In this document: positions 1 to 64,000 of the stretch, one piece after another
Position numbering within the stretch: position 1 is the stretch's first letter
How the letters are laid out: every line of letters begins with the position of its first letter
Source: Mobula birostris
Taxonomy: Eukaryota
Assembly (NCBI RefSeq): GCF_030028105.1
Contig: NC_092384.1
Location: forward strand, 3,329,665 to 3,393,664
Direction of reading: 5' to 3'
DNA length: 64,000 nucleotides
Translations under genes and position numbers: made by a program
Notes under the pieces: model-generated
Told to the model about the DNA's origin: nothing
The model's input: the letters and a program-made list of their open reading frames with translations, nothing else
The model's database searches: none

Positions 1-134
1 ATTGCCAGAAAGGATAGGGATATGTGAGGGTAATGTTGCAGGCCGTGGGCTAAGTTGCAGTGTAACAGGGGGACAACATTTAAAAAGCTGACGTATCCAG
101 AACTGAAGCTGTTATACTTGAATACACACAGACA

Positions 135-2465
135 CTAGACAATAGACAACAGGCAATAGGTGCAGGAGTAGGCCATTCGGCCTTTCGAGCCAGCACCACC
201 ATTCACTGTGATCATGGCTGATCATCCACAATCAGTATCCAGTTCCTCCCTTATCCCCATAACCTTTGATTCCACTATCTTTAAGAGCTCTATCCATCTC
301 TTTCTTGAAAGCATCCAGAGACTTGTCCTCCACAGCCTTCTGGGGCAGAGCATTCCATATATCCACCACTCTCTGGGTGAAAAAGTTTTTCCTCAACTCC
401 GTTCTAAATGGCCTACCCCTTATTCTTAAACTGTGGCCGCTGGTTCTGGACTCACCCATCAGTGGGAACATAATTCCTGCCTCCAGCGTGTCCAATACAT
501 TAATAATCTTATATGTTTCAATAAGATCCCTTCTCAGTCTTCTAAATTCCAGAGTATACAAGCCCAGTCGCTCCCATCTTTCCACATATGACAGTCCCGC
601 CATCCCAGGAATTAACTTTGTGAACCTACGCTGCACTCCCTCAATAGCAAGAATGCCCTTCCTCCAATTTGGAGACCAAAACTGCACACAGTACTCCAGG
701 TATGGTCTCACTAGGGCCCTGTAGAGCTGCAGAAGGATCTCTTTGCTCTTATACTCAATGCCCCTTGTTATGAAGGCCAACATGCCATTAGCTTTCTTCA
801 CAGCCCGCTGTACTTGCATGCTTGTTTTCAGTGACTGATGTACAAGAACACCTAAATATGGTTGTGCTTCCCCTTTTCCTAACTTGACTCCATTTAGATA
901 ATAATCTGCCTTCCTGCTCTTACCACCAAAGTGGATAACCTCACATTTATCCACATTAAACTGCATCTGCCATGCATCTGCCCACTTACCCAGCCTATCC
1001 AAGTCACCCTGCTTTCTTTAACATCCTCCTCACATTTCACACTGCCACCCAGCTTTGTGTTATCGGAAAAATTGCTAATGTTACTTTTAATTCCCTCATC
1101 TAAATCATTAATATATATTGTAAACAGCCGCGGTCCCAACACTGAACCCTGCGGTACCCCACTGGTCACCACCTGCCATTCTGAAAGGGACCCATTAATC
1201 GCTACTCTTTGTTTCCTGTCAGCCAGCCAATTTTCAATCCATGTCAGTACTCTGCCCCCAAAACCATGTGCCCAAATTTTGCCCACTAATCTTCTAAGTG
1301 GGAATTGATCAAAGGCTTTCTGAAAGGTCAGGTACACTACATCCACTGGCTCTCCCTTGCCCATTTTCATAGATACATCCAGAAAACATTCCAGAAGATT
1401 AGTCAAGCACGACTCCCCCTTCGTAAATCGATACTGACTCGGTAGGATCCTGTTACTGCTATCCAGATGTGTCGTAATTTCATCTTTTATAATTGACTCC
1501 AGCATCTTTCCCACCATCGACGTCAGGGTATCCGGTCTATAATTCCCTGTTTTCTCTCTTCTTCTCTTCTTGAAGAGCGGGACAACATTAGCCACTCTCC
1601 AATCCACAGGAACGGATCCTGTACCTATAGAACATTGGAAAATAATTACTAATGCGTCCACGATTTCTAAAGCCACCTCCTTATGTACCCTGGAATGCAG
1701 ACCATCAGGTCCCGGGGACTTATCAGCTTCAGATCAAACAGTCTATCCAACACCATTTCCTGCCTAATAAAAATTTCCGTCAGTTCATCCATTACCTTAG
1801 GTCCTTTGGCCACTATTATATCTGGGAGATTGTTTGTGTCTTCCCTAGTGAAGGCAGATCCAAAGTACTTGTCTCAACTCGTCTGCCATTTCCTTGATCC
1901 CCGTAATAAATTCACCCGTTTCTGACTTCAAGAACCCAATTTTGATCTTAATTATTTTTTTTTCCTTATCACATACCTAAAGAAGCTTTTAATATGCTCC
2001 TTTGCATTCTCGGCTAGTTTACCTTCGTACCTCATTTTATTATTTTTCTCCGCGTATTGCCATTTTAGTTACCTTGTGTTGCTCTTTGAAAGTTTTCCAA
2101 TCCTCTGGTTTCCCACTCGTCTTTGCTATGTTATGCTTCTTCTCTTTTATTTTTATACTGTCAATTACTTCCCTTGTCAGCCACGGCCTCCCCTCACTCC
2201 CCTTAGGATCTTTCTTCCTCTTTGGAATGAACTGATCCTGCACCTTCCGCATTATTCCCAGAAACATTTGCCATTGCTATTCCACTGTCATCCTGCTTAG
2301 GGTATTGTTCCATTGAACGTTGTCCAGCTCCTCCCTCCTTCCACCATAGTTCCCCTTGTTCAACTGTAATACTAACACTTCCGAGGTTCCCTTCTCCCTC
2401 TCAAATTGTAGATTAAAACTCATCATATTATGGTCACTAAGTCCTAATGGCTCCTTTACCTTCAG
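135..2465 (-). mobile_element. CR1-type LINE, 5'-truncated and decayed (RT C-terminus and 3' tail)
   Basis: ORFs 894-1676 (SGVPQGSVLGP, FSDNTKL) and 232-1002 (WQMQFNVDKC, LYRALVRPYLEYCVQFWSP) are CR1 ORF2 RT. A CR1-type microsatellite tail lies near 135-165. Confidence 0.92.
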
Positions 2466-2469
2466 GTCA

Positions 2470-4020
2470 CAGTATGCACAATAATATAGTTAATCATGTC
2501 AGACAGTTACAGATTGGGATGCATGACGTTGTTGGCATCACTGAGGCGTGACTGAAAGAGAGTTATAGTTGGAAGCTTAGCATTCAAAGAACACATTGTA
2601 GCGAAAGGACAAGTAGGTAGGCACAGGATTTAGCTTAATTCTGTTGGTAAATATGAAATCAAATTCTTTGAAAGACGTGACATAAGATTGGAAGATGTAG
2701 AATTATTGTGGTTAAAGTTAAGGAATTGCGAGGATCAAAAGACCCAGATGGGTGCCATATACGGGCCTTCGAAAAGTAGCAAAGATATGGCCTCTAAATT
2801 ATACGGGGTGGGGAGGGGTGGATAGAAAAATGTACGTCTAAAGGACAATGCTACGTTAGTCATCGGGGACAGAAATATGCAGGTAGATTGGGAAAATCAG
2901 GTTGGGCTGCCAAGAGAGAGAATCTTTAGAATGGCTTTTGGATGCCGTGTTAGAGCAGCTTCCAGTGGAGTCCACTGACGGATTAGCTACGTTGGATTAG
3001 GTGTTGAGTATTGAACTGGGGTTGATTCGGGAGCTTGAGGTAAAGGCACCTTTAGTCGGCAGCAATTTTAATATGATTAAAATTCATCCAGCAATTTGAG
3101 AGGGAGAAGTTAGAGTCAGTATTACAGCACAGTAAAGGGACCTGGAGAGAAATGATAGAGGAGTTGGTCAAAGTTGACTGGAAGGAGACATGAGCAGGAT
3201 GACCACAGACAGGAATGGCTGAGTTTCTTGGAGTAATTCGGGCGGCGCAGGTATATTCTAACGAAGAAGTTATATTCTAAAGGCAGGGTGACACAACCGT
3301 CCCTGAAAAGGGAAGCCAGTGCCATCATGAGAGCTAAAGAGAGGAAGTATAATAGAGCACATAAATAGGAAGTTGGAGGATCGGAAGCTGTTAAAAAAAA
3401 CAAACAAACAATAGAAGGCAACAGAAAAGTCATAAGGAACACAAAGTTGAAATATTGAGGTATGCTAGCTAATAACACCAAATAAGATGCCCTAAGTCCT
3501 TTTTTACAGGATTATAAACAGTAAAAGAGAGGCGAGAATAGAGATCAGATAGCTGAACAAATGACCGCTGGATAGGAGGTAATGGGGGATAAGGACAAGA
3601 GGAAAAACTGAGAAAGTATTTTGCACCAATCTTCACTCTGCAGGACACTAACACTATTATGGATAGTTGAGAGTATCAGGGAGAAGAAATGTGTGCAGTT
3701 GCTATTACTAAAGAGAAGAGACTCAGGAAGTTGAAAGCTCTGATGGTAGATAAGTCACTGAACCAGATGGACTGCAGTCAACTGTTCAGAAAAAAAGGTT
3801 TCTGAAGAGAATGTTGAGGCATTAGTAATGGTCCTTCAAGGATCACTAAATTCTCGCATGGTTCTGGAGGACTGGACAGTTGCAAATGTTTCCCCAGCCT
3901 TCAAGAAGGAAAGGGGGCAGAAGAACGGAAGTTATAGGAAAGTTAGCCTGGCTTCAGTGGTTCGAAATATGTTGGAGTCGATTGCTATCTAGAATGCTTA
4001 GGGGTACTTGGCTCAACATA
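2470..4020 (+). mobile_element. Heavily decayed CR1 ORF2 (endonuclease to pre-RT region)
   Basis: DVVGITE-like APE motif near 2525. Colinear similarity to the better-preserved CR1 at 24-25.5 kb, with many stops. Confidence 0.75.
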
Positions 4021-4611
4021 ATTAAGAAAAGGTCCAAAGTTGCCGACGTTAGTTTGTTCAACACAATTAATTTACAGGCTTAAAGAAACGAAACACCATT
4101 ACCACGAAGACAGTCTTCCATTTGGAAGGCGGAAGACCCGTGACGAGATCCATGTAGATGTGTTCCCACGGTCTGTCCGGAACAGGTTGAGTGTGAAAGG
4201 AGTTCCTGAGATTGTGTGTGGGGCTCCTTATTCCGTGCACATTTTCTGTCGGACTTCTCTAGACATTCCAGGTTACCAGCCTTTCCTCTTAATGAACTAG
4301 AGGGCACTGGCGACTCACTGATGAGCGGACATTGGGGAATCATAAACCTGACAGGGCTTGGAACGAATAGACAACCCAGCGGACCATTTTTGGAAATAAC
4401 CCCTTGCACCTGGACCTCGCAAAACAGAAAGTCAATTTCCCAACGAATAGGATCTATTACCTTAGTTTCGGGCAAAATGTTGATAGGCTGCTCCTCCTCC
4501 TCGGGTTCGCTACACTGACGAGTCAAGGCACTTGGTTCTTAACTCTAGGACTCCAGTCGGAAGCACCAAACAATTTGGACCAGTCAACGAAATGAGACCA
4601 TCTGACCTGAC

Positions 4612-6108
4612 TGGAATTGAGATTGCTGAGCTCTGGCTAGGATCTCTATGTGCTCATTGTCCACAGGAATTGTACCGGAAGATTGGAGGGAGGCGCATGT
4701 TGTCCCCCTGTTCAAAAAAGGTAGTAGGAATAGTCCGGGTAATTATAGACCAGTGAGCCTTACGTCTGTAGTGGGAAAGCTGTTGGAAAAGATTCTTAGA
4801 GTTAGGATCTATAGGCATTTAGAGAATCATGGTCTGATCAGTGACAGTCAACATGACTTCGTGAAGGGCAGATCGTGTCTAACAAGCCTGATAGAGTTCT
4901 TTGAGGATGTGACAGGCATATAGATGAGGGTAGTGCAGTGAATGTGTTCTATATGGATTTCAGTAAGGCATTTGACAAGGTTCCACACGGTAGGCTTATT
5001 CAGAAAGTTAGAAGGCATGGGATCCAGGGAAGTTTGGCTAGGTGGATTCAGAATTGGCTTGCCTGCAGGAGGCAGAGGGTGGTGGTGGAGGGAATACATT
5101 CAGATTGGAGGATTGTCTAGTCGTGTCCTACAAAAATCTGTTCTGGGACCTCTACTTTTGTGATTTTTATTAACGACCTGGATGTTGGGGTAGAAGTGTG
5201 GGTTGGCAAGTTTGCAAACAATACAAAGGTTTGTGCTGTTGTAGATAGTGTAGACGATTGTCAAAGATTGCAGAGAGACATTGATAGGATGCAGAAGTGG
5301 GCTGAGAAGTTGGAGATGGAGTTCAACCCGGATAAGTGTGAGGTTGTACACTTTGGAAGGACAAACTCCAAGGCAGAGTACAAAGTAAATGGTAGGATAC
5401 TTTGTAGTGTGGAAGAGCAGAGCGATCTCCAGGTACATGTCCATAGATCCATGAAAGTTGCCTCACAGGTGGATAGGGTAGTTAAGAAAGCTTATGGGGT
5501 GTTAGCTTTCATAAGTCGAGGGATAGAGTTTAAGAGTCGCGATGTATTGTTGCAGCTCTATAAAACTCTGGTTAGGCCACACTTGAAGTATTGTCTCCAG
5601 TTCTGGTCACCTCACTATAGGAAGGATGTGGAAGCATTGGAAAGGGTACAGAGGAGATTTACCAGGATGCTGCCTGGTTTAGAAGGTATGTATTATCATC
5701 AGAGATTAAGGGAGCTAGGGCTTTATTCTTTTGAGAGAAGGAGAATGAGAGGAAGCATGATAGAGGTGTACAAGATAATAAAAGGAATAGGTAGAGTGGG
5801 TAGCCAGCGCTTCTTCCCCAGGGCACCACTGCCTCAATACAAGAGTACATGGCTTTGAGGTAAGGTGTGGGACGTTCAAGGGAGATATTAGAGGAAGGTT
5901 CTTTTTTTCCTCAGAGAGTGGTTGGTGCGTGGAATGCACTGCCTGAGTCAGTGGCAGATACACTAATGAAGTTTAAGAGACTACTAGACAGGTATATGGA
6001 GGAATTTAAGGTGGGGGTTTATATGGGGGGCAGGGTTTTAGGGTCGGCACAACATTGTGGGCCGAAAGGCCTGTGCTGTGCTATACTATTCTATTTTCTA
6101 TGTTCTAA
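4612..6108 (+). mobile_element. CR1 RT/3' end inside the Sushi element
   Basis: ORFs 4648-4923, 4938-5120 and 5160-5858 (FSKAFDKVPH, LYKTLVRPHL). The 3' tail TTCTATTTTCTATGTTCTA ends near 6108. Confidence 0.92.
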
Positions 6109-6294
6109 GACAAGTGGAGTGACAGAACGGACTCCAGGTGGCTATCTTCCCGGTGGACCAATCAATGTAGGGATTATAGCGGCTTAACAAGAAGTATCTA
6201 AGTACTATAGGAACTTGAAGAGTGGAAATTAGGTTAAATTGTACTTGTTCCCGATGGTTCCCAAACAGAATAAGAGACAGGGGTGGTGTGACAC

Positions 6295-7452
6295 TAGACG
6301 CCAGAATGCTATAGAACAGTACAGGCCCTTCGACCCTCGATGTTATGCCGACCCATATATTCCTGAAAAAAAAAACTACTAAACCCACACTACCCCGTAA
6401 CCCTCTATGTTTCGTTCATCCATGAGCCTGTCCAAGCTACTCTTAAATACCCCTAATGTTTTAGCCTCCACCACCATCCCTGGCAAGTCATTCCTGGCAC
6501 CCACAACGCCCTGTGTAAAAAAAAAAAAAAAACGACCCCTGTTGTCTCCCCTAAATTTCCCTCCCTTAATTTTGTACATATGCTCTCTGGTGTTTGTTAT
6601 TCTTGACCTGGGAAACATATACTGGCTATCCACACTATCTATGCCTCTCATAATCTTGTAGACCTCCATCAAGTACCTTCTCATCCTTCTGCGGTCCAAA
6701 TAGAAAATTCCCAGCTCTGTTAACCTTGCCTCATAAGACTTGTTTTCCAATCCTCTGCACGCTCTCCATAGCTTCCACTTTCTTCGTATAATGCGGCGAC
6801 CAGAACTGAATACAATACTTGATAAGTGTGGTCTCACCTAAGATATGTAGAGTGGCAACATGACCTCTTTACTCTTGAACTCAACCCCTTATTAATGAAG
6901 TTAGCATCCCATAGGCCTACTTAATTATCCTATCAACCTGTGCATCGACCTTGAGGGATGTATGGATTTGAACTCCAAGGTCCTTCTGTTCATTCACACT
7001 CTTATGTAACCGACCATTGACTCAGCCTTCTGCTTTGCCCTTCCAAAATGTATCACCTCACACTTATCCGGATTGAACTCCGTCTGCCACTTTTCTACCC
7101 AACTCTGCATCCTGTCTATATCCCCTTGTAACCTTCGACAGCCTACAGCTCCATCCACAACTACTCCAATCTCCGTGTCATCCGCAAACTTACTCACCCA
7201 TCCTTCCGCCTCTTCATCCAGGTCATTTATAAAAATCAGAAAGAGCAGAGGTCCCAGGACAGAAACTTGCGGCACTCCACTAGCCACCGACCTCCAGGAG
7301 GAATATGTTCCGTCCACTACTACCCTCTGTTTTCTTTCTTTAAGCCATTTTTTTTTTTATCCAAACATCCAAGGTTCCAGTGATCCCATGCCTCATAACT
7401 TTCTGGATGAGTCTCTCGTGGGGTCCTTGTCAAATGCCTTGTTAAAATCCAT
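6295..7452 (-). mobile_element. CR1 3' fragment inserted in the Sushi protease
   Basis: ORFs 6379-6837 and 6994-7317 are CR1 RT. The protease reading IHCT|TPPLSLILFGNH is rejoined when this segment is removed. Confidence 0.9.
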
Positions 7453-9879
7453 GTAGTGCAATGAATCATTCGGGCCAGATGTCTACCGTCCAGAGCCTGG
7501 GTCTTCCAGAGCGGTACTCAATGGCTCCAGAGGAATTCCGGCCCGGGAAGCTATGTTTTCATCCAACGGGTTTCCCTCGGCGCCGGAGTCTACTACAGCG
7601 GACAGAGGCAGGGACTGTTAGTTGTAACTTAAAGTAACCTGGATCTCCTTCCGGGTTCGTGGGACAGAAGGGAATGTTATGTGGCTCACCAGGGTCCCCC
7701 ACTCTCCTGGTGAGCCCTCCCTTTTTGGCCGAAGGGACCAGGTATCACTAAAGTGGCCGGTCTGGCCGCAATAGAGATACTCACTTTCTTTTAATCTCAA
7801 TAATCGCTCTGTGGGAGAAAGACGGTTCTATCCCAACTGCACTGGTTCCTCTCCCGAGGTGGTGGAAACGGCCGGACTGTGAGCTATACCAGGAGAGGGA
7901 GAAGATAAGAGGCTTGTGCTGGTGGGAGACGGTAAAGAGTACTAGGGAGTGGTCAAAGGTGCTGGACGACCAGTTCTCTCCCTGTGACTTTCTCGAATAC
8001 GATTGTCCAACCTGGTGGCTGAGGAGGTCAATGAATCCAGGCTGTCGGTGTTAGCCCTTGCCGCCAACTCGTCTTTCACTATGTCGCTGAGGCCATTCCG
8101 AAATACCCCTTGGAGTGCCTCATCATTCTACCCCGAGTCGGCCGCTCACCTCTGGAACATCACAGAATATTCGGTAACACTGCGTTAGCCTTGATGGAGA
8201 GTGAGGACGGGTTGGTCAAATATCTCTCTTATTTCTGTTTTGAAGGCGGAGATTGAACAGCAGATATTTGGCTGATTATCCCAAACAGCTGTAGCCCACA
8301 CCAAGGCACTTACCCGCAACAACCCCATGATATAAGTTATCTTTGACTTGTCCGTGGAGTACGTGGATGACTGCTGATCGAACACCAAGTAACATTGCAG
8401 AAGGAAGGTCCGGCAGTTCCCCAAATTCTCAGCGTCGTGCGGCGATCTTGGCGGAAGCGTTGCTGATACGTAGGGAGTTGTCACTACACGCTGTCTGGGC
8501 TGGTTAGGCAGAGTTTCAGGAGTGGATGGGGTAAGATCAGTGGACACTGAGTCCACCTGGTCTCACTTCTTCTTTACGTTAGAAGACAGGGAAAGGACGT
8601 TCTCCATGACATCCCGGAGAAGTTAATCGTGCAGAGCCAGTAGGGAGCCCTGTCTTGTTGCAGGGTATTCGTGTCCGCTGGGTCTACAGAGGCTAGATCG
8701 TTCAGTTGGCAAACCCAAGTGCAGGACACAGGCATGGGGATTAGGGCAGAATGCTTACGCGGACCTGAACGTTCGACAGCAAACAGGAGAGACCTTGACA
8801 CGGAGCCTTTATACGGAACTTTGACACGGAGAGCTGACACGGAACCTTAACAGGGAGATGCGGGGTTTCATAGGTTAACCCTGAAACTGGTGCAAAACTT
8901 AGAACAAACGGTTCGAAGTAGTCAGGAAACGTTAGATATCACACAGCAAAAAAAGACAAACAATCTGGCAACTAGGTTTTGTAAGGCCGGGATTCTTATA
9001 CTGCAGGTCCTATGGAAACCAGGTGGGCCGTCAGCAAAGAAAATTAGAAGCAATTGGGAAATTAACGGTCGAACCGTGGCAGAATGGAAGGAAATTAGAG
9101 GAAACTAGGGAATAAACGATCAGGACCGTGACAATGACCTGTTTTTGTCCTGTACGGTTCTATAACTCTGTCACACTCTGACTCTGTAATGTTATTGACC
9201 CAGAGATCCTCAGAAATACAGTTTGAATGCAGATAGCGAGGCTCGGAACATAGACTGGAGCAGCTCGCAACAGAAACTCCAGGCACTCGGAATGTAAACT
9301 AAGAGACCTCAGAATGTAGACTTAGGCACGTGGAATGTAGAATCAGGACACTCGGGGCGTAGACTCTGGGTACGAACTGAGTAAAAAAGGCATCCTCGTC
9401 TCCAAGCGACAGATGTCCTAGCCGCTGCGAACCTCCGCTGGATCCATTGATCGCAGAGTGCTGTTACAGTGAGCGCTGGCAACTACTGATCCCAAGTGCT
9501 GACGAACGGTCTGCTCCCAGGCAGAGCAGGAAACAAGAGGTTACAGATAGAAGTACCAACTGAGCATTGGAGGCATGACTGAACGACAAAGAGAGACAAA
9601 TCATACGGAACACACAATGACTCGTCAAACAGCACTAAACGACAGTCACATTAAACAATAATAGACAGCAGAAACCCCATTTCAGTCACAATTAACGTGA
9701 CAAAATTAAATTGAAAGCAGAAGGGCTCTTGAATATCCTTCAGACAACAATTAGTAAATACAGGTGGTCGAAAAATCTAAAATTCCAACACTCTTGAGTA
9801 AGCACCAAAGGCCAGCAGGGCTTATGGCACCTCTTTGTGAAAGCCACAAACATTATTTATTGCATTTATTAATTTTAAT

Positions 9880-10128
9880 GACACAGCGTGGTGTAGACCC
9901 TTCCGGCCCCTTGAACCAGCAATTGCTAACAATCCAGATTTTACCCGAACGAAACAATTTACAATGATCAGTTAACCTACCTGGTGCTACTTTGAACTGT
10001 GGGGTTCACCCGGGGAAAGTTCACGCATTGCACCAAGGGAACCTACAGAGACACCTTGCAGACGGTTCAGGGGATTGAACTCCAATGGCCCGAGCAGGAA
10101 CAGCATCATGCTGCCACACTGCCGTGGC
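9880..10128 (-). mobile_element. tRNA-derived SINE with V-SINE-like central domain
   Basis: Reverse strand has a tRNA-like head with a B-box (GGAGTTCAATCCC), then GTAGGTTAACTGATCATTGTAAATTG and a GGGCCGGAAGGG tail, as in V-SINE/HE1-type SINEs. Confidence 0.65.
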
Positions 10129-10139
10129 TACAATATATT

Positions 10140-12940
10140 ATGAATTCTGGAGTGTCGGTGGCTGAAGTGAGTGCAAGTTCATTCACAATCACAAAGCAGA
10201 ATGTACTTGGGAAACTGGAAAAAAAAATTGAATGTAGATAAATCTCGTGATTCAGAAAGAGGAGACCCCGGAGTTATGAAAGACTTACCTGAAGGGCCTG
10301 GCAGAATTTAATAAGGATCTTCCTAGAATTCTGGAATAGTTGCATTCTTCATTGCCACACAATGACTTCTGTCAGCCAACAATGTTTCTTTCTCTCCATG
10401 TGATCGTCTTTCCTATAACACCATGGATTAGAACAATTCAAAAATCACAAATAACTTCAAGGAGCAAGGGAGGCAAAGGCAGGAAATTATAGGTGTGTTA
10501 TCCAGACTTCAGACTTCGGAAAAATGTCAGTCTAGTATTAAGGATGAGATTCCAGGCACACGTTACAATATGCTGAATCTATCAAGGTTTCTATGAGGGA
10601 AAAAATCCCCAGACGAAACTATTGGAATTATTTCAGGAAAGTGCAGCAGGAGTGTCAGTTGTTGTTGTTTACTTGGGTCTTTAGAAAGCCTTGAGAAGTT
10701 GCCTACATGAGGCTGCTAAACAAGTTACAAGCCCTTGGCATGACAAGAAAGACACGTGAACGAGCAGGATATTAAGTATCCGACTAAAGTCAAAGAGTCG
10801 AGATAAAGAGTGAAATTTCTGGTTGGCTGCATGTGACTTGCAGATGGTTCGCAGGGATCGGTGTTGGTGGTTGGAGGAAGCAGGGAAACTGAAGAAGGAC
10901 GTATTCAGATTAGATCGGACAAATAATGGGCACATGGAATTTCGGCTAGGGCAGTAAATACTCATGCATTTGGTAGGAAAAAAAACATGAACTATTTTCT
11001 AAACAGACAGATAATTCAGAAATCAGCGGAATTACGTGGCAATCTTCAATTAGGATTCTCTAGAGGTTAACTTACAGGTGGAGTCGGTGGTAAGAAATAA
11101 AATGCAATGCTGTCTTTCATTTTAAGTAGACTAGAATATAACAAAGATACATAGAATATAATACAGCAAAGATATAAAGCTGAGGCTTTATAATGTATTG
11201 GGTAATCCCTACTTGGTGAGCAATTGAGTGAGTATAGTGAGCAGATTTGGATCAAAAAAATATATCCTGGCACTGGAGAGGATCCATAGGATGTTCAGGA
11301 GAATTAAAGGATTTTTCAGAATGGAAAACATTTATTGTTTTCATGTTGAATCTTGAGTTCAGAATGATGGTGGGGGGGCAGTGGTGATCTCATTGAAAGG
11401 TCTAGATTGAGTGGACGTGTCTTGGGCCAGAGGGCACAGTAGCTGAACACAAGGTCGACCCTCTACACAAGAGATGAGGATGATTTTTTTTTTGAGGCGT
11501 TTAGTGAATCTGTAGAATGCATCGCCACTCACGGCTGAGTATCTTTAGAAAAGATTTATTATTATGTTGCTGCGCAATGCAACTGGTGAGGTGACTGACG
11601 TTTCTGTGGGTTAGCAGATAGGAAAGAGTGACCACAACTCCTGAACTCTCAGGATAGCTATAGATAAGGATGGATTGGTGTTTGCGGGAGATTTTGATGG
11701 TGTAAGACAAATTACAAGGGCTTTAGAAAGAACTAAGAGGAGTTCATTGGCTATACGTTTTATTTCTGACAAGTCCACATCAGTAATGTAGATAGTGTTT
11801 AAAGTTCAGTTGCACAGAATACAGGAAATGTATGTACCTGTTAGAATGACGAACAAGGATGGAAAGATAAGCGAACTTTGGATGATCAGAGAAGTGATGA
11901 AGTTAGTCAAGAAGAAAACTGATAATTATGTACAGCTTCGGAAGTTAAGTTCTACTGGAGCACATGAGGAGTATAAAAACAAAACTGAAAAGAACCAAAG
12001 AAAGGAATTCGGAAAGCCAGAAGGGGCCATGGAAAGTTATTAGCAGGTAATATTAAGGATCAAGAATAAAGAGGAGAATATTGGCTAAGATGCAGAGAAT
12101 GTGAATGAGGTACCTAATGAGTACTTTGCTTCAATATTTCCCGAGCACAAGGACATGAAGAGTCAGGTGATTAGTTTTGTGTGAATCACTATTTTAGGGC
12201 ATGCAGTGGTCTAAAAAGAGGGAGTGTAGGTCTCCTAAGTGTATTCATGTGGACATCATCATTTACCGATAGAATTTAGCCAAGGACATGGAAGGAGGCA
12301 ATAGACGAGATTGCTGGGACCTTGACTAGAAACCTCGTGTCCTCGCTAGGAAAGGTAAGGTCCCAGAGGAGTAGCGGTTGGTTAATGTTGTATTTCTATT
12401 TAAGAAAGGAAGAAGGGAAAATCCTGGGAACTATAGTCTGGGGAGTCAGGCGTCAGTTGTAGGCAAATTTCCGGAGAACATTCTTAAAGATAGGATATTG
12501 TTAGGGTCAATTGTTTTGGATGAGGTGATGGAGTACTTGGTGACACAGGACAAAATAGTACAAAGTCAGCATGGTTTCCTGCAGGGATAATCCTTCTTGA
12601 CCAACATATTGGAATTATTTCAGGATATTACAAATTGGATAGAAAAAGGACATGCAGTGGATGTTGTATATCTGGACTTTCAGAATGCCTTTGAAAAGAT
12701 GTCACACATGAGGCTGTTTCCAAAGTTAAGAGTCCATGGTATTACAGGAAAGTTATTGACATGGTTAGAGCATTGAATGCTTGGTAGAAGGCAGCGAGTG
12801 GGAATAAAATGATCCTTTTCTGGTGAGCTGCCAGTAACTAGTGGTGGTCCACAGAGGTCACTGCTGGGACCACTTCTTTTTGTGCTGTATATGAATGATT
12901 TAGATAATGGAATAGATAGATTTGTTGCCAACTTCGTGGG
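10140..12940 (+). mobile_element. Two consecutive old, decayed CR1 fragments
   Basis: Remnants such as LDFQNAFEKMSH and SGGPQRSLLGP (12650-12900) and PGNYS (12420), with many frameshifts. Confidence 0.7.
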
Positions 12941-12946
12941 TATCTT

Positions 12947-13200
12947 GTAACTGTCTTATAACCATGATGTAATTGAATATCTTGTGAGCATGATGTAATG
13001 GTCTTGTGATGGTTGGGTAATGTAGTTTCTCCGACAGTGTGAGGTCACGTGATGACATGTTCTCAACAGGTATATAACGGGAAACACCTGTAGTTACTCA
13101 GTTTAGCTCGTTGTTTAATTCTTCAGTTACTCCGTTAACCTGCATATTCGTCTCATGTCGCAGTTTCCTTTTAAACTGGAGTTTTACTTTCTCTTGTAAG
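12947..13200 (+). mobile_element. LTR fragment (U3 region)
   Basis: Starts TGTAAC and contains GAGGTCACGTGATGACATG plus TATATAA. The same motif appears reversed in the solo LTR at 53734-54437. Confidence 0.55.
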
Positions 13201-13342
13201 TCTAGTATTGGAGACTGATGACCTTACTAAAGTTCGGGAAACTGAAGGACTGTGCAAAGTGGGTGTTGTTCCGCGGTTTAATACAGGATCAACTTTATTG
13301 AATCGTCGTTCAGAAATAGTGACCTGCATCTGCGATAAGCTC

Positions 13343-16300
13343 TGTAAGATCAGGACGGTTTTTGTAGGGCCGGGACCCTATCTAGGACGCAGAACAGGGA
13401 CGATTTCTTGCAGCGCAGAGTCGGGACCCTCCCAGGAGGCAGAGCTTGGACCCTTTCTAGGTTGCAGGGCCAGGACCTTTGCTTGGACGCAGGGCCGGGA
13501 CATTTTCTTGGAGCACATGTCCGTGACCATTTATTGGATACAGGGCCGGGACCCTCTCTAGGACGCAGGGGCGGGACCCATTCTGGGATGCAGAGGCAGG
13601 ACCCTTTCTAAGACACAGGGCAGGGATGACAGCTGAGGATACTTGCCGAGGTGACTGCCGAGGTTAACTGCCGGGGTAAACCGGAATACGGATCAATGGA
13701 CCGGACCGTGAACCGGAATGCGGACGTCACGAACCGGACCGTGACAGTATCCCCCACTCTATGGGAGACGTCTGGCGACTGAAAAGTATTTCCCAGACTA
13801 TGGGCGACACCGGTGGTTGGGGGAGGGCATTCAACAGGAGGGAACCCAGGATGGCGAGAGTAAAACGACAGGGTCTCTGTCGCTGGGTCAATATTTGACT
13901 GGGTTGTTCTGTCATAAGGGAGCGCTGGAAGAGGACCCAGTTGCAAGACACAGACAATGAAGTACTAGGAACAAGTAATGGTTTATCAAGAAAGCAATGG
14001 GAGTCAGGAAGAAACGACGCTGGTCATGGACGAGACAAGGACATCGGGCCTGGGTAGGCCTAAGACTAGGAAAGCGCGACCAGGACAAGGAACGTGGAAT
14101 TAGGAGCCCGGTCTAAGACTCCGAGACAGAGACTGGACAGGGTGCCGGAACCTGGGTCTTGACTCGGGCTCGGACCCCTGATCTAGGCGAGGACAAGACG
14201 TGGTTAAAGGACTGGACTTGGCTACAGGACTGAACGTGGCTAAGCTACAGGAATGGACGTGGCTACAGGACTGGACGTGGAAGTCCTGCAGAGGGCGAGG
14301 CACATGGACAGGATGAGAACACAAAGTCTTGTCTTGGACCGGACGAGGTTCTTGGACTAGGCTTAGACAAGACGAAGTTCTAGGACTTGCCGTGGACTAG
14401 ACGAATTTCTAGGACTTGGCTTGGACTAGACGAGGTACTTGTACGTGGCTTGTACCTGACGAAGATTTTGGACGTGGTTTGGAGTAGACGAGGTTCATCT
14501 GGCAAGAGCGAGGGAACTGCAGCACCAGGCTGGGTGAAGAACCCGTGGACAGGGCGAGGAAATCCTGGGCAGGGTGGGGAACTCCAGCGGGACGAGGAAC
14601 TCCAGCGCAGGACGAGGAACTCTGGCACAGGACGTGGATCTTGGAGTAGGTTTGTGCTCGGTTCTTGGACTCGCCTTAATGATGCTCTTTGGTACGGAGC
14701 CGGGACTCGTTCTTGGAACGGAGGGCCGGAACGCTCCTAGGACGCAGGGCTGGGACGCATTCTTGGACGCAGGGTCGGGATGCTTTCTAGGAGGCAGAGA
14801 CTGGCCACTTTCTAGGACGAGGGGCCGGGATGACTTCTGAGGATAGCTGCCGAGGTGACTGCCAAGGTATACTGCCGAGGTAACTGTCGGGGATTCGGAT
14901 GGGGAGGGGTGGGGAACAGTTCAGCAAAAGAAGCTGAATCCCGAGGCTATTTAAGTAGCCAGCCCGAAAATAAAATCAGGTGCCTCGATTAAGGAGCCCA
15001 ACGGAACCGGGGAAAACAGGGAAAAATCGGAATACCGATCGATGGACGGAACCGTCAAACGGAAGGTAGACTTTTCGGATCGAACCATGACACAGAAAGT
15101 TGGCCTTACTTTTACGGAAAACCTCAAGGAGATCAGTATATTCAGCTGGAATCCTTGAAAGAGACACATCTTTATTTGATACATTAGGGAATTCACAAAA
15201 CGGAAATCGAGCTGGTTTTAGACAGGTAGGCGCCATGCCAGTCTCCACTTTTGCAGGGCTTTAAGAGATCAATCGATTCGTGGGTCATGTCGTGATAACC
15301 AGTGGACACAAAGCACCAGTGCTAGTTTAAGCGAATCAACTAGATAGAAGGAGAGTTATTCAATATGGTTGCCTTTGAACAGCTTGAGGGGTTCAGTGAT
15401 AAGGTAGAAATGGCCGGTGCCCAGAGGCTGACTGTCCAGCGCCTTTTCTTTGACATTTTCACGCAATTCCTGAGTTGGAACTCCTCGATTTTGAGCTAAC
15501 TGGATGTCTATGAGATTTCTGGCTGCTGTAGAGTCGATAGATGTTTTCAGTTTATGGGTCGGTGATCCCTGCGACAAGGAATGTGCAAGCATAACACAGT
15601 TAGTGGGAGCTCACTGCACAAAGAACCGACTCGGCAGGACGCCCCTTCCCGCTGTCCGATATCGAGAATAGAACGGGGAACCTGTTCTTTTCCGCCGCTC
15701 TCGTTCCTCTTGAAACGACGCGACCCACGCATAGACTCCTCCATGGACTGGGTGCTGGTTGATGAGGGAGAGGAGGAGGGCGTGGAAAGACAGTGAATAG
15801 CAGGCGCGTAGAAAGCTTGAGACATCATTTCCCTGTGTCACCCAGTTACCCGCTCGTCAACACACATAGCTAGATTAAACAGATCACCCAGACTATCCCG
15901 CTGGTCACGGACAGCGATCTCCGCCGAACCCCTGAGTTCAGTCGACACTGGAAGACAGTGATGAGAGATCTCATTCTATCCCGTCTTTACTGCAAGCGTG
16001 CGGAATGTGACTGTCTTCGCCCTCACCAACACTGGGCCTTGGCAAAAGTCCAGCAGTCGATGGGCAGCCTACCGACCCCGTACTGGAAGGTCAAAAACCA
16101 TCCTTAACTCTGCAACAATGTTCCAGAACGACTGGGCTTGGTGGGGTGTCTCTTCTCCCCTCAGGCGTTGAACAAGCTGAGTGAAGGTCCATCTAGGACA
16201 TTGACCATGTACGCCAGTTTTCATGTATCATGACCAAAACAAACAGAAAAGGCTTGCGATGTCTGCTCGCATTGGGTAATAACATTTCTGCAGTCATCGG

Positions 16301-16600
16301 GATCACCAAAGCATTTGTCCGGTGGTGGAATACTCGATTCCCGTATGGACCCGGGAGTCTGTGATGTTCGGAAAACGGGAGTCATTTGTGGACCTGGCGC
16401 GGGAGAAGGAGCAGTCGGGCCAGAGGTTGCCGGCGGTGCAGAAAAGGAGGATCTGCGAAATGCTGAGAGTGAGACTGAGGTGGCTAGAGACTGCTGAATT
16501 GATTTGGCTGGAAAACTACTTATCGTCTGCTGACGCTGGCTGTACTCAGCGAGTTCGTTGACGGCGACTGTGAGAGCGGTAATCGCAGAGCCCTGACTCC
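13343..16600 (-). mobile_element. Second Sushi-type element: gag-protease-start of RT joined to two tandem LTR-like units
   Basis: Gag remnants 15600-16560, protease ORF 15356-15592, RT N-terminus (LSRIPAEYTDLLEVFRKSKA) near 15100-15170. LTR start TGTCATGG at 15092 ending TGACA at 13910. Second LTR start TGTCACGG at 13746. Confidence 0.7.
13365..13628. repeat. About 10 degenerate tandem copies of a 25-bp unit (GGGCCGGGACCCTTTCTAGGACGCA)
   Basis: Units read directly in the sequence. Related units recur at about 14690-14830 within the other LTR-like segment. Confidence 0.8.
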
Positions 16601-16809
16601 GATTGTTTGCAGTGAGCTGCTGAACAATTGCTGCGAGGGACCATACGTGTTAATCCGGATGAGACTGGGCTCGTCGGCACGAAATTATCCGCCCCATTGC
16701 TTCAGTAACTTCACTGAGAACAGATATAATTGCCTGCAGCTTGCCCCACTACCTGGTCAATGAATCCCAGGGCCAAAGTCAGCTAATCTCTTTCTCCTGC
16801 GTCCTAAGT

Positions 16810-17378
16810 TTACAACACATTACAGGCCCTCCACCCCCCCCCACCCCCCAATGTTGTCCCGACCATGTAACCTGCTCCACAGACTACCTAGCATTTTCCT
16901 AGCGCAGAGCCCTCTATTTTCTAAGCTCCATATACTTATCTAAGAGGCTCTTAAAAGACGCTACTGTATTCGCTTTCACCACCGCCGTCGGCAGTGCATT
17001 CCACGCACCCATCACTCTCTGTGTGAAAAACTTACCCCTGAAATCCCCTCAGTAACTATTTACAAACACCTTAAAACTGTGTCCCTCCCGTGTTGACTAT
17101 TTCAGCCCTGGGAAAAAGTCTCTGGATATACGCACGATCAATGCCCCTCATCATCTTAAACACTTCTATCAGGTCAGTCCACATCCTCTGTCGCTCCAAG
17201 GAGAAAAGGCCAAGTACACTCCACTTATTCTTATAAGCTTCGCCCTCCAATCCAGGCAACATTCTTTTAAATCTTCTCTGTACTCTCTCCCTGTAGTATC
17301 CGCATCCTTCATGAAGTGAGGTGATCAGAACTGAACACAGTACTCCAAGTGGGGTCTGACCAAGGTCTTATATGGCTT
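16810..17378 (-). mobile_element. CR1 3' end fragment
   Basis: ORF 17071-17262 (LGLFSLERQRM..LIEVFKMMRG). Confidence 0.8.
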
Positions 17379-17829
17379 GTTGTTCCAGACTTGTTGATAG
17401 TACATTTGGATATGGCCAAGTGCGGAGAGAGAGACGCCGAACTGAGTCGACAGTACACAGATTCAAATGCGATCAGTATTTTAAGAGAAAAGAAAACATT
17501 AAACATTAGGCCAAACAGAGCCGTTAACTAAAACTCTCAAAAGGAAGAAAAATAATGTCAACACCACGGCCGAAAGGACCATCTGAATATAAAACGGGTA
17601 GCACTAGTCCTCAGCGTTAGTCGGCTCGACAGTCCACTATTATTAGGCAAGGCCGAATGCAGACAGACAACATGACATTGCTGTGCTTTACTCAAGTGTC
17701 GACAAGTCCAGCAGCGAAAGGAAGAGGGATAAATACAAACATAATGAAATAATAATTATCTGACGTGCACATTCACGAGCGCAAGTGTTGAAACTTTTTC
17801 ACAGCTGAGTCCGTGATTGTGACACAGGG

Positions 17830-18390
17830 ATGTGATGCTAAGGGTTAAAAAGGCACAGGCTAGGCTCACCTTGAGTATTGTGAGCAGTTTTGGGCTCCTT
17901 ATCTAAGAAATGATGTGGTAACATTGGACAGAGTTCAGAGGAGTTTCACAAGGATGATTTCAGGAATGAAAGGGTTTTCAAATGAGGAACATTTGATGGA
18001 TCTGTGCTTGATATACTTGCTATAATTTAGAAGGATGTGGGTGGTGGGGGGGATCTCACTGACACCTTTCGAATGTTTAAAAGCCTGGACAGAGTAGCTG
18101 TAGAAAGGATGTTTTCCATTGTGGGAGAGCCTAGGACTAGAGGGCACAGTCTCAGGATAGAATGGTGTCCATTTAAAAGAGATATGCAGAGAAATTTATT
18201 TAGCGAGGGGGTGCTGAATTTGTGCAATTGGTTACTACAAGCAGCTGTGGAGGCCAGGTCATTGGGTATATTGAAGGAAGAAAGGGATAGGTTCTTGATC
18301 GGCCACGGCATGAAATGTTACGGAGAGTAGGTTGATAGGGAAAAAAAAAAGATCAGCCACGGCGGAGCAGACTCGATTGGTAAAATGGAT
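17830..18390 (+). mobile_element. CR1 3' end fragment
   Basis: ORF 18037-18330 (DLTDTFRMFKSLDRV..RTRGHSLRI). Confidence 0.8.
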
Positions 18391-18394
18391 ACGA

Positions 18395-19005
18395 GGCTGG
18401 AGAAGGGAGAGGATCATGGGACAGGAGGAGAGGAGCACCAGAGGAAGATGGAGAACAGGGAAGGAGTTATAGTGAGAGGGAAAGAGGCAGAAAAGGAGAG
18501 AGAGAGAAAGAAAGGGATGTGAAGTAAATAAATAATAATAAATAAATAAGGGATGAGATAAGAAGGGGAGGAGGGGCATTAACGGAAGTTAGCGAAGTCA
18601 ATGTTCATGCCATCAGGATGGAGGCTACGCAGACGGAATATAAAGTGTTGTTCCTCCAACCTGAGTGTGGCTTCATCTTTACAGTAGTGGAGGCCGTGGA
18701 CAGACATATCAGAATGGGAATGAGACGTGGACTTAAAATGTGTGGTCACTGGGAGATCCTGCTTTCTCTCGTGGACAGAGCGTAGGTGTTCAGCGAAACG
18801 GTCTCCCAGTCTGCGTCGGGTCTCGCCAATATATAGGAGGCCGCACCGGGAGCTCCGGACGCAGTACATCACACCAACCGACTCACAGATGAAGTGTCGC
18901 CTCACGTGGAAGGACGGTCTGGGGCCCTGAATGGTGGTGAGGGAGGACGTTTAAGGGCATGTGTAGCGCTTGTTCTGCTTACAAGGATAATTGCCGGGAG
19001 GGATA
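18395..19005 (-). mobile_element. Penelope-like element 3' part with GIY-YIG endonuclease
   Basis: ORF 18579-18905: VMYCVRSSRCGLLYIGETRRRLGDRFAEH...EQHFIFRL..LHPDGMN. It is followed by a pyrimidine-rich 3' region. Confidence 0.9.
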
Positions 19006-20430
19006 GATTGTTAGATTGTTCCTGTTTCTTTCTTGGCAATTTCTACATTTATCATCTTTAATATGTCGGGCTTTTGAAATGTATTTTCGATAATGTCTTG
19101 TTTTAATTATCTGGTCCTGTATTTTCCCAATTAACCCTTCTGGTTCTGCGAATAGAACTTCAAAACCGAGCCGGCGTTCAAAACTTCGTTGTCATCACCT
19201 ACTCTCCTCTGATCCTGGGGATGCCTTCCATAGAGGTTGATGCTCTTGCGTTAGTTAACTTTTTCTTTAATAGTGATAATTCCTTCTGGGTTGTGTTCTT
19301 ATCTAAGCTTAGTGGTGTATATACCTGACTAGAGTTGTATATGCACGCATGGAGTACTGAATCCTGTTTTCTTCCGATGAAAATATACCTTAAGATGCTT
19401 TATCTGGCTGTTGTGTAGATTTTCAATGCCTATTATTCCTCTTCCTTTTTCTGTCCAAGGTAAGGTTAATCTAAGTGCATTTGAGTGTGTATAATGTTTT
19501 CTGAATGTTGTCACATAAGTTCTTATTTTTCTTTGCAAATTTTCCAGATCGGATACGGAGCAAGGTATTATGTCAAACGAATGTGTTAATATTGGCATAG
19601 CGAAAGTGTTTATCACCTTTGTTAGATTTCTGCTGCTAAGGTCCGTTTTCCGACTTTTTAAGCCTGAACTCTGTCAAAATGTTCCCTTCACATAAAATGC
19701 TGGAGGAACTCAGCAGGCCAGGCAGCAACCCGAAAAAGAGTGCAGTAGATGTTTCGGCCCGAAACACTTCAGCAGAAGTGCATCTGCAGATTTTCTCTTG
19801 TTTATTTTCTTTCCTTTATCTTTTGTATCCTGCTGCTTTGTTTTGTATTCTATTAGTTCCATTGCACCTTTCTATATATTTAATATTCTTCCCCTCTGCC
19901 ATCTGATTCGTAAATGGACTTTGAATCTCTGGACCCTACCTCACATGTTTAAAATCCGCAGTATTTCTGTTTTGGTACGTTTTAAAAATCTATTCAATAC
20001 ATGTAATTATTTTACTTGTTTAATTATTATTATAATAATTGTTATTTTATTTATTTATTATTATTATTTATTTCTGTTAGATTATGTATTGCATTGAACC
20101 GCTGCAGCGAAGTTAACAAATTTCACGTCATATGATGGTGATAATAAACCTGATTCTGATTCTGAATCTGATTTATCTAGTCCAAACTTCATGTTTATGT
20201 CTTTGAAAAATAGTCGAATCAAGTGTCTTAGCTTTACTAATAAAGGAACGTATAATTTCAAATCGTCCATGTACAGAAGGCGTATCAAGGTATAATTCAG
20301 TTGGTTGTTTCTAACTTGGTACCCAATTTTCGCCCGATTCAGTATATTACAGAGCGAGTTTAAAGCTGGATGAAACAATGGTAGGTTCAGGAACATGGCC
20401 TGGAAAATGCCTTGGTTTATTTTGGCAACA
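19005..20430 (-). mobile_element. R4/Dong-like non-LTR retrotransposon fragment, interrupted
   Basis: GIFQ..LP..ALNSL..LLYMDDLKLY (20082-20420), INTFAMPILTHSF...RLTLPWTEKGRG (19329-19616), and EPEGLIGKIQDQIIKTRHYRKYI..DDKCRNC near 19020-19150. Confidence 0.7.
19850..20170 (+). mobile_element. Rex1/Babar-like LINE 3' tail inserted in the R4-like element
   Basis: Ends GGTGATAATAAACCTGATTCTGATTCTGA, the same tail seen at about 55050-55078. Confidence 0.55.
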
Positions 20431-20461
20431 GAGGTGGCACTTTTTTTTTGGTTATTAATAG

Positions 20462-23030
20462 GACTTTAGGGCATAGGAGCAGAATTCGGCCAGTCAGCTA
20501 TCAGAGTCTAAGCCACCATTCCATCATGGCTGAACCCGTGCCCCACTTCACACATGCACATGCCTTCTCGTCATATCCTTCGATGCCCTGACCGATCAGG
20601 AAACTATCAACTTCCGCCTTAACTAAACCGACAGACTTAGCCTCCACCGCAGTCTGTGACAAAGCATTCCATAGATTCACTACATTCTGGCTAAAAGAAA
20701 ACCCTCTTACCTCTGTTCTAGACAGCTGCCCCTCCGTTTTAAGTCTGTGCCCTCTGGTACTGGATAGCCTGTCCACAGGAAACACCCTCTCCATATCCTC
20801 CCTATGTAGTTGTTTCTATATTCGGAAGATTTCAATGAGATCCCTCCCTCCGCGTTCTTCTAAACTCCAGTGAATACCGACCTAAAGCCGCCAAGAGTTC
20901 CTCATATGTTAACACTTTAATTCCCAGAATCATCCCCGTGAACCTCCGCTGCACTGTCTCCTAACAATACTTCCTTTCGGAGATATGCTGCCCAAAACGG
21001 TTGACAATACTCCAAGTGCGATCTGACAAATGTATTATAGAGCCTCAGCATTATTTGCTTCCTTTTAAACTTTATTCTCTTGAAATAAATGGCAACATTG
21101 CATTTGATTTCTTTACCACAGACTCATTATGTAACTGCAACTTCTGGGAGTTTTTCCTGAGTACTCCTAAGACCACCCGCACTTCTGACATTTGAACATT
21201 CTCCCCAATTAGATAATAGTAAGCGCTATTGTTCCTTTTAGATAAATGAATGATCATACATTTCCAAACACTGCATTCCATCTGCCACTTTTTTGGCATT
21301 TTTTTTATAATTTGCACAAGTCCTTCTGCAATTGGATTGCTTCCTCAGCACTATCTTCCCATCCAGCTAACTTCATATCATTCGCACACTTTGCCACAAA
21401 ACCATCCGTTCCGTTATCCAAATCATTGAAAGACTATGTGAAAAAATGTGGTCCCTATACTGACCACTAATGAACACCACTAGTCATCGATAGCCAATCA
21501 GAAAAGGCCCCCTTTATTCACACTCCCTATCTCCCGCCTGCCAGCTATTGATCTATCCATGTCAGTATTGTTCCTGTAACGCCAAAGGATTTATCTTACT
21601 AAGCAGCCTTATGTGTGGCACCTTATCAAATGCCTTCCTATAGCCCGCGTAACTGACATCCACTACCGGTCCCTGCTTGCTCCTTCCTCGAAAAACTCTA
21701 ACAGATTTGTTAGGCAGGACTTCCCCTCACAGAAACCATGCTGACTTTGACTTATTTTATCATTAGCCTCCAAGTACTCTGAAACGTCATTCTTCATAAC
21801 AGACTCCAACACTTTCCCAAGCACTGAGCTTAAGCTAACTGGCCTACGATTTCCTTCCTTTTGCTTTTCTTCCGTTTTAAAGACTGGACTGACATTTTCA
21901 ATGTTCCAGTCCACCTGGACAATGCCAGAATCAAGATATTCTTGAAAGATCATGACCAATGCATACTCCATGTCTTCAGTAACCTCCTTCAGGATTCTGG
22001 GATGTAGTCCATCTGATCCAGGTGAATTATCCGCTTGAAGACTTTGAGTTTGCCTGGTACATTTTCCTTTGTAATAGCAACGACACTATTTCCTGTTTCC
22101 TGATACTTGCAGACCTCTGGCACACTGCTAGTGTCTTCCACAGTGAAGACTGATGCAATATACCCCTTTTGTTCATCTGTCAATAATTCGCCCTCCATTA
22201 GTACCTCACCAGCATCATTTCCCAAAGGATCATTATGAATATTCCCTTCCCTTGTGCTCTTTAAGGTACTGAAAAAATCCTTTTTGTATCCTGCTTTTTA
22301 TTATAGGCTAGCCTGTCCTCATATTTCACCTTTTCTCTTCTTATGGCTTATTTTGTCTTTTGTTGGATTATAAAAGCTTCCCAATCATAGAACTTTCTAT
22401 TCACTTATGCTACCTTATATGTTATTTCCTTGGCTTTTATGCAGTCCTTAACTTCCTTTGAAATTCTGCTTCTACTATGGGACATAGTCATCTTGCACCT
22501 TGCGAGCTATTCCCAGCAAATTCAGCCATCTCTGTTCTGCCGTCATCCCCGCCATCCTCCACCTCCAATCCACCTGGAGAAGCTCCTCTCTCATGCCTTT
22601 GTAATTCCGTTTATTCCATCGCAATACTGATACCTTTGACTTATGCTTCTCCGCCTCAAAGTTCAGTATGAATTTAACCATATTATGATCACTGCCTGAA
22701 GGATTGCTTTATATTAAGCTACACCAGATCTAAGACAGCCTTTTCCCTGGTACGTTCAATTACAATCTGCTCTAAAAAGCCATCTCGTAGGCATTTAACA
22801 ATTTCCTCTCTTGCCATGCGGCACCAACCTACATTTTTATTTACCTTGTATATTGACATCCCGCATTACATCTATGTCATTACCTTTATTATATGCTATT
22901 TGCAGCTCCCTTTTCAATGTCAGTCCCTCATCTTGGCTACTATTTCATTCCCCTAATGTTTTTTTTTTCTCTCTACCTTTGTAGTTTCTTGACTCCGCCA
23001 CAAGATTCAGCATTCTCTGACCCTATGTCA
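20462..23030 (-). mobile_element. Decayed CR1 LINE (endonuclease end to 3' tail)
   Basis: ORFs 20501-20794, 21072-21317, 21663-21971 and 22475-22681 are colinear pieces of CR1 ORF2. Confidence 0.85.
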
Positions 23031-23074
23031 CTTCTTTGTAAAGATACAATTCCATCTCTTATTAACAGAGCCAT

Positions 23075-26000
23075 GTAAGGAATCTGGAAGAGCAGTTGGA
23101 TGACCTTCGACTCATAAGGGAGAATGAGGGAGTCATAGATGAGAGCTACAGGGAGGTAGTCACACCTAGGCTGTCGGAAGCAGGTCGTTGGGTGACAGTC
23201 GGAGGGCCGAATGCGAAGGTGAGCAGACAGGTAGCGCAGAGCACCCTTGTAACCATTCCCCTGAATATTAATTTCACCGTCCTGGATGCTGTTGGCGGGG
23301 ACGACCGACCACGTGAGAGCCACGGTGGCAGCGCCTCCGACACTGAGTCTGACCCTGTGGTACAGAAGGGTGGGACAGAGAAGAGGAGAGCTGCCGTCCT
23401 TGGAGACTCTATAGTCAGGGGAGCAGACAGGAGATTTTTGTGGACGTGAAAAGGACACCCGCATGGGTTGTTGCCTCCCGGTTGCCAGGGTCAGGGATGT
23501 CTCTGACCGGGTGCACGACATCCTGGTACCAGAGGGAAAGCGGCCAGAAGTCGTGATACATTTTTGGGAATAACGACATAGGCAGGAAGAGAGATGAGGT
23601 CCTGAAGTGTGAGTTTCGGGAACTGGGCAGAAGGCTGATGAACAGGAGCTCAAGAGTGGCGTCCTCAGGATTGCTGCCAGTGCTACGTGACAGTGATGGT
23701 AAGAATTGAAGGAGATGACAGTTGAATGCGTGGCTGAGGAGTTGGTGCAGGGAGCAGGTTTTTAGATTTTTGGATCATTGGGATCTCTTATGGGGAAGGT
23801 GGGTCCTGTACAGATTGGATGCGTTGCACCTGAACCCGAGGGGGAGCAATATCCTTGCAGGTAGGTTAGCTAGCATTGTTCGGGAGGGTTTAAACTATTT
23901 TGGAAGGGAGTGGGACCCGGAACGATAGAGCAGTGAAAGAAGTACATGGAGTAAGGCCAGATCTAATATATAGAGAAGTTTTGAGGAAAGAGAAGCAGAA
24001 TAAACGGTGTAAAGGTAGTAAGGCAGAAGGGCTGAAATGTGTGTACCTCAATGCGAGAAGCATCAGGATCAAAAGTGATGAACTGAGAGTTTGGATACAT
24101 AACATGGAATTATGATGTAGTGGCCATTACAGAGACTGGGCTGTCGCCAGGGCAGGAATGGACTCTCAATATTCCTGGATTTCAGTACTTTAAAAGGGAT
24201 ATAGAGGGAAGGGGAGGGGGAGGAACGGTGGCGTTAACGGTCAGGGATACTATGACAGCTACAGAAAGGGTGAGTAATGTAGAAAGATCCTCGTTTGAGT
24301 CAGTATGGGTGGAAGTCAGGAACAGGAAGGGAGCAGTTACTCTATTGGGGGTATTCTTTACGCCCCCTGGTAGCAGCAGAGATACAGAGGAGCAAATTGG
24401 GAGACAGATTTTGGAAAGGAGCAAAAATAACAGGGTTGTTATCATGGGTGACTTTAACGTCCCTAATATTGATTGGCACCTGCTTAGTTCCAAGGGTTTA
24501 GATGGAATAGAGTTTGTTAAGTGTGTCCAGGACGGATTTCTGTCACAGTATGTGGACAGACCGACCAGGGGGAATGCCATACTAGATCTATTACTAGGTA
24601 ATGAACCGGTTCAGGTCACAGAACTCCCAGTGGGAGAGCATCTGGGGGACAGTGACCACTGCTACCTGGCCTTTAGCATTATCATGGAAAATGATGGAAT
24701 CACAGAGGACAGGAAACATTTTAATTGGGAAAGGGAAGATTATGAGGCTATATGGCTAGAACTTGCGAGTGTGAATTAGGATGATGTTTTTGAAGGGAAA
24801 TGTACTATGGACATGTGGTCGATGTTTAGAGATCTCTTGCAGGATGTTAGGGATAAATTTGTCCCGGTCAGGAGGGTAAAGAATGGTCGGGTGAAGGAAC
24901 CATGGGCGACAAGTGAGGTGGAAAATCTAGTCAGGTGGAAGATGGCAGCATACATGAGGTTTAAGAAGCAAGCATCAGATGGGTCTACTGAGGAATATAA
25001 GGAAGCAAAAAATGAGATTAAGAAGGGGCTGAGAAGAGCAAGAAGGGGGCATGAGAAGGCCTTGGCGAGTAGGGTAAAGGAAAACCCCAAGCCATTCTTC
25101 AATTATGTGAAGAACAAAAGGATGACAGGTGTGAAAGTAGGACCGATTAGATATAAAGGTGGGAAGATGTGCCTGGCGGCTGTGGAAGTGAGCGCCGTCC
25201 TCCATGAATACTTCTCTTCTGTATTCACCAATGACAGGAAACTTGCTGATGGTGAGGACAATATGAGTGAGGTTGATGTTCTGGAGCATGTTGATATTAA
25301 GGGAGACGAGGTGTTGGGGTTGTAAAAAACATTAGGACGGATAAGTCCCCGGGGCCTGGTGGAATATTCCCCAAGCTGCTCCATGACGCGAGGGAAGAGA
25401 TTACTGAGCATCTGGCTAGGATCTTTATGTCCTCGTTGTCTACGGGAATGGTACCGGAGGATTGGAGGGAGGCGAATGTTGTCCCCTTGTTAAAAAGGGT
25501 AGTAAGGATAGTCCGGGTAATTATAGTCCAGTGAGGCGTACGTCTGTGATGGGAAAGTTGTTGGAAAAGATTCTTAGAGTTAGGATCTATGGGGACTTAG
25601 AGAATCATTGTCTGATCAGGGACAGTCAGCATGGCTTTGTGAAGGGCAGAACGTGTCTAACAAGCTTGATAGAGTTCTTTGTGGAGGGGACCAGGCATAT
25701 AGATGAGGGTTGCGCAGTGGATGTGATCTGTATGGAGTTTAGTAAGGCATTTGACAAGGTCCCACATGGTAGGCTTATTCAGAAAGTCAGAAAACATAGG
25801 ATCCAGGGAAGTTTGGCCAGGTGGATTCAGAATTGGCATGCCTGCAGAAAGCAGAGGGTCGTGGGTGAGGGAGCACATTCAGAGTGGAGGATTGTGATTA
25901 GTTGTGTCCCACAAGGATCCGTTCTGGGACCTCTACTTTTCGTGATTTTTATTAACACCTGGATGTGGGGGGAGAGGGGTGGGTTGGCAAGTTTGCAGAC

Positions 26001-26908
26001 GACACAAAGGTTGGTTGTGTTGTAGGTAGTGTAGAGGACTGTCTAAGATTGCAGAGAGACATTGATAGGATGCAGAAAAGGGCTGAGAAGTGGCAGATAG
26101 AATTCAACCTGGAGAAGTGTGAGGTGGTACACTTTGGAAGGATAAACTCCAAGGTAGACTACAAAGTAAATGGCAGGTTACTTGGTAACGTGGAGGAGCA
26201 GAGGTATCTGGGCGTACATGTCCACAGACCCCTGAAAGTTGCCTCACAGATAGATAGGGTAGTTAAGAAAGCTGATGGGGTGCTAGCTTTTATAAGTCGA
26301 AGGATAGAGTTTAAGAGTCTCGATGTAATAATGCAGCTCTATAAAACTCTGGTTAGGCCACACTAGGAGTATTGTGTCCAGTTCTGGTCACCTCAATATA
26401 GGAAGGATGTAGAAACATTGGAAAGGGTACACAGGAGATTTACCGGGATGCTGTCTGGTTTAGAGAGTATGCATTATGATCAGAGATTAAGGGAGCTGGG
26501 GCTTTGCTCTTTGGAGAGAAGGAGGATGAGAAGAGGCATGATAGAGGTGTACAAGAGAATAAGAGGAATAGATAGAGTGGATAGCCAACGCCTCTTCCCC
26601 AGGGCACCACTGCTCAATAAAAGAGGACATGGATTTAAGGTAAGGGGTGGGAAGTTCAAGGAGGATATTAGAGGAAGTTTTTTTTTTTTTTTTTTTTTTT
26701 TAATCAGAGAGTGGTTGGTGCGTGGAATACACTGCCTGATTCAATGGTGGAGGCAGATACACTCGTGAAGTTTAAGAGACTACTAGGCATGTATATGGAG
26801 GAATTTAAGGAGGGGGTGGTTATATGGGAGGCAGGGTTTGAGGGTTGGCACGACATTGTGCGTCGAAGGGCCAGTACTATGCTGTACTATTCTATATTCT
26901 ATGTTCTG
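23075..26908 (+). mobile_element. Near-full-length CR1 LINE with SGNH-esterase ORF1 and APE-RT ORF2, disrupted
   Basis: ORF1: VLGDSIVRG, VVIH, FLDHW, DALHLNPRG. ORF2: CVYLNARSI, AITETGL, IMGDFNVP, SDHC, FSKAFDKVPH, VPQGSVLGP, FADDTK. The TTCTAT tail ends near 26908. Confidence 0.95.
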
Positions 26909-27221
26909 TATACCACCGTCTATGCGTTCCTGTCTGTTCTTCTAATATAAAGTGTATCTTTTGATATAAAGCTCCCAATTATTACCTTCTTTCAGCCACG
27001 ACTCAGTGATGCTCATAACATCATACCGACCAGTCTCTAATAGCACCACGAGTTTATCCTCATTATTCCAAATTCTGCGCACGTTGAAGAACCACACTGT
27101 CAGTTCTGCTTTCTTCGTCTTTTTGAGTTTTCCCTCTGTGGTTCAACTTCACTCTTTGCTCTCTACTTGTGCTGCTGGTGAGTCAGTATCCTGGCACAAA
27201 AAAAAAAAAAAAAACTATACC

Positions 27222-30068
27222 ATGAAGACCAAAGAGCACACCTTCGCGGATCGGTTATTAAAAAGCACAAGCCAGGACATGGATACAAGGAAATTTCGAA
27301 GTCACTGACTATCCCTCGGAGTACAGTTAGGACGATTATCGAGAAATGGAAAGAACCTGGCACAGCTATAATTCTAAATAGAGCAGGCCATCCTTCGAAA
27401 TTGAGTGAGTGCGCAAGATGGACATTAGTGAGGGAGGCCTCCAAGAGACCTATGACCTCTCCGGAGGTACTACAAGTTTCAGCGGCTGAAGTGGGAGAGA
27501 CTGCGCATACAACAACTGTTGCACGGGTGCTTCACCATTCGCAGCTTTATGGGAGAGTGGCAAAGAGAAGCCACTGTTGAAAAAAAACAACTCGCATGAA
27601 ATCTTGGCAAGGGTTTACCATTACTCATGTAGGAGATTCTGAAGTCAGCTGGCAGAAGGTTCTACGATCTGAAGAATCCAAAAGTGAACTCGTTGGCCAT
27701 CAGACTAAATGCTATTTTTGGCGTAAGCAAAACACCGCACATCATCTCTACTGTGAAGCAAGGTGTTGGCTGCATCATATTGTTGGATGCTTTACTGCAA
27801 AATGCCCTGGAAGACTTGTGAAGGTAAACGGTTAAATGAATGGGGCTAAATACAGGGCAATCCTGGAGGAAAACTTGGGGGAAGATTTGCTTTCCAGCAA
27901 GAAATGACTTCAAGCAGAAAGACCATAAGACATTAAGGCCATAAGACATTGGAGCAGAATGAGGACGTTCAGCCCATCGAGTCTGCTCCACTACTTCATC
28001 ATGGCTGAACCCAGATCCCATTCAAACACTTACACCTGCCCTTTCACCAAACCCCTTAATGCCAGATCAATCAGGAACTTATCAGCTTCCACTTTAAATA
28101 TATCTACGGACTTGGCATGCACCACAGTCTGTGGCAGAGCATTCCACAGATTCACCACCCTTTGGCTTAAAAAAAAAATCTTCTTACTTCTGTTTTAAAA
28201 GGTCGCCCCTCAATTTTTAGGCTGTGCCCTTTAGTTCTGGACATCCCCAGCTGCGGAAACATCCACCCTATCTAGCCCGTTTAGCATCCGGTAGCTATCA
28301 ATAAGATCCTTCATTAACGTAAATTGCAGTGAATACAGTCCCAAAGCTGACAAGCGCTCCTTATACGTTACTGCCATCATGCCGAAATTAACCACGGGAA
28401 CCTCTTCTGGACTTTCTCCAATGACAACACATCCGTTTTGTGATACGGGGCCCAAAACCTTTGACAATACTCGAAGTGTGGCCTGACTAATGTCCATTAA
28501 AGCCTCAGAATTATCTTCTAGTTTTTATATTCTACTCCCCTTTAAATAAATGTCAAAATGGTATTACCTTCGTTACCACAGACTGAACCTGCGAATGAAA
28601 CTTCTCAGAATCTTGCACGAGGACCCCTAAGTTCCTTTGCAACTTTGATGTTTGAATGCACTCCCCATTTAGATATTAGTCTGTACTATTGTTCTTTTTG
28701 TCAAAATGCATTATCATACTTCTCCCAACATTGTATTCCATCTGCCACTTATTTGCTCACTCTTCCAATTTGTCTACAATCGCATTGCTTCCTCAGCACT
28801 ACCTACCTCTCCACCTATCTTCGTATCATCCACAATCTTCGCCACAAAGTCATCAGTTACATTATCTAAATCACTGTCAAGCAACGTGAAAAGTAGCGAT
28901 CCTAATATTGACTCCTAAGTAACACCACTAGTCACTAGCAGCAAACCAGCAACGACCCCCTGTATTCGCACTCGCTTCCTCCTGCCTGTCAGCCATTCCT
29001 ATATCCATGCTAGTATGCTTCCTGTAACACCATAGGATTTTATTTTGTTACGCAGCCTTACGTGAGGCACCTTAACAAATGCATTCTGGAAGTCTAAATA
29101 AATGACATCTACTGCCTCTCCCTTCTCCAATCTGCTCGTTACATCTCTAGGAATTCTAACAAATTTGTCAGACAACATTTCCCTTCACCGAAACCATGTT
29201 GACTTTGACTTACTTCGTCATGTGTCTTCAAGTACCCCGAAAGGTCATACTTATAATGAACTCTACCTATTTCCCAACCACTGAGGTTAGGCTAACTGGC
29301 CGATAATTTCCTCCCATCTGTCTTCTTCTCTTCTTAAAGAGTGGAATTACATTTGCAATTTTGAGGTCCGCCGGGACCATGGTAGAATCAAGTGATTCTT
29401 GAAAGGTCATGAACAATGCATCCATTTTCTCTTCAGCAACCTCCTTTAGGACGCAGGGCTATAGTCCATCTGCTCCAGTTGACTTATATACTTTAAGCCC
29501 TTTAAGTTTACCTGGCACCTTTTCCTTTGTAGTAGCAATGGCACTCACTGCTGGTACACACGAGCCTCTGGCATCAAGCCAAATTTACACAGGAATGGCT
29601 TAAATGCAATAATGTTAATGTCCTTGAATGGCCAAGTCAGAGTCCGGACCTCAATCCAATTGAGTATTTGTGGCTGGAGTTGAATAGGGCTGTTCACTCA
29701 CGATCCCCATGTAATATGACTGAGCTTGTTCTGTAAAGAAGAATGCGAAAAACTTGTCGTGCCCAGATATGAAAAGCTCATAGAGACCTATCCACCAAGA
29801 CTCAAGGGTGAAATTTCTGCCAAAGGTACACATCCTAAATGCTGCCTTGAAGGGAGTGATTACATATGCATTTTATTTTTTTTTTTGTTTTTGTTTTATG
29901 TTTGGAATTAACTTAGATCACTTTGTAGAGATCTTTTTTCACCTTGACAGGAGAGTTTATTTTCTGTTGATCAGTGTATAAAAGCCAAATTAAATCCAGG
30001 GCCATTTAATGTTGTAAAAATGAAACCTGAAAACTTCCAAGGGGGCTGAATGCCTTTTATAGGCACTG
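27222..30068 (+). mobile_element. Tc1/mariner transposon split by a CR1 insertion
   Basis: MKTKEH start at 27222, decayed HTH and catalytic segments to 27910. Resumes at about 29590 with [12 protein letters not shown]. The right TIR-like TTTTATAGGCACTG ends near 30068. No clear left TIR was found. Confidence 0.88.
27911..29575 (-). mobile_element. CR1 RT/3' end inserted in Tc1
   Basis: CCATAAGACA-type tail at 27911-27950, with decayed RT downstream on the minus strand. Confidence 0.85.
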
Positions 30069-31021
30069 TGTATTGAGAACGTCTATTAACCATGAGTGTG
30101 GAGCAGAACGAAATGCTTTTAGGTAGTCAACATTCTGTGGGACATGACTTCAAATTGAAAAATCTATCAATAGTTGCTCTTTACAGCCTTTCATGACTTC
30201 ACAGCATCCTTTCTGCTCTTAGAATGGTGACAAATATTAGGATAATAGGCTCGAGATCGTTCTGTGCTGTTGTTGTTGTCACCAGGCTAAGTGCCAGTTA
30301 AAGTAATTGTATTTTCTTCAACGCTTCGGTGGAATGCATCTTCATTAGTTTCCTGAATAGCATTGTTGTGGTCTTTATGTCGGTTTACAGCTTCTGTGCA
30401 ACTTTACGTTTTATTTAGTTTAACATGTCTACAGCGATTAAGTTATATTTTTTACTGTTACTCTACGTTGATCATCAATTTGTTGAGCATTTACTTGCAT
30501 GAAGGGATATTGCGCTACAGGCTGACGACCTTTTTCCCTGTATGTTGTTATGTCATTTCAAGTTCCGTTACTCGATAATAAACATCATTTTGAATTTATT
30601 TAATTCTAATGGCCAATTAATTCCTGTCTTTATTTTCTTAACTGCATGACTGGTCTCAGTTGTAAGTGGGCATTTTATCTTTTTTATGTATTTATCAGCT
30701 GAAGATGGTAAAGCCAGAGGTACGGACATAGCCAAGCACATTCACTTCTCAAATGCTAGGAACTCTCGAACTATGCTAGTGGTGATTAGCATTATGGACT
30801 TCTGGTGGTTTAGGTAGATTTTGCTATGTTAATCGAATTGTTAAATGTTATTGTGTTGTGACATTGGGATGTTGCTATTGTAGATATTACTATTGTTCAT
30901 GTTCCACAGTCTTTCATTTTTCTTCTTTTAATTCAGTATACTTATGGTGTTTTGATTTCAGTATGTTATCTGTGTTTGGAGTAGCTATAAATGTCAAGTA
31001 AGTTGTTTAGGCTTGTTTACC

Positions 31022-31022
<1 letters not shown>

Positions 31023-31094
<72 letters not shown>
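31023..31094. repeat. Compound microsatellite (TAT)n(AGT)n
   Basis: Directly visible. Confidence 0.97.
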
Positions 31095-31182
31095 TCATCT
31101 CAGCTCAAGCTGGTAAAATCTGCGGCATGGTCAAAGCCAAGCATTATTCATGTATCAATTGTTAGGAGACTTCGGACTATCT

Positions 31183-31400
31183 TAGTTGTGCTACTACAAA
31201 TTGCTGGTGAACGCAGCAGGCCAGGCAGTATCTCTAGGAAGAGGTACAGTCGACGTATTGGGCCGAGACCGTTCGTCGGGGTTTCACCCCGAAACGTCGA
31301 CTGTACCTCTTCCTATAGATGCTGCCTGGCCTGCGCGTTGACCAGCATCCTTTACGTGTGTTGCTTGAAATTCCAATATCTGCAGACTTCCTCGTGTTAG
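31183..31400. mobile_element. Penelope-derived palindromic (hairpin) element
   Basis: Arms 31202-31256 and 31293-31347 are near reverse complements (TGCTGGTGAACGCAGCAGGCCAGGCAG...GTCGAC). Confidence 0.8.
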
Positions 31401-31559
31401 TAGTGTTTAGTTTTGTTTTTCTGGAGATTTGTGAAGATATTGCTGAGCAGCCCTAATTATTTAAAACTATTGTGTCGTGAAGTTGAGATGGTACCATTTG
31501 TGGATCTTACTCTTGTTATGATGCATATTGAACAGACGACGTGAGAGGTTGCGTGATGA

Positions 31560-32195
31560 GAGTTAGCATTGATCACCATTTTAAAGGCAGAGCTTTGCGG
31601 CAGACACTTTGAATTGAGGAGTGACCAATGAGCAAGAGGGATTCATTAGAAAGGACCAATAAAAAGAGCACAGGTGCAATCAGAGCGACCATTCTTTTGA
31701 ATGTGCCAGTGCTTCGAGTGGCTTTGGCCCATTGGTTTTGACGAGATCAGGTTTGGGCGAAGTTAATATTTGGTAGGGTACCCTAAGTCATTTCTTATTT
31801 GTACATCGAGCGTCTGTTGGGGCATGGTAGGGAAGTGCGAATGGCTCCAGGAACAGTCTTTCGTACTGTGTGTGGGATGTAGGAAGCGCACCGAACTGCA
31901 TCTCTTGAGAGAACGGATGATGGAACTGGAGCTGCAGCTCGATGACCTTCGGCATACGGGAGAGTGAGGAGATGATAGACAGAAGATGCAGTGAGCCAGT
32001 CACCATTAAACTGCAGGAGAAAAGTAACTGAGTGACTGTCAGTGGAAGAAGGTGAAATGTACAGCCAGTGCAGTGTCCACCTGTGACCATTACCCTCAAT
32101 AATAAGTATACAACTTCAGATACTATTGAGTGGGACGACCTACAGAAAGAGTCACTGTGTCTGAGTCTCTGACAGTGCGTCTGGTGCTATTGCTT
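31560..32195 (+). mobile_element. CR1 5' UTR and ORF1 N-terminus
   Basis: ORF 31770-31967 has CVGCRKRTELHLLRERMMELELQLDDLR, matching the ORF1 start at 23075. Confidence 0.7.
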
Positions 32196-32199
32196 TGTA

Positions 32200-33729
32200 G
32201 AAAATAGACAATAGACCATAGGTGCAGGAGTAGGCCATTCGGCTCTTCGAGCCAGCACCGTCATTCACTGTGATCATGGCTCATCATCCACAATCAGTGT
32301 TCAGTTCCTGTCTTATCCCCAAGACCTTTGATTCCGCTATCTGTAAGAGCTCTATCCATCTCTTTCTTGATATCATCCTGAGACTTGGCCTCCACAGCCT
32401 TCTGGGGAAGAGCATTCCAAATATCCACCATTCTCTGGGTGAAAAAGGTTTTCCCTCAACTCCGTTCTAAATGGCCTATCCCTTATACTTAAACTGTGGC
32501 ATCTGGTTCTGGACTCACCCATTAGCGGGAACATGCTTCCTGTCTCCAGCGTGTCCACTCCCTTAATATTCTTATATGTTTCAATCAGATCCTTCTATAT
32601 TCCAGTGTATACAAACCCAGTCGCTCCAATCTTTCGACATATGACAGTCCCGCCATTCTGGGAATTAACCGTGTGAATTACGCTGCACTCCCTCAATAGA
32701 AAGAATGTTCTTCCTCAAATTTGGAGATGAAAACTGCAGACAGTACTCCAGGCGTGGTCTCACCAGGGGGCTGTACAACTGCAGAAGGACCTTTTTGCTC
32801 CTATACTCAATTGCCCTTGTTACGAAGGCCGGCATGCCATTAGCTTTCTTCACTGTCTGCTGTACCTGCATGTTTGCTTTCAGTGACTGATGTACAAGAA
32901 CACCTAGATCTCGTTCTACTTCCCCTTTTCCTCACTTGACTCCATTTAGATAATAATCTGCCTTCCTGTTCTTATCACCAAAGTGGATAACCTCAAATGT
33001 ATCCACATTAAACTGCATCTGCCATGCATCCGCCCACTCACCCAGCCTGTCCAAGTCACCCTGCATTCTCATAACATTCTCTTCACATTTCACACTGCCA
33101 CCCAGCTTTATGTCATCTGCAAATTAGCTGATGTTACTTTTAATCCCTTCATCGAAATCATTAATGCATATTGTAAACAACTGCGGTCCCAGCACTGAAC
33201 CCTGTGGTACCCCACTAGTAACTACCTGCCATTCGGAAAGGGTCCCGTGAATCGCTAATCTTTGTTTCCTGTCAGCCAGCCTATTTTCAATCCATGTCAG
33301 TACTCTGTCCCCAACATCATGTGCCCTAATTTTGCCCACGAATCTCCTATGTGGGACTTTATCAAAGGTTTTCTGAAAGTGCAGGTACACCTCATCTATT
33401 GGCTGTCCCTTGTCCATTTTCATAGTTACATCCTCAAAAAATTCCAGAAGATAAGTCAGGCACGATTTCCCCTTCGTAAATCGATGCTGACTCGGACCGA
33501 TCATGTCACTGCCATCCAAATGTGTCGTAATTTCATCTTTTATAATTGACTCCAACAACTTTCCCACCACTGTAGTCAGGCTAACCGGTCTATAATTCCT
33601 TGTTTTCTATCTCCCTGCTTTCTTGAAAAGTGGGATAACATTAGCCACCCTCCATTCCACAGGAACAGATCCTGAATCTATAGAACATTGGAAAATGATT
33701 ACCAATGCGTCCACGATTTCTAAAGCTAC
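32200..33729 (-). mobile_element. CR1 LINE, same family as 135-2465, cut by an LTR
   Basis: Highly similar to 146-1680. ORF 33124-33570 carries SGVPQGSVLGP. Confidence 0.92.
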
Positions 33730-35794
33730 TGTGACGAGAATACACATAAAATCAAGATGTTTGCTGGCTTGGGTTAGCATCAGTGGCATCAGCAGTTGGT
33801 CTGCCATCTGTCCTCAGGGGAAGGAGAGATAAGGAACAATGGAGCAGCGTCTGGAGATGTGTAATGAAGGGACGGGAGAGAGAGCTGTCTGGAGCGGCTC
33901 CCCCTTTGAACCCTGAACTGTCTGAAGTGATGGACAGGCGATACCCCAGCAGGGGGATAAAAAGGGATAGGTTCGCTAAGGGACACACACGACACCCGAG
34001 GTAACGAGACCCTGGAAGTGGTGCGCCTCTCACGAGTCGGTGGGAAGTACCGGACCTTAAACGCACAGGGTGGAAAGATACGATCAGCGGGAACCTGGTG
34101 TGTGTCCACCCTCGCTTGGGTGCCGGGTTCACTGCAGAGGATGGATCGCATCAGGAGGAGGGGTCACAGTCGGTGACCTCAGGTGACATCACAAAGGACC
34201 TGCCCGAAAGCTGCTTGTGAGCCATATCGCCGGTCTGTGAGTCGAAGCCGTTCTGAATGATCAGTCGTTCCCGTTCTCTCTCTCTCTCTCCCCCCACGTT
34301 GTCCATCGCCATGGCAACGATTACTGCGAACTGAACTACTAAATTGGACTGAACTTTGTGTCACCTTGAAATTGGTCATTTACCCCTAGACAACGATAGA
34401 GCTTGATTGGTGCTGTTATCTTAATTCTGTGCACATGTGTGTTTATCATTGCTGAATTGTTGCATTTATTATCCTTTCCATTACTGTGTTGCTGTTTCTT
34501 TAATAAAACTTTCTTAGTTCTAGTAATCCAAACTCCAACTGAGTGATCCATTTCTGCTGGTTTGGCAATCCAGTTACGCGGTAAGTAGCATAAGTGGAGT
34601 TCTCGTCCGCGATTTTGAACGCTAAATTTGGGACGGAGTAAATTGATTGGGTTAAAATTCCCGAAAGAAAGAAAAGACAAACAGCAGAAATGGAGGCTGA
34701 GGAATTTATAAAGGCACCGACCTTGGAGGCATTAGAGGATGCCAGGAAATCGGAATTGGTAGCTGTGGCCAAACGGTTGAATCTTGCTAAGGTGAAGTCG
34801 ACAATGAGGAGAGAGGAGATACACAGAGCTATCGTAGAGCACTATGTATCTAAAGGTGTGTTTCCCCAAGGCGAGCTGGGGGTGGTGCCTATTGAAAAAC
34901 CTGCTGGGGACGCGGTACAGGTGCAGCTTGAAAAACTGAGACTCGAGCATGAGTTCCGGGTATGACAGTTGGAGCGAGAAAAGAAAGAGAGNNNNNNNNN
35001 NNNNNNNNNNNNNNNNNNNNNNNNNNNNNNNNNNNNNNNNNNNNNNNNNNNNNNNNNNNNNNNNNNNNNNNNNNNNNNNNNNNNNNNNNNNNNNNNNNNN
35101 NNNNNNNNNNNNNNNNNNNNNNNNNNNNNNNNNNNNNNNNNNGAAGAGAAAGAGAAGGACAGACAGTTGGAGAGAGAGGAGAAACAGAGGGAAAGGGAAT
35201 TCGAATTGGAGAAGTTAAGGTTAAGGGCCGATCAGGGGCTCTTGCCGAACCAAGGTGGAGGGTTCCGGGCGACCCAGGAGGTTAGGCTGGTTCCCCCATT
35301 TGACGATACCGACGTGGATCGGTACTTTCTCCACTTCGAAAAAGTGACTATAAGTAAGGAATGGCTGAGGGATAAGTGGGCTGTGTTACTTCAGAGTGTA
35401 CTGAACGGGAAAGCCCAAGAAGCTTACTCCGCTTTGTCCGCGGAAGATGCCCAGAGGTATGAGGTGCTAAAAGAGGTCATCCTCAGGATTTATGAGTTGG
35501 TCCCGGAGGCATACCGGCAGAGATTCCGGAATGCGAGGACGTAGTGGGACCGCACGTATTTGGAGTTTGGCCGTGAGATGCAGACATATTGTGAGCGTTG
35601 GTGCGCCTCAAAGGGGGTAGAGGGGGATTATGACAGACTGCTACAACTTATCCTGATTGAGCAGTTTAAAGGTTGTGCTCCTGAGGGTATGAGACCCTAC
35701 CTCGATGAGAAAGAGGCAGCCACGTTAGCCGCAACTGCTAAGTTAGCGTATGAGTATCCGTTGACGCATAAAATGAAGTTTGCCCCGAGTAAAG
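33730..35794 (+). mobile_element. Gmr1-like Ty3/Gypsy 5' LTR, PBS and SCAN-domain gag, truncated
   Basis: LTR TGTGACGAG at 33730 to about 34590. Degenerate tRNA-Pro PBS TGGAGTTCTCGTCCGCGAT at 34595-34613. Gag from 34690 with VPPFDDTDVDRYFLHFE and SCAN-like YELVPEAYRQRFR...LILIEQF. Confidence 0.85.
34992..35142. other. Run of N (assembly gap or mask) in the gag coiled-coil repeat
   Basis: N bases flanked by GAGAGA/GAAGAG-rich EREK-coding repeats. Confidence 0.98.
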
Positions 35795-38700
35795 CTTGAG
35801 CATACCTGGTGTAGTGGTCCGTGATGACCAAGACATTCGCCGTGTTGCTGGCATGGGGTTCTATGGCCCGGAAATCCATACACACCAGGTCCAAAGCCCC
35901 CGCACTGTGCAATGGGACAAAGGGGCAACCTGCCCGGGCAGCATCTTCCGTCATATGCAACGAATAGAGGACTTGCAGTACTCTTCCATCTCTGTCCTCA
36001 TTCGGGACCAGTAAATCAGATCCTTGAGCTATCCATAGGTCTTTTCCAGGCCCAAATGTCCAGAGTCATTATGGAAGGACTTCAACACAACCTTTCGATA
36101 CTTTTCAGGCAGGACCAGCTGCCAACACCGACACTGGTTCGGGTGTGACGTTACCCAGATTTACACTTGGTTCTTCAACCTCAACCGAAGCTATTCTCTC
36201 AGTAACCGAGACACTGAACCATGTTTTGCTTTCTCTGTCCGTGTCACATCCCCCTCTTCCACGGCATACCAGACCGGGCCTGTGCCCGGGTCATCTCGCT
36301 GAACAGCGGCCACTTCCCCCAGGGCTTAACCGTGGCAGCTGCATGGTCTTCAGAGCAGTCATGTCACAGTAAACTAGAGGCAGGGCGTCATGGGACGCTC
36401 CCAATGAGTCCACTGCTCGATCTGGCCTCTCCTTCTCCTCAGCATGCACGGTGCTAGCAAACTGACATATGGCCTTCACTCCGGATGCAGGATCGCTCTC
36501 CCTCGGACGTACTTCTCAAGCTCCTCATGCTCCCGTCGGGACAGGACATCCGCGTCGACATTCCGGCTCCCCGCCGGTACTTCAGGCTGAAATCAAATTC
36601 AGACAAGGCAGCCAGCCACCGATGGACTGTGGCATCCAGTTTCGCCGAGGTCAGGTTGTAGGTGACTGGTTGTTGCCTGCCCTCACCTCAAGTTTAGCCC
36701 TGTAGGGACAGTCACTCAGTTTACCTACCACCCTTATCAACGCCAGGAACTCCAACTTCTGAGTGGGACAGGTTCTCCCCAAAGGTGACAAACTCCGGCT
36801 GACAAACGCTACAGGCCTTAGGCCAGCGCACTGATCCTGGTATAAAACGGCCCCTAACCCCTCACGGCTGGGGTCCGTGTGTAGCACATAGGGCAATCGA
36901 GCTTCCACAAAAGCCAGTACCGGCGTCTGAGTCAGAATCCGCTTCAGTGACTGGAAAGCCGCTTCACATTGGTCATTCCACCTCTGTCCGAAGGACTCTG
37001 ACGGGTTCAAATATTATCCCACCTCCGGTCCTTTCCTCCCATTCCCCTATGTCGCTGGAGAGGGTAGCTACGCAAAAGCTCATTCAAGGGATGACTCATA
37101 TTGGCGTAGCCCTTCACGAACCTCCGATAGTATCCACAGCGCAGACCACTCACTGTCTGGGGCCTCGGCCAGGTAGTCACCGCTTCGATCTTAGCCGGGA
37201 TTGTGGCTACTCCATCCGCGAGACGATGTGTCGAACATAGTCAACAGACGTTTGGCAGAACTGGCACTTGTCCAGGGCAAGTTTTAACCGTTCCTGCTTC
37301 AGCCGGTCGAGCAGCTTTATTAGTCTCGCTTCGTGTTTTTCCAAGCTGGATCCAAATATTATGAGGTCATCCAAATATACTAGCACTTCGAGCAGGTTCT
37401 TATCCCCCACTCTCTTCTCCATTATCCTCTGGAAAGTGGCATGGGCCCCCGACATGCCCTGCGGCATCGTTTCTAACTGGTAAAATCACAGATGGCATAT
37501 GAAGGCCGTCTTCTCCTTATCGGTCTCACTCATCAGGATCTGCTAATACCCACTCCTCAAATCCAACACGCAATACCACTTCGCTCCACTCAGACAGGCC
37601 AGCGCGTCTTCGACCCGGGGGACCGTGTACTGATCATGCACCGTGCGCCAGTTCAGTGTTCAAAAGTCCATACACATGCGAACCTTCCCATTCTTCATCC
37701 GGGCCACTGCGATAGGAGAAGCATAAGGGCTTCGGGACTCCGTGATGATCCTAGCCTCCTTCAACTTGCGCAAATGCTGCCGCACGTCTTCCACATCTGC
37801 AGGGGTCAATCGCTGTGATCGTTCCCTAAACGGAATTTACTTAGTCACCCGTATGGTGTGGCAAGTGCTCTTGGAGCAACCCACATCAAACTCGTCAAAG
37901 GGAAAAAAAACATTTACTATCGTCAACATCTTCTGCAACAGCCTCCGCTACCAACCCTCCGGCACAGGTGATGTCCCAAAGTTAAAAGCTTCAGCGGTCA
38001 ACTTAGGCCTTTTTTCCCGACAGCTCTCCCAAAATTGGCCTCACGGGGGCGCTATGCATCACCGTCACCGGTAACAAATGCGCTGGAGACATCGCTCGCT
38101 TAAAGGTGACCTCCCATACCGTAGTGTTCCTGACGATCACCACTAGCCTGCGTGCAAGTACCACCGAGTGCTTGTGCAACTCGGGTCTCACCAGCAGCCC
38201 AGCAGGGAATCTCGACCCCCCTCGAGATCTTCTGGCGTTTCCACTAAAAGGACTTCACCCTCAGGCACTCCTGGGAATCTAGGGATCCTCATCACTCTGT
38301 CTACTTCACTCGGCCGTACCACCCTGGGCTTCGACCGGGCAGACCACACAGTGCCTCGTTCACACGCCGCGTCCAGCCCAGGGCGACCCCATGCTTCCTC
38401 AAAAGCAGTTCGGAACACTGGGTGCACGGACAGGGTCTCCAAAAAGTTTTCACCCGCCTTCTCCTTACAGGGTCCCAGAAGTCTCCGTACAATAGGGGTG
38501 TTGGTCCCCACCAGAACTAACACACCTCCAGTCTCAGGTCTCATGAGCCTCGGACACCCCCACCTCAGCTTCCGGGATCTCACGTTTCACAGACAAATAG
38601 TCATCGTACGGGTAATCACCATTACTGATACCCCAAATTTCCAGTGCACTGAAAGGTGTGATGGGTAAATGCACCAGATACTGATCGTAGAACGACCGGT

Positions 38701-41700
38701 ACAGTAATGTGACCTGCGACCCAGTGACGAGTATGGATTTTGCATCTGTCCTCTCTATCCGTATCGACACGCTGGATCGGGGTCCCACCAATCCTTCTGG
38801 GACTGGGTCTCTTACGTATTTTCCCGACGACTGTAGTCAGTTCCCTCACTGAGTCTCCTCTACGTTTCCCGACCCCTCTTCCTGCTGGGATACCCATGGG
38901 CTGACCTTTCGAGGGGCTCCCTGCCGTTCACATTACGCCTGAAGTGTCCCTCTTACCCGCAGTTATAGCACACGCCTCGCCTCGCGAGACCCCGGCTTCC
39001 ACCTGGCCTCAGTTCTGTCTGTCCCGCCAGGGAGGGGCCTTCTTTGCTAGTCCCCTCCCGCGGAGAGACTCCTTTTGCTATCTCCTGCGAGGAGCTGGCT
39101 ACGGTCATTTCACCACCAGGAGCTACTACCGAGGACTGCACGGTATTAACGAAACCCTCTTCTGCTGCCAATGCGTCCGCCTCCTCGGTTACCTCTCTGA
39201 GCAACTGAACAAAACACGGAGAGGGTCGGGGGTGGCGGGGAAAGCGGCCTACGGGATTGCCGGAGGCTCTTAGCGATCGTATCATGCCTCTGCGCTCCCC
39301 TGGCGACCTGGTCGATACTTATCCGATCCACCTCATTCGCTTGAATGACACCCCCACCCCCACCCCCGCACCCCCGACCCGGCGCTTCAAGCGATTTAGC
39401 CTTCGCTGAAGCCGGAAAAGATACTCAGGCTTCTCCCCTTTCTCCTTAGGCAGATTCTGAATTCCCCCTAAACGCTCCACCGTAGTCCCCGTTCGCCCCA
39501 AAGCCTCCTCTAATGCTTGTAGACACTCCCTCCAGGAAGCTAAGGGCTAGTTAGTTTTCACGCCTTTTGCCACCTCAGCTACCACCCCTCTCCTGGTTTA
39601 TACTTTTGCGTTAACTGGACGCCGTAACCAACGCAAATGGCCAACGCCCGTGTGAACATTTATACCTCTGCGTTGGTATTATTGCGTTGCTCGGTAATTC
39701 GCAAAACCACGCATGCGCATTCACCTGCCTGAGCAAGGCTTCATGGTCATGGTAGTCTCGAGGTAAACAAGACGCGTCTTTTTTTCGTGTGAAATGTGTC
39801 CTTCATAATTTTGGAGGTTTGTAAAGCTTTATGGAATGCATTGTAGCCAAAGTTCCTTCCCTGCGCTTCAGTCGCCCAATGGGAAGCTATTACAGCATAG
39901 GATGACATGCTATGCTACCAAGCGGACCAATCACAGCTGCTGCAGTTTGCGTTGCTGCAACGGGCGGTTACATTTTGGGAGTGGTGCGCGTCGCAGCAAC
40001 GCAAATTGTCGCGTAGGATTCCTCAACAGCATCTCTAGGAAGAGGTGCAGTTGACGCTTCAGGCCGAAACCCTTCGTCAGGACAAACTGAAGGAAGAGTT
40101 AGTAAGAGATTTGAAAGTGAGAGGGGGAGGGGGAGATCCAAAATGATAGGAGAAGACAGGAGGGCGAGGGATGGAGCCAAGAGCTGGATAGGTAATTGGC
40201 AAAGGAGATATGAGAGGATCATGGGACAGGAGGCCCAGGGAGAAGGAAAAGGGGGGAGGGGGTGGAATCCAGAGAATGGGCAAGAGGTATAGTCAGAGGG
40301 ACAGAGGCAGAAAAAGGAGAGAGAGAGAGAGAGAGAAAGAATGTTAGTACAACAATAAATAACGGATGGGGTACGAGGGGGATGTGGGGCATTAGCAGAA
40401 ATTAGAGAAGTCAATGTTCATGCCATCAGATTAGAGACTGCACAGACGGAATATAAGGTGTTGTTCCTCCAACCTGAGTGTGGCTTCATCTTTACAGGAG
40501 AAGAGGCCGTGGGTAGACATGTGAGAATGGGAATGGGATGTGGAATTAAATTGTGTGACCAGCAACTTTTATGTTTGTTGCTTGAATTTCCAGCATCTGC
40601 AGAATTTCTCTTGTTTGCGTAAGATTTCTTATTTGCATGGAGTAAGGTTTGCGGTGACGCAGAACTTACGGCGACGCGTTGACGCAGAAATATAAATCAG
40701 CCTTCGGAATTTCTCCCAATCTTTGCCGCTTTCCCTCCTCAGAGCACAGCCGCTCACCTAACAACTGAGAGGTATGTTCAATCCATGTTTCATAATAATC
40801 CTCTCCTTCGGGGATGGGAGTCCTTTCTGAGAAAATTCTTAACTTCGAATGCGGTCCCACCGCCCTGGTCACCAGGAAGTTAATGGCTGAGGCCAACTCA
40901 GAGCTCTCCCCACTTCCGTGGGGAAAGAGAACCAATTACATTCTCCAAATCTGACCACTTCCTTCCTTCATCCTTCAAAAACAATTGGACCCGCTCTCTA
41001 AAATCTCCACCCCCAGCGTCGGGCAACTCCTCTGGTGTCGCTTCAGACACTTCCTCCGTGACAGCGGGCTCGCCCCATAGCCCCGCCTCACCTACGTCAC
41101 CGATAGACTGGGGCAGTCCTAATTCCTTGACGTCAGCACCTGTCTGTATCAGCACAAAGGCTGAGTCGCCCGTTTTACCAATCTTTCTGCTTACTATTTC
41201 AACCTTACCGATAGCTCTGACCGTACTCAAACATCGAATCAACACATCGACTGAGGTACGTATATCCACGCCACTTAATATGCAGGCATGATTAACCGGT
41301 TCTTCCTCGATTTCACACCAATGTTCAATCTTATCGACGTCCATCTCTTCTAATTTAAGCCAGGCGACATACATCGTATCCGACAGAATTCAAACTGCGG
41401 ACGAGCAACCCACAGTGTAACGCCTTTGCCCCTAACTGACTCCCGTTGCCTAGGGTGAAACGCCGTCGACCCCGCCAAACAGTGCAAATGCGTTGGTGCG
41501 GATACGGTGTCAGGAACCCAACGATCAGCCACAACGCAAATATCAAAGAATATCCCAAGTGCTAGTAAAGAATTATACTTTATAGGAATTTTTGGTGATG
41601 GGTTAGGAGCAACAACGAAAAGAGAAGACGCCACATAAGTAACTTATCAGTCTTGTGCACATAATATTTTAATACGTTGGAGCTCACGCCTCCGATTCAT

Positions 41701-42056
41701 CCACAACGTCCTTACGAGTCTCCGGCCACAATCCGAACCCCGGAGGTCCGGTACCTGCCGCCCTGGAACCGCTGTCCGTTCCCCGTACGTCCGTCTTCTC
41801 CGCTCGCCTCTTTAAAAAGCCCGCGCTCCTCAGCTCCGTAAACACATACAAGATAGCATAACCACACTTACATTGGCTGGCAAATGAATACAATTTCCAT
41901 TATCGCTAATTATAACCCAGACATGCTGTAACAGAGAACACCTTGCTCAGCAGTTAACAGTACGAGAAGCCATGTTATTATAACACTTCAGGGAAGCCAT
42001 TTTGTGATAAGCAATTAACCTTTAACAGTCCATCTAATATTACTGAGAACCCTGCA
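35790..42056 (-). mobile_element. Ty3/Gypsy element with PNMA-like gag (copy 1), 3'-truncated within integrase
   Basis: 5' LTR 41416-42056 ending GTTACA, degenerate Pro PBS at about 41397-41414. Gag: KLRIFSERTPIPEGEDYYETW. RT: LVYLDDLIIF. RNase H: LHTDPSREGLGAVLYQ. Integrase: LVCMDF..VITDHYTRYAQA. Confidence 0.9.
39592..40704. mobile_element. MITE-like DNA element in gag, itself carrying a Penelope fragment (about 40010-40620)
   Basis: Termini GTTTATACTTTTGCGT and ACGCAGAAATATAAATCAGCCTT are imperfect inverted repeats. The internal GIY-YIG C-terminus and hammerhead-like motif lie on the minus strand. Confidence 0.6.
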
Positions 42057-42228
42057 GATAGAATGCAAAACGTCGTCGATGCTCAGCAGTTTGGATGTCG
42101 TAATCGATTCGCAGCCTACCAACGTCACAACAAAAACGCAGATACGCTGTTGCGTGACACTAAATCAATTTTATGGAACAGATCAATCACTCTTTCAATT
42201 CTATTTACAAATTATATTTCCTTGCATA

Positions 42229-42922
42229 TGTAGCCCCCTGGCCACCCTCAGGGTCGTTCGGCTCGCTGTCGTCTAGGGAAACAGCCTCGGCCCCGCCAAA
42301 CTGGGTAATTCGTTTGTGTGGATGCTGTGTGAGGTACCCCACCCGGCCCAAATAACAGACATTACACCAGATGCAATTAAATGATTTACAGTTTATAGAT
42401 ATTACTGGAACTATATAATTAAAAGAGAGTAAAATATAAAAGGAAAATAAAAGGCGCCACACTTATCAAAGTTCAATCTCTTCGTGCACAAAAACCGTTG
42501 GAGCTCAAGGACCTTCTTCTTCACCCTGTGACCCCCTCGGACCACCTCGACCGGCCGCCTGGGACCAACAACGGTGGTCGACCAGACGCTCCACACGAGT
42601 CCGCCTCCGTCTCCTCGCCGAACGTCCCGCTCGGGGTCCGACCCCGTTAGCGGACTCACAGCACCTGGTCCATCCTCTGTCTCGCTCTCCCGCCTTCTGC
42701 CCCAAAACTCCGCGCATACAGTATCTTCAAATACACCAAAACCATAAAAACTATCCCAATTGGTTAATAGCACCCTCTTATCACCCTCTAAACCACAATA
42801 AGCTGCTAGCGCAAACTTTCTCAGCGTTAAAGCACAACAAAGCCGCATTCCCCAGATTAACATAACAAAATCGCCATTTTAATTAGCTTCCGCAGTAACA
42901 TAAAAATCGAAACCCCCTTACA
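42229..42922 (-). mobile_element. Solo LTR with 4-bp TSD CATA
   Basis: TGTAG...TTACA termini, with CATA at 42225-42228 and 42923-42926. The site is empty in the paralogous copy near 62880. Confidence 0.92.
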
Positions 42923-42928
42923 CATATT

Positions 42929-43020
42929 TTAAGATTCAGTTGTCCTGCGGTTCTGCACACTTGAGTAGTTTATTTCATGGGATGACGTTAATCTGGAAAT
43001 GGACCTGAAGTTCGGCTCTC
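42929..43020 (-). CDS. Predicted terminal exon of the VJ-C1 receptor, encodes an ITIM
   Basis: Acceptor CATTCACTCTGCAG, phase 1. Reads (G)EPNFRSISRLTSSHEINYSSVQNRRTTES*. INYSSV fits I/V/L/SxYxxL/V. The frame and final stop are conserved in the paralog at 62885-62976. Confidence 0.7.
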
Positions 43021-43892
43021 CTGCAGAGTGAATGATTATCCGTCACGTTTTCAGGGACTTAACTAAATTCACAGAACCTTAGAATATCACTCTGAGTGGA
43101 ACTTGGCCATATTGCCCTTACGCATATCTCCAAGACTTGCAATAAACAGCAAGCATAATTCGGCCCAAACAGGCAAATTAATGTTTCGCAAAATTATTGA
43201 ATCATCCTGGAGCGACTGTATGCGGAGACTGAACAGTGTTGCCTTCTGCAGGCCTGGACTGCCTCCAGAAGGCCGCGTAAACTGATTCGAGATGCACGTG
43301 CGCATCCCACGAAAGAAGGTCGTTCCCGAGCAACTTGTGTGCGCGCGTGTGTGTGCCCGTGCATTCTATTTGTGTTCTTGGGGGTTGTGGGGTGGGGTGG
43401 GGTGGGGGGGCGTTGGAGGGTGATGGGTGAGGGAATGTGGTCTTTGGTATCATGCCTTATAGTTTCGCCGAGATATTCAGAACAAAACTGGAATCTCATT
43501 TTAACAGCTTAATTTATATTTTTAATCGTTACAGGCAAGGCGAAGCCGCTAAATAATTAAAATTAATGCAAATTAAGATAAAAAAAAAACGCACGTATGC
43601 ATCCAGAGATAAAAGACACTGACTAAACACTTTACTCGTATTGATACTTTGAGCTCGAAACCTAAGTCAGGCGGGCAATCTGTTTGATATCTCTCCACAA
43701 CGGTCGGAGTAATGAAGAGTACCGATCCACAAAAGGTTACCAGTGAGATTCGGTTATTCGATATGAGTCAGTTCCGGTGGGCTAATGAGCCCAATTTTGA
43801 AGGAGAGTACTCTGCTCAAAAATACGGCTCCGGCTTTCCTGGGGGTTACTGATGGAAATATGCCTGTCACTTCGGTATTTCCGTCTACTTAC

Positions 43893-43913
43893 CTATCCTA
43901 TGATTAGAAAGTC
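43893..43913 (-). CDS. Candidate 21-nt cytoplasmic micro-exon (phase 1-1)
   Basis: Acceptor TTCTGTTTCTGTACTGCAG and donor GTAAGT. Encodes (G)LSNHRI and preserves the frame. Confidence 0.5.
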   Translation of the reverse strand, partial: DFLIIG

Positions 43914-43984
43914 CTGCAGTACAGAAACAGAAGCTTAAGACTTTACCTTCTTAAAATGATACTATCATAGAGAAACTACGGCAT

Positions 43985-44475
43985 AGAATAAATTCCTTTG
44001 TTTCATCCAGTTCATGTCGATGCATTTCTCTGCATTGTCCCATCAACCCACACCCCGGCCATCGCCTTCCAGACCTCTCCCATCCATGGACAATCTCTCA
44101 GAAGTTGTAATTGAACCTGCATCCACCACCTCAGCTGGCAGCTCGTTCCATGCTCACGCCGCAGCCAGAGTAAAGAAGTTCCCCCTCAAGACACCATTTA
44201 TTATTTCACCTTTTATCCTAAACCTAAGACCTCTAGTTCTAGTCCACTCAAACTTAGCGAAAAATGCCTGGTTATATTTACCACTTGTACATTTTTATAC
44301 ATCCATGTTAGCTCCCTTCGAACTGCTACGCTTCCGGGAATGCAGTCCTAAACTTATGAACCCATCCCTCTCACACAAGTCTTCAAGTCAGAGCAACGTC
44401 CTTGTAAATTTTCTCCGCCCTCTTTCAAGCTTAATATGTCTTTTGTGCAGGTGACCAGACTATACACAGTACTCC
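43985..44475 (-). mobile_element. CR1 3' fragment
   Basis: Decayed RT C-terminal region matching other CR1 3' ends in the window. Confidence 0.65.
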
Positions 44476-44934
44476 AAATAATACCTCAGCAATATCTCGT
44501 ACACATTGGCTCGAATTCACTCTGTGTCGGAGTCTTGCAGCTGCCGTACTTCCTGTGTGTTGCCGTCCAAATGGGCAGCGCGAGCTCCCGGAAAGTTCTG
44601 TTTTTCTGGTCAAAACGCCGCCCGATGTGGGGCCGGTGCATGCGCAGATGTGACCATTTTCTTTCCATTTCACGGCTGACGATCCTTGGATGCCGTGGAC
44701 ACATAGTGCTGCTGGAGGCAGGGCCACCAGTAAATGTTTGTTAGCAGTGTAAACGTAAACGTGGACAAAATATAGCGAGGAAGAAGCATCAGATAGTCTA
44801 CTTGGCAAATCATACAGGGCATCGTCTCGTGAAAGCGACACATCGTTTCTCGTCATAGACATTTCGTGGTACAAAGTAACGAAGATTATTTTTTTTCCAG
44901 GCGAAGGGAAAGTCACGATGGCACAACTAATGGC

Positions 44935-45420
44935 AAAACTAAACACTTTAAAATTCAGATATATCGTAGATTTAAAATAATATAAATTATGTATAAAGTA
45001 AAAAATGGACAGCTACCACAAATTATCCAAAGGTTGTTTAAAGTGAGACAAAGTCAACATGATTTGAGAAGAACATGTATATTTCACAAGCAAAGAATGA
45101 GAACAAATGTAAAAAATTGTTGTATTTCAGTCAGAGGGATAAATCTTTGCAACAGTTACAGTGAGAATTTAAAAACATGCACCACATTTAACAAGTTTAA
45201 TAAGTATTTAAACATAATTTAATGAACAAATATTAAATACGTGATTTAACATGAATGGGAGTACTGTAAATAAATGATACTTGGAATTGGATTTCGTGTT
45301 AAAAGATCATGATTTTTTTTGATTTGATATGACGATTGACGCCAAATATGTTGTTGTATAAGCAAGAGGGCGAGGTGTAATAAGCTGTAGCTTCAGCGTA
45401 CACCCTTTCGGTCTGTTTTA
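44935..45420 (+). mobile_element. L2/Crack-like LINE 3' end
   Basis: ORF 44989-45222 YKVKNGQLPQIIQRLF..HDLR..RTNVKNCCISVRGINLCN resembles the C-terminus of L2/Crack-group ORF2. Confidence 0.55.
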
Positions 45421-46659
45421 AAGAATAACTTTTTTTTTGTTGTAATTTTGTCTTATGCAATCATTGTTATGCAATCATCGTTTTTGTTATGTTTGTATGA
45501 CGGAAATAAATTCCATTCATTCATGTATTTTTTTCGAATATTGGGAGATTCTGCTGGAGTCTGTGCCTGTCAATCATTACGTGCTTATCAAACATTTAAT
45601 CACAGTTTATTTAGAAATATACCCACATGTCTATTCCGATGAGAATACACCAGATGCTTAACATAATTGCAAACCGATTCAACCAATTTCTTTCAGTAAT
45701 TGATAAATATCCCAAACTTCCCCCTATTTTGATTAAACATTACAGGTTTTGCTAATTCATTTGTAAAAGAATAACAGAAACGCCCGGAGATATGGAAACC
45801 GCGGGAAGTCCGCCATTCCCTGTATACAACTCTACAAAAGATTCAAACTCCATAATACTGTCCCGCTGAGGTAAGGACTCCTCAATGAGGTCCATTATAG
45901 AAATGTGCCCACTACGTAACCGAATGTCGTGACGCTGTACGCCGTGATTAACCTGTTTCAACCGTGGGGTGGCTCGGTTATTCAGACAATGCATTCCCTG
46001 TATTGCCCTTAGTTTTTATGTTAATTCAGGGCAGCAGCTTTCAACGCGCACTGATCCAATGCGTATAGAAGCTCGTTTGCTGTCTCGCGAGTCTGCGTAG
46101 GCGAAGATATTAAATTCGTCTACATTTAATGTCTTTCTTCTGAAGAATAGCAGCGCTGTTTAAACACGACAACAAGCGGAAAAAAGTGAAAGATCGACGC
46201 TGTTGGTTATACAGCTTAGTAAATGAGATAGTTATTATTGTCCATTAGTTGATCTGTTAATGAAAACAGGGAATGCTGGTACGGAGAGATTAGGCAGGGT
46301 CTCTGGAATGATTGTTTTGGGATTAGATCAGACCCGTGTGTAATACTGTACGATCAAGAGTAAAATACAGTACAGGCACACTATAACTGCTAACAACCTC
46401 AACTGTGCAGATTTACAGAGGAACTTTAAGGTCAAAGTTCATAGCTTCTTGATAGTGGCTGCACAGGTTGATAAGGTGGCATAGAAGGGACAGAATGGAC
46501 AATTCTGCTTTGATTTCTCTGGAACAGTGGAGGCTGAAACCTAATAGACGTTTATAATATTCTGAGAGTGGTCAAGCAGCATCGGTTTTCTAAAGATGCA
46601 ACATCCGAAACTAGATGGTATGCAATTCAGGTAAGAAAGGTTAAGTTGACAAAAGATAC

Positions 46660-46865
46660 GAGAAGCAACACACACAAAATGCTGGTGGAACGCAGCAGGC
46701 CAGGCAGCATGTATCGGAGGAAGTACCGTCGACGTATTGGGCCGAGACCCCTCGTCCTGACGTCGAATGTACTTCTAACTATAAATGCTGCCTGGCCTGC
46801 TGCGTTCCACCAGCATTTTTTGTGGGCTACTGGCATTTCCAGCAACTGCAGATTTCCTCGTGTAT
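46660..46865. mobile_element. Penelope-derived hairpin element (copy 1 of a duplicated pair)
   Basis: Inverted arms with a collapsed centre CTCGTCCTGACGTCGA. The same collapse is seen at 63075-63285. Confidence 0.8.
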
Positions 46866-47873
46866 TGAGAATGAAGTTCGTTTTCACACAGATTATTGGG
46901 TGATTGGAATGCCCTGCCGGAGGTGCTGATATAGAGAGATACTTGAAGCTTTAAGATAAGCAAGTAAATATGCTGAGAACAGAGGAATAAGGACATTGCG
47001 CAGACAGAAAGGATCTCCTTAGTTAGACCTCTAACTACTAGTTTTGTTAGTTTTGCACAATATCAGTGGCAAAATAGTATGTTCTGTGTTTTACAGTTCC
47101 ATATTCCGTGTTTATGATCGATATTCTATCGAACCAAGTGACATAATCTAAAGAGATCATTTGGAATCAGAATGGAACGAATTACTGGACAGACGGTGAT
47201 TTTGTACAGACGTAAAATCACTGGAGCTGCAGAACAATCAGCCTGAAGAGACATTATGAAAACCAGTTAACCTAGCAATAAATGAAACGATTTTTCCGAA
47301 CAAGTACAACAGCCAACGAGCGATGGTTTCTATTATACGATATATGATATAAGCTGCGGTCGGAAAACTTATGTAGAGGATAAACAGGGAGGCTGATGTG
47401 AAGAATTAAATGATATAGTTCGGTTTTGGTTGAATTGAGTCCGATGTTCTGGGACAGTCTCCCAAGCTATTCCCAGTTGTGCCACATCTTCGAAAGTCTT
47501 TCTCGCAGGAATGAGGATTCCGGAGCTTGTGTTGACGTTGGGGTTTTTATGGGATGGTGTCGCAAGCCCCATGTCCACTCTTCCTCCTTTCACAGCCGGG
47601 TTTGGTACCGTCCATGGCCGAGTCATTCCAACGGAACCGCTGCACAATTGAACACCAACAAAACAATGTCTTAGTTGCACACTCAAAGGGGTACGGGTCG
47701 GAAACAGTAACGGAACAATAAAGATACACGTTCTCATCATAAAAAAGAAAGGTGGAGACGGACACCACTGAAATGGGTGATCGGGTGGAATATTGCGAAT
47801 AATCTGCTAGACTATCCGCAACACACGTTAAGGAAAGGGTAAGCGTTTCGGGGAGAACGTGAGAGAATGTTAC

Positions 47874-47979
47874 CGAAATGTTGGAAGTCACATTTGTTGA
47901 TTGTCTGAATTAATTGTTTTTCTTCGTCCGAGGAAGGACTCGGCGTGATTTGACCAAGTGATTAGAAATCACGACTAAG
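47874..47979 (-). CDS. Candidate first cytoplasmic exon (phase 0-1) with an in-frame stop
   Basis: Branch-like CTGAC, acceptor TTCATTTTCTATAG and donor GTAACA. Reads LSRDF*SLGQITPSPSSDEEKQLIQTINKCDFQHF with TAA at 47962-47964. Its phases bridge the TM exon and the phase-1 downstream exons. Confidence 0.4.
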
Positions 47980-48613
47980 CTATAGAAAATGAATACGGTC
48001 AGGTTAACTGCTCTCATGAGTGCAAAATCGGAGAGCTACAATGACGTTGATCGGCAGAGGAACCGAAAAGATTCTAGTAAATAAACCGAAAGGAGTAGTG
48101 GAAACGGCATAGTTTGAGGAAAGGGCAAAGGGCAAAGTAACGGGACGGTCTAGATCGCTTTTCCACACAGGCTGCATGAATTCAATGGTCCGAATGCCCG
48201 CCCTCTTCGATTTCTGTCGTGTTTTGGTGAAATATCGATTAGAGTTGTTGAAATATATTTCCATTAAACAGGCCGAATAGACTGGAACGATGGAGTGGAG
48301 TGCTGGACATGCTAATCGAGTCTCACTACAGTATTATTATATCACTGCTCTTTTGCATACAGAACTCTTTTATTCCTGCTGTTTAACTCCAGAGTCAATA
48401 TGCAAATAGGGAAAGTTCGAATGTCTTGAAATTCGAAAGATCGACCCAGAATAAACAGAAATAATCATCAAAGCGGACAATTTGGATTAATGTTGCGTGG
48501 TGCACAAACCATTGGAGACTTTTCTGTGCTTTGACTCCCACAAATTATAGCGTATCATTTTTATTTAATTATCTTCAAAATTGACCTAAGCTATAATAAA
48601 AAGGAACTATTAC

Positions 48614-48699
48614 CTTTACTTTCAAAAGCAATATTCCAAAAAACAGAAATACGAATCCGAACCAAACACATCGGGAAAACAGCAAGGTTTTGTCTCCAT
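48614..48699 (-). CDS. Transmembrane exon of the VJ-C1 receptor
   Basis: Acceptor TATATCCTTTATTCTAG, phase 1 matching the C1 exon. Reads DGDKTLLFSRCVWFGFVFLFFGILLLKVK. Donor GTAATA. Confidence 0.72.
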
Positions 48700-49859
48700 C
48701 TAGAATAAAGGATATAATAAGGAAGTGAATGCCCAAACTATTACCAATCAGTATAGCACTAAAGTGTTGTTTTCTTAAAGCGTAAGGAATGAACCTTAAT
48801 TCCAATAGAAGTTTGACAATTATAGAATTGCAACGTGTTCAGATACAATTGCAATGTCTAAAGATATTGTGACAGACACTTGGGCAGATAAGGTGGATAA
48901 GGTGCAGAGAGCTGTGAGACTAATGTAGATAAATTGAATTTGCTTAGTTAGACAGCACGGCCAAGGGTCTTGAAAGGACGCTGGATGAGTCCAGTATTTT
49001 ATTTTATTTCTGCGTTTAATTCTAATCAGCATCTTGTTCATAGCCTGAAGTTATTTGCATGTTTGGATCATGACTAGAGCAGATGAATGCTCAGTAAGCA
49101 TAATTAAATGAAACAGGAAACAGCAAACATATATACCTGGATTAAAATCTGCCGAGGTGCCAAACTGAATAATTAGGAAATAAGTGTAAAATACACCCCA
49201 TTGGTTCGGTAATGACAAGTACAGGAACGGCAGCACACTACCTCATATGGATTTGGAGAATTTTAATTTCGTGGACAGATAAAAAGGATAGTAATCGTTC
49301 ATAACAGGCGTTTAATATGATTGAACTGCTTTCCAGAAGAAAGGAAGTGATCCAGAAAGAAGTTCAATGCATAAACGGAGTTCCAAATGTTTCTGACAAG
49401 TACCACACGCGAAATTGATCATTGTTCCGTGCTGCAAAGAGTATCAAATTACCACTGTGCTTACAACCCACTAAACATTCCAATTGTTTCTGTGTTCGAG
49501 TTGCTGAGAGTAATGAAGGTTCTCTAAAGAAGAAAAGATCAACATAAGCTTCAAGTGCGTAGAAATTCCAATTCGGAGCGATGTTCATCTGCTTTATAAA
49601 TGACATAGATATTCACAGGAGGCAAAGGTCGAGGTTGGCAGACCAAAAAGATAGGTTATTCTGCCATGCAGCATAGTAGAAGAAATTGAACAGTCTGGGA
49701 AAATATGCGCATACGCGACGGATAGAATGAATCCATATGAATGTAGGGGAGATTGTACATAAAAACGATATTACCGGGAACCTGGAGAATCTGCTCTGAC
49801 AGCTGTGCCTTCGACAAGGGCATCAAGCATTGTTTGGACTAAACTGAAAGATGTCCGGT

Positions 49860-50420
49860 TTAATTGACATATCCAAACCTTGTAAATGCCAAAGAGCACG
49901 GAGTCTGAACTAAGAAATGGGGGAATATACGAATGAATGGCTGTTTACAGTTAGCTACATAGTCTAGGCCATATCGGCGTTCGATTTTATTAACATAAAA
50001 GCCAGGAGCTTAAAGATTACAACTGCAGGAATTTAAGTTGGAATGGAGAAATATAGTGCTAGATAACTGACGGAGAAAATCGTTGATCATATGGGATACG
50101 ATGCGGCTGTACTCAAAGGGCTCCAGAATGTAACGTTAAAATCAGTGATTATGTACAAATATATTAGCCAAATTTTAACTAATGTCGTTGAATACTCGTA
50201 TTTTATATAGTTAACACGGACAGCTACGATTAATACTGTATTTCTATTTAAGAAGCATTGTACAAAGGACAATTTCGCAGTCGCAAGTTCGCATCAACTG
50301 AATCGTTTTTAAAGCAACTACCCACACAACGAAAGTCTACCCGGTTCCGTTTCCAGCCAGTGTGCCCTGATGAGCGATGGTACAATAATAGACTTCCACA
50401 TCTTGCCAATTAAAGACCAT
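49860..50420 (-). pseudogene. Partial duplicate of the V-exon 3' end, intron 2 and the C1 acceptor, lying inside intron 3
   Basis: About 49910-50406 aligns to about 51150-51660. It encodes VYYCTIAHQGTLAGNGTG*TFVVW with TCG>TAG and a 1-nt shift at the donor. The acceptor CCCATTTCTTAG is retained. Confidence 0.85.
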
Positions 50421-50845
50421 CTATGTCCTCCGAACATTAAATCACCAGATTTTGCTTCTTTTCTCGTCTTGTGGCGCCTTTAGCATCTGTCTATTCTCAA
50501 CCTAACACGGATGGAAAGCACAGGGTTCCGGCTGGATTCCAGCCTGGGATCATCTCCTCGAGGTGGCACCACATCACCGGCCGGCAACGCCAGTGTGTCT
50601 TAGATTTAATATATTATACACATCGGAGAAATCGTGAGGATAAGTCTCTCAAGACGCGAAACGCATTGCATCTTATGCTGGAGAAAACAGCTTCTATACA
50701 AATTATAAAAAGCTAATTTTGTATGTATTTAATAAGAACCTATTAGTGGCCACAGGGAAATCTAGCGAAAACGATTAAATATGATCGTTTAAAAATGGCT
50801 TATAGTTACCCGACCTTTTATGATAGTTGAGATTCATAGTCTCAC

Positions 50846-51148
50846 CTGTGCTGTAGTTGGTGACGATGTAAGTGGCTAGAGCAGGATCCCGGAGGGTGAC
50901 GTGAGATACCAGACAAGTGTAGACTGTCCCGGTTGGCACAACCTCTGTCACTGATAATCTGCTGGAAGCTCCATATAGCCCATCCGAAGTGGAGTTGGTA
51001 ACAGTCGAACCGGTTGTAATTTTGATGCCATCTTTATACCAGGTGAAACTGATATCCATTGGGTAAAAGGGAGATGTAGTGCACAGAAGAACCAAAGCTT
51101 CCGATTTCTCTAGATCTCCGGAGTAAATTTTCAATGGAATTGGAGGAA
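50846..51148 (-). CDS. Ig C1-set domain exon
   Basis: Acceptor CTATTTCTTAG, donor GTGAGA, phase 1-1, 303 nt. Motifs [21 protein letters not shown] and YTCLVSH are C1-set signatures. Confidence 0.92.
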
Positions 51149-51575
51149 CTAAGAAATAGTGGAATAGATCGATGAATGGCTGTTTACGGTTAGCTGTATA
51201 TTCCCGGCAATATCACCGTTCGATACTATTAACATAAAAGCCAAAATATTAAGATTACAGCGGCAGGAATTTCAGTGGCAATGGAGGAAAATAGTTTTGG
51301 ATAACTAACGGAGCAAATCGTTGATCATATGGGATCAGTGGCGGCTGTACTTTAAATTTCCGCAAATCAAAGAGCTCCAGAATTTAACGTTCAAATGAAT
51401 AATTATGTACAAATACATTAGCCATATTTTAATTAATGTCGTTGAATACTCTTGTTTTATATAGTCAACGCGTGCCGCTACGATTAGTACCGTTATTCTA
51501 TTTAAAAGGCTTTATACAAAAGACAATCACTCAGTCGTAATTTCGCATGAACTGAATCGCTTCTAATGCACCTAC

Positions 51576-51896
51576 CCAACACAACTAGGGTCGACCCGGT
51601 TCCGTTGCCAATCATTGTGCCCTGATGGGCGATGGTACAATAATAGACTCCCGCATCTTGTGGACTCACGTTGACTATCTGCAGGAAGCCGCTGAATTTA
51701 GTACTGAAGCCGGTCAATACTCTGGCGTCATGGTCTGGGTTGATGTAATTATTTTCACCCTTTTTCCACCAATATATGTCAACGCGGGGACCCTCCAGAA
51801 AGGAGGAAAGGGAACAGTCAAAGGAAATGTTTTCACCCTTCATGATGTTGGCGATTTTAGGGAGTTGTGTTACGTCGACAGAAGATTCAACTGACC
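51576..51896 (-). CDS. Ig V-set exon with germline-joined J-like segment
   Basis: Acceptor CTTTCTTTAATTTAG, donor GTAGGT, phase 1-1, 321 nt. Carries VTQ, FDC, YWWKK, QDAGVYYC and GNGTGSTLVV. Confidence 0.93.
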
Positions 51897-52031
51897 CTAA
51901 ATTAAAGAAAGGCAATTCCGAGTCAGTAAGAGACACTATAAACAGTGTATACAATTGTAAAGACGAGCAAGGACAAACATAACGAGATATTCAATAACTG
52001 TTTCATTCTGAAGAAAGGGAAAGCCATTTAC

Positions 52032-52086
52032 CCGTAAAATATATCATCCAAAGAAGCAGACAGTGATGTCCCACGCTGGCCAACAT
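52032..52086 (-). CDS. Signal-peptide (leader) exon
   Basis: ATG at 52086, MLASVGHHCLLLWMIYFT(G), donor GTAAAT, phase 1. A 135-nt intron separates it from the V exon. Confidence 0.8.
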
Positions 52087-52154
52087 TCTGGTACAAGTGA
52101 TCACAGAGAGTGCGCAGTCGCGAACTGTTTCTCTGGGTTGAGCTGTCACAGGGT

Positions 52155-52226
52155 GTGCTGCGTCAGTCTTTCCGCGAAAGTAGTGCGGCTTCTGACCAAT
52201 ATGTGGTGAGATTTACTTTCATTTGT
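52155..52226 (-). promoter_or_regulatory. Candidate proximal promoter of the receptor gene
   Basis: Within about 140 nt of the ATG: TGACGCA (52159-52165), GAS-type TTCCGCGAA (52170-52178), CCAAT (52196-52200), RUNX-type TGTGGT (52202-52207) and IRF-like AAATGAAAGT (52215-52224). These short motifs can occur by chance. Confidence 0.4.
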
Positions 52227-52559
52227 GCTTATGCGAACAGCAGCGCCATCGTCTTCGACACCGATTTTGCTTTTAGTGCCTGAATAAAGAGCAACCTATT
52301 TCACATATCGATGTAATCGAGATCAATTTCGATGACATGTGGTTTGCAGATACATTAGATAAAATAACTCCCCGCTCCATGTAATCTTACTGCACGACCG
52401 CCACTCACTAATTCCCACGTGTCGACTCACACCGTAACACCGCTCCGGCACTCTTCACACACTCTTTTAACATTGACTCAACCTACCCCTCTCCGACCCA
52501 TTGCTCCCAGTCCGTTTCCTCAGGAACCGGCCCATCTTGCCTCTATCAAAAGCATGCGA

Positions 52560-53330
52560 CAGCATAGAGAGGAGTGGACTTCAATGAGGTCCACCGCCCG
52601 AAGATAAAAGGTAGGACCGGTTCGTGACTGCGAATTGAGCTATGACCGGCGGCCAATCCGGACATCGGAAGTTTGGTGAGGAGGTGACTCCAATCAGGTC
52701 CACCGCCCGAGGATAATAGGTTTGAGCAGCGGCCAGTCGGCAATTGAGGTTGATCAATAAGAGCAAATTTAAGGAAGGCAGGGGCAAGCGCAGCGCCCAG
52801 CTTTGCAGCGGCGTCATCTGAGTGGATATAGTCAGAATGGTAATCGTAAGGTCTTAGCGCTTCGAGGTTTCACTCAGAGAAAGACAAGTTCACGTTATTT
52901 CCTCTCTCCTTTATATCTCCTCAGCTACGCAGAGATAACAGGCAGGATAGTGCAACGTAGGAAGGCAGGAAGGCCTCCAGTATTAAGGAAAACACAAAGG
53001 GATTTTAAAAGTATGCAGAGGGCTGGAGTATGAGTGGTGTGATAATAGGACCAAACAGGTGCGAGAGTGGAAACATGTTCAGGGAGTTGGAGGAGGTAAC
53101 AGAGGTACTTAATTAAATTATTTTCTTCAGTAATCACCAGGGAAAGTGACCTTGGCAATTGTGGGGATGACTTACAGCAGACTGAAACGCTTGAGCAGAT
53201 AGACATCAAGATAGAGGATGTGCTGGAGCTTTTGATAACTATTAAGTTATATATATCACTGGGTCCAGACGAAATATACCCCAGGCTACTGTGGGAAGTG
53301 AGGGAGGAGATTGCTGAGCCTCTGGCGCTG
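52560..53330 (+). mobile_element. CR1 5'-UTR-like repeats and internal ORF2 fragment
   Basis: Duplicated GGTCCACCGCCCGA units and a KSLGPDEIYPRLLWEV-like segment near 53250-53300. Confidence 0.5.
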
Positions 53331-53334
53331 ATCA

Positions 53335-55080
53335 TAATCTGTGCGGACTGGTGATAGTGTCTCCTCCTCGCTGACGATCAACACTGTCGCAACTCAGGGG
53401 TGTAGCTGGACATAGCTGAAATACCATCTATAAATTTACTGACGATGCAACCATTGTGCTAGAATCTCAGGTGGTGACGAGAGGGCGTACAGGAGGGAGG
53501 TATGCCAACAAGTGGAGTGGTGCCGCAGCAACAACCTGCGACTCGACGTCAGTAAGACGAACGAGCAGATTGTGGACTTCAGGAAGAGTAAAACGAAGGA
53601 ACACTGACTAGTCCTCATAGAGAGATCAGAAATGGAGAGAATGAGCTGTTTCAAGTTCCTGGGTGTCAAGATCTCTGAGGTTCTAACCTGGTCCCAACAT
53701 AGCGATGTAGTTATAAAGAAGGCAAGACAGCAGTGTTACGTAACCGGCAGCAATGAATATTAATCGAGACAGGTTTTATGAAAACGACCAAACATTTATT
53801 AAACACATATAAGCGATAAGATACAAAAAAAAACAAAAGGAAAACTTTAACTGGAGGTTAACAGGTACGCAGTTTTTCACCAACTCGCCACTCGGCTCTG
53901 GTTCTTAAAGTGTTAAAAGCGGAAACAGTTTCTGAAAGCTATACAGTCAGATATAGTTCTTGTGCATGTACCCATTGCGCTATTGCAAGACTTATCTCAA
54001 TGCAGGTTCTCTTCAACGAAGACTCAATAAGGTCGATTCTTTATTACACTGCCAGACGATGCTGACTTCTCTCGATCCTTCACCTCGATGAATTCTTCAC
54101 TCTCCCTTCAAAACTGTCAGAATTGAGTAAATTGGCACCTCCAGCCACAAATTTCCAGTCCAAGTAATATGGAATCTTTCAACAGAACGTACGACCGTTT
54201 TAAAAATGAAACTGCGTCACAAAAACAAGCACGCAACAGAAACGGAGGCACAACACGTTCTACCTGGAAATCTACAAACTCAAAATCCCACTGCGTCACC
54301 TGAGTCGACCCTTATATAGTCACGGGACACATGTCATCACGTGACCTCACATCGCCGGGAAAATCACATCAGGTGACCTCCAAAAGACCATTACAGCATT
54401 CTCACAAAAAAAAACAGATTTTCTTCAGCATGTAACAGCAGCTATATTTCATTAGGAGTTTGAACAGATTTGGCATATCAACAAATAGACTCAAAGACTG
54501 CTATAGTTGTACCATGTAGAGCATTCTGACAGGATGTATCACTGTCTGGTATGGCGGTGAGGGGAGGGGTGGGGAGCTACTGCACAGGACCGAAAAAAGC
54601 TGCAGAAGATTGTCAATCTAGTCAGCTCCATCTTGGGCACTAACCTAGAAAGTACCCAGGGCACCTTCAGGGAGCGGTGTCTCAGAAAGGCAGCGTCCAT
54701 TCTTAAAAACCACCAGCACCCAGAGCATGCCATTTTCTCACTGTTAACATCAGGTTGGAGGTAAAGAACCCTGACGGCACACACTCAGCGAGTCAGGAAC
54801 AGCTTCTTCCCCTCTGCCATCCGATTCCTAAATGGACATTGAATCTTTGGACACTACCTCACTTTTTTTAATATACAGCATTTCTGTTTTTGCACATTTT
54901 TGAAAACCTATTCAATATGCAGAAATGATTTACTTGTTTATTTATTATTATGTTTTATTTTGTTTATAATTATTATTTTTCTCTCTCTGCTAGATTATGT
55001 ATTGTATTGAACTGCTGCTGCTACGTTAACAAATGGCACGTCACACGCCGGTGATAATAAACCTGATTCTGATTCTGATC
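53335..55080 (+). mobile_element. Rex1/Babar-like LINE 3' part
   Basis: KFTDDATI, WCRSNNLRLDVSKTNEQIVDFR and FKFLGVKIS motifs. The GATTCT-repeat tail ends near 55078. Confidence 0.75.
53734..54437 (-). mobile_element. Solo LTR with 4-bp TSD GCAG inside the Rex1-like LINE
   Basis: TGTTAC...GTAACA termini, with GCAG at 53730-53733 and 54438-54441. Confidence 0.92.
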
Positions 55081-56757
55081 TTTGCATCATCAATACAGAC
55101 GGAAGAAGCACCGGAGGATTGGAGGGTTTCCAACGTTGTTCCCTTGTTCACGAAAGGGAGTAGAAACAACCCAGGACATTATAGACCAGTGAGTCTTACT
55201 TCAGTAGTGAGGGATTGTGAAGAAGATCCTGAGAGGCAAGAGTTACGGATATTTGGAAAATCATAATCTGATCAGAGATAGTCAGCCTGGCTTTGTCAAG
55301 GGCAGGTCGTGTCGTAGGAGCCTGACTGAATTATTTGAGGATGTAACAAAACAAATGATGAAGGTAGATCAATGGATGTAGCGCATATGGATTTCAGTAA
55401 GGCATTTAATAGAAAGATAGAAACATAGAAAACCGTAGATGGTTCGTATTGTGCATGGAGTTCGGTGATCAGTGGTGTTCCGCAGGGATTTCTTCTGAGA
55501 CCCTCCTCTTTGTGATTTCTACATGGTCGGCACAACCTGTGGGCCGAAGGGCCTGTAATGTGTTGTAGATTTCTATGTCCTATGTGTTATCCCTGACTAA
55601 TAAAACTGCAAGAAGTGCATCCAGCTGCAGTGTCTAACAAACCGCGTTAAGGCGTTGTAACTGAAACTGGATGAGCTCCTGTTCATTCGGGAGGCTGAAG
55701 AGGTGATAGATAGGACATATAAAGAGGTAGTTACACACAAGGTACAGGGCACAGCAAGCTGGATGACAGTCATGAAGGAAAAAGGAGCTAGTGCAGATGA
55801 CCCCAGTAGACATCCACCTCAATACTTCAATACGTAATAATAATCTAATGTAATCTAAACTTGGATACTGTCGGTGGGAGGGGGTGAGTATGACCAAACA
55901 GAGGCAAGTCACAGTGGTCAGGTCTCTGGCACTGAGTGTGTATCTGTCACTGTTACGGGAAGGAGGAAGAAGAGCCGTGCTCTGGTGATAGGGGCATCGT
56001 TAGGTAGGGGAAAGGACAGGAGGTTCTAAGGGTGAAATTCCCGTATGGTATGTTGTCTTCCGGGTGCCAGGGTTCGGAACGTCTCGGACTGAGTCCTCTG
56101 CATTCTGGTGAACAGACAGAAGTCGTCGTCCATGTAGGTACCAGTGATATGCAAGGTTCTGCAGAGAGAGTTCAAGGAGTTAGGTGCTATGTCAAAGGTT
56201 AGGACCTCCAGGTTTGTGACGCCAGGGTTGCTACCCGAGCCACGTGCTAGTGAGGCTAGACCTAGGAAGATTATACAGTTTAATACATGGCTAAGGAATT
56301 GGTGTAGGAAGGCATAAGTGCTTTGCATCTTTGGTCTCCTTTCCAGGGAATGTGGGACCTGTACAGGAGGCTCCTGAACTGTAGGGGGAGTAATATGTGA
56401 GAGGAAATTTGTTAAAGCTGCACGGTGGTGTTTAAACCAGGGTTGCAGGGGGATGGGGACCAAAGTGACGGAACAATTATAGTGCAGAGGTTGTGGAGGC
56501 ATGTGTTGGTATACCTCAGATAAAGTCAGGAATCAAAAGGTTGGGCATGGTGCGATAGATCAAAAAGGTTGAATAAAGGACTGTGGATGTTGTAGTTGAA
56601 TGCGTGCAGTATATGGAATTAAGGTAGAGGAACTTGCAACACAGCTGCAGGTCGGAACATATGATATTGAGGGCATCACGGAATCATGGCTGAAAGATTA
56701 TAGCTGACAGCCTAATGTCCAAGGGTATACACTGTATCGAAAGGATAGGCAGGAAGC
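55080..56757 (+). mobile_element. CR1 fragments (RT piece, then ORF1 esterase to endonuclease start)
   Basis: PEDWRVSNVVPLF near 55110. VIGASL..RMVCCLPGARV-like ORF1 remnant near 55960-56070. YDIEGITESW near 56660. Confidence 0.75.
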
Positions 56758-59700
56758 CAACTCCTAAGCTCTTTACAGCTCTTTCCTTATATCAGACACA
56801 TACTTCAGCTAAGACTTCGGCGATGCCTCACCCGCATCCGTCCCGACACAAATGTCAATGGGCAACCTTGCCTCGCGCCCAAACATAAGGTAATAGGGCG
56901 AGTAACCAGTAGCTTCATTGCGTGTTCAGATGTAACAGTGAACCAGATGCCCAATGTGTCGACTCCAACGATTCTTCTTGCTGATCTCCAGAGTCCAGAG
57001 CATGCCTAGCAGCGTCCGATTAAACCTTTTCCGGCTGGGGATCGCCCTGCGGATGATAGGGCGTGGTCCTCGATTTCTCAATCCTCAGCATGCTCAGTAA
57101 CTGATAGCTGAGCTTACTCTCAAAGTCCCATCCCTGGTCACTATGAATCCACCGGGGAAGGCCATAATGCAGAGAATACTGCTCCCATAGCACTTTTGCC
57201 ACCGTAGTCGCCCTCTGATCCTTGGTCAGAAAAGCTTGAGCATACCTGGTGTAGTGGTCCGTGATGACGAAGCCATTCCCCGTGTTGCTGGCATCGGGTT
57301 CTATGGCCCGCAAATCCATACACACCAGGTCCAAAGCGACCGCACTGTGCAAGTGGGACAAAGGGGCAACGTGCTCGGGCACCATCTTCCGCCATATGCA
57401 ACGAATGGAGGACTTACAGTACTCTTCAACCTCCGTCCGCGTTCGGGACCGGTAAAACAGATCCTTGAGCAATCTATAGGTCTTTTCCACGACCAAATCT
57501 CCAGAGTCATCATGGAGGGATTTCAACACAACCTTTCGACACTTCTCGGGCAGGACCAGCTGACAAAACCGAACTCGGTCCGGGGGTGACGTTACCCAGT
57601 ATAACATGTCATTATTCAAACTCAACCGAAGCCATTCTCTCAGTAACCGAGACACTGACCATGCTTAGCCTTCTCAGCCCGTGTCACATCCTTCTCTTCC
57701 ACTGCATGCCAGACAGGGCCTGTGCCCGGGTCATCTCGCTGAGCAGCGGCCACTTCCCCAGGGTTTAACCGAGGCAGCTGCGTGGCATTCAGAGCAGTCA
57801 GGTCACAGTAAACTAGAGACGGGGCGTCATCGGACGCTCCAATGGGTCAACTGCTCGATCTGGCCTCTCCTTCTCCTCAGCATGCACGGTGCTAGCAAAC
57901 TGACATATGGCCTTCACCCCGGATGCATTATCGCTCTCCCACTCCTCGTACTTCTCCAGCTCCTCATGTCCCCGTCGGGACAGGGCATCCGCGTCGACAT
58001 TCCGGCTCCCCGGCCGCTACTTCAGGTTGAAATCATATACAGACAGGGCTGCCAGCCACCGATGGCCTGTGGCATCCAATTTCGTCGAGGATAGGATGTA
58101 GGTGACCGGTTGTTGTCTGTCCTCACCTCAAACTTGGCCGCGTAGAATCAGTCATTCAGTTTATCCACCCCACCCATTTCAACGCCAGGAGCTCCAAACT
58201 CTGAGTGGGATAGGTTCTCTCCGAGGGTGACAAACTCCGGCTGACAAACGTTACAGGCCTCAGGCCAGCGCCCTGATCCTGGTATAAAACGGCCCCTAAC
58301 CCCTCATGGCGGGCGTCAGTGTGTACGACACATGGCAATCGTGGGTCTACAAAAGCCAGTATCGACGCCTGAGTCAGCATTTCCTTCTGTGACTGGAAAA
58401 CCGCTTCATATTGGTCATCCGATCTCTGTCCGAAGTACTCTGAAGGGTTCAAATATTCTCCCACCTCCCGTCCTTTCCTCCCTTTCCCCTCTGTCCCAGG
58501 GGAGAGTAACCACGCAGAAGCTCGTTCAAGGGATGACTCATCTTGGCGTAGCCCTTCATGAATATCCAATAGTATCCACAGAATTTCAGGAACGAGCGCA
58601 GACCACTCATGGTCTGGGGCCTCGGCCTGGTAGTCACCGCTTCGATCTTAGCCGGGTTTCTGGCTACTCCATCCGCGAGATGATTTGTCCAACATATCCA
58701 ACAGACGTCTGGCAGAACAGGCAGAACGTGTCCAGTGAAGGTTTTAACAATTCCTGCTTCAGCCTGTCGAGTAGCTTCATTACTCTCGCTTCGTGTTCTT
58801 CCAAGCTGGATCCAAATATTATGAGGTCAGCCAAACATACTAGCACTTCGAGCAGCTTCATATCCCCCACTGCCTTCTCTATTAACCCACTGGAAAGTGG
58901 CAGGGGCCCCCAATTTGTCCTGGGGCATCCTTTCGAACTGGTAAAATTCCAGAGGGCATATGAAGGCCGTCTTCTCCTTATCGGCCTCACTCATCGGGAT
59001 CTACTAATACCCACTCCTCAAATCCAACACGCAATACCACTTCGCCACACTCAGACAGGCAAGCGCGTCTTCGACCCGGGGGACCGTGTACTGATCAGGA
59101 ACCGTGCGCCAGTTCACTGTGCTATAGTCCATACACATACGAACCTTCCCATTCTTCTTCCGGGCCACTACGATAGGGGAAACATAAGGACTTCTGAACT
59201 CCGTGATGATCCTAGCCTCCTTCAACTTACGAAGATGCTGCCACACGTCTTCCACATCTGCAGGGGCCAGTCGCCGTGATCGTTCCCTAAACGGAGTATA
59301 CTCAGTCACCCGTATGGTGTGGCGAGTGTCTCCTGGAACAACCCACATCAAACTCGTCAAAGGAAAAAAAAACATCTGTTATCGTCAACATCTTCTCCAC
59401 CAGCCTCCGCTTCCAACCCTCCGGCACAGGTGATGCTCCAAAGTTAAAAGCTTCAGCGGTTAACGTAGGCCTTTTTCCCGACAGCTCTGCCCCAACTGGC
59501 CTCACGGGGGCCCTATGCATCACCGTAACCGGGAACAAATGCGTCAGAGACATTCCTCGCTTAAAGGTGACCTCCCGTGCAGTAGTGTTCCTGCCGATCA
59601 CCACTAGCCTGCGTGCCTGTATCACCGAGGGCTTGTGCAACTCGGGGCTCAGCAGCAGCCCAGCAGGAAATCTCGACACCCCCTCGAGATCTACCGGGGT

Positions 59701-62700
59701 GTCCACTAAGAGGTCTTCATCCTCAGGCGCTCTCGGGAATCTAGGGGTCTCCATCACTCGTTCTACTTCACTCGGCCGTACCACCATGGGCTTCGGCCGG
59801 GCACACCACACACTGCCTCGTTCACACGCTGCGTCCAGACGAGGGTGACCCCACGCTACTTCAACAGCAGCTCGGAACACAGCGTGCACCGACAGAGTCT
59901 CAAAAAAGTTTTCACCCGCCTTATCCTTACAGGCTTCCAGGAGTCTCCGTACAGTAAGGGTGTTGGTCCTCAGCAGAACTGACACACCCCAAGACTCACC
60001 GGGGTCTCATGAGCCTCAGCCGCCCCCACCTCTGCTTCCAGGAACTCCAGTTTCACAGACAAATAGTCATCGTAGGGGTCATAGCCATTACTGATACCCC
60101 AAATTTGCAGTGCACTGAAAGGAGTGATGGGTAAATGCGCCAGATACTGATCGTAGAACGACCGGTACAGTAACGTGACCTGCGACCCAGTGACGAGTAT
60201 GGCTTTTGCATCTATCCCCTCTATCCGTATCGACACGTTGGATCGGGGTCCCACCAATCCTTCTGTGACAGGGTCTTTTAATATCGAGGGCCCCATGTCA
60301 CATTGTTGGGAACTTATTTTCCCGGAGACTCTAGTCCGTTCCCTCACTGAGTCTCTTCTAAATTTCCCGACCCCTCTTCCTGCTGGGATACCCGTGGACT
60401 GACCCTCCGAGGGGCTCCCTGCCGTTCACAATACGCCTGAAGTACCCCTCTTACCCGCAAGTATAGCACACGCTTCGCCTCGCGAGACCCCGGCTTCCAC
60501 CTGGCCTCAGTGTCTTCCGTCCCTCCCGAGAGGGGCCTTCTCTGCTAGTCCCCTCCCGTGGAGAAACTGCTTCTGCTATCTCCCGCGAGCAGCTGGCTCC
60601 GGTCATTTCACCACCAGAAACTACTACCGAGGACTACATGGTAGTAACGAAGCCCACTTCCACTGTCAATGCGTCGTCCTCCTCCCTTACCTCTCTGAGC
60701 AACTGAACGAAAGCCGGAGGTGGGGACGGGGAGGGGTAGGCATGCGTTCTACGGGATTGCCGGAGGCTCCTAGCGATCGCATCATGCCTCTACGCTCCCC
60801 TGGCGAACTGGTCGATCCTTATCTGATCCACCTCATTTCCTTTCACACTCCCCCTACGCCCCCCCGCCCCCGGCGCCTGAAGCAATTTAGCCTTCGCTCT
60901 AGCTGGAAAAGATACTTAGAAAGCTTTTCCCCTTTCTCCATACGCAGATTCTAAATTCCCCCTGAAAGCTCTACCGTGCTCCCCGTTAGACAAAAGCCTC
61001 CTCTAATGCTGGTAGACATTCCTTCCTGGAAGCCAAGGGCGGGATAGCTTTCAGGCCTTTTACCACCTCAGCTGCTACCCCTCTCAAGCCTTGTTTATAC
61101 TTTTGCGTCAACTGGACGCCCTAACTTACGCAAGTTGCCATGCGCGTTGTGAGCATTTATAGTTGTGCATTGGTGTGTCTGCGCCGCTTGGTAATTCGCG
61201 CAAGCACGCATGCGACCTCACCTGCCTGCGCAAGGCTTCATGGTTATGGTAGTCTCTTGGTAAACAAGAAGCGAGCGTATTATTTGTGCGAACTGTGTCC
61301 TCCATAATTTCGGAGGTCTGTAAAGCTTTATGGAAAACGTTGCAGCCAGATATCCTCCCCTGCCCTTCAGTCGAAGAGCCAAAACCCTCTGAATATACCC
61401 CTTGACATCCTCTAGGATTTTCCTCCCTCCCCCTTTTCCTTCTCCCTGGGCCTCCTGTCTCATGATCCTCTCATATCCTTTTTGCCAATCACCTGTCCAG
61501 CTCTTGACTCCATCCCTCCCTCTCCTGTCTTCTCCTACCGTTTTGGATCCCCCCGTCCCTCCTATTTTCAAATCTCTTACTAACTCTTCCTTCAGTTAGT
61601 CCTGACGAAGGGTCTCAGCCTGAAACGTCGAGTGTACCTCTTCCTAGAGATGCTGCCTGGCCTGCTGCGTTCACCAGCAACTTTGATGTGTGTTCCTCTG
61701 GTGTCGCTTCAGACACTTCCTCCGTGACAGCGTGCACGCCCCATGGCCCCGCCTCACCTACGTCACCGATAGCCTGGGACAGTCCCAATTCAGTGACGTC
61801 AGCACCCGGCTGTCTCAGCAGAAAGGCTGAGTCCCCCGTTTTACCAATCTTTCTGCTTACAATTTCAACCTTACCGATAGCTCTGACCGTACTCAAACAT
61901 CGAATTAACACATGGACTGAGGTACCTATATTCACGCCACTTAATACGCAGGCATGATTAACCGGTACTTCCTCGATCTCACACCAAAGTTCAATCTTAT
62001 CGGCGTCCATCTCTTCTAACTTAAGCCGGGCACTTACATCGTATCCGACAGAATTCAAACTGCGGACGAGCAACCCACAGTGTAACGTCTTTGCGCCTAA
62101 CTGACTCCTGTCAAGTCGTCAAGTCCGCCAAACAGTGAAAATGCGTTGGTGCGCATACGGTGTGAGGCACCCACTGATTAGCCACGACACAAATATCAAA
62201 CAATATACCAAGTGCGAGTAAACAATTATACTTTATTGCAATGTTTGGTGGTGGGTTAGTAGCAATAACGAAAAGAAAAGACACCACATACGTAACTTAT
62301 CAGTCTTGTGCACATAATATTTTAATACGTTGGAGCTCACGCCTCCGATTCCATCCACAACGTCCTTCCGAGACTCCAGCCACCATCCGAACCCCGAAGG
62401 TCCGGTAACTGCCGCCCTGGAACCGCTGTCCGTTCCCTGTACGTCCGTCTTCTCCGCTCGCCTTCCGAAAAAGCCCGCGCTCCTCAGCTCCGCAAACTCA
62501 TAAAAGATAGCATAACCACACTTCCACTGACTGGCAAATGAATACAATGTCCATTATCGCTAATGATAACCCAAACATGCGGTAACAGAGAACCCTTTGC
62601 TCAGCAGTTGTCAGTACGAGAAGCCATTTTATTATAACACTTCAGAGAAGCCATTTTGTGATAAGCAATTAACAGTTAACAGTCCATCTAATGTTGCTGA

Positions 62701-62710
62701 GACGCCTACA
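56757..62710 (-). mobile_element. Ty3/Gypsy element with PNMA-like gag (copy 2), 3'-truncated
   Basis: 5' LTR 62081-62710. Integrase ORF 57020-57655 (HHCC, LVCMDL, IHSDQG, TTPYHPQGD). RT ORF 59004-59375. Same upstream flank as copy 1. Confidence 0.92.
61597..61634 (+). ncRNA. Minimal type I hammerhead ribozyme motif in a Penelope-like 3' end
   Basis: TAGTC-CTGACGA-AGG(GTCTCAG)CCT-GAAA-CGTC-GAGTG has an intact core and a palindromic ACGT stem III. Stem I has one mismatch. Confidence 0.65.
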
Positions 62711-62884
62711 GAAAGAATGCCAAATGACGTCACTGCTTAGCAGTTTGGATGTCGTACTCGATTCGCAGCCTACCAAAGTCACAACAAAAACGAAGATACA
62801 CTGTTGCGTGACACTAAATCAATTTTATGGAACTGATCAATCAGTCTTTCAAGTCTATTTACAAATTAGATTTCCTTGCCCATT

Positions 62885-62976
62885 TTAGGATTCAGTTGTC
62901 CTGTGGTTATATAGACTTGATTAGTTTATTTCATGGGATGACATTAACCTGGGAATGGACCTGAAATTCGGCTCTC
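62885..62976 (-). pseudogene. Paralogous terminal exon with the ITIM tyrosine converted to stop
   Basis: Identical acceptor. Reads EPNFRSIPRLMSSHEIN*SSLYNHRTTES* with TAA at 62921-62923. It differs from 42929-43020 at 11 of 92 nt. Confidence 0.72.
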
Positions 62977-63074
62977 CTGCAGAGTGAATGATGTACCGTC
63001 ACGTGTTCAGGAACTTGGCTGAATTCACAGCACCTTAGGTAAGAAAGGGTAAGTTGAAAAAAAGATACAAGAAT

Positions 63075-63285
63075 GAAGCAACACGCACAAAATGCTGGTG
63101 GAACCCAGCAGGATTGGCAGCATCTATAGAAAGAAGTACAATCGACGTTTCGGGCCGAGACTCTTCGTCCTGACGTCGAATGTACTTCTTGCTATTGATG
63201 CTGTCTGGCCTGCTACATTCCACCAGTATTTTGTGTGTGCTCCTTGAATTTCCAGCGTCTGCAGATTTCCTCGTGTATACGAGAA
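63075..63285. mobile_element. Penelope-derived hairpin element (copy 2)
   Basis: Paralogous to 46660-46865, with the same central collapse. Confidence 0.8.
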
Positions 63286-64000
63286 TGAAGTTCACTTTCA
63301 CACAGATTATTGGGTGATTGAAATGCACTGCCGAATTTGTTGATATAGGTAGATACTTTACGCTCTAAGATAAGCAACTAAATATGCTGATAACAGAGGA
63401 ATAAGGACAATGCGTAGACAGAAGGTATCTCTTTAGTTCGACACCTAACTACTAGTTTTGTTAATTTTGCACAATATCAGTGGCGAAATAGCATGTTCTG
63501 TGTTTTACTGTTCTATACTCCGTATTTTATTACCTTTATTCAATGGAACCAGGTGACATAATCTAAAGAGATCATTCGGAATCAGAATGGAACGGTTTTC
63601 TGGAAAGACGGTGATTTTGTACAGACGCAAAATCACTGGAGCTGTAGAACAGTCCGCCTGAGGAGACATTATGAAAATCAGATGACCTAGCAATAAATGA
63701 AACAGTTTTGCCGAACAAGTGCAACAGCCAACGAGCGATGGTTTCTATTATAGAATATATGATATAAGCTGCGGTTGGACAATTAGGTAGAGGATAAACA
63801 GGGAGGCTGATGTGAAGAATTAAATGACGTTGTTCGGCTTTGGTTGGATTGAGTCCTATGTTCTGGGACAGTCTCCAAAGCTATTCCCAGGTGTGCCACA
63901 GCTTCGAAAGTCTTTCTCGCAGGAATGAGGATTCCGGAGCTTGTGTTGACGTTGGGGGTTTTATGGGATGGTGTCGCAAACCCCATGTCCACTCTTCCTC

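What the first reader, a model, noticed from the sequence alone, without database searches (positions are those of the whole stretch)
42929..52086. Non-rearranging VJ-C1-TM-ITIM immune receptor gene hidden among repeats
Seen in sequence: phase-compatible exons with canonical GT-AG sites give leader, V, C1 and TM (255 codons), plus candidate tail exons ending in INYSSV. The V exon runs straight from YYC into a J-like GxGSTLVV strand, with no intervening RSS seen. Established: single-exon VJ domains paired with C1 are the architecture of SIRP-type receptors and resemble NKp30-type V domains. Such genes are discussed as relatives of the pre-RAG antigen-receptor ancestor. Inference: this is a chondrichthyan lineage-expanded NK/myeloid receptor family member. 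The ORF track alone misses its TM and ITIM exons.
Basis: partly seen in the sequence, partly recalled or inferred. Interest (0 to 1): 0.85.

Follow-up and report, generated by a model that had tools for sequence, protein, structure and literature searches.

The report
Ray SIRP-like receptor gene, activating-type copy
This is a real, intact ray gene for a non-rearranging, antibody-shaped (V plus C1) surface receptor of the SIRP type, but this copy most likely makes a short tail with no inhibitory motif and carries an arginine in its membrane anchor, so it looks like the "on-switch" partner of inhibitory sister genes.

Summary
Homologues match at E 1e-44 to 1e-66.

The gene belongs to a large family found only in cartilaginous fish among the clusters I sampled. 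Databases auto-name its members "SIRP-alpha-like", "Ig lambda-like" or "tapasin-related". Its nearest outside relatives are SIRPs, and its inhibitory members carry the SIRP-alpha four-tyrosine tail.

The ITIM claim is not supported for this copy.
- After the TM exon, homology to a stingray model points to a fifth exon (47639-47547) that ends in a stop. That gives a 285-aa protein with a 30-residue tail and no tyrosine.
- The INYSSV exon (43020-42929) comes into frame only through a donor site no better than background.
- No listed RNA run holds that exon, and its neighbouring paralogous copy has a stop at the tyrosine.

The TM helix carries Arg236. The outer domains are 83-90% identical to a Mobula ITIM-bearing paralogue, but the TM and tail are unrelated to it. 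That is the pattern of a paired receptor, like SIRP-beta.

I saw no transcript of this copy. The scan has already flagged sister VJ-C1 genes elsewhere in this genome.

The parts
52032..52086 (-). Exon 1: start codon (52086-52084) and most of the signal peptide, 55 nt. The donor is ACG|GTAAAT. This is a split leader followed by a phase-1 intron.
   Evidence: It is 16/18 identical to the leader of Mobula hypostoma P0001.
51576..51896 (-). Exon 2: V-set domain with a germline-joined J-like G strand (..DAGVYYC..GNGTGSTLVVL), 321 nt. The acceptor is tttag| and the donor TTG|GTAGGT.
   Evidence: Pfam V-set 1.1e-8 and ig 2.7e-9. It is 90% identical to P0001 and 88% to P0002. No RSS was found. The donor is joined to the C1 acceptor in an RNA contig of a paralogue.
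50846..51148 (-). Exon 3: C1-set domain, 303 nt, with Cys148, Trp162, Cys204 and the YxCxVxH signature (VYTCLVSH).
   Evidence: Pfam C1-set 4.1e-13. PDB hits are UrIg2, IgA1 CH1, IgM and SIRP-alpha D2. It is 83% identical to P0001 and 76% to P0002.
48614..48699 (-). Exon 4: stalk plus transmembrane helix (..DKTLLFSRCVWFGFVFLFFGILLLKVK) with Arg236 inside the hydrophobic stretch, 86 nt. The donor is AAG|GTAATA and the exon ends in phase 0.
   Evidence: It is 76% identical to the TM of Hemitrygon P0002 and 21% to the TM of the ITIM form P0001. The Arg aligns with the Arg of short-tailed shark members. The AlphaFold model has a helix at 227-262. No RNA coverage was seen.
47547..47639 (-). Exon 5 (best-supported 3' coding exon): a 30-residue cytoplasmic tail, RFRWNDSAMDGTKPGCERRKSGHGACDTIP, then TAA. 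It has no tyrosine.
   Evidence: tblastn of P0002 residues 248-279 gives E 2.4e-14. It is 26/30 identical with the same stop position. The acceptor is tgtgcag|. The 40 nt visible in the neighbouring paralogous unit differ at 1 base and keep the stop. Part of it, 47541-47625, also matches abundant repeat-like contigs.
42929..43020 (-). INYSSV exon: an open frame GEPNFRSISRLTSSHEINYSSVQNRRTTES* behind a good acceptor (ctctgcag|). It is probably a relic of the ancestral inhibitory terminal exon. It is in frame only through a poor donor at 47609.
   Evidence: A similar C-terminal INYHSVQ or INYTDV occurs in shark family members P0024 and P0034. The shuffle test is only suggestive. The paralogous copy has TAC>TAA. 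No listed RNA run holds it.
48560..48613 (-). Alternative 3' end if the exon-4 donor is not used: read-through gives ..KVKVIVPFYYSLGQF*, with the stop at 48577-48575. ATTAAA (48569-48564) and AATAAA (48565-48560) follow directly.
   Evidence: ORF 48575-48805. No AATAAA or ATTAAA lies within 650 nt after the exon-5 stop.
49907..50405 (-). Dead partial duplicate inside the C1-TM intron: the 3' third of a V exon (..YYCTIAHQGTLAGNGTG*TFVVW, with a stop in the J-like strand) plus a copy of the V-C1 intron. It ends exactly at the C1 acceptor.
   Evidence: 81% identical to 51146-51660. The sequence is and the tblastn hits.
42926..43082 (.). Block shared with the neighbouring paralogous unit (62882-63038, 88% identical). 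It holds the INYSSV exon and about 60 nt of upstream intron. In this unit it is flanked by insertions specific to the unit, at 42226-42925 and 43083-46628.

Best explanation
The gene is an intact five-exon, non-rearranging gene on the minus strand (52086-47547). It encodes a 285-aa type I membrane glycoprotein with these parts:
- a signal peptide;
- a V domain with a built-in J-like strand;
- one C1-set domain;
- a transmembrane helix carrying Arg236;
- a 30-residue cytoplasmic tail with no tyrosine.

It is one copy in a tandem cluster of a multigene family that spans cartilaginous fish. That family is the cartilaginous-fish counterpart of the SIRP family.

Inhibitory members of the family have an uncharged TM and a SIRP-alpha-like four-tyrosine (ITIM) tail. 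This copy shares their outer domains but has a different TM and tail module, like SIRP-beta next to SIRP-alpha.

The likely mechanism is that it binds the same or a similar ligand as its inhibitory sisters and signals in the opposite direction. It would do so by pairing the membrane arginine with an acidic residue of an ITAM adaptor of the DAP12, FcR-gamma or CD3-zeta type. The INYSSV exon 4.5 kb downstream would be a leftover of the ancestral inhibitory tail.

Shown: exon structure, domain identity, family membership, the mosaic similarity pattern, and the absence of RSS. Inferred: use of exon 5 in this species, adaptor pairing, the ligand, the expressing cell type, and that this copy is expressed at all.
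For: Gene structure:
- Exons and phases are, and Pfam V-set and C1-set. There is no RSS in the window.
- All 22 residues invariant in the 23-sequence family alignment are kept.

Mosaic similarity:
- Against the Mobula hypostoma ITIM form P0001: leader 89%, V 90%, C1 83%, but TM 21% and tail 13%.
- Against the Hemitrygon short form P0002: V 88%, C1 76%, TM 76%, tail 87%, with the same stop.

Membrane arginine:
- Arg236 aligns with the arginine of a short-tailed shark lineage (P0017, P0020-22, P0025; tails of 3-15 residues).

SIRP relationship:
- In the tree, the gene sits in a clade (SH-aLRT 98) with P0001 and P0002, nested in ray-shark-chimaera order.
- Of 10 sampled non-chondrichthyan top hits of the profile search, 8 are SIRPs.
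- The tail of Heptranchias P0028 aligns with the bat SIRP-alpha tail motif by motif, E 2e-6.
- The AlphaFold model (pLDDT 79) superposes best as a two-domain unit on rat and mouse SIRP-alpha D1-D2: TM-score 0.56-0.58, rmsd 4.1-4.2 A, 26-29% identity.

Against the ITIM route.
Against: - No RNA contig of this exact copy was found. In four runs, including the window's own species (a 100% identical contig at 46319-46508), the V and C1 contigs are only 90-95% alike, so they come from paralogues.
- No protein 90% or more identical exists in the 5.8-billion-protein collection, so the gene has no public model.
- Use of exon 5 rests on one computer-predicted stingray model.
- No polyadenylation hexamer follows the exon-5 stop within 650 nt, whereas two follow a read-through stop right after the TM exon.
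- Part of exon 5 matches a repeat-like element in transcriptomes.
- The arginine lies near the outer end of the helix, and some family members have a basic residue just outside the membrane at a nearby position.
- Adaptor pairing is analogy only.
Confidence: 0.6

Rival explanations
1. One reading: an inhibitory receptor whose tail ends in the ITIM INYSSV. It would be made by cutting exon 5 short at 47609 (31 nt, phase 1) and splicing to 43020-42929, giving 295 aa. With Arg236 it would be a hybrid receptor with both a charged TM and an ITIM.
For: - The route is in frame and open.
- The INYSSV exon has a good acceptor that is conserved in the paralogous unit.
- INYHSVQ, INYTDV and LNYSEV end the tails of shark family members.
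- The summed similarity to family C-termini is exceeded in only 16 of 1000 shuffles.
- The window copy keeps the I-N-Y-x-x-V-Q core that the paralogous copy has lost.
Against: - The donor ACG|GTACCA scores -2.8 bits, no better than 23% of all GTs in the region.
- No other single intermediate exon passes modest splice and frame filters.
- No protein in the 5.8-billion collection has this tail.
- No listed RNA run holds the exon.
- The paralogous copy has a stop at the tyrosine, and the two copies differ by 11 of 92 nt, mostly amino-acid-changing, the same rate as the flanks.
- The best single similarity is reached by 105 of 1000 shuffles.
- 3.5 kb of unit-specific insertion now separates it from exon 5.
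Confidence: 0.12
2. A silent or decaying duplicate: the frame is still open because the duplication is recent, but the copy is not expressed. It sits among transposon insertions next to expressed paralogues.
For: - No transcript of this copy was found in four runs, while paralogues are seen. One of those is itself a transcript with a stop at codon 101.
- There is no public gene model.
- The gene contains a dead V fragment in intron 3 and insertions in the 3' region.
- The window is mostly retroelement debris.
Against: - The frame is intact over five exons, with all canonical splice sites and all family-invariant residues.
- The TM and tail module is conserved with a different ray genus at 76-87%.
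- The runs are few, small, of unknown tissue and kept only as contigs, so absence is weak evidence.
Confidence: 0.2
3. The same gene, but the TM exon is the last coding exon. The donor at 48613 is not used, the tail is the 15 residues KVKVIVPFYYSLGQF, and the transcript ends at the AATAAA at 48565-48560.
For: ATTAAA and AATAAA lie 6-15 nt after the read-through stop, and there is none within 650 nt after exon 5. Shark short-tailed members have tails of 3-19 residues.
Against: The stingray model splices to the exon-5 homologue, and that tail is 87% conserved with an identical stop position, better than the TM or C1. Such hexamers occur about once per 700 nt in this AT-rich DNA.
Confidence: 0.08

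Closest known systems
SIRP family (SIRP-alpha/SHPS-1 and SIRP-beta) of bony vertebrates
   Same: - An N-terminal V domain with a J-like strand encoded in one exon, followed by C1-set domain(s) and a single TM.
- The family occurs as pairs: an ITIM-tailed inhibitory form, and a short-tailed form with a basic residue in the membrane.
- Inhibitory cartilaginous-fish members share the SIRP-alpha order of four tyrosine motifs.
- SIRPs are the nearest outside relatives by profile search and by two-domain structural superposition.
   Different: - It has one C1 domain instead of two.
- It has Arg, not Lys, in the membrane.
- Its tail is 30 residues, against about 6 in SIRP-beta (from my own knowledge).
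- Identity to SIRP D1-D2 is only 26-29%, and Ig light chains score about as well.
- Orthology, synteny and CD47 binding are untested.
UrIg / UrIg2 (non-rearranging shark antibody-like genes; PMC12227049)
   Same: A split leader, a single-exon VJ domain without RSS, and C1-set domains, in elasmobranchs. UrIg2 (9dmx) is the top PDB sequence hit of the C1 exon.
   Different: UrIg has three C domains and is secreted. UrIg2 has nine to eleven C domains and no paired ITIM and charged-TM forms (PMC12227049). The high UrIg2 score is summed over its three C domains. Per domain, IgA CH1 and IgM score as well.
NKp30 / NCR3
   Same: A germline-joined V domain, a G strand of the G-x-G-T-G-x-G-T type (from my own knowledge of the human sequence), and an arginine in the TM that recruits an ITAM adaptor.
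   Different: NKp30 has no C1 domain, and no NKp30 appeared among the hits I examined.
Ig light chains and TCR chains
   Same: The V-J-C1 layout and sequence similarity: light chains score 85-90 bits against the family profile. Hence the automatic name 'Ig lambda-1 light chain-like'.
   Different: V and J are one uninterrupted exon, there is no RSS in 64 kb, the protein has its own TM exon, and the predicted V-C1 elbow differs (rmsd about 9 A to light chains, 4 A to SIRP-alpha).

Membership tests
SIRP family (as a homologue) | N-terminal V-set domain with a J-like G strand encoded together in one exon | tested here: met
   Exon 51896-51576. No RSS.
SIRP family (as a homologue) | Two membrane-proximal C1-set domains (V-C1-C1) | tested here: not met
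   There is only one C1 exon. tblastn and ORF scans find no second C1 between 50846 and 48699, only a dead V fragment.
SIRP family (as a homologue) | Closest relatives outside the lineage are SIRPs | tested here: met
   8 of 10 sampled non-chondrichthyan top hits are SIRPs. V-C1 scores 72-91 bits. Ig light chains score similarly, and no tree against Ig or TCR was built.
SIRP-alpha type (inhibitory) | Cytoplasmic tail with ITIM-type tyrosine motifs | tested here: not met
   The best-supported tail has no tyrosine. This feature is met in family members P0001, P0028 and P0029 but not in this copy. The INYSSV exon is reachable only through a background-level donor.
SIRP-beta type (activating partner) | Basic residue within the TM helix, a short signalling-motif-free tail, and an ectodomain close to that of an inhibitory paralogue | tested here: met
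   Arg236 lies in a 21-residue hydrophobic stretch. The tail has 30 residues and no Tyr. V is 90% and C1 83% identical to ITIM form P0001, with TM 21%.
SIRP-beta type (activating partner) | Association with DAP12 or another ITAM adaptor | not testable with these tools
   This needs co-expression and co-precipitation.
SIRP family (as a homologue) | Conserved synteny with the SIRP cluster, and binding of CD47 | not tested
   The window holds no other cellular gene. Homologue loci could not be fetched.
Rearranging Ig/TCR genes | Separate V and J segments flanked by RSS | tested here: not met
   V and J are contiguous in one exon. There are zero RSS-like sites in the window.
UrIg / UrIg2 | VJ followed by three or more C1 domains, in a secreted or very long TM form | tested here: not met
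   One C1 domain, then the TM exon. Definition from PMC12227049.
C1-set Ig domain | PF07654 match above threshold and the [FY]xCx[VA]xH signature | tested here: met
   49.9 bits against a cut-off of 21. VYTCLVSH is at residues 201-208.
PRARP (Fu et al. 2019) | Family definition (paper not held) | not testable with these tools
   The paper could not be read. It is only cited in PMC10751288 and PMC11599192 as a VJ-type gene.

The most novel reading that the evidence does not exclude
One gene makes both kinds of receptor. Alternative use of the weak donor inside exon 5 would switch the Arg-TM receptor between an ITIM-less tail and an INYSSV (ITIM) tail, so a single locus could deliver activating or inhibitory signals. 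More broadly, the SIRP-alpha/SIRP-beta paired system, in a two-domain V-C1 form shaped like an antigen-receptor chain, would already have existed in the common ancestor of jawed vertebrates.
Probability: 0.1. Interest if true: 0.6.

Novelty: new member of a known kind. Interest (0 to 1): 0.4.

Why it matters
SIRP-type receptors are one of the few non-rearranging gene families built like an antigen-receptor chain (VJ plus C1). For that reason they are discussed as relatives of the gene that the RAG transposon split.

Cartilaginous fish turn out to have a large clustered family of such genes, with two notable features. Its inhibitory members carry SIRP-alpha-type inhibitory tails. It has also repeatedly produced partners with a charged TM and a short tail. 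Together these place the paired SIRP system at the base of jawed vertebrates.

The family also gives a natural set of inhibitory and activating pairs to study. I found no paper describing it in the library I could search, and its members carry four or five conflicting automatic names.

This particular copy is useful mainly as an example of how an inhibitory gene is turned into an activating-type one. It has a new TM and tail module, a stranded ITIM exon and retained outer domains.

Tried and rejected
- **RNA evidence.** I made two run searches and two read layings, which is the cap. No run holds this exact copy. The only junction seen (V-C1) comes from a paralogue.
- **Stingray locus.** The fetch failed because the file was too large, so I could not compare exon 5 or the INYSSV exon at the DNA level between species.
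- **Search for the ITIM tail.** Searching the 5.8-billion-protein collection with the ITIM-tailed isoform, restricted to TM plus tail, gave nothing at E 10 or below.
- **Intermediate exon.** Enumerating single exons between the TM and INYSSV exons (length 1 mod 3, open frame, decent sites) gave none.
- **Other ITIM frames.** A scan for other ITIM-like frames between 48.6 and 42.8 kb found only INYSSV in a hydrophilic context.
- **Homology of the INYSSV exon.** The shuffle test was inconclusive: 105/1000 for the best hit and 16/1000 for the top-five sum.
- **Constraint on exon 5.** Identity along the duplicated 3' segment shows no clear peak over exon 5, of which only 40 nt are visible.
- **Rfam.** Nothing was found in the window. 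Pfam found nothing in the ORFs overlapping exon 5.
- **Literature.** Searches for PRARP, SIRP with shark or elasmobranch, and VJ-C1 in cartilaginous fish found no description of this family. The UrIg 2023 and PRARP 2019 papers are not held.
- **UrIg-like reading.** I rejected it. The UrIg2 hit is inflated by its three C domains, and the domain count does not fit.

Full report
**What is in the sequence**

On the minus strand there is an ATG at 52086.
- leader, 52086-52032;
- V, 51896-51576;
- C1, 51148-50846;
- TM, 48699-48614.

All introns are GT-AG. The introns around the Ig exons are phase 1, and the four exons total 765 nt, or 255 codons.

The V exon reads straight from DAGVYYC into GNGTGSTLVVL and then into a donor site. 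A scan of the whole 64-kb window, both strands, found no RSS-like site. The criteria were a CAC heptamer with at most 1 mismatch, a 12 or 23 (±1) spacer, and a nonamer with at most 2 mismatches.

Pfam calls the V exon V-set/ig (about 1e-8 to 1e-9) and the next exon C1-set (4e-13). The C1 exon carries the YxCxVxH signature. Ray and shark proteins hit each exon by tblastn at E 1e-44 to 1e-66. The core observation is therefore real and far beyond chance.

The closest protein with the same membrane anchor is a RefSeq model from the stingray Hemitrygon akajei (P0002, 279 aa). After the TM it continues into LFRWNDSAMDGTKPGCERRRSGHRASDTIP and stops.

That tail maps to window 47639-47547, behind a good acceptor, and ends in TAA at the same position. 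Spliced this way the gene gives 285 aa, with a 30-residue tail that has no tyrosine.

This tail is 87% identical between the two ray genera. That is as conserved as V (88%) and better than C1 (76%) or TM (76%), which argues that it is coding.

The INYSSV frame (43020-42929) is real and has a good acceptor, but it needs a phase-1 partner, whereas the TM exon ends in phase 0.
- The only in-frame route I found cuts exon 5 at ACG|GTACCA (47609). On a simple donor matrix, with frequencies taken from memory, this scores -2.8 bits. The four used donors score 2.4-6.9, and 23% of all GTs in the region score as well.
- No single intermediate exon passes modest filters.
- No protein in the 5.8-billion collection has such a tail.
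- No listed RNA run holds the exon.

A third possibility is that the TM donor is not used. The frame then stops after 15 residues at 48577-48575, and ATTAAA and AATAAA follow directly. No such hexamer follows exon 5 within 650 nt. This option, like exon 5, gives a tail without an ITIM.

**The INYSSV exon is probably a relic**

A segmental duplication links this unit to the next one in the cluster:
- 41028-42225 matches 61694-62879;
- 42926-43082 matches 62882-63038;
- 46629-47586 matches 63037-64000.

All three blocks are 88-90% identical.

In the other unit the three blocks are contiguous. Here they are separated by insertions of 0.7 and 3.5 kb.

The paralogous copy of the exon reads ..SSHEIN* (TAC>TAA). 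The two copies differ at 11 of 92 bases, mostly amino-acid-changing, which is the same rate as the flanks.

More distant shark members of the family end their tails in ..VVYTNINYHSVQDQL..RNINYTDVTF or ..LNYSEV... The exon therefore looks like the ancestral terminal ITIM exon. A shuffle test is only suggestive: 16/1000 for the top-five sum and 105/1000 for the best hit.

**What family it is**

The first search found 31 relatives, all cartilaginous fish. Their automatic names include:
- tyrosine-protein phosphatase non-receptor type substrate 1-like;
- Ig lambda-1 light chain-like;
- tapasin-related protein-like;
- NCR3 ligand 1-like.

A profile search added Callorhinchus members.

An exhaustive profile search of 1.84 billion representatives gave 236 proteins at E 1e-30 or below. 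All ten full-length clusters sampled from 372 down to 178 bits are chondrichthyan, and within each species the members lie on one chromosome-sized contig.

Eight of ten sampled non-chondrichthyan hits at 145-170 bits are SIRPs, from coelacanth, lungfish, birds, turtle and bat. Their V-C1 (D1-D2) unit scores 72-91 bits against the family profile. Antibody light chains in the PDB score about the same, 85-90 bits.

Two results go beyond general Ig similarity.
- The cytoplasmic tail of an inhibitory member (Heptranchias P0028) aligns with bat SIRP-alpha motif by motif at E 2e-6. The paired motifs are YAALDM with YADLNL, TVYAQ with TEYAS, LTYASIDM with LTYADLDM, and TEYAQL with SEYASV.
- The AlphaFold model (pLDDT 79; V, C1 and a TM helix at 227-262) superposes as a two-domain unit best on rat and mouse SIRP-alpha D1-D2. 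TM-score is 0.56-0.58, rmsd 4.1-4.2 A and identity 26-29%. Light chains fit only at about 9 A rmsd.

I therefore read the family as the cartilaginous-fish SIRP counterpart, with one C1 domain instead of two.

**What this copy is**

In a maximum-likelihood tree of ectodomains, the window gene sits in a clade (SH-aLRT 98) with Mobula hypostoma P0001 and Hemitrygon P0002. Skates are sister to that clade, sharks lie outside, and Callorhinchus is basal.

| Compared with | Leader | V | C1 | TM | Tail |
|---|---|---|---|---|---|
| ITIM-tailed P0001 (Mobula hypostoma) | 89% | 90% | 83% | 21% | 13% |
| Short-tailed P0002 (Hemitrygon akajei) | not comparable (P0002's N-terminus differs) | 88% | 76% | 76% | 87% |

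The TM reads LLFSRCVWFGFVFLFFGILLL. Its Arg236 replaces Ser or Ala of the inhibitory forms. It aligns with the arginine of a separate short-tailed shark lineage (..IPRFVLGFLVILIL.., tails of 3-15 residues).

A shared ectodomain with a swapped TM and tail, a basic residue in the membrane and no signalling tyrosine is the signature of the activating partner in paired receptor families such as SIRP-beta, activating KIR and PILR-beta. That comparison is established knowledge, and the adaptor step is inference.

**Expression and integrity**

The frame is intact, and every residue invariant in the 23-sequence alignment is kept. However, I found no transcript of this copy.

Run X3 holds a 100% identical contig at 46319-46508, so it is the same species. 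Its V and C1 contigs are only 90-95% alike. One of them carries a stop at codon 101 and so comes from an expressed pseudogene paralogue. The V-C1 junction (51576/51148) is seen only in such a paralogue contig.

No protein 90% or more identical is in the public collection. A silent copy therefore cannot be excluded.

**Context**

The rest of the window is retroelement debris, including an integrase at 57020-57655 and a LINE endonuclease at 24120-24779. There is no other cellular gene, so linkage to the MHC could not be checked.

Earlier notes of this scan name the genome as giant manta and report further VJ-C1 genes just beyond both ends of the window and on other pieces. Of those notes, I tested only the TAC>TAA change.

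**Verdict**

The gene is real and the architecture is right. The SIRP-type reading is right and is now better founded. The ITIM is probably not part of this copy's product.

This is a new member of a known kind of receptor. It belongs to a family that is predicted in databases, and no paper describing the family turned up in the library I could search.

Noticed in passing
window 49907-50405 (minus strand): A dead partial duplicate of the V exon's 3' third plus the whole V-C1 intron lies inside the C1-TM intron. It is 81% identical to the original, has a stop in the J-like strand (GNGTG*TF), and ends exactly at the C1 acceptor. It looks like the remains of a V-C1-V-C1 arrangement or of an unequal crossover.
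   Followed up: partly
window 41028-42225, 42926-43082, 46629-47586 versus 61694-64000: This is a segmental duplication with the next gene unit, 88-90% identical. This unit carries two unit-specific insertions (42226-42925 and 43083-46628). The paralogous INYSSV exon at about 62,9xx has TAC>TAA at the tyrosine.
   Followed up: yes
window 46631-46829: A short element with an internal inverted repeat (46671-46824 matches its own reverse complement at 81%). In all four sequencing runs, contigs matching it sum to depths of 15,000-108,000. It is probably a very abundant SINE-like repeat, and a copy lies at 63086-63239.
   Followed up: no
window 47541-47625 (inside exon 5): Many contigs of moderate to high depth in all four runs match 36-85 nt here at 85-95%. 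Their flanks are unrelated, and some show tandem 36-nt units. Most of the tail exon may therefore derive from a repeated element, yet the tail is conserved with a stingray. This is unexplained.
   Followed up: partly
window 51593-51754 (RNA contigs of run X3): Two different paralogue transcripts cover the V exon at 93-97% identity. One has a stop at the codon equivalent to Gly101, so it comes from an expressed pseudogene in the same cluster. All paralogue contigs have Glu/Lys78 and Arg96 where this copy has Val78 and Ser96.
   Followed up: partly
window 57020-57655 (-), 24120-24779 (+): Retroelement remains: an integrase core with its zinc-binding domain, and a LINE-type endonuclease. Several places in the window (about 25977-26120, 7051-7203, 5202-5348 and 32833-33333) match residues 77-127 of the Heterodontus RefSeq model P0018. 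That model's N-terminal extension is therefore probably transposon-derived.
   Followed up: no
window 34992-35142: A run of 151 N (assembly gap or mask). I left it as it is.
   Followed up: no
family alignment A1 (P0003, P0017-P0022, P0025, P0049): Short-tailed forms with a basic residue in the TM have arisen in at least three separate branches of the family: skates, a broad shark lineage, and the stingray/manta branch. Conversion from inhibitory to activating type therefore seems to be recurrent.
   Followed up: partly
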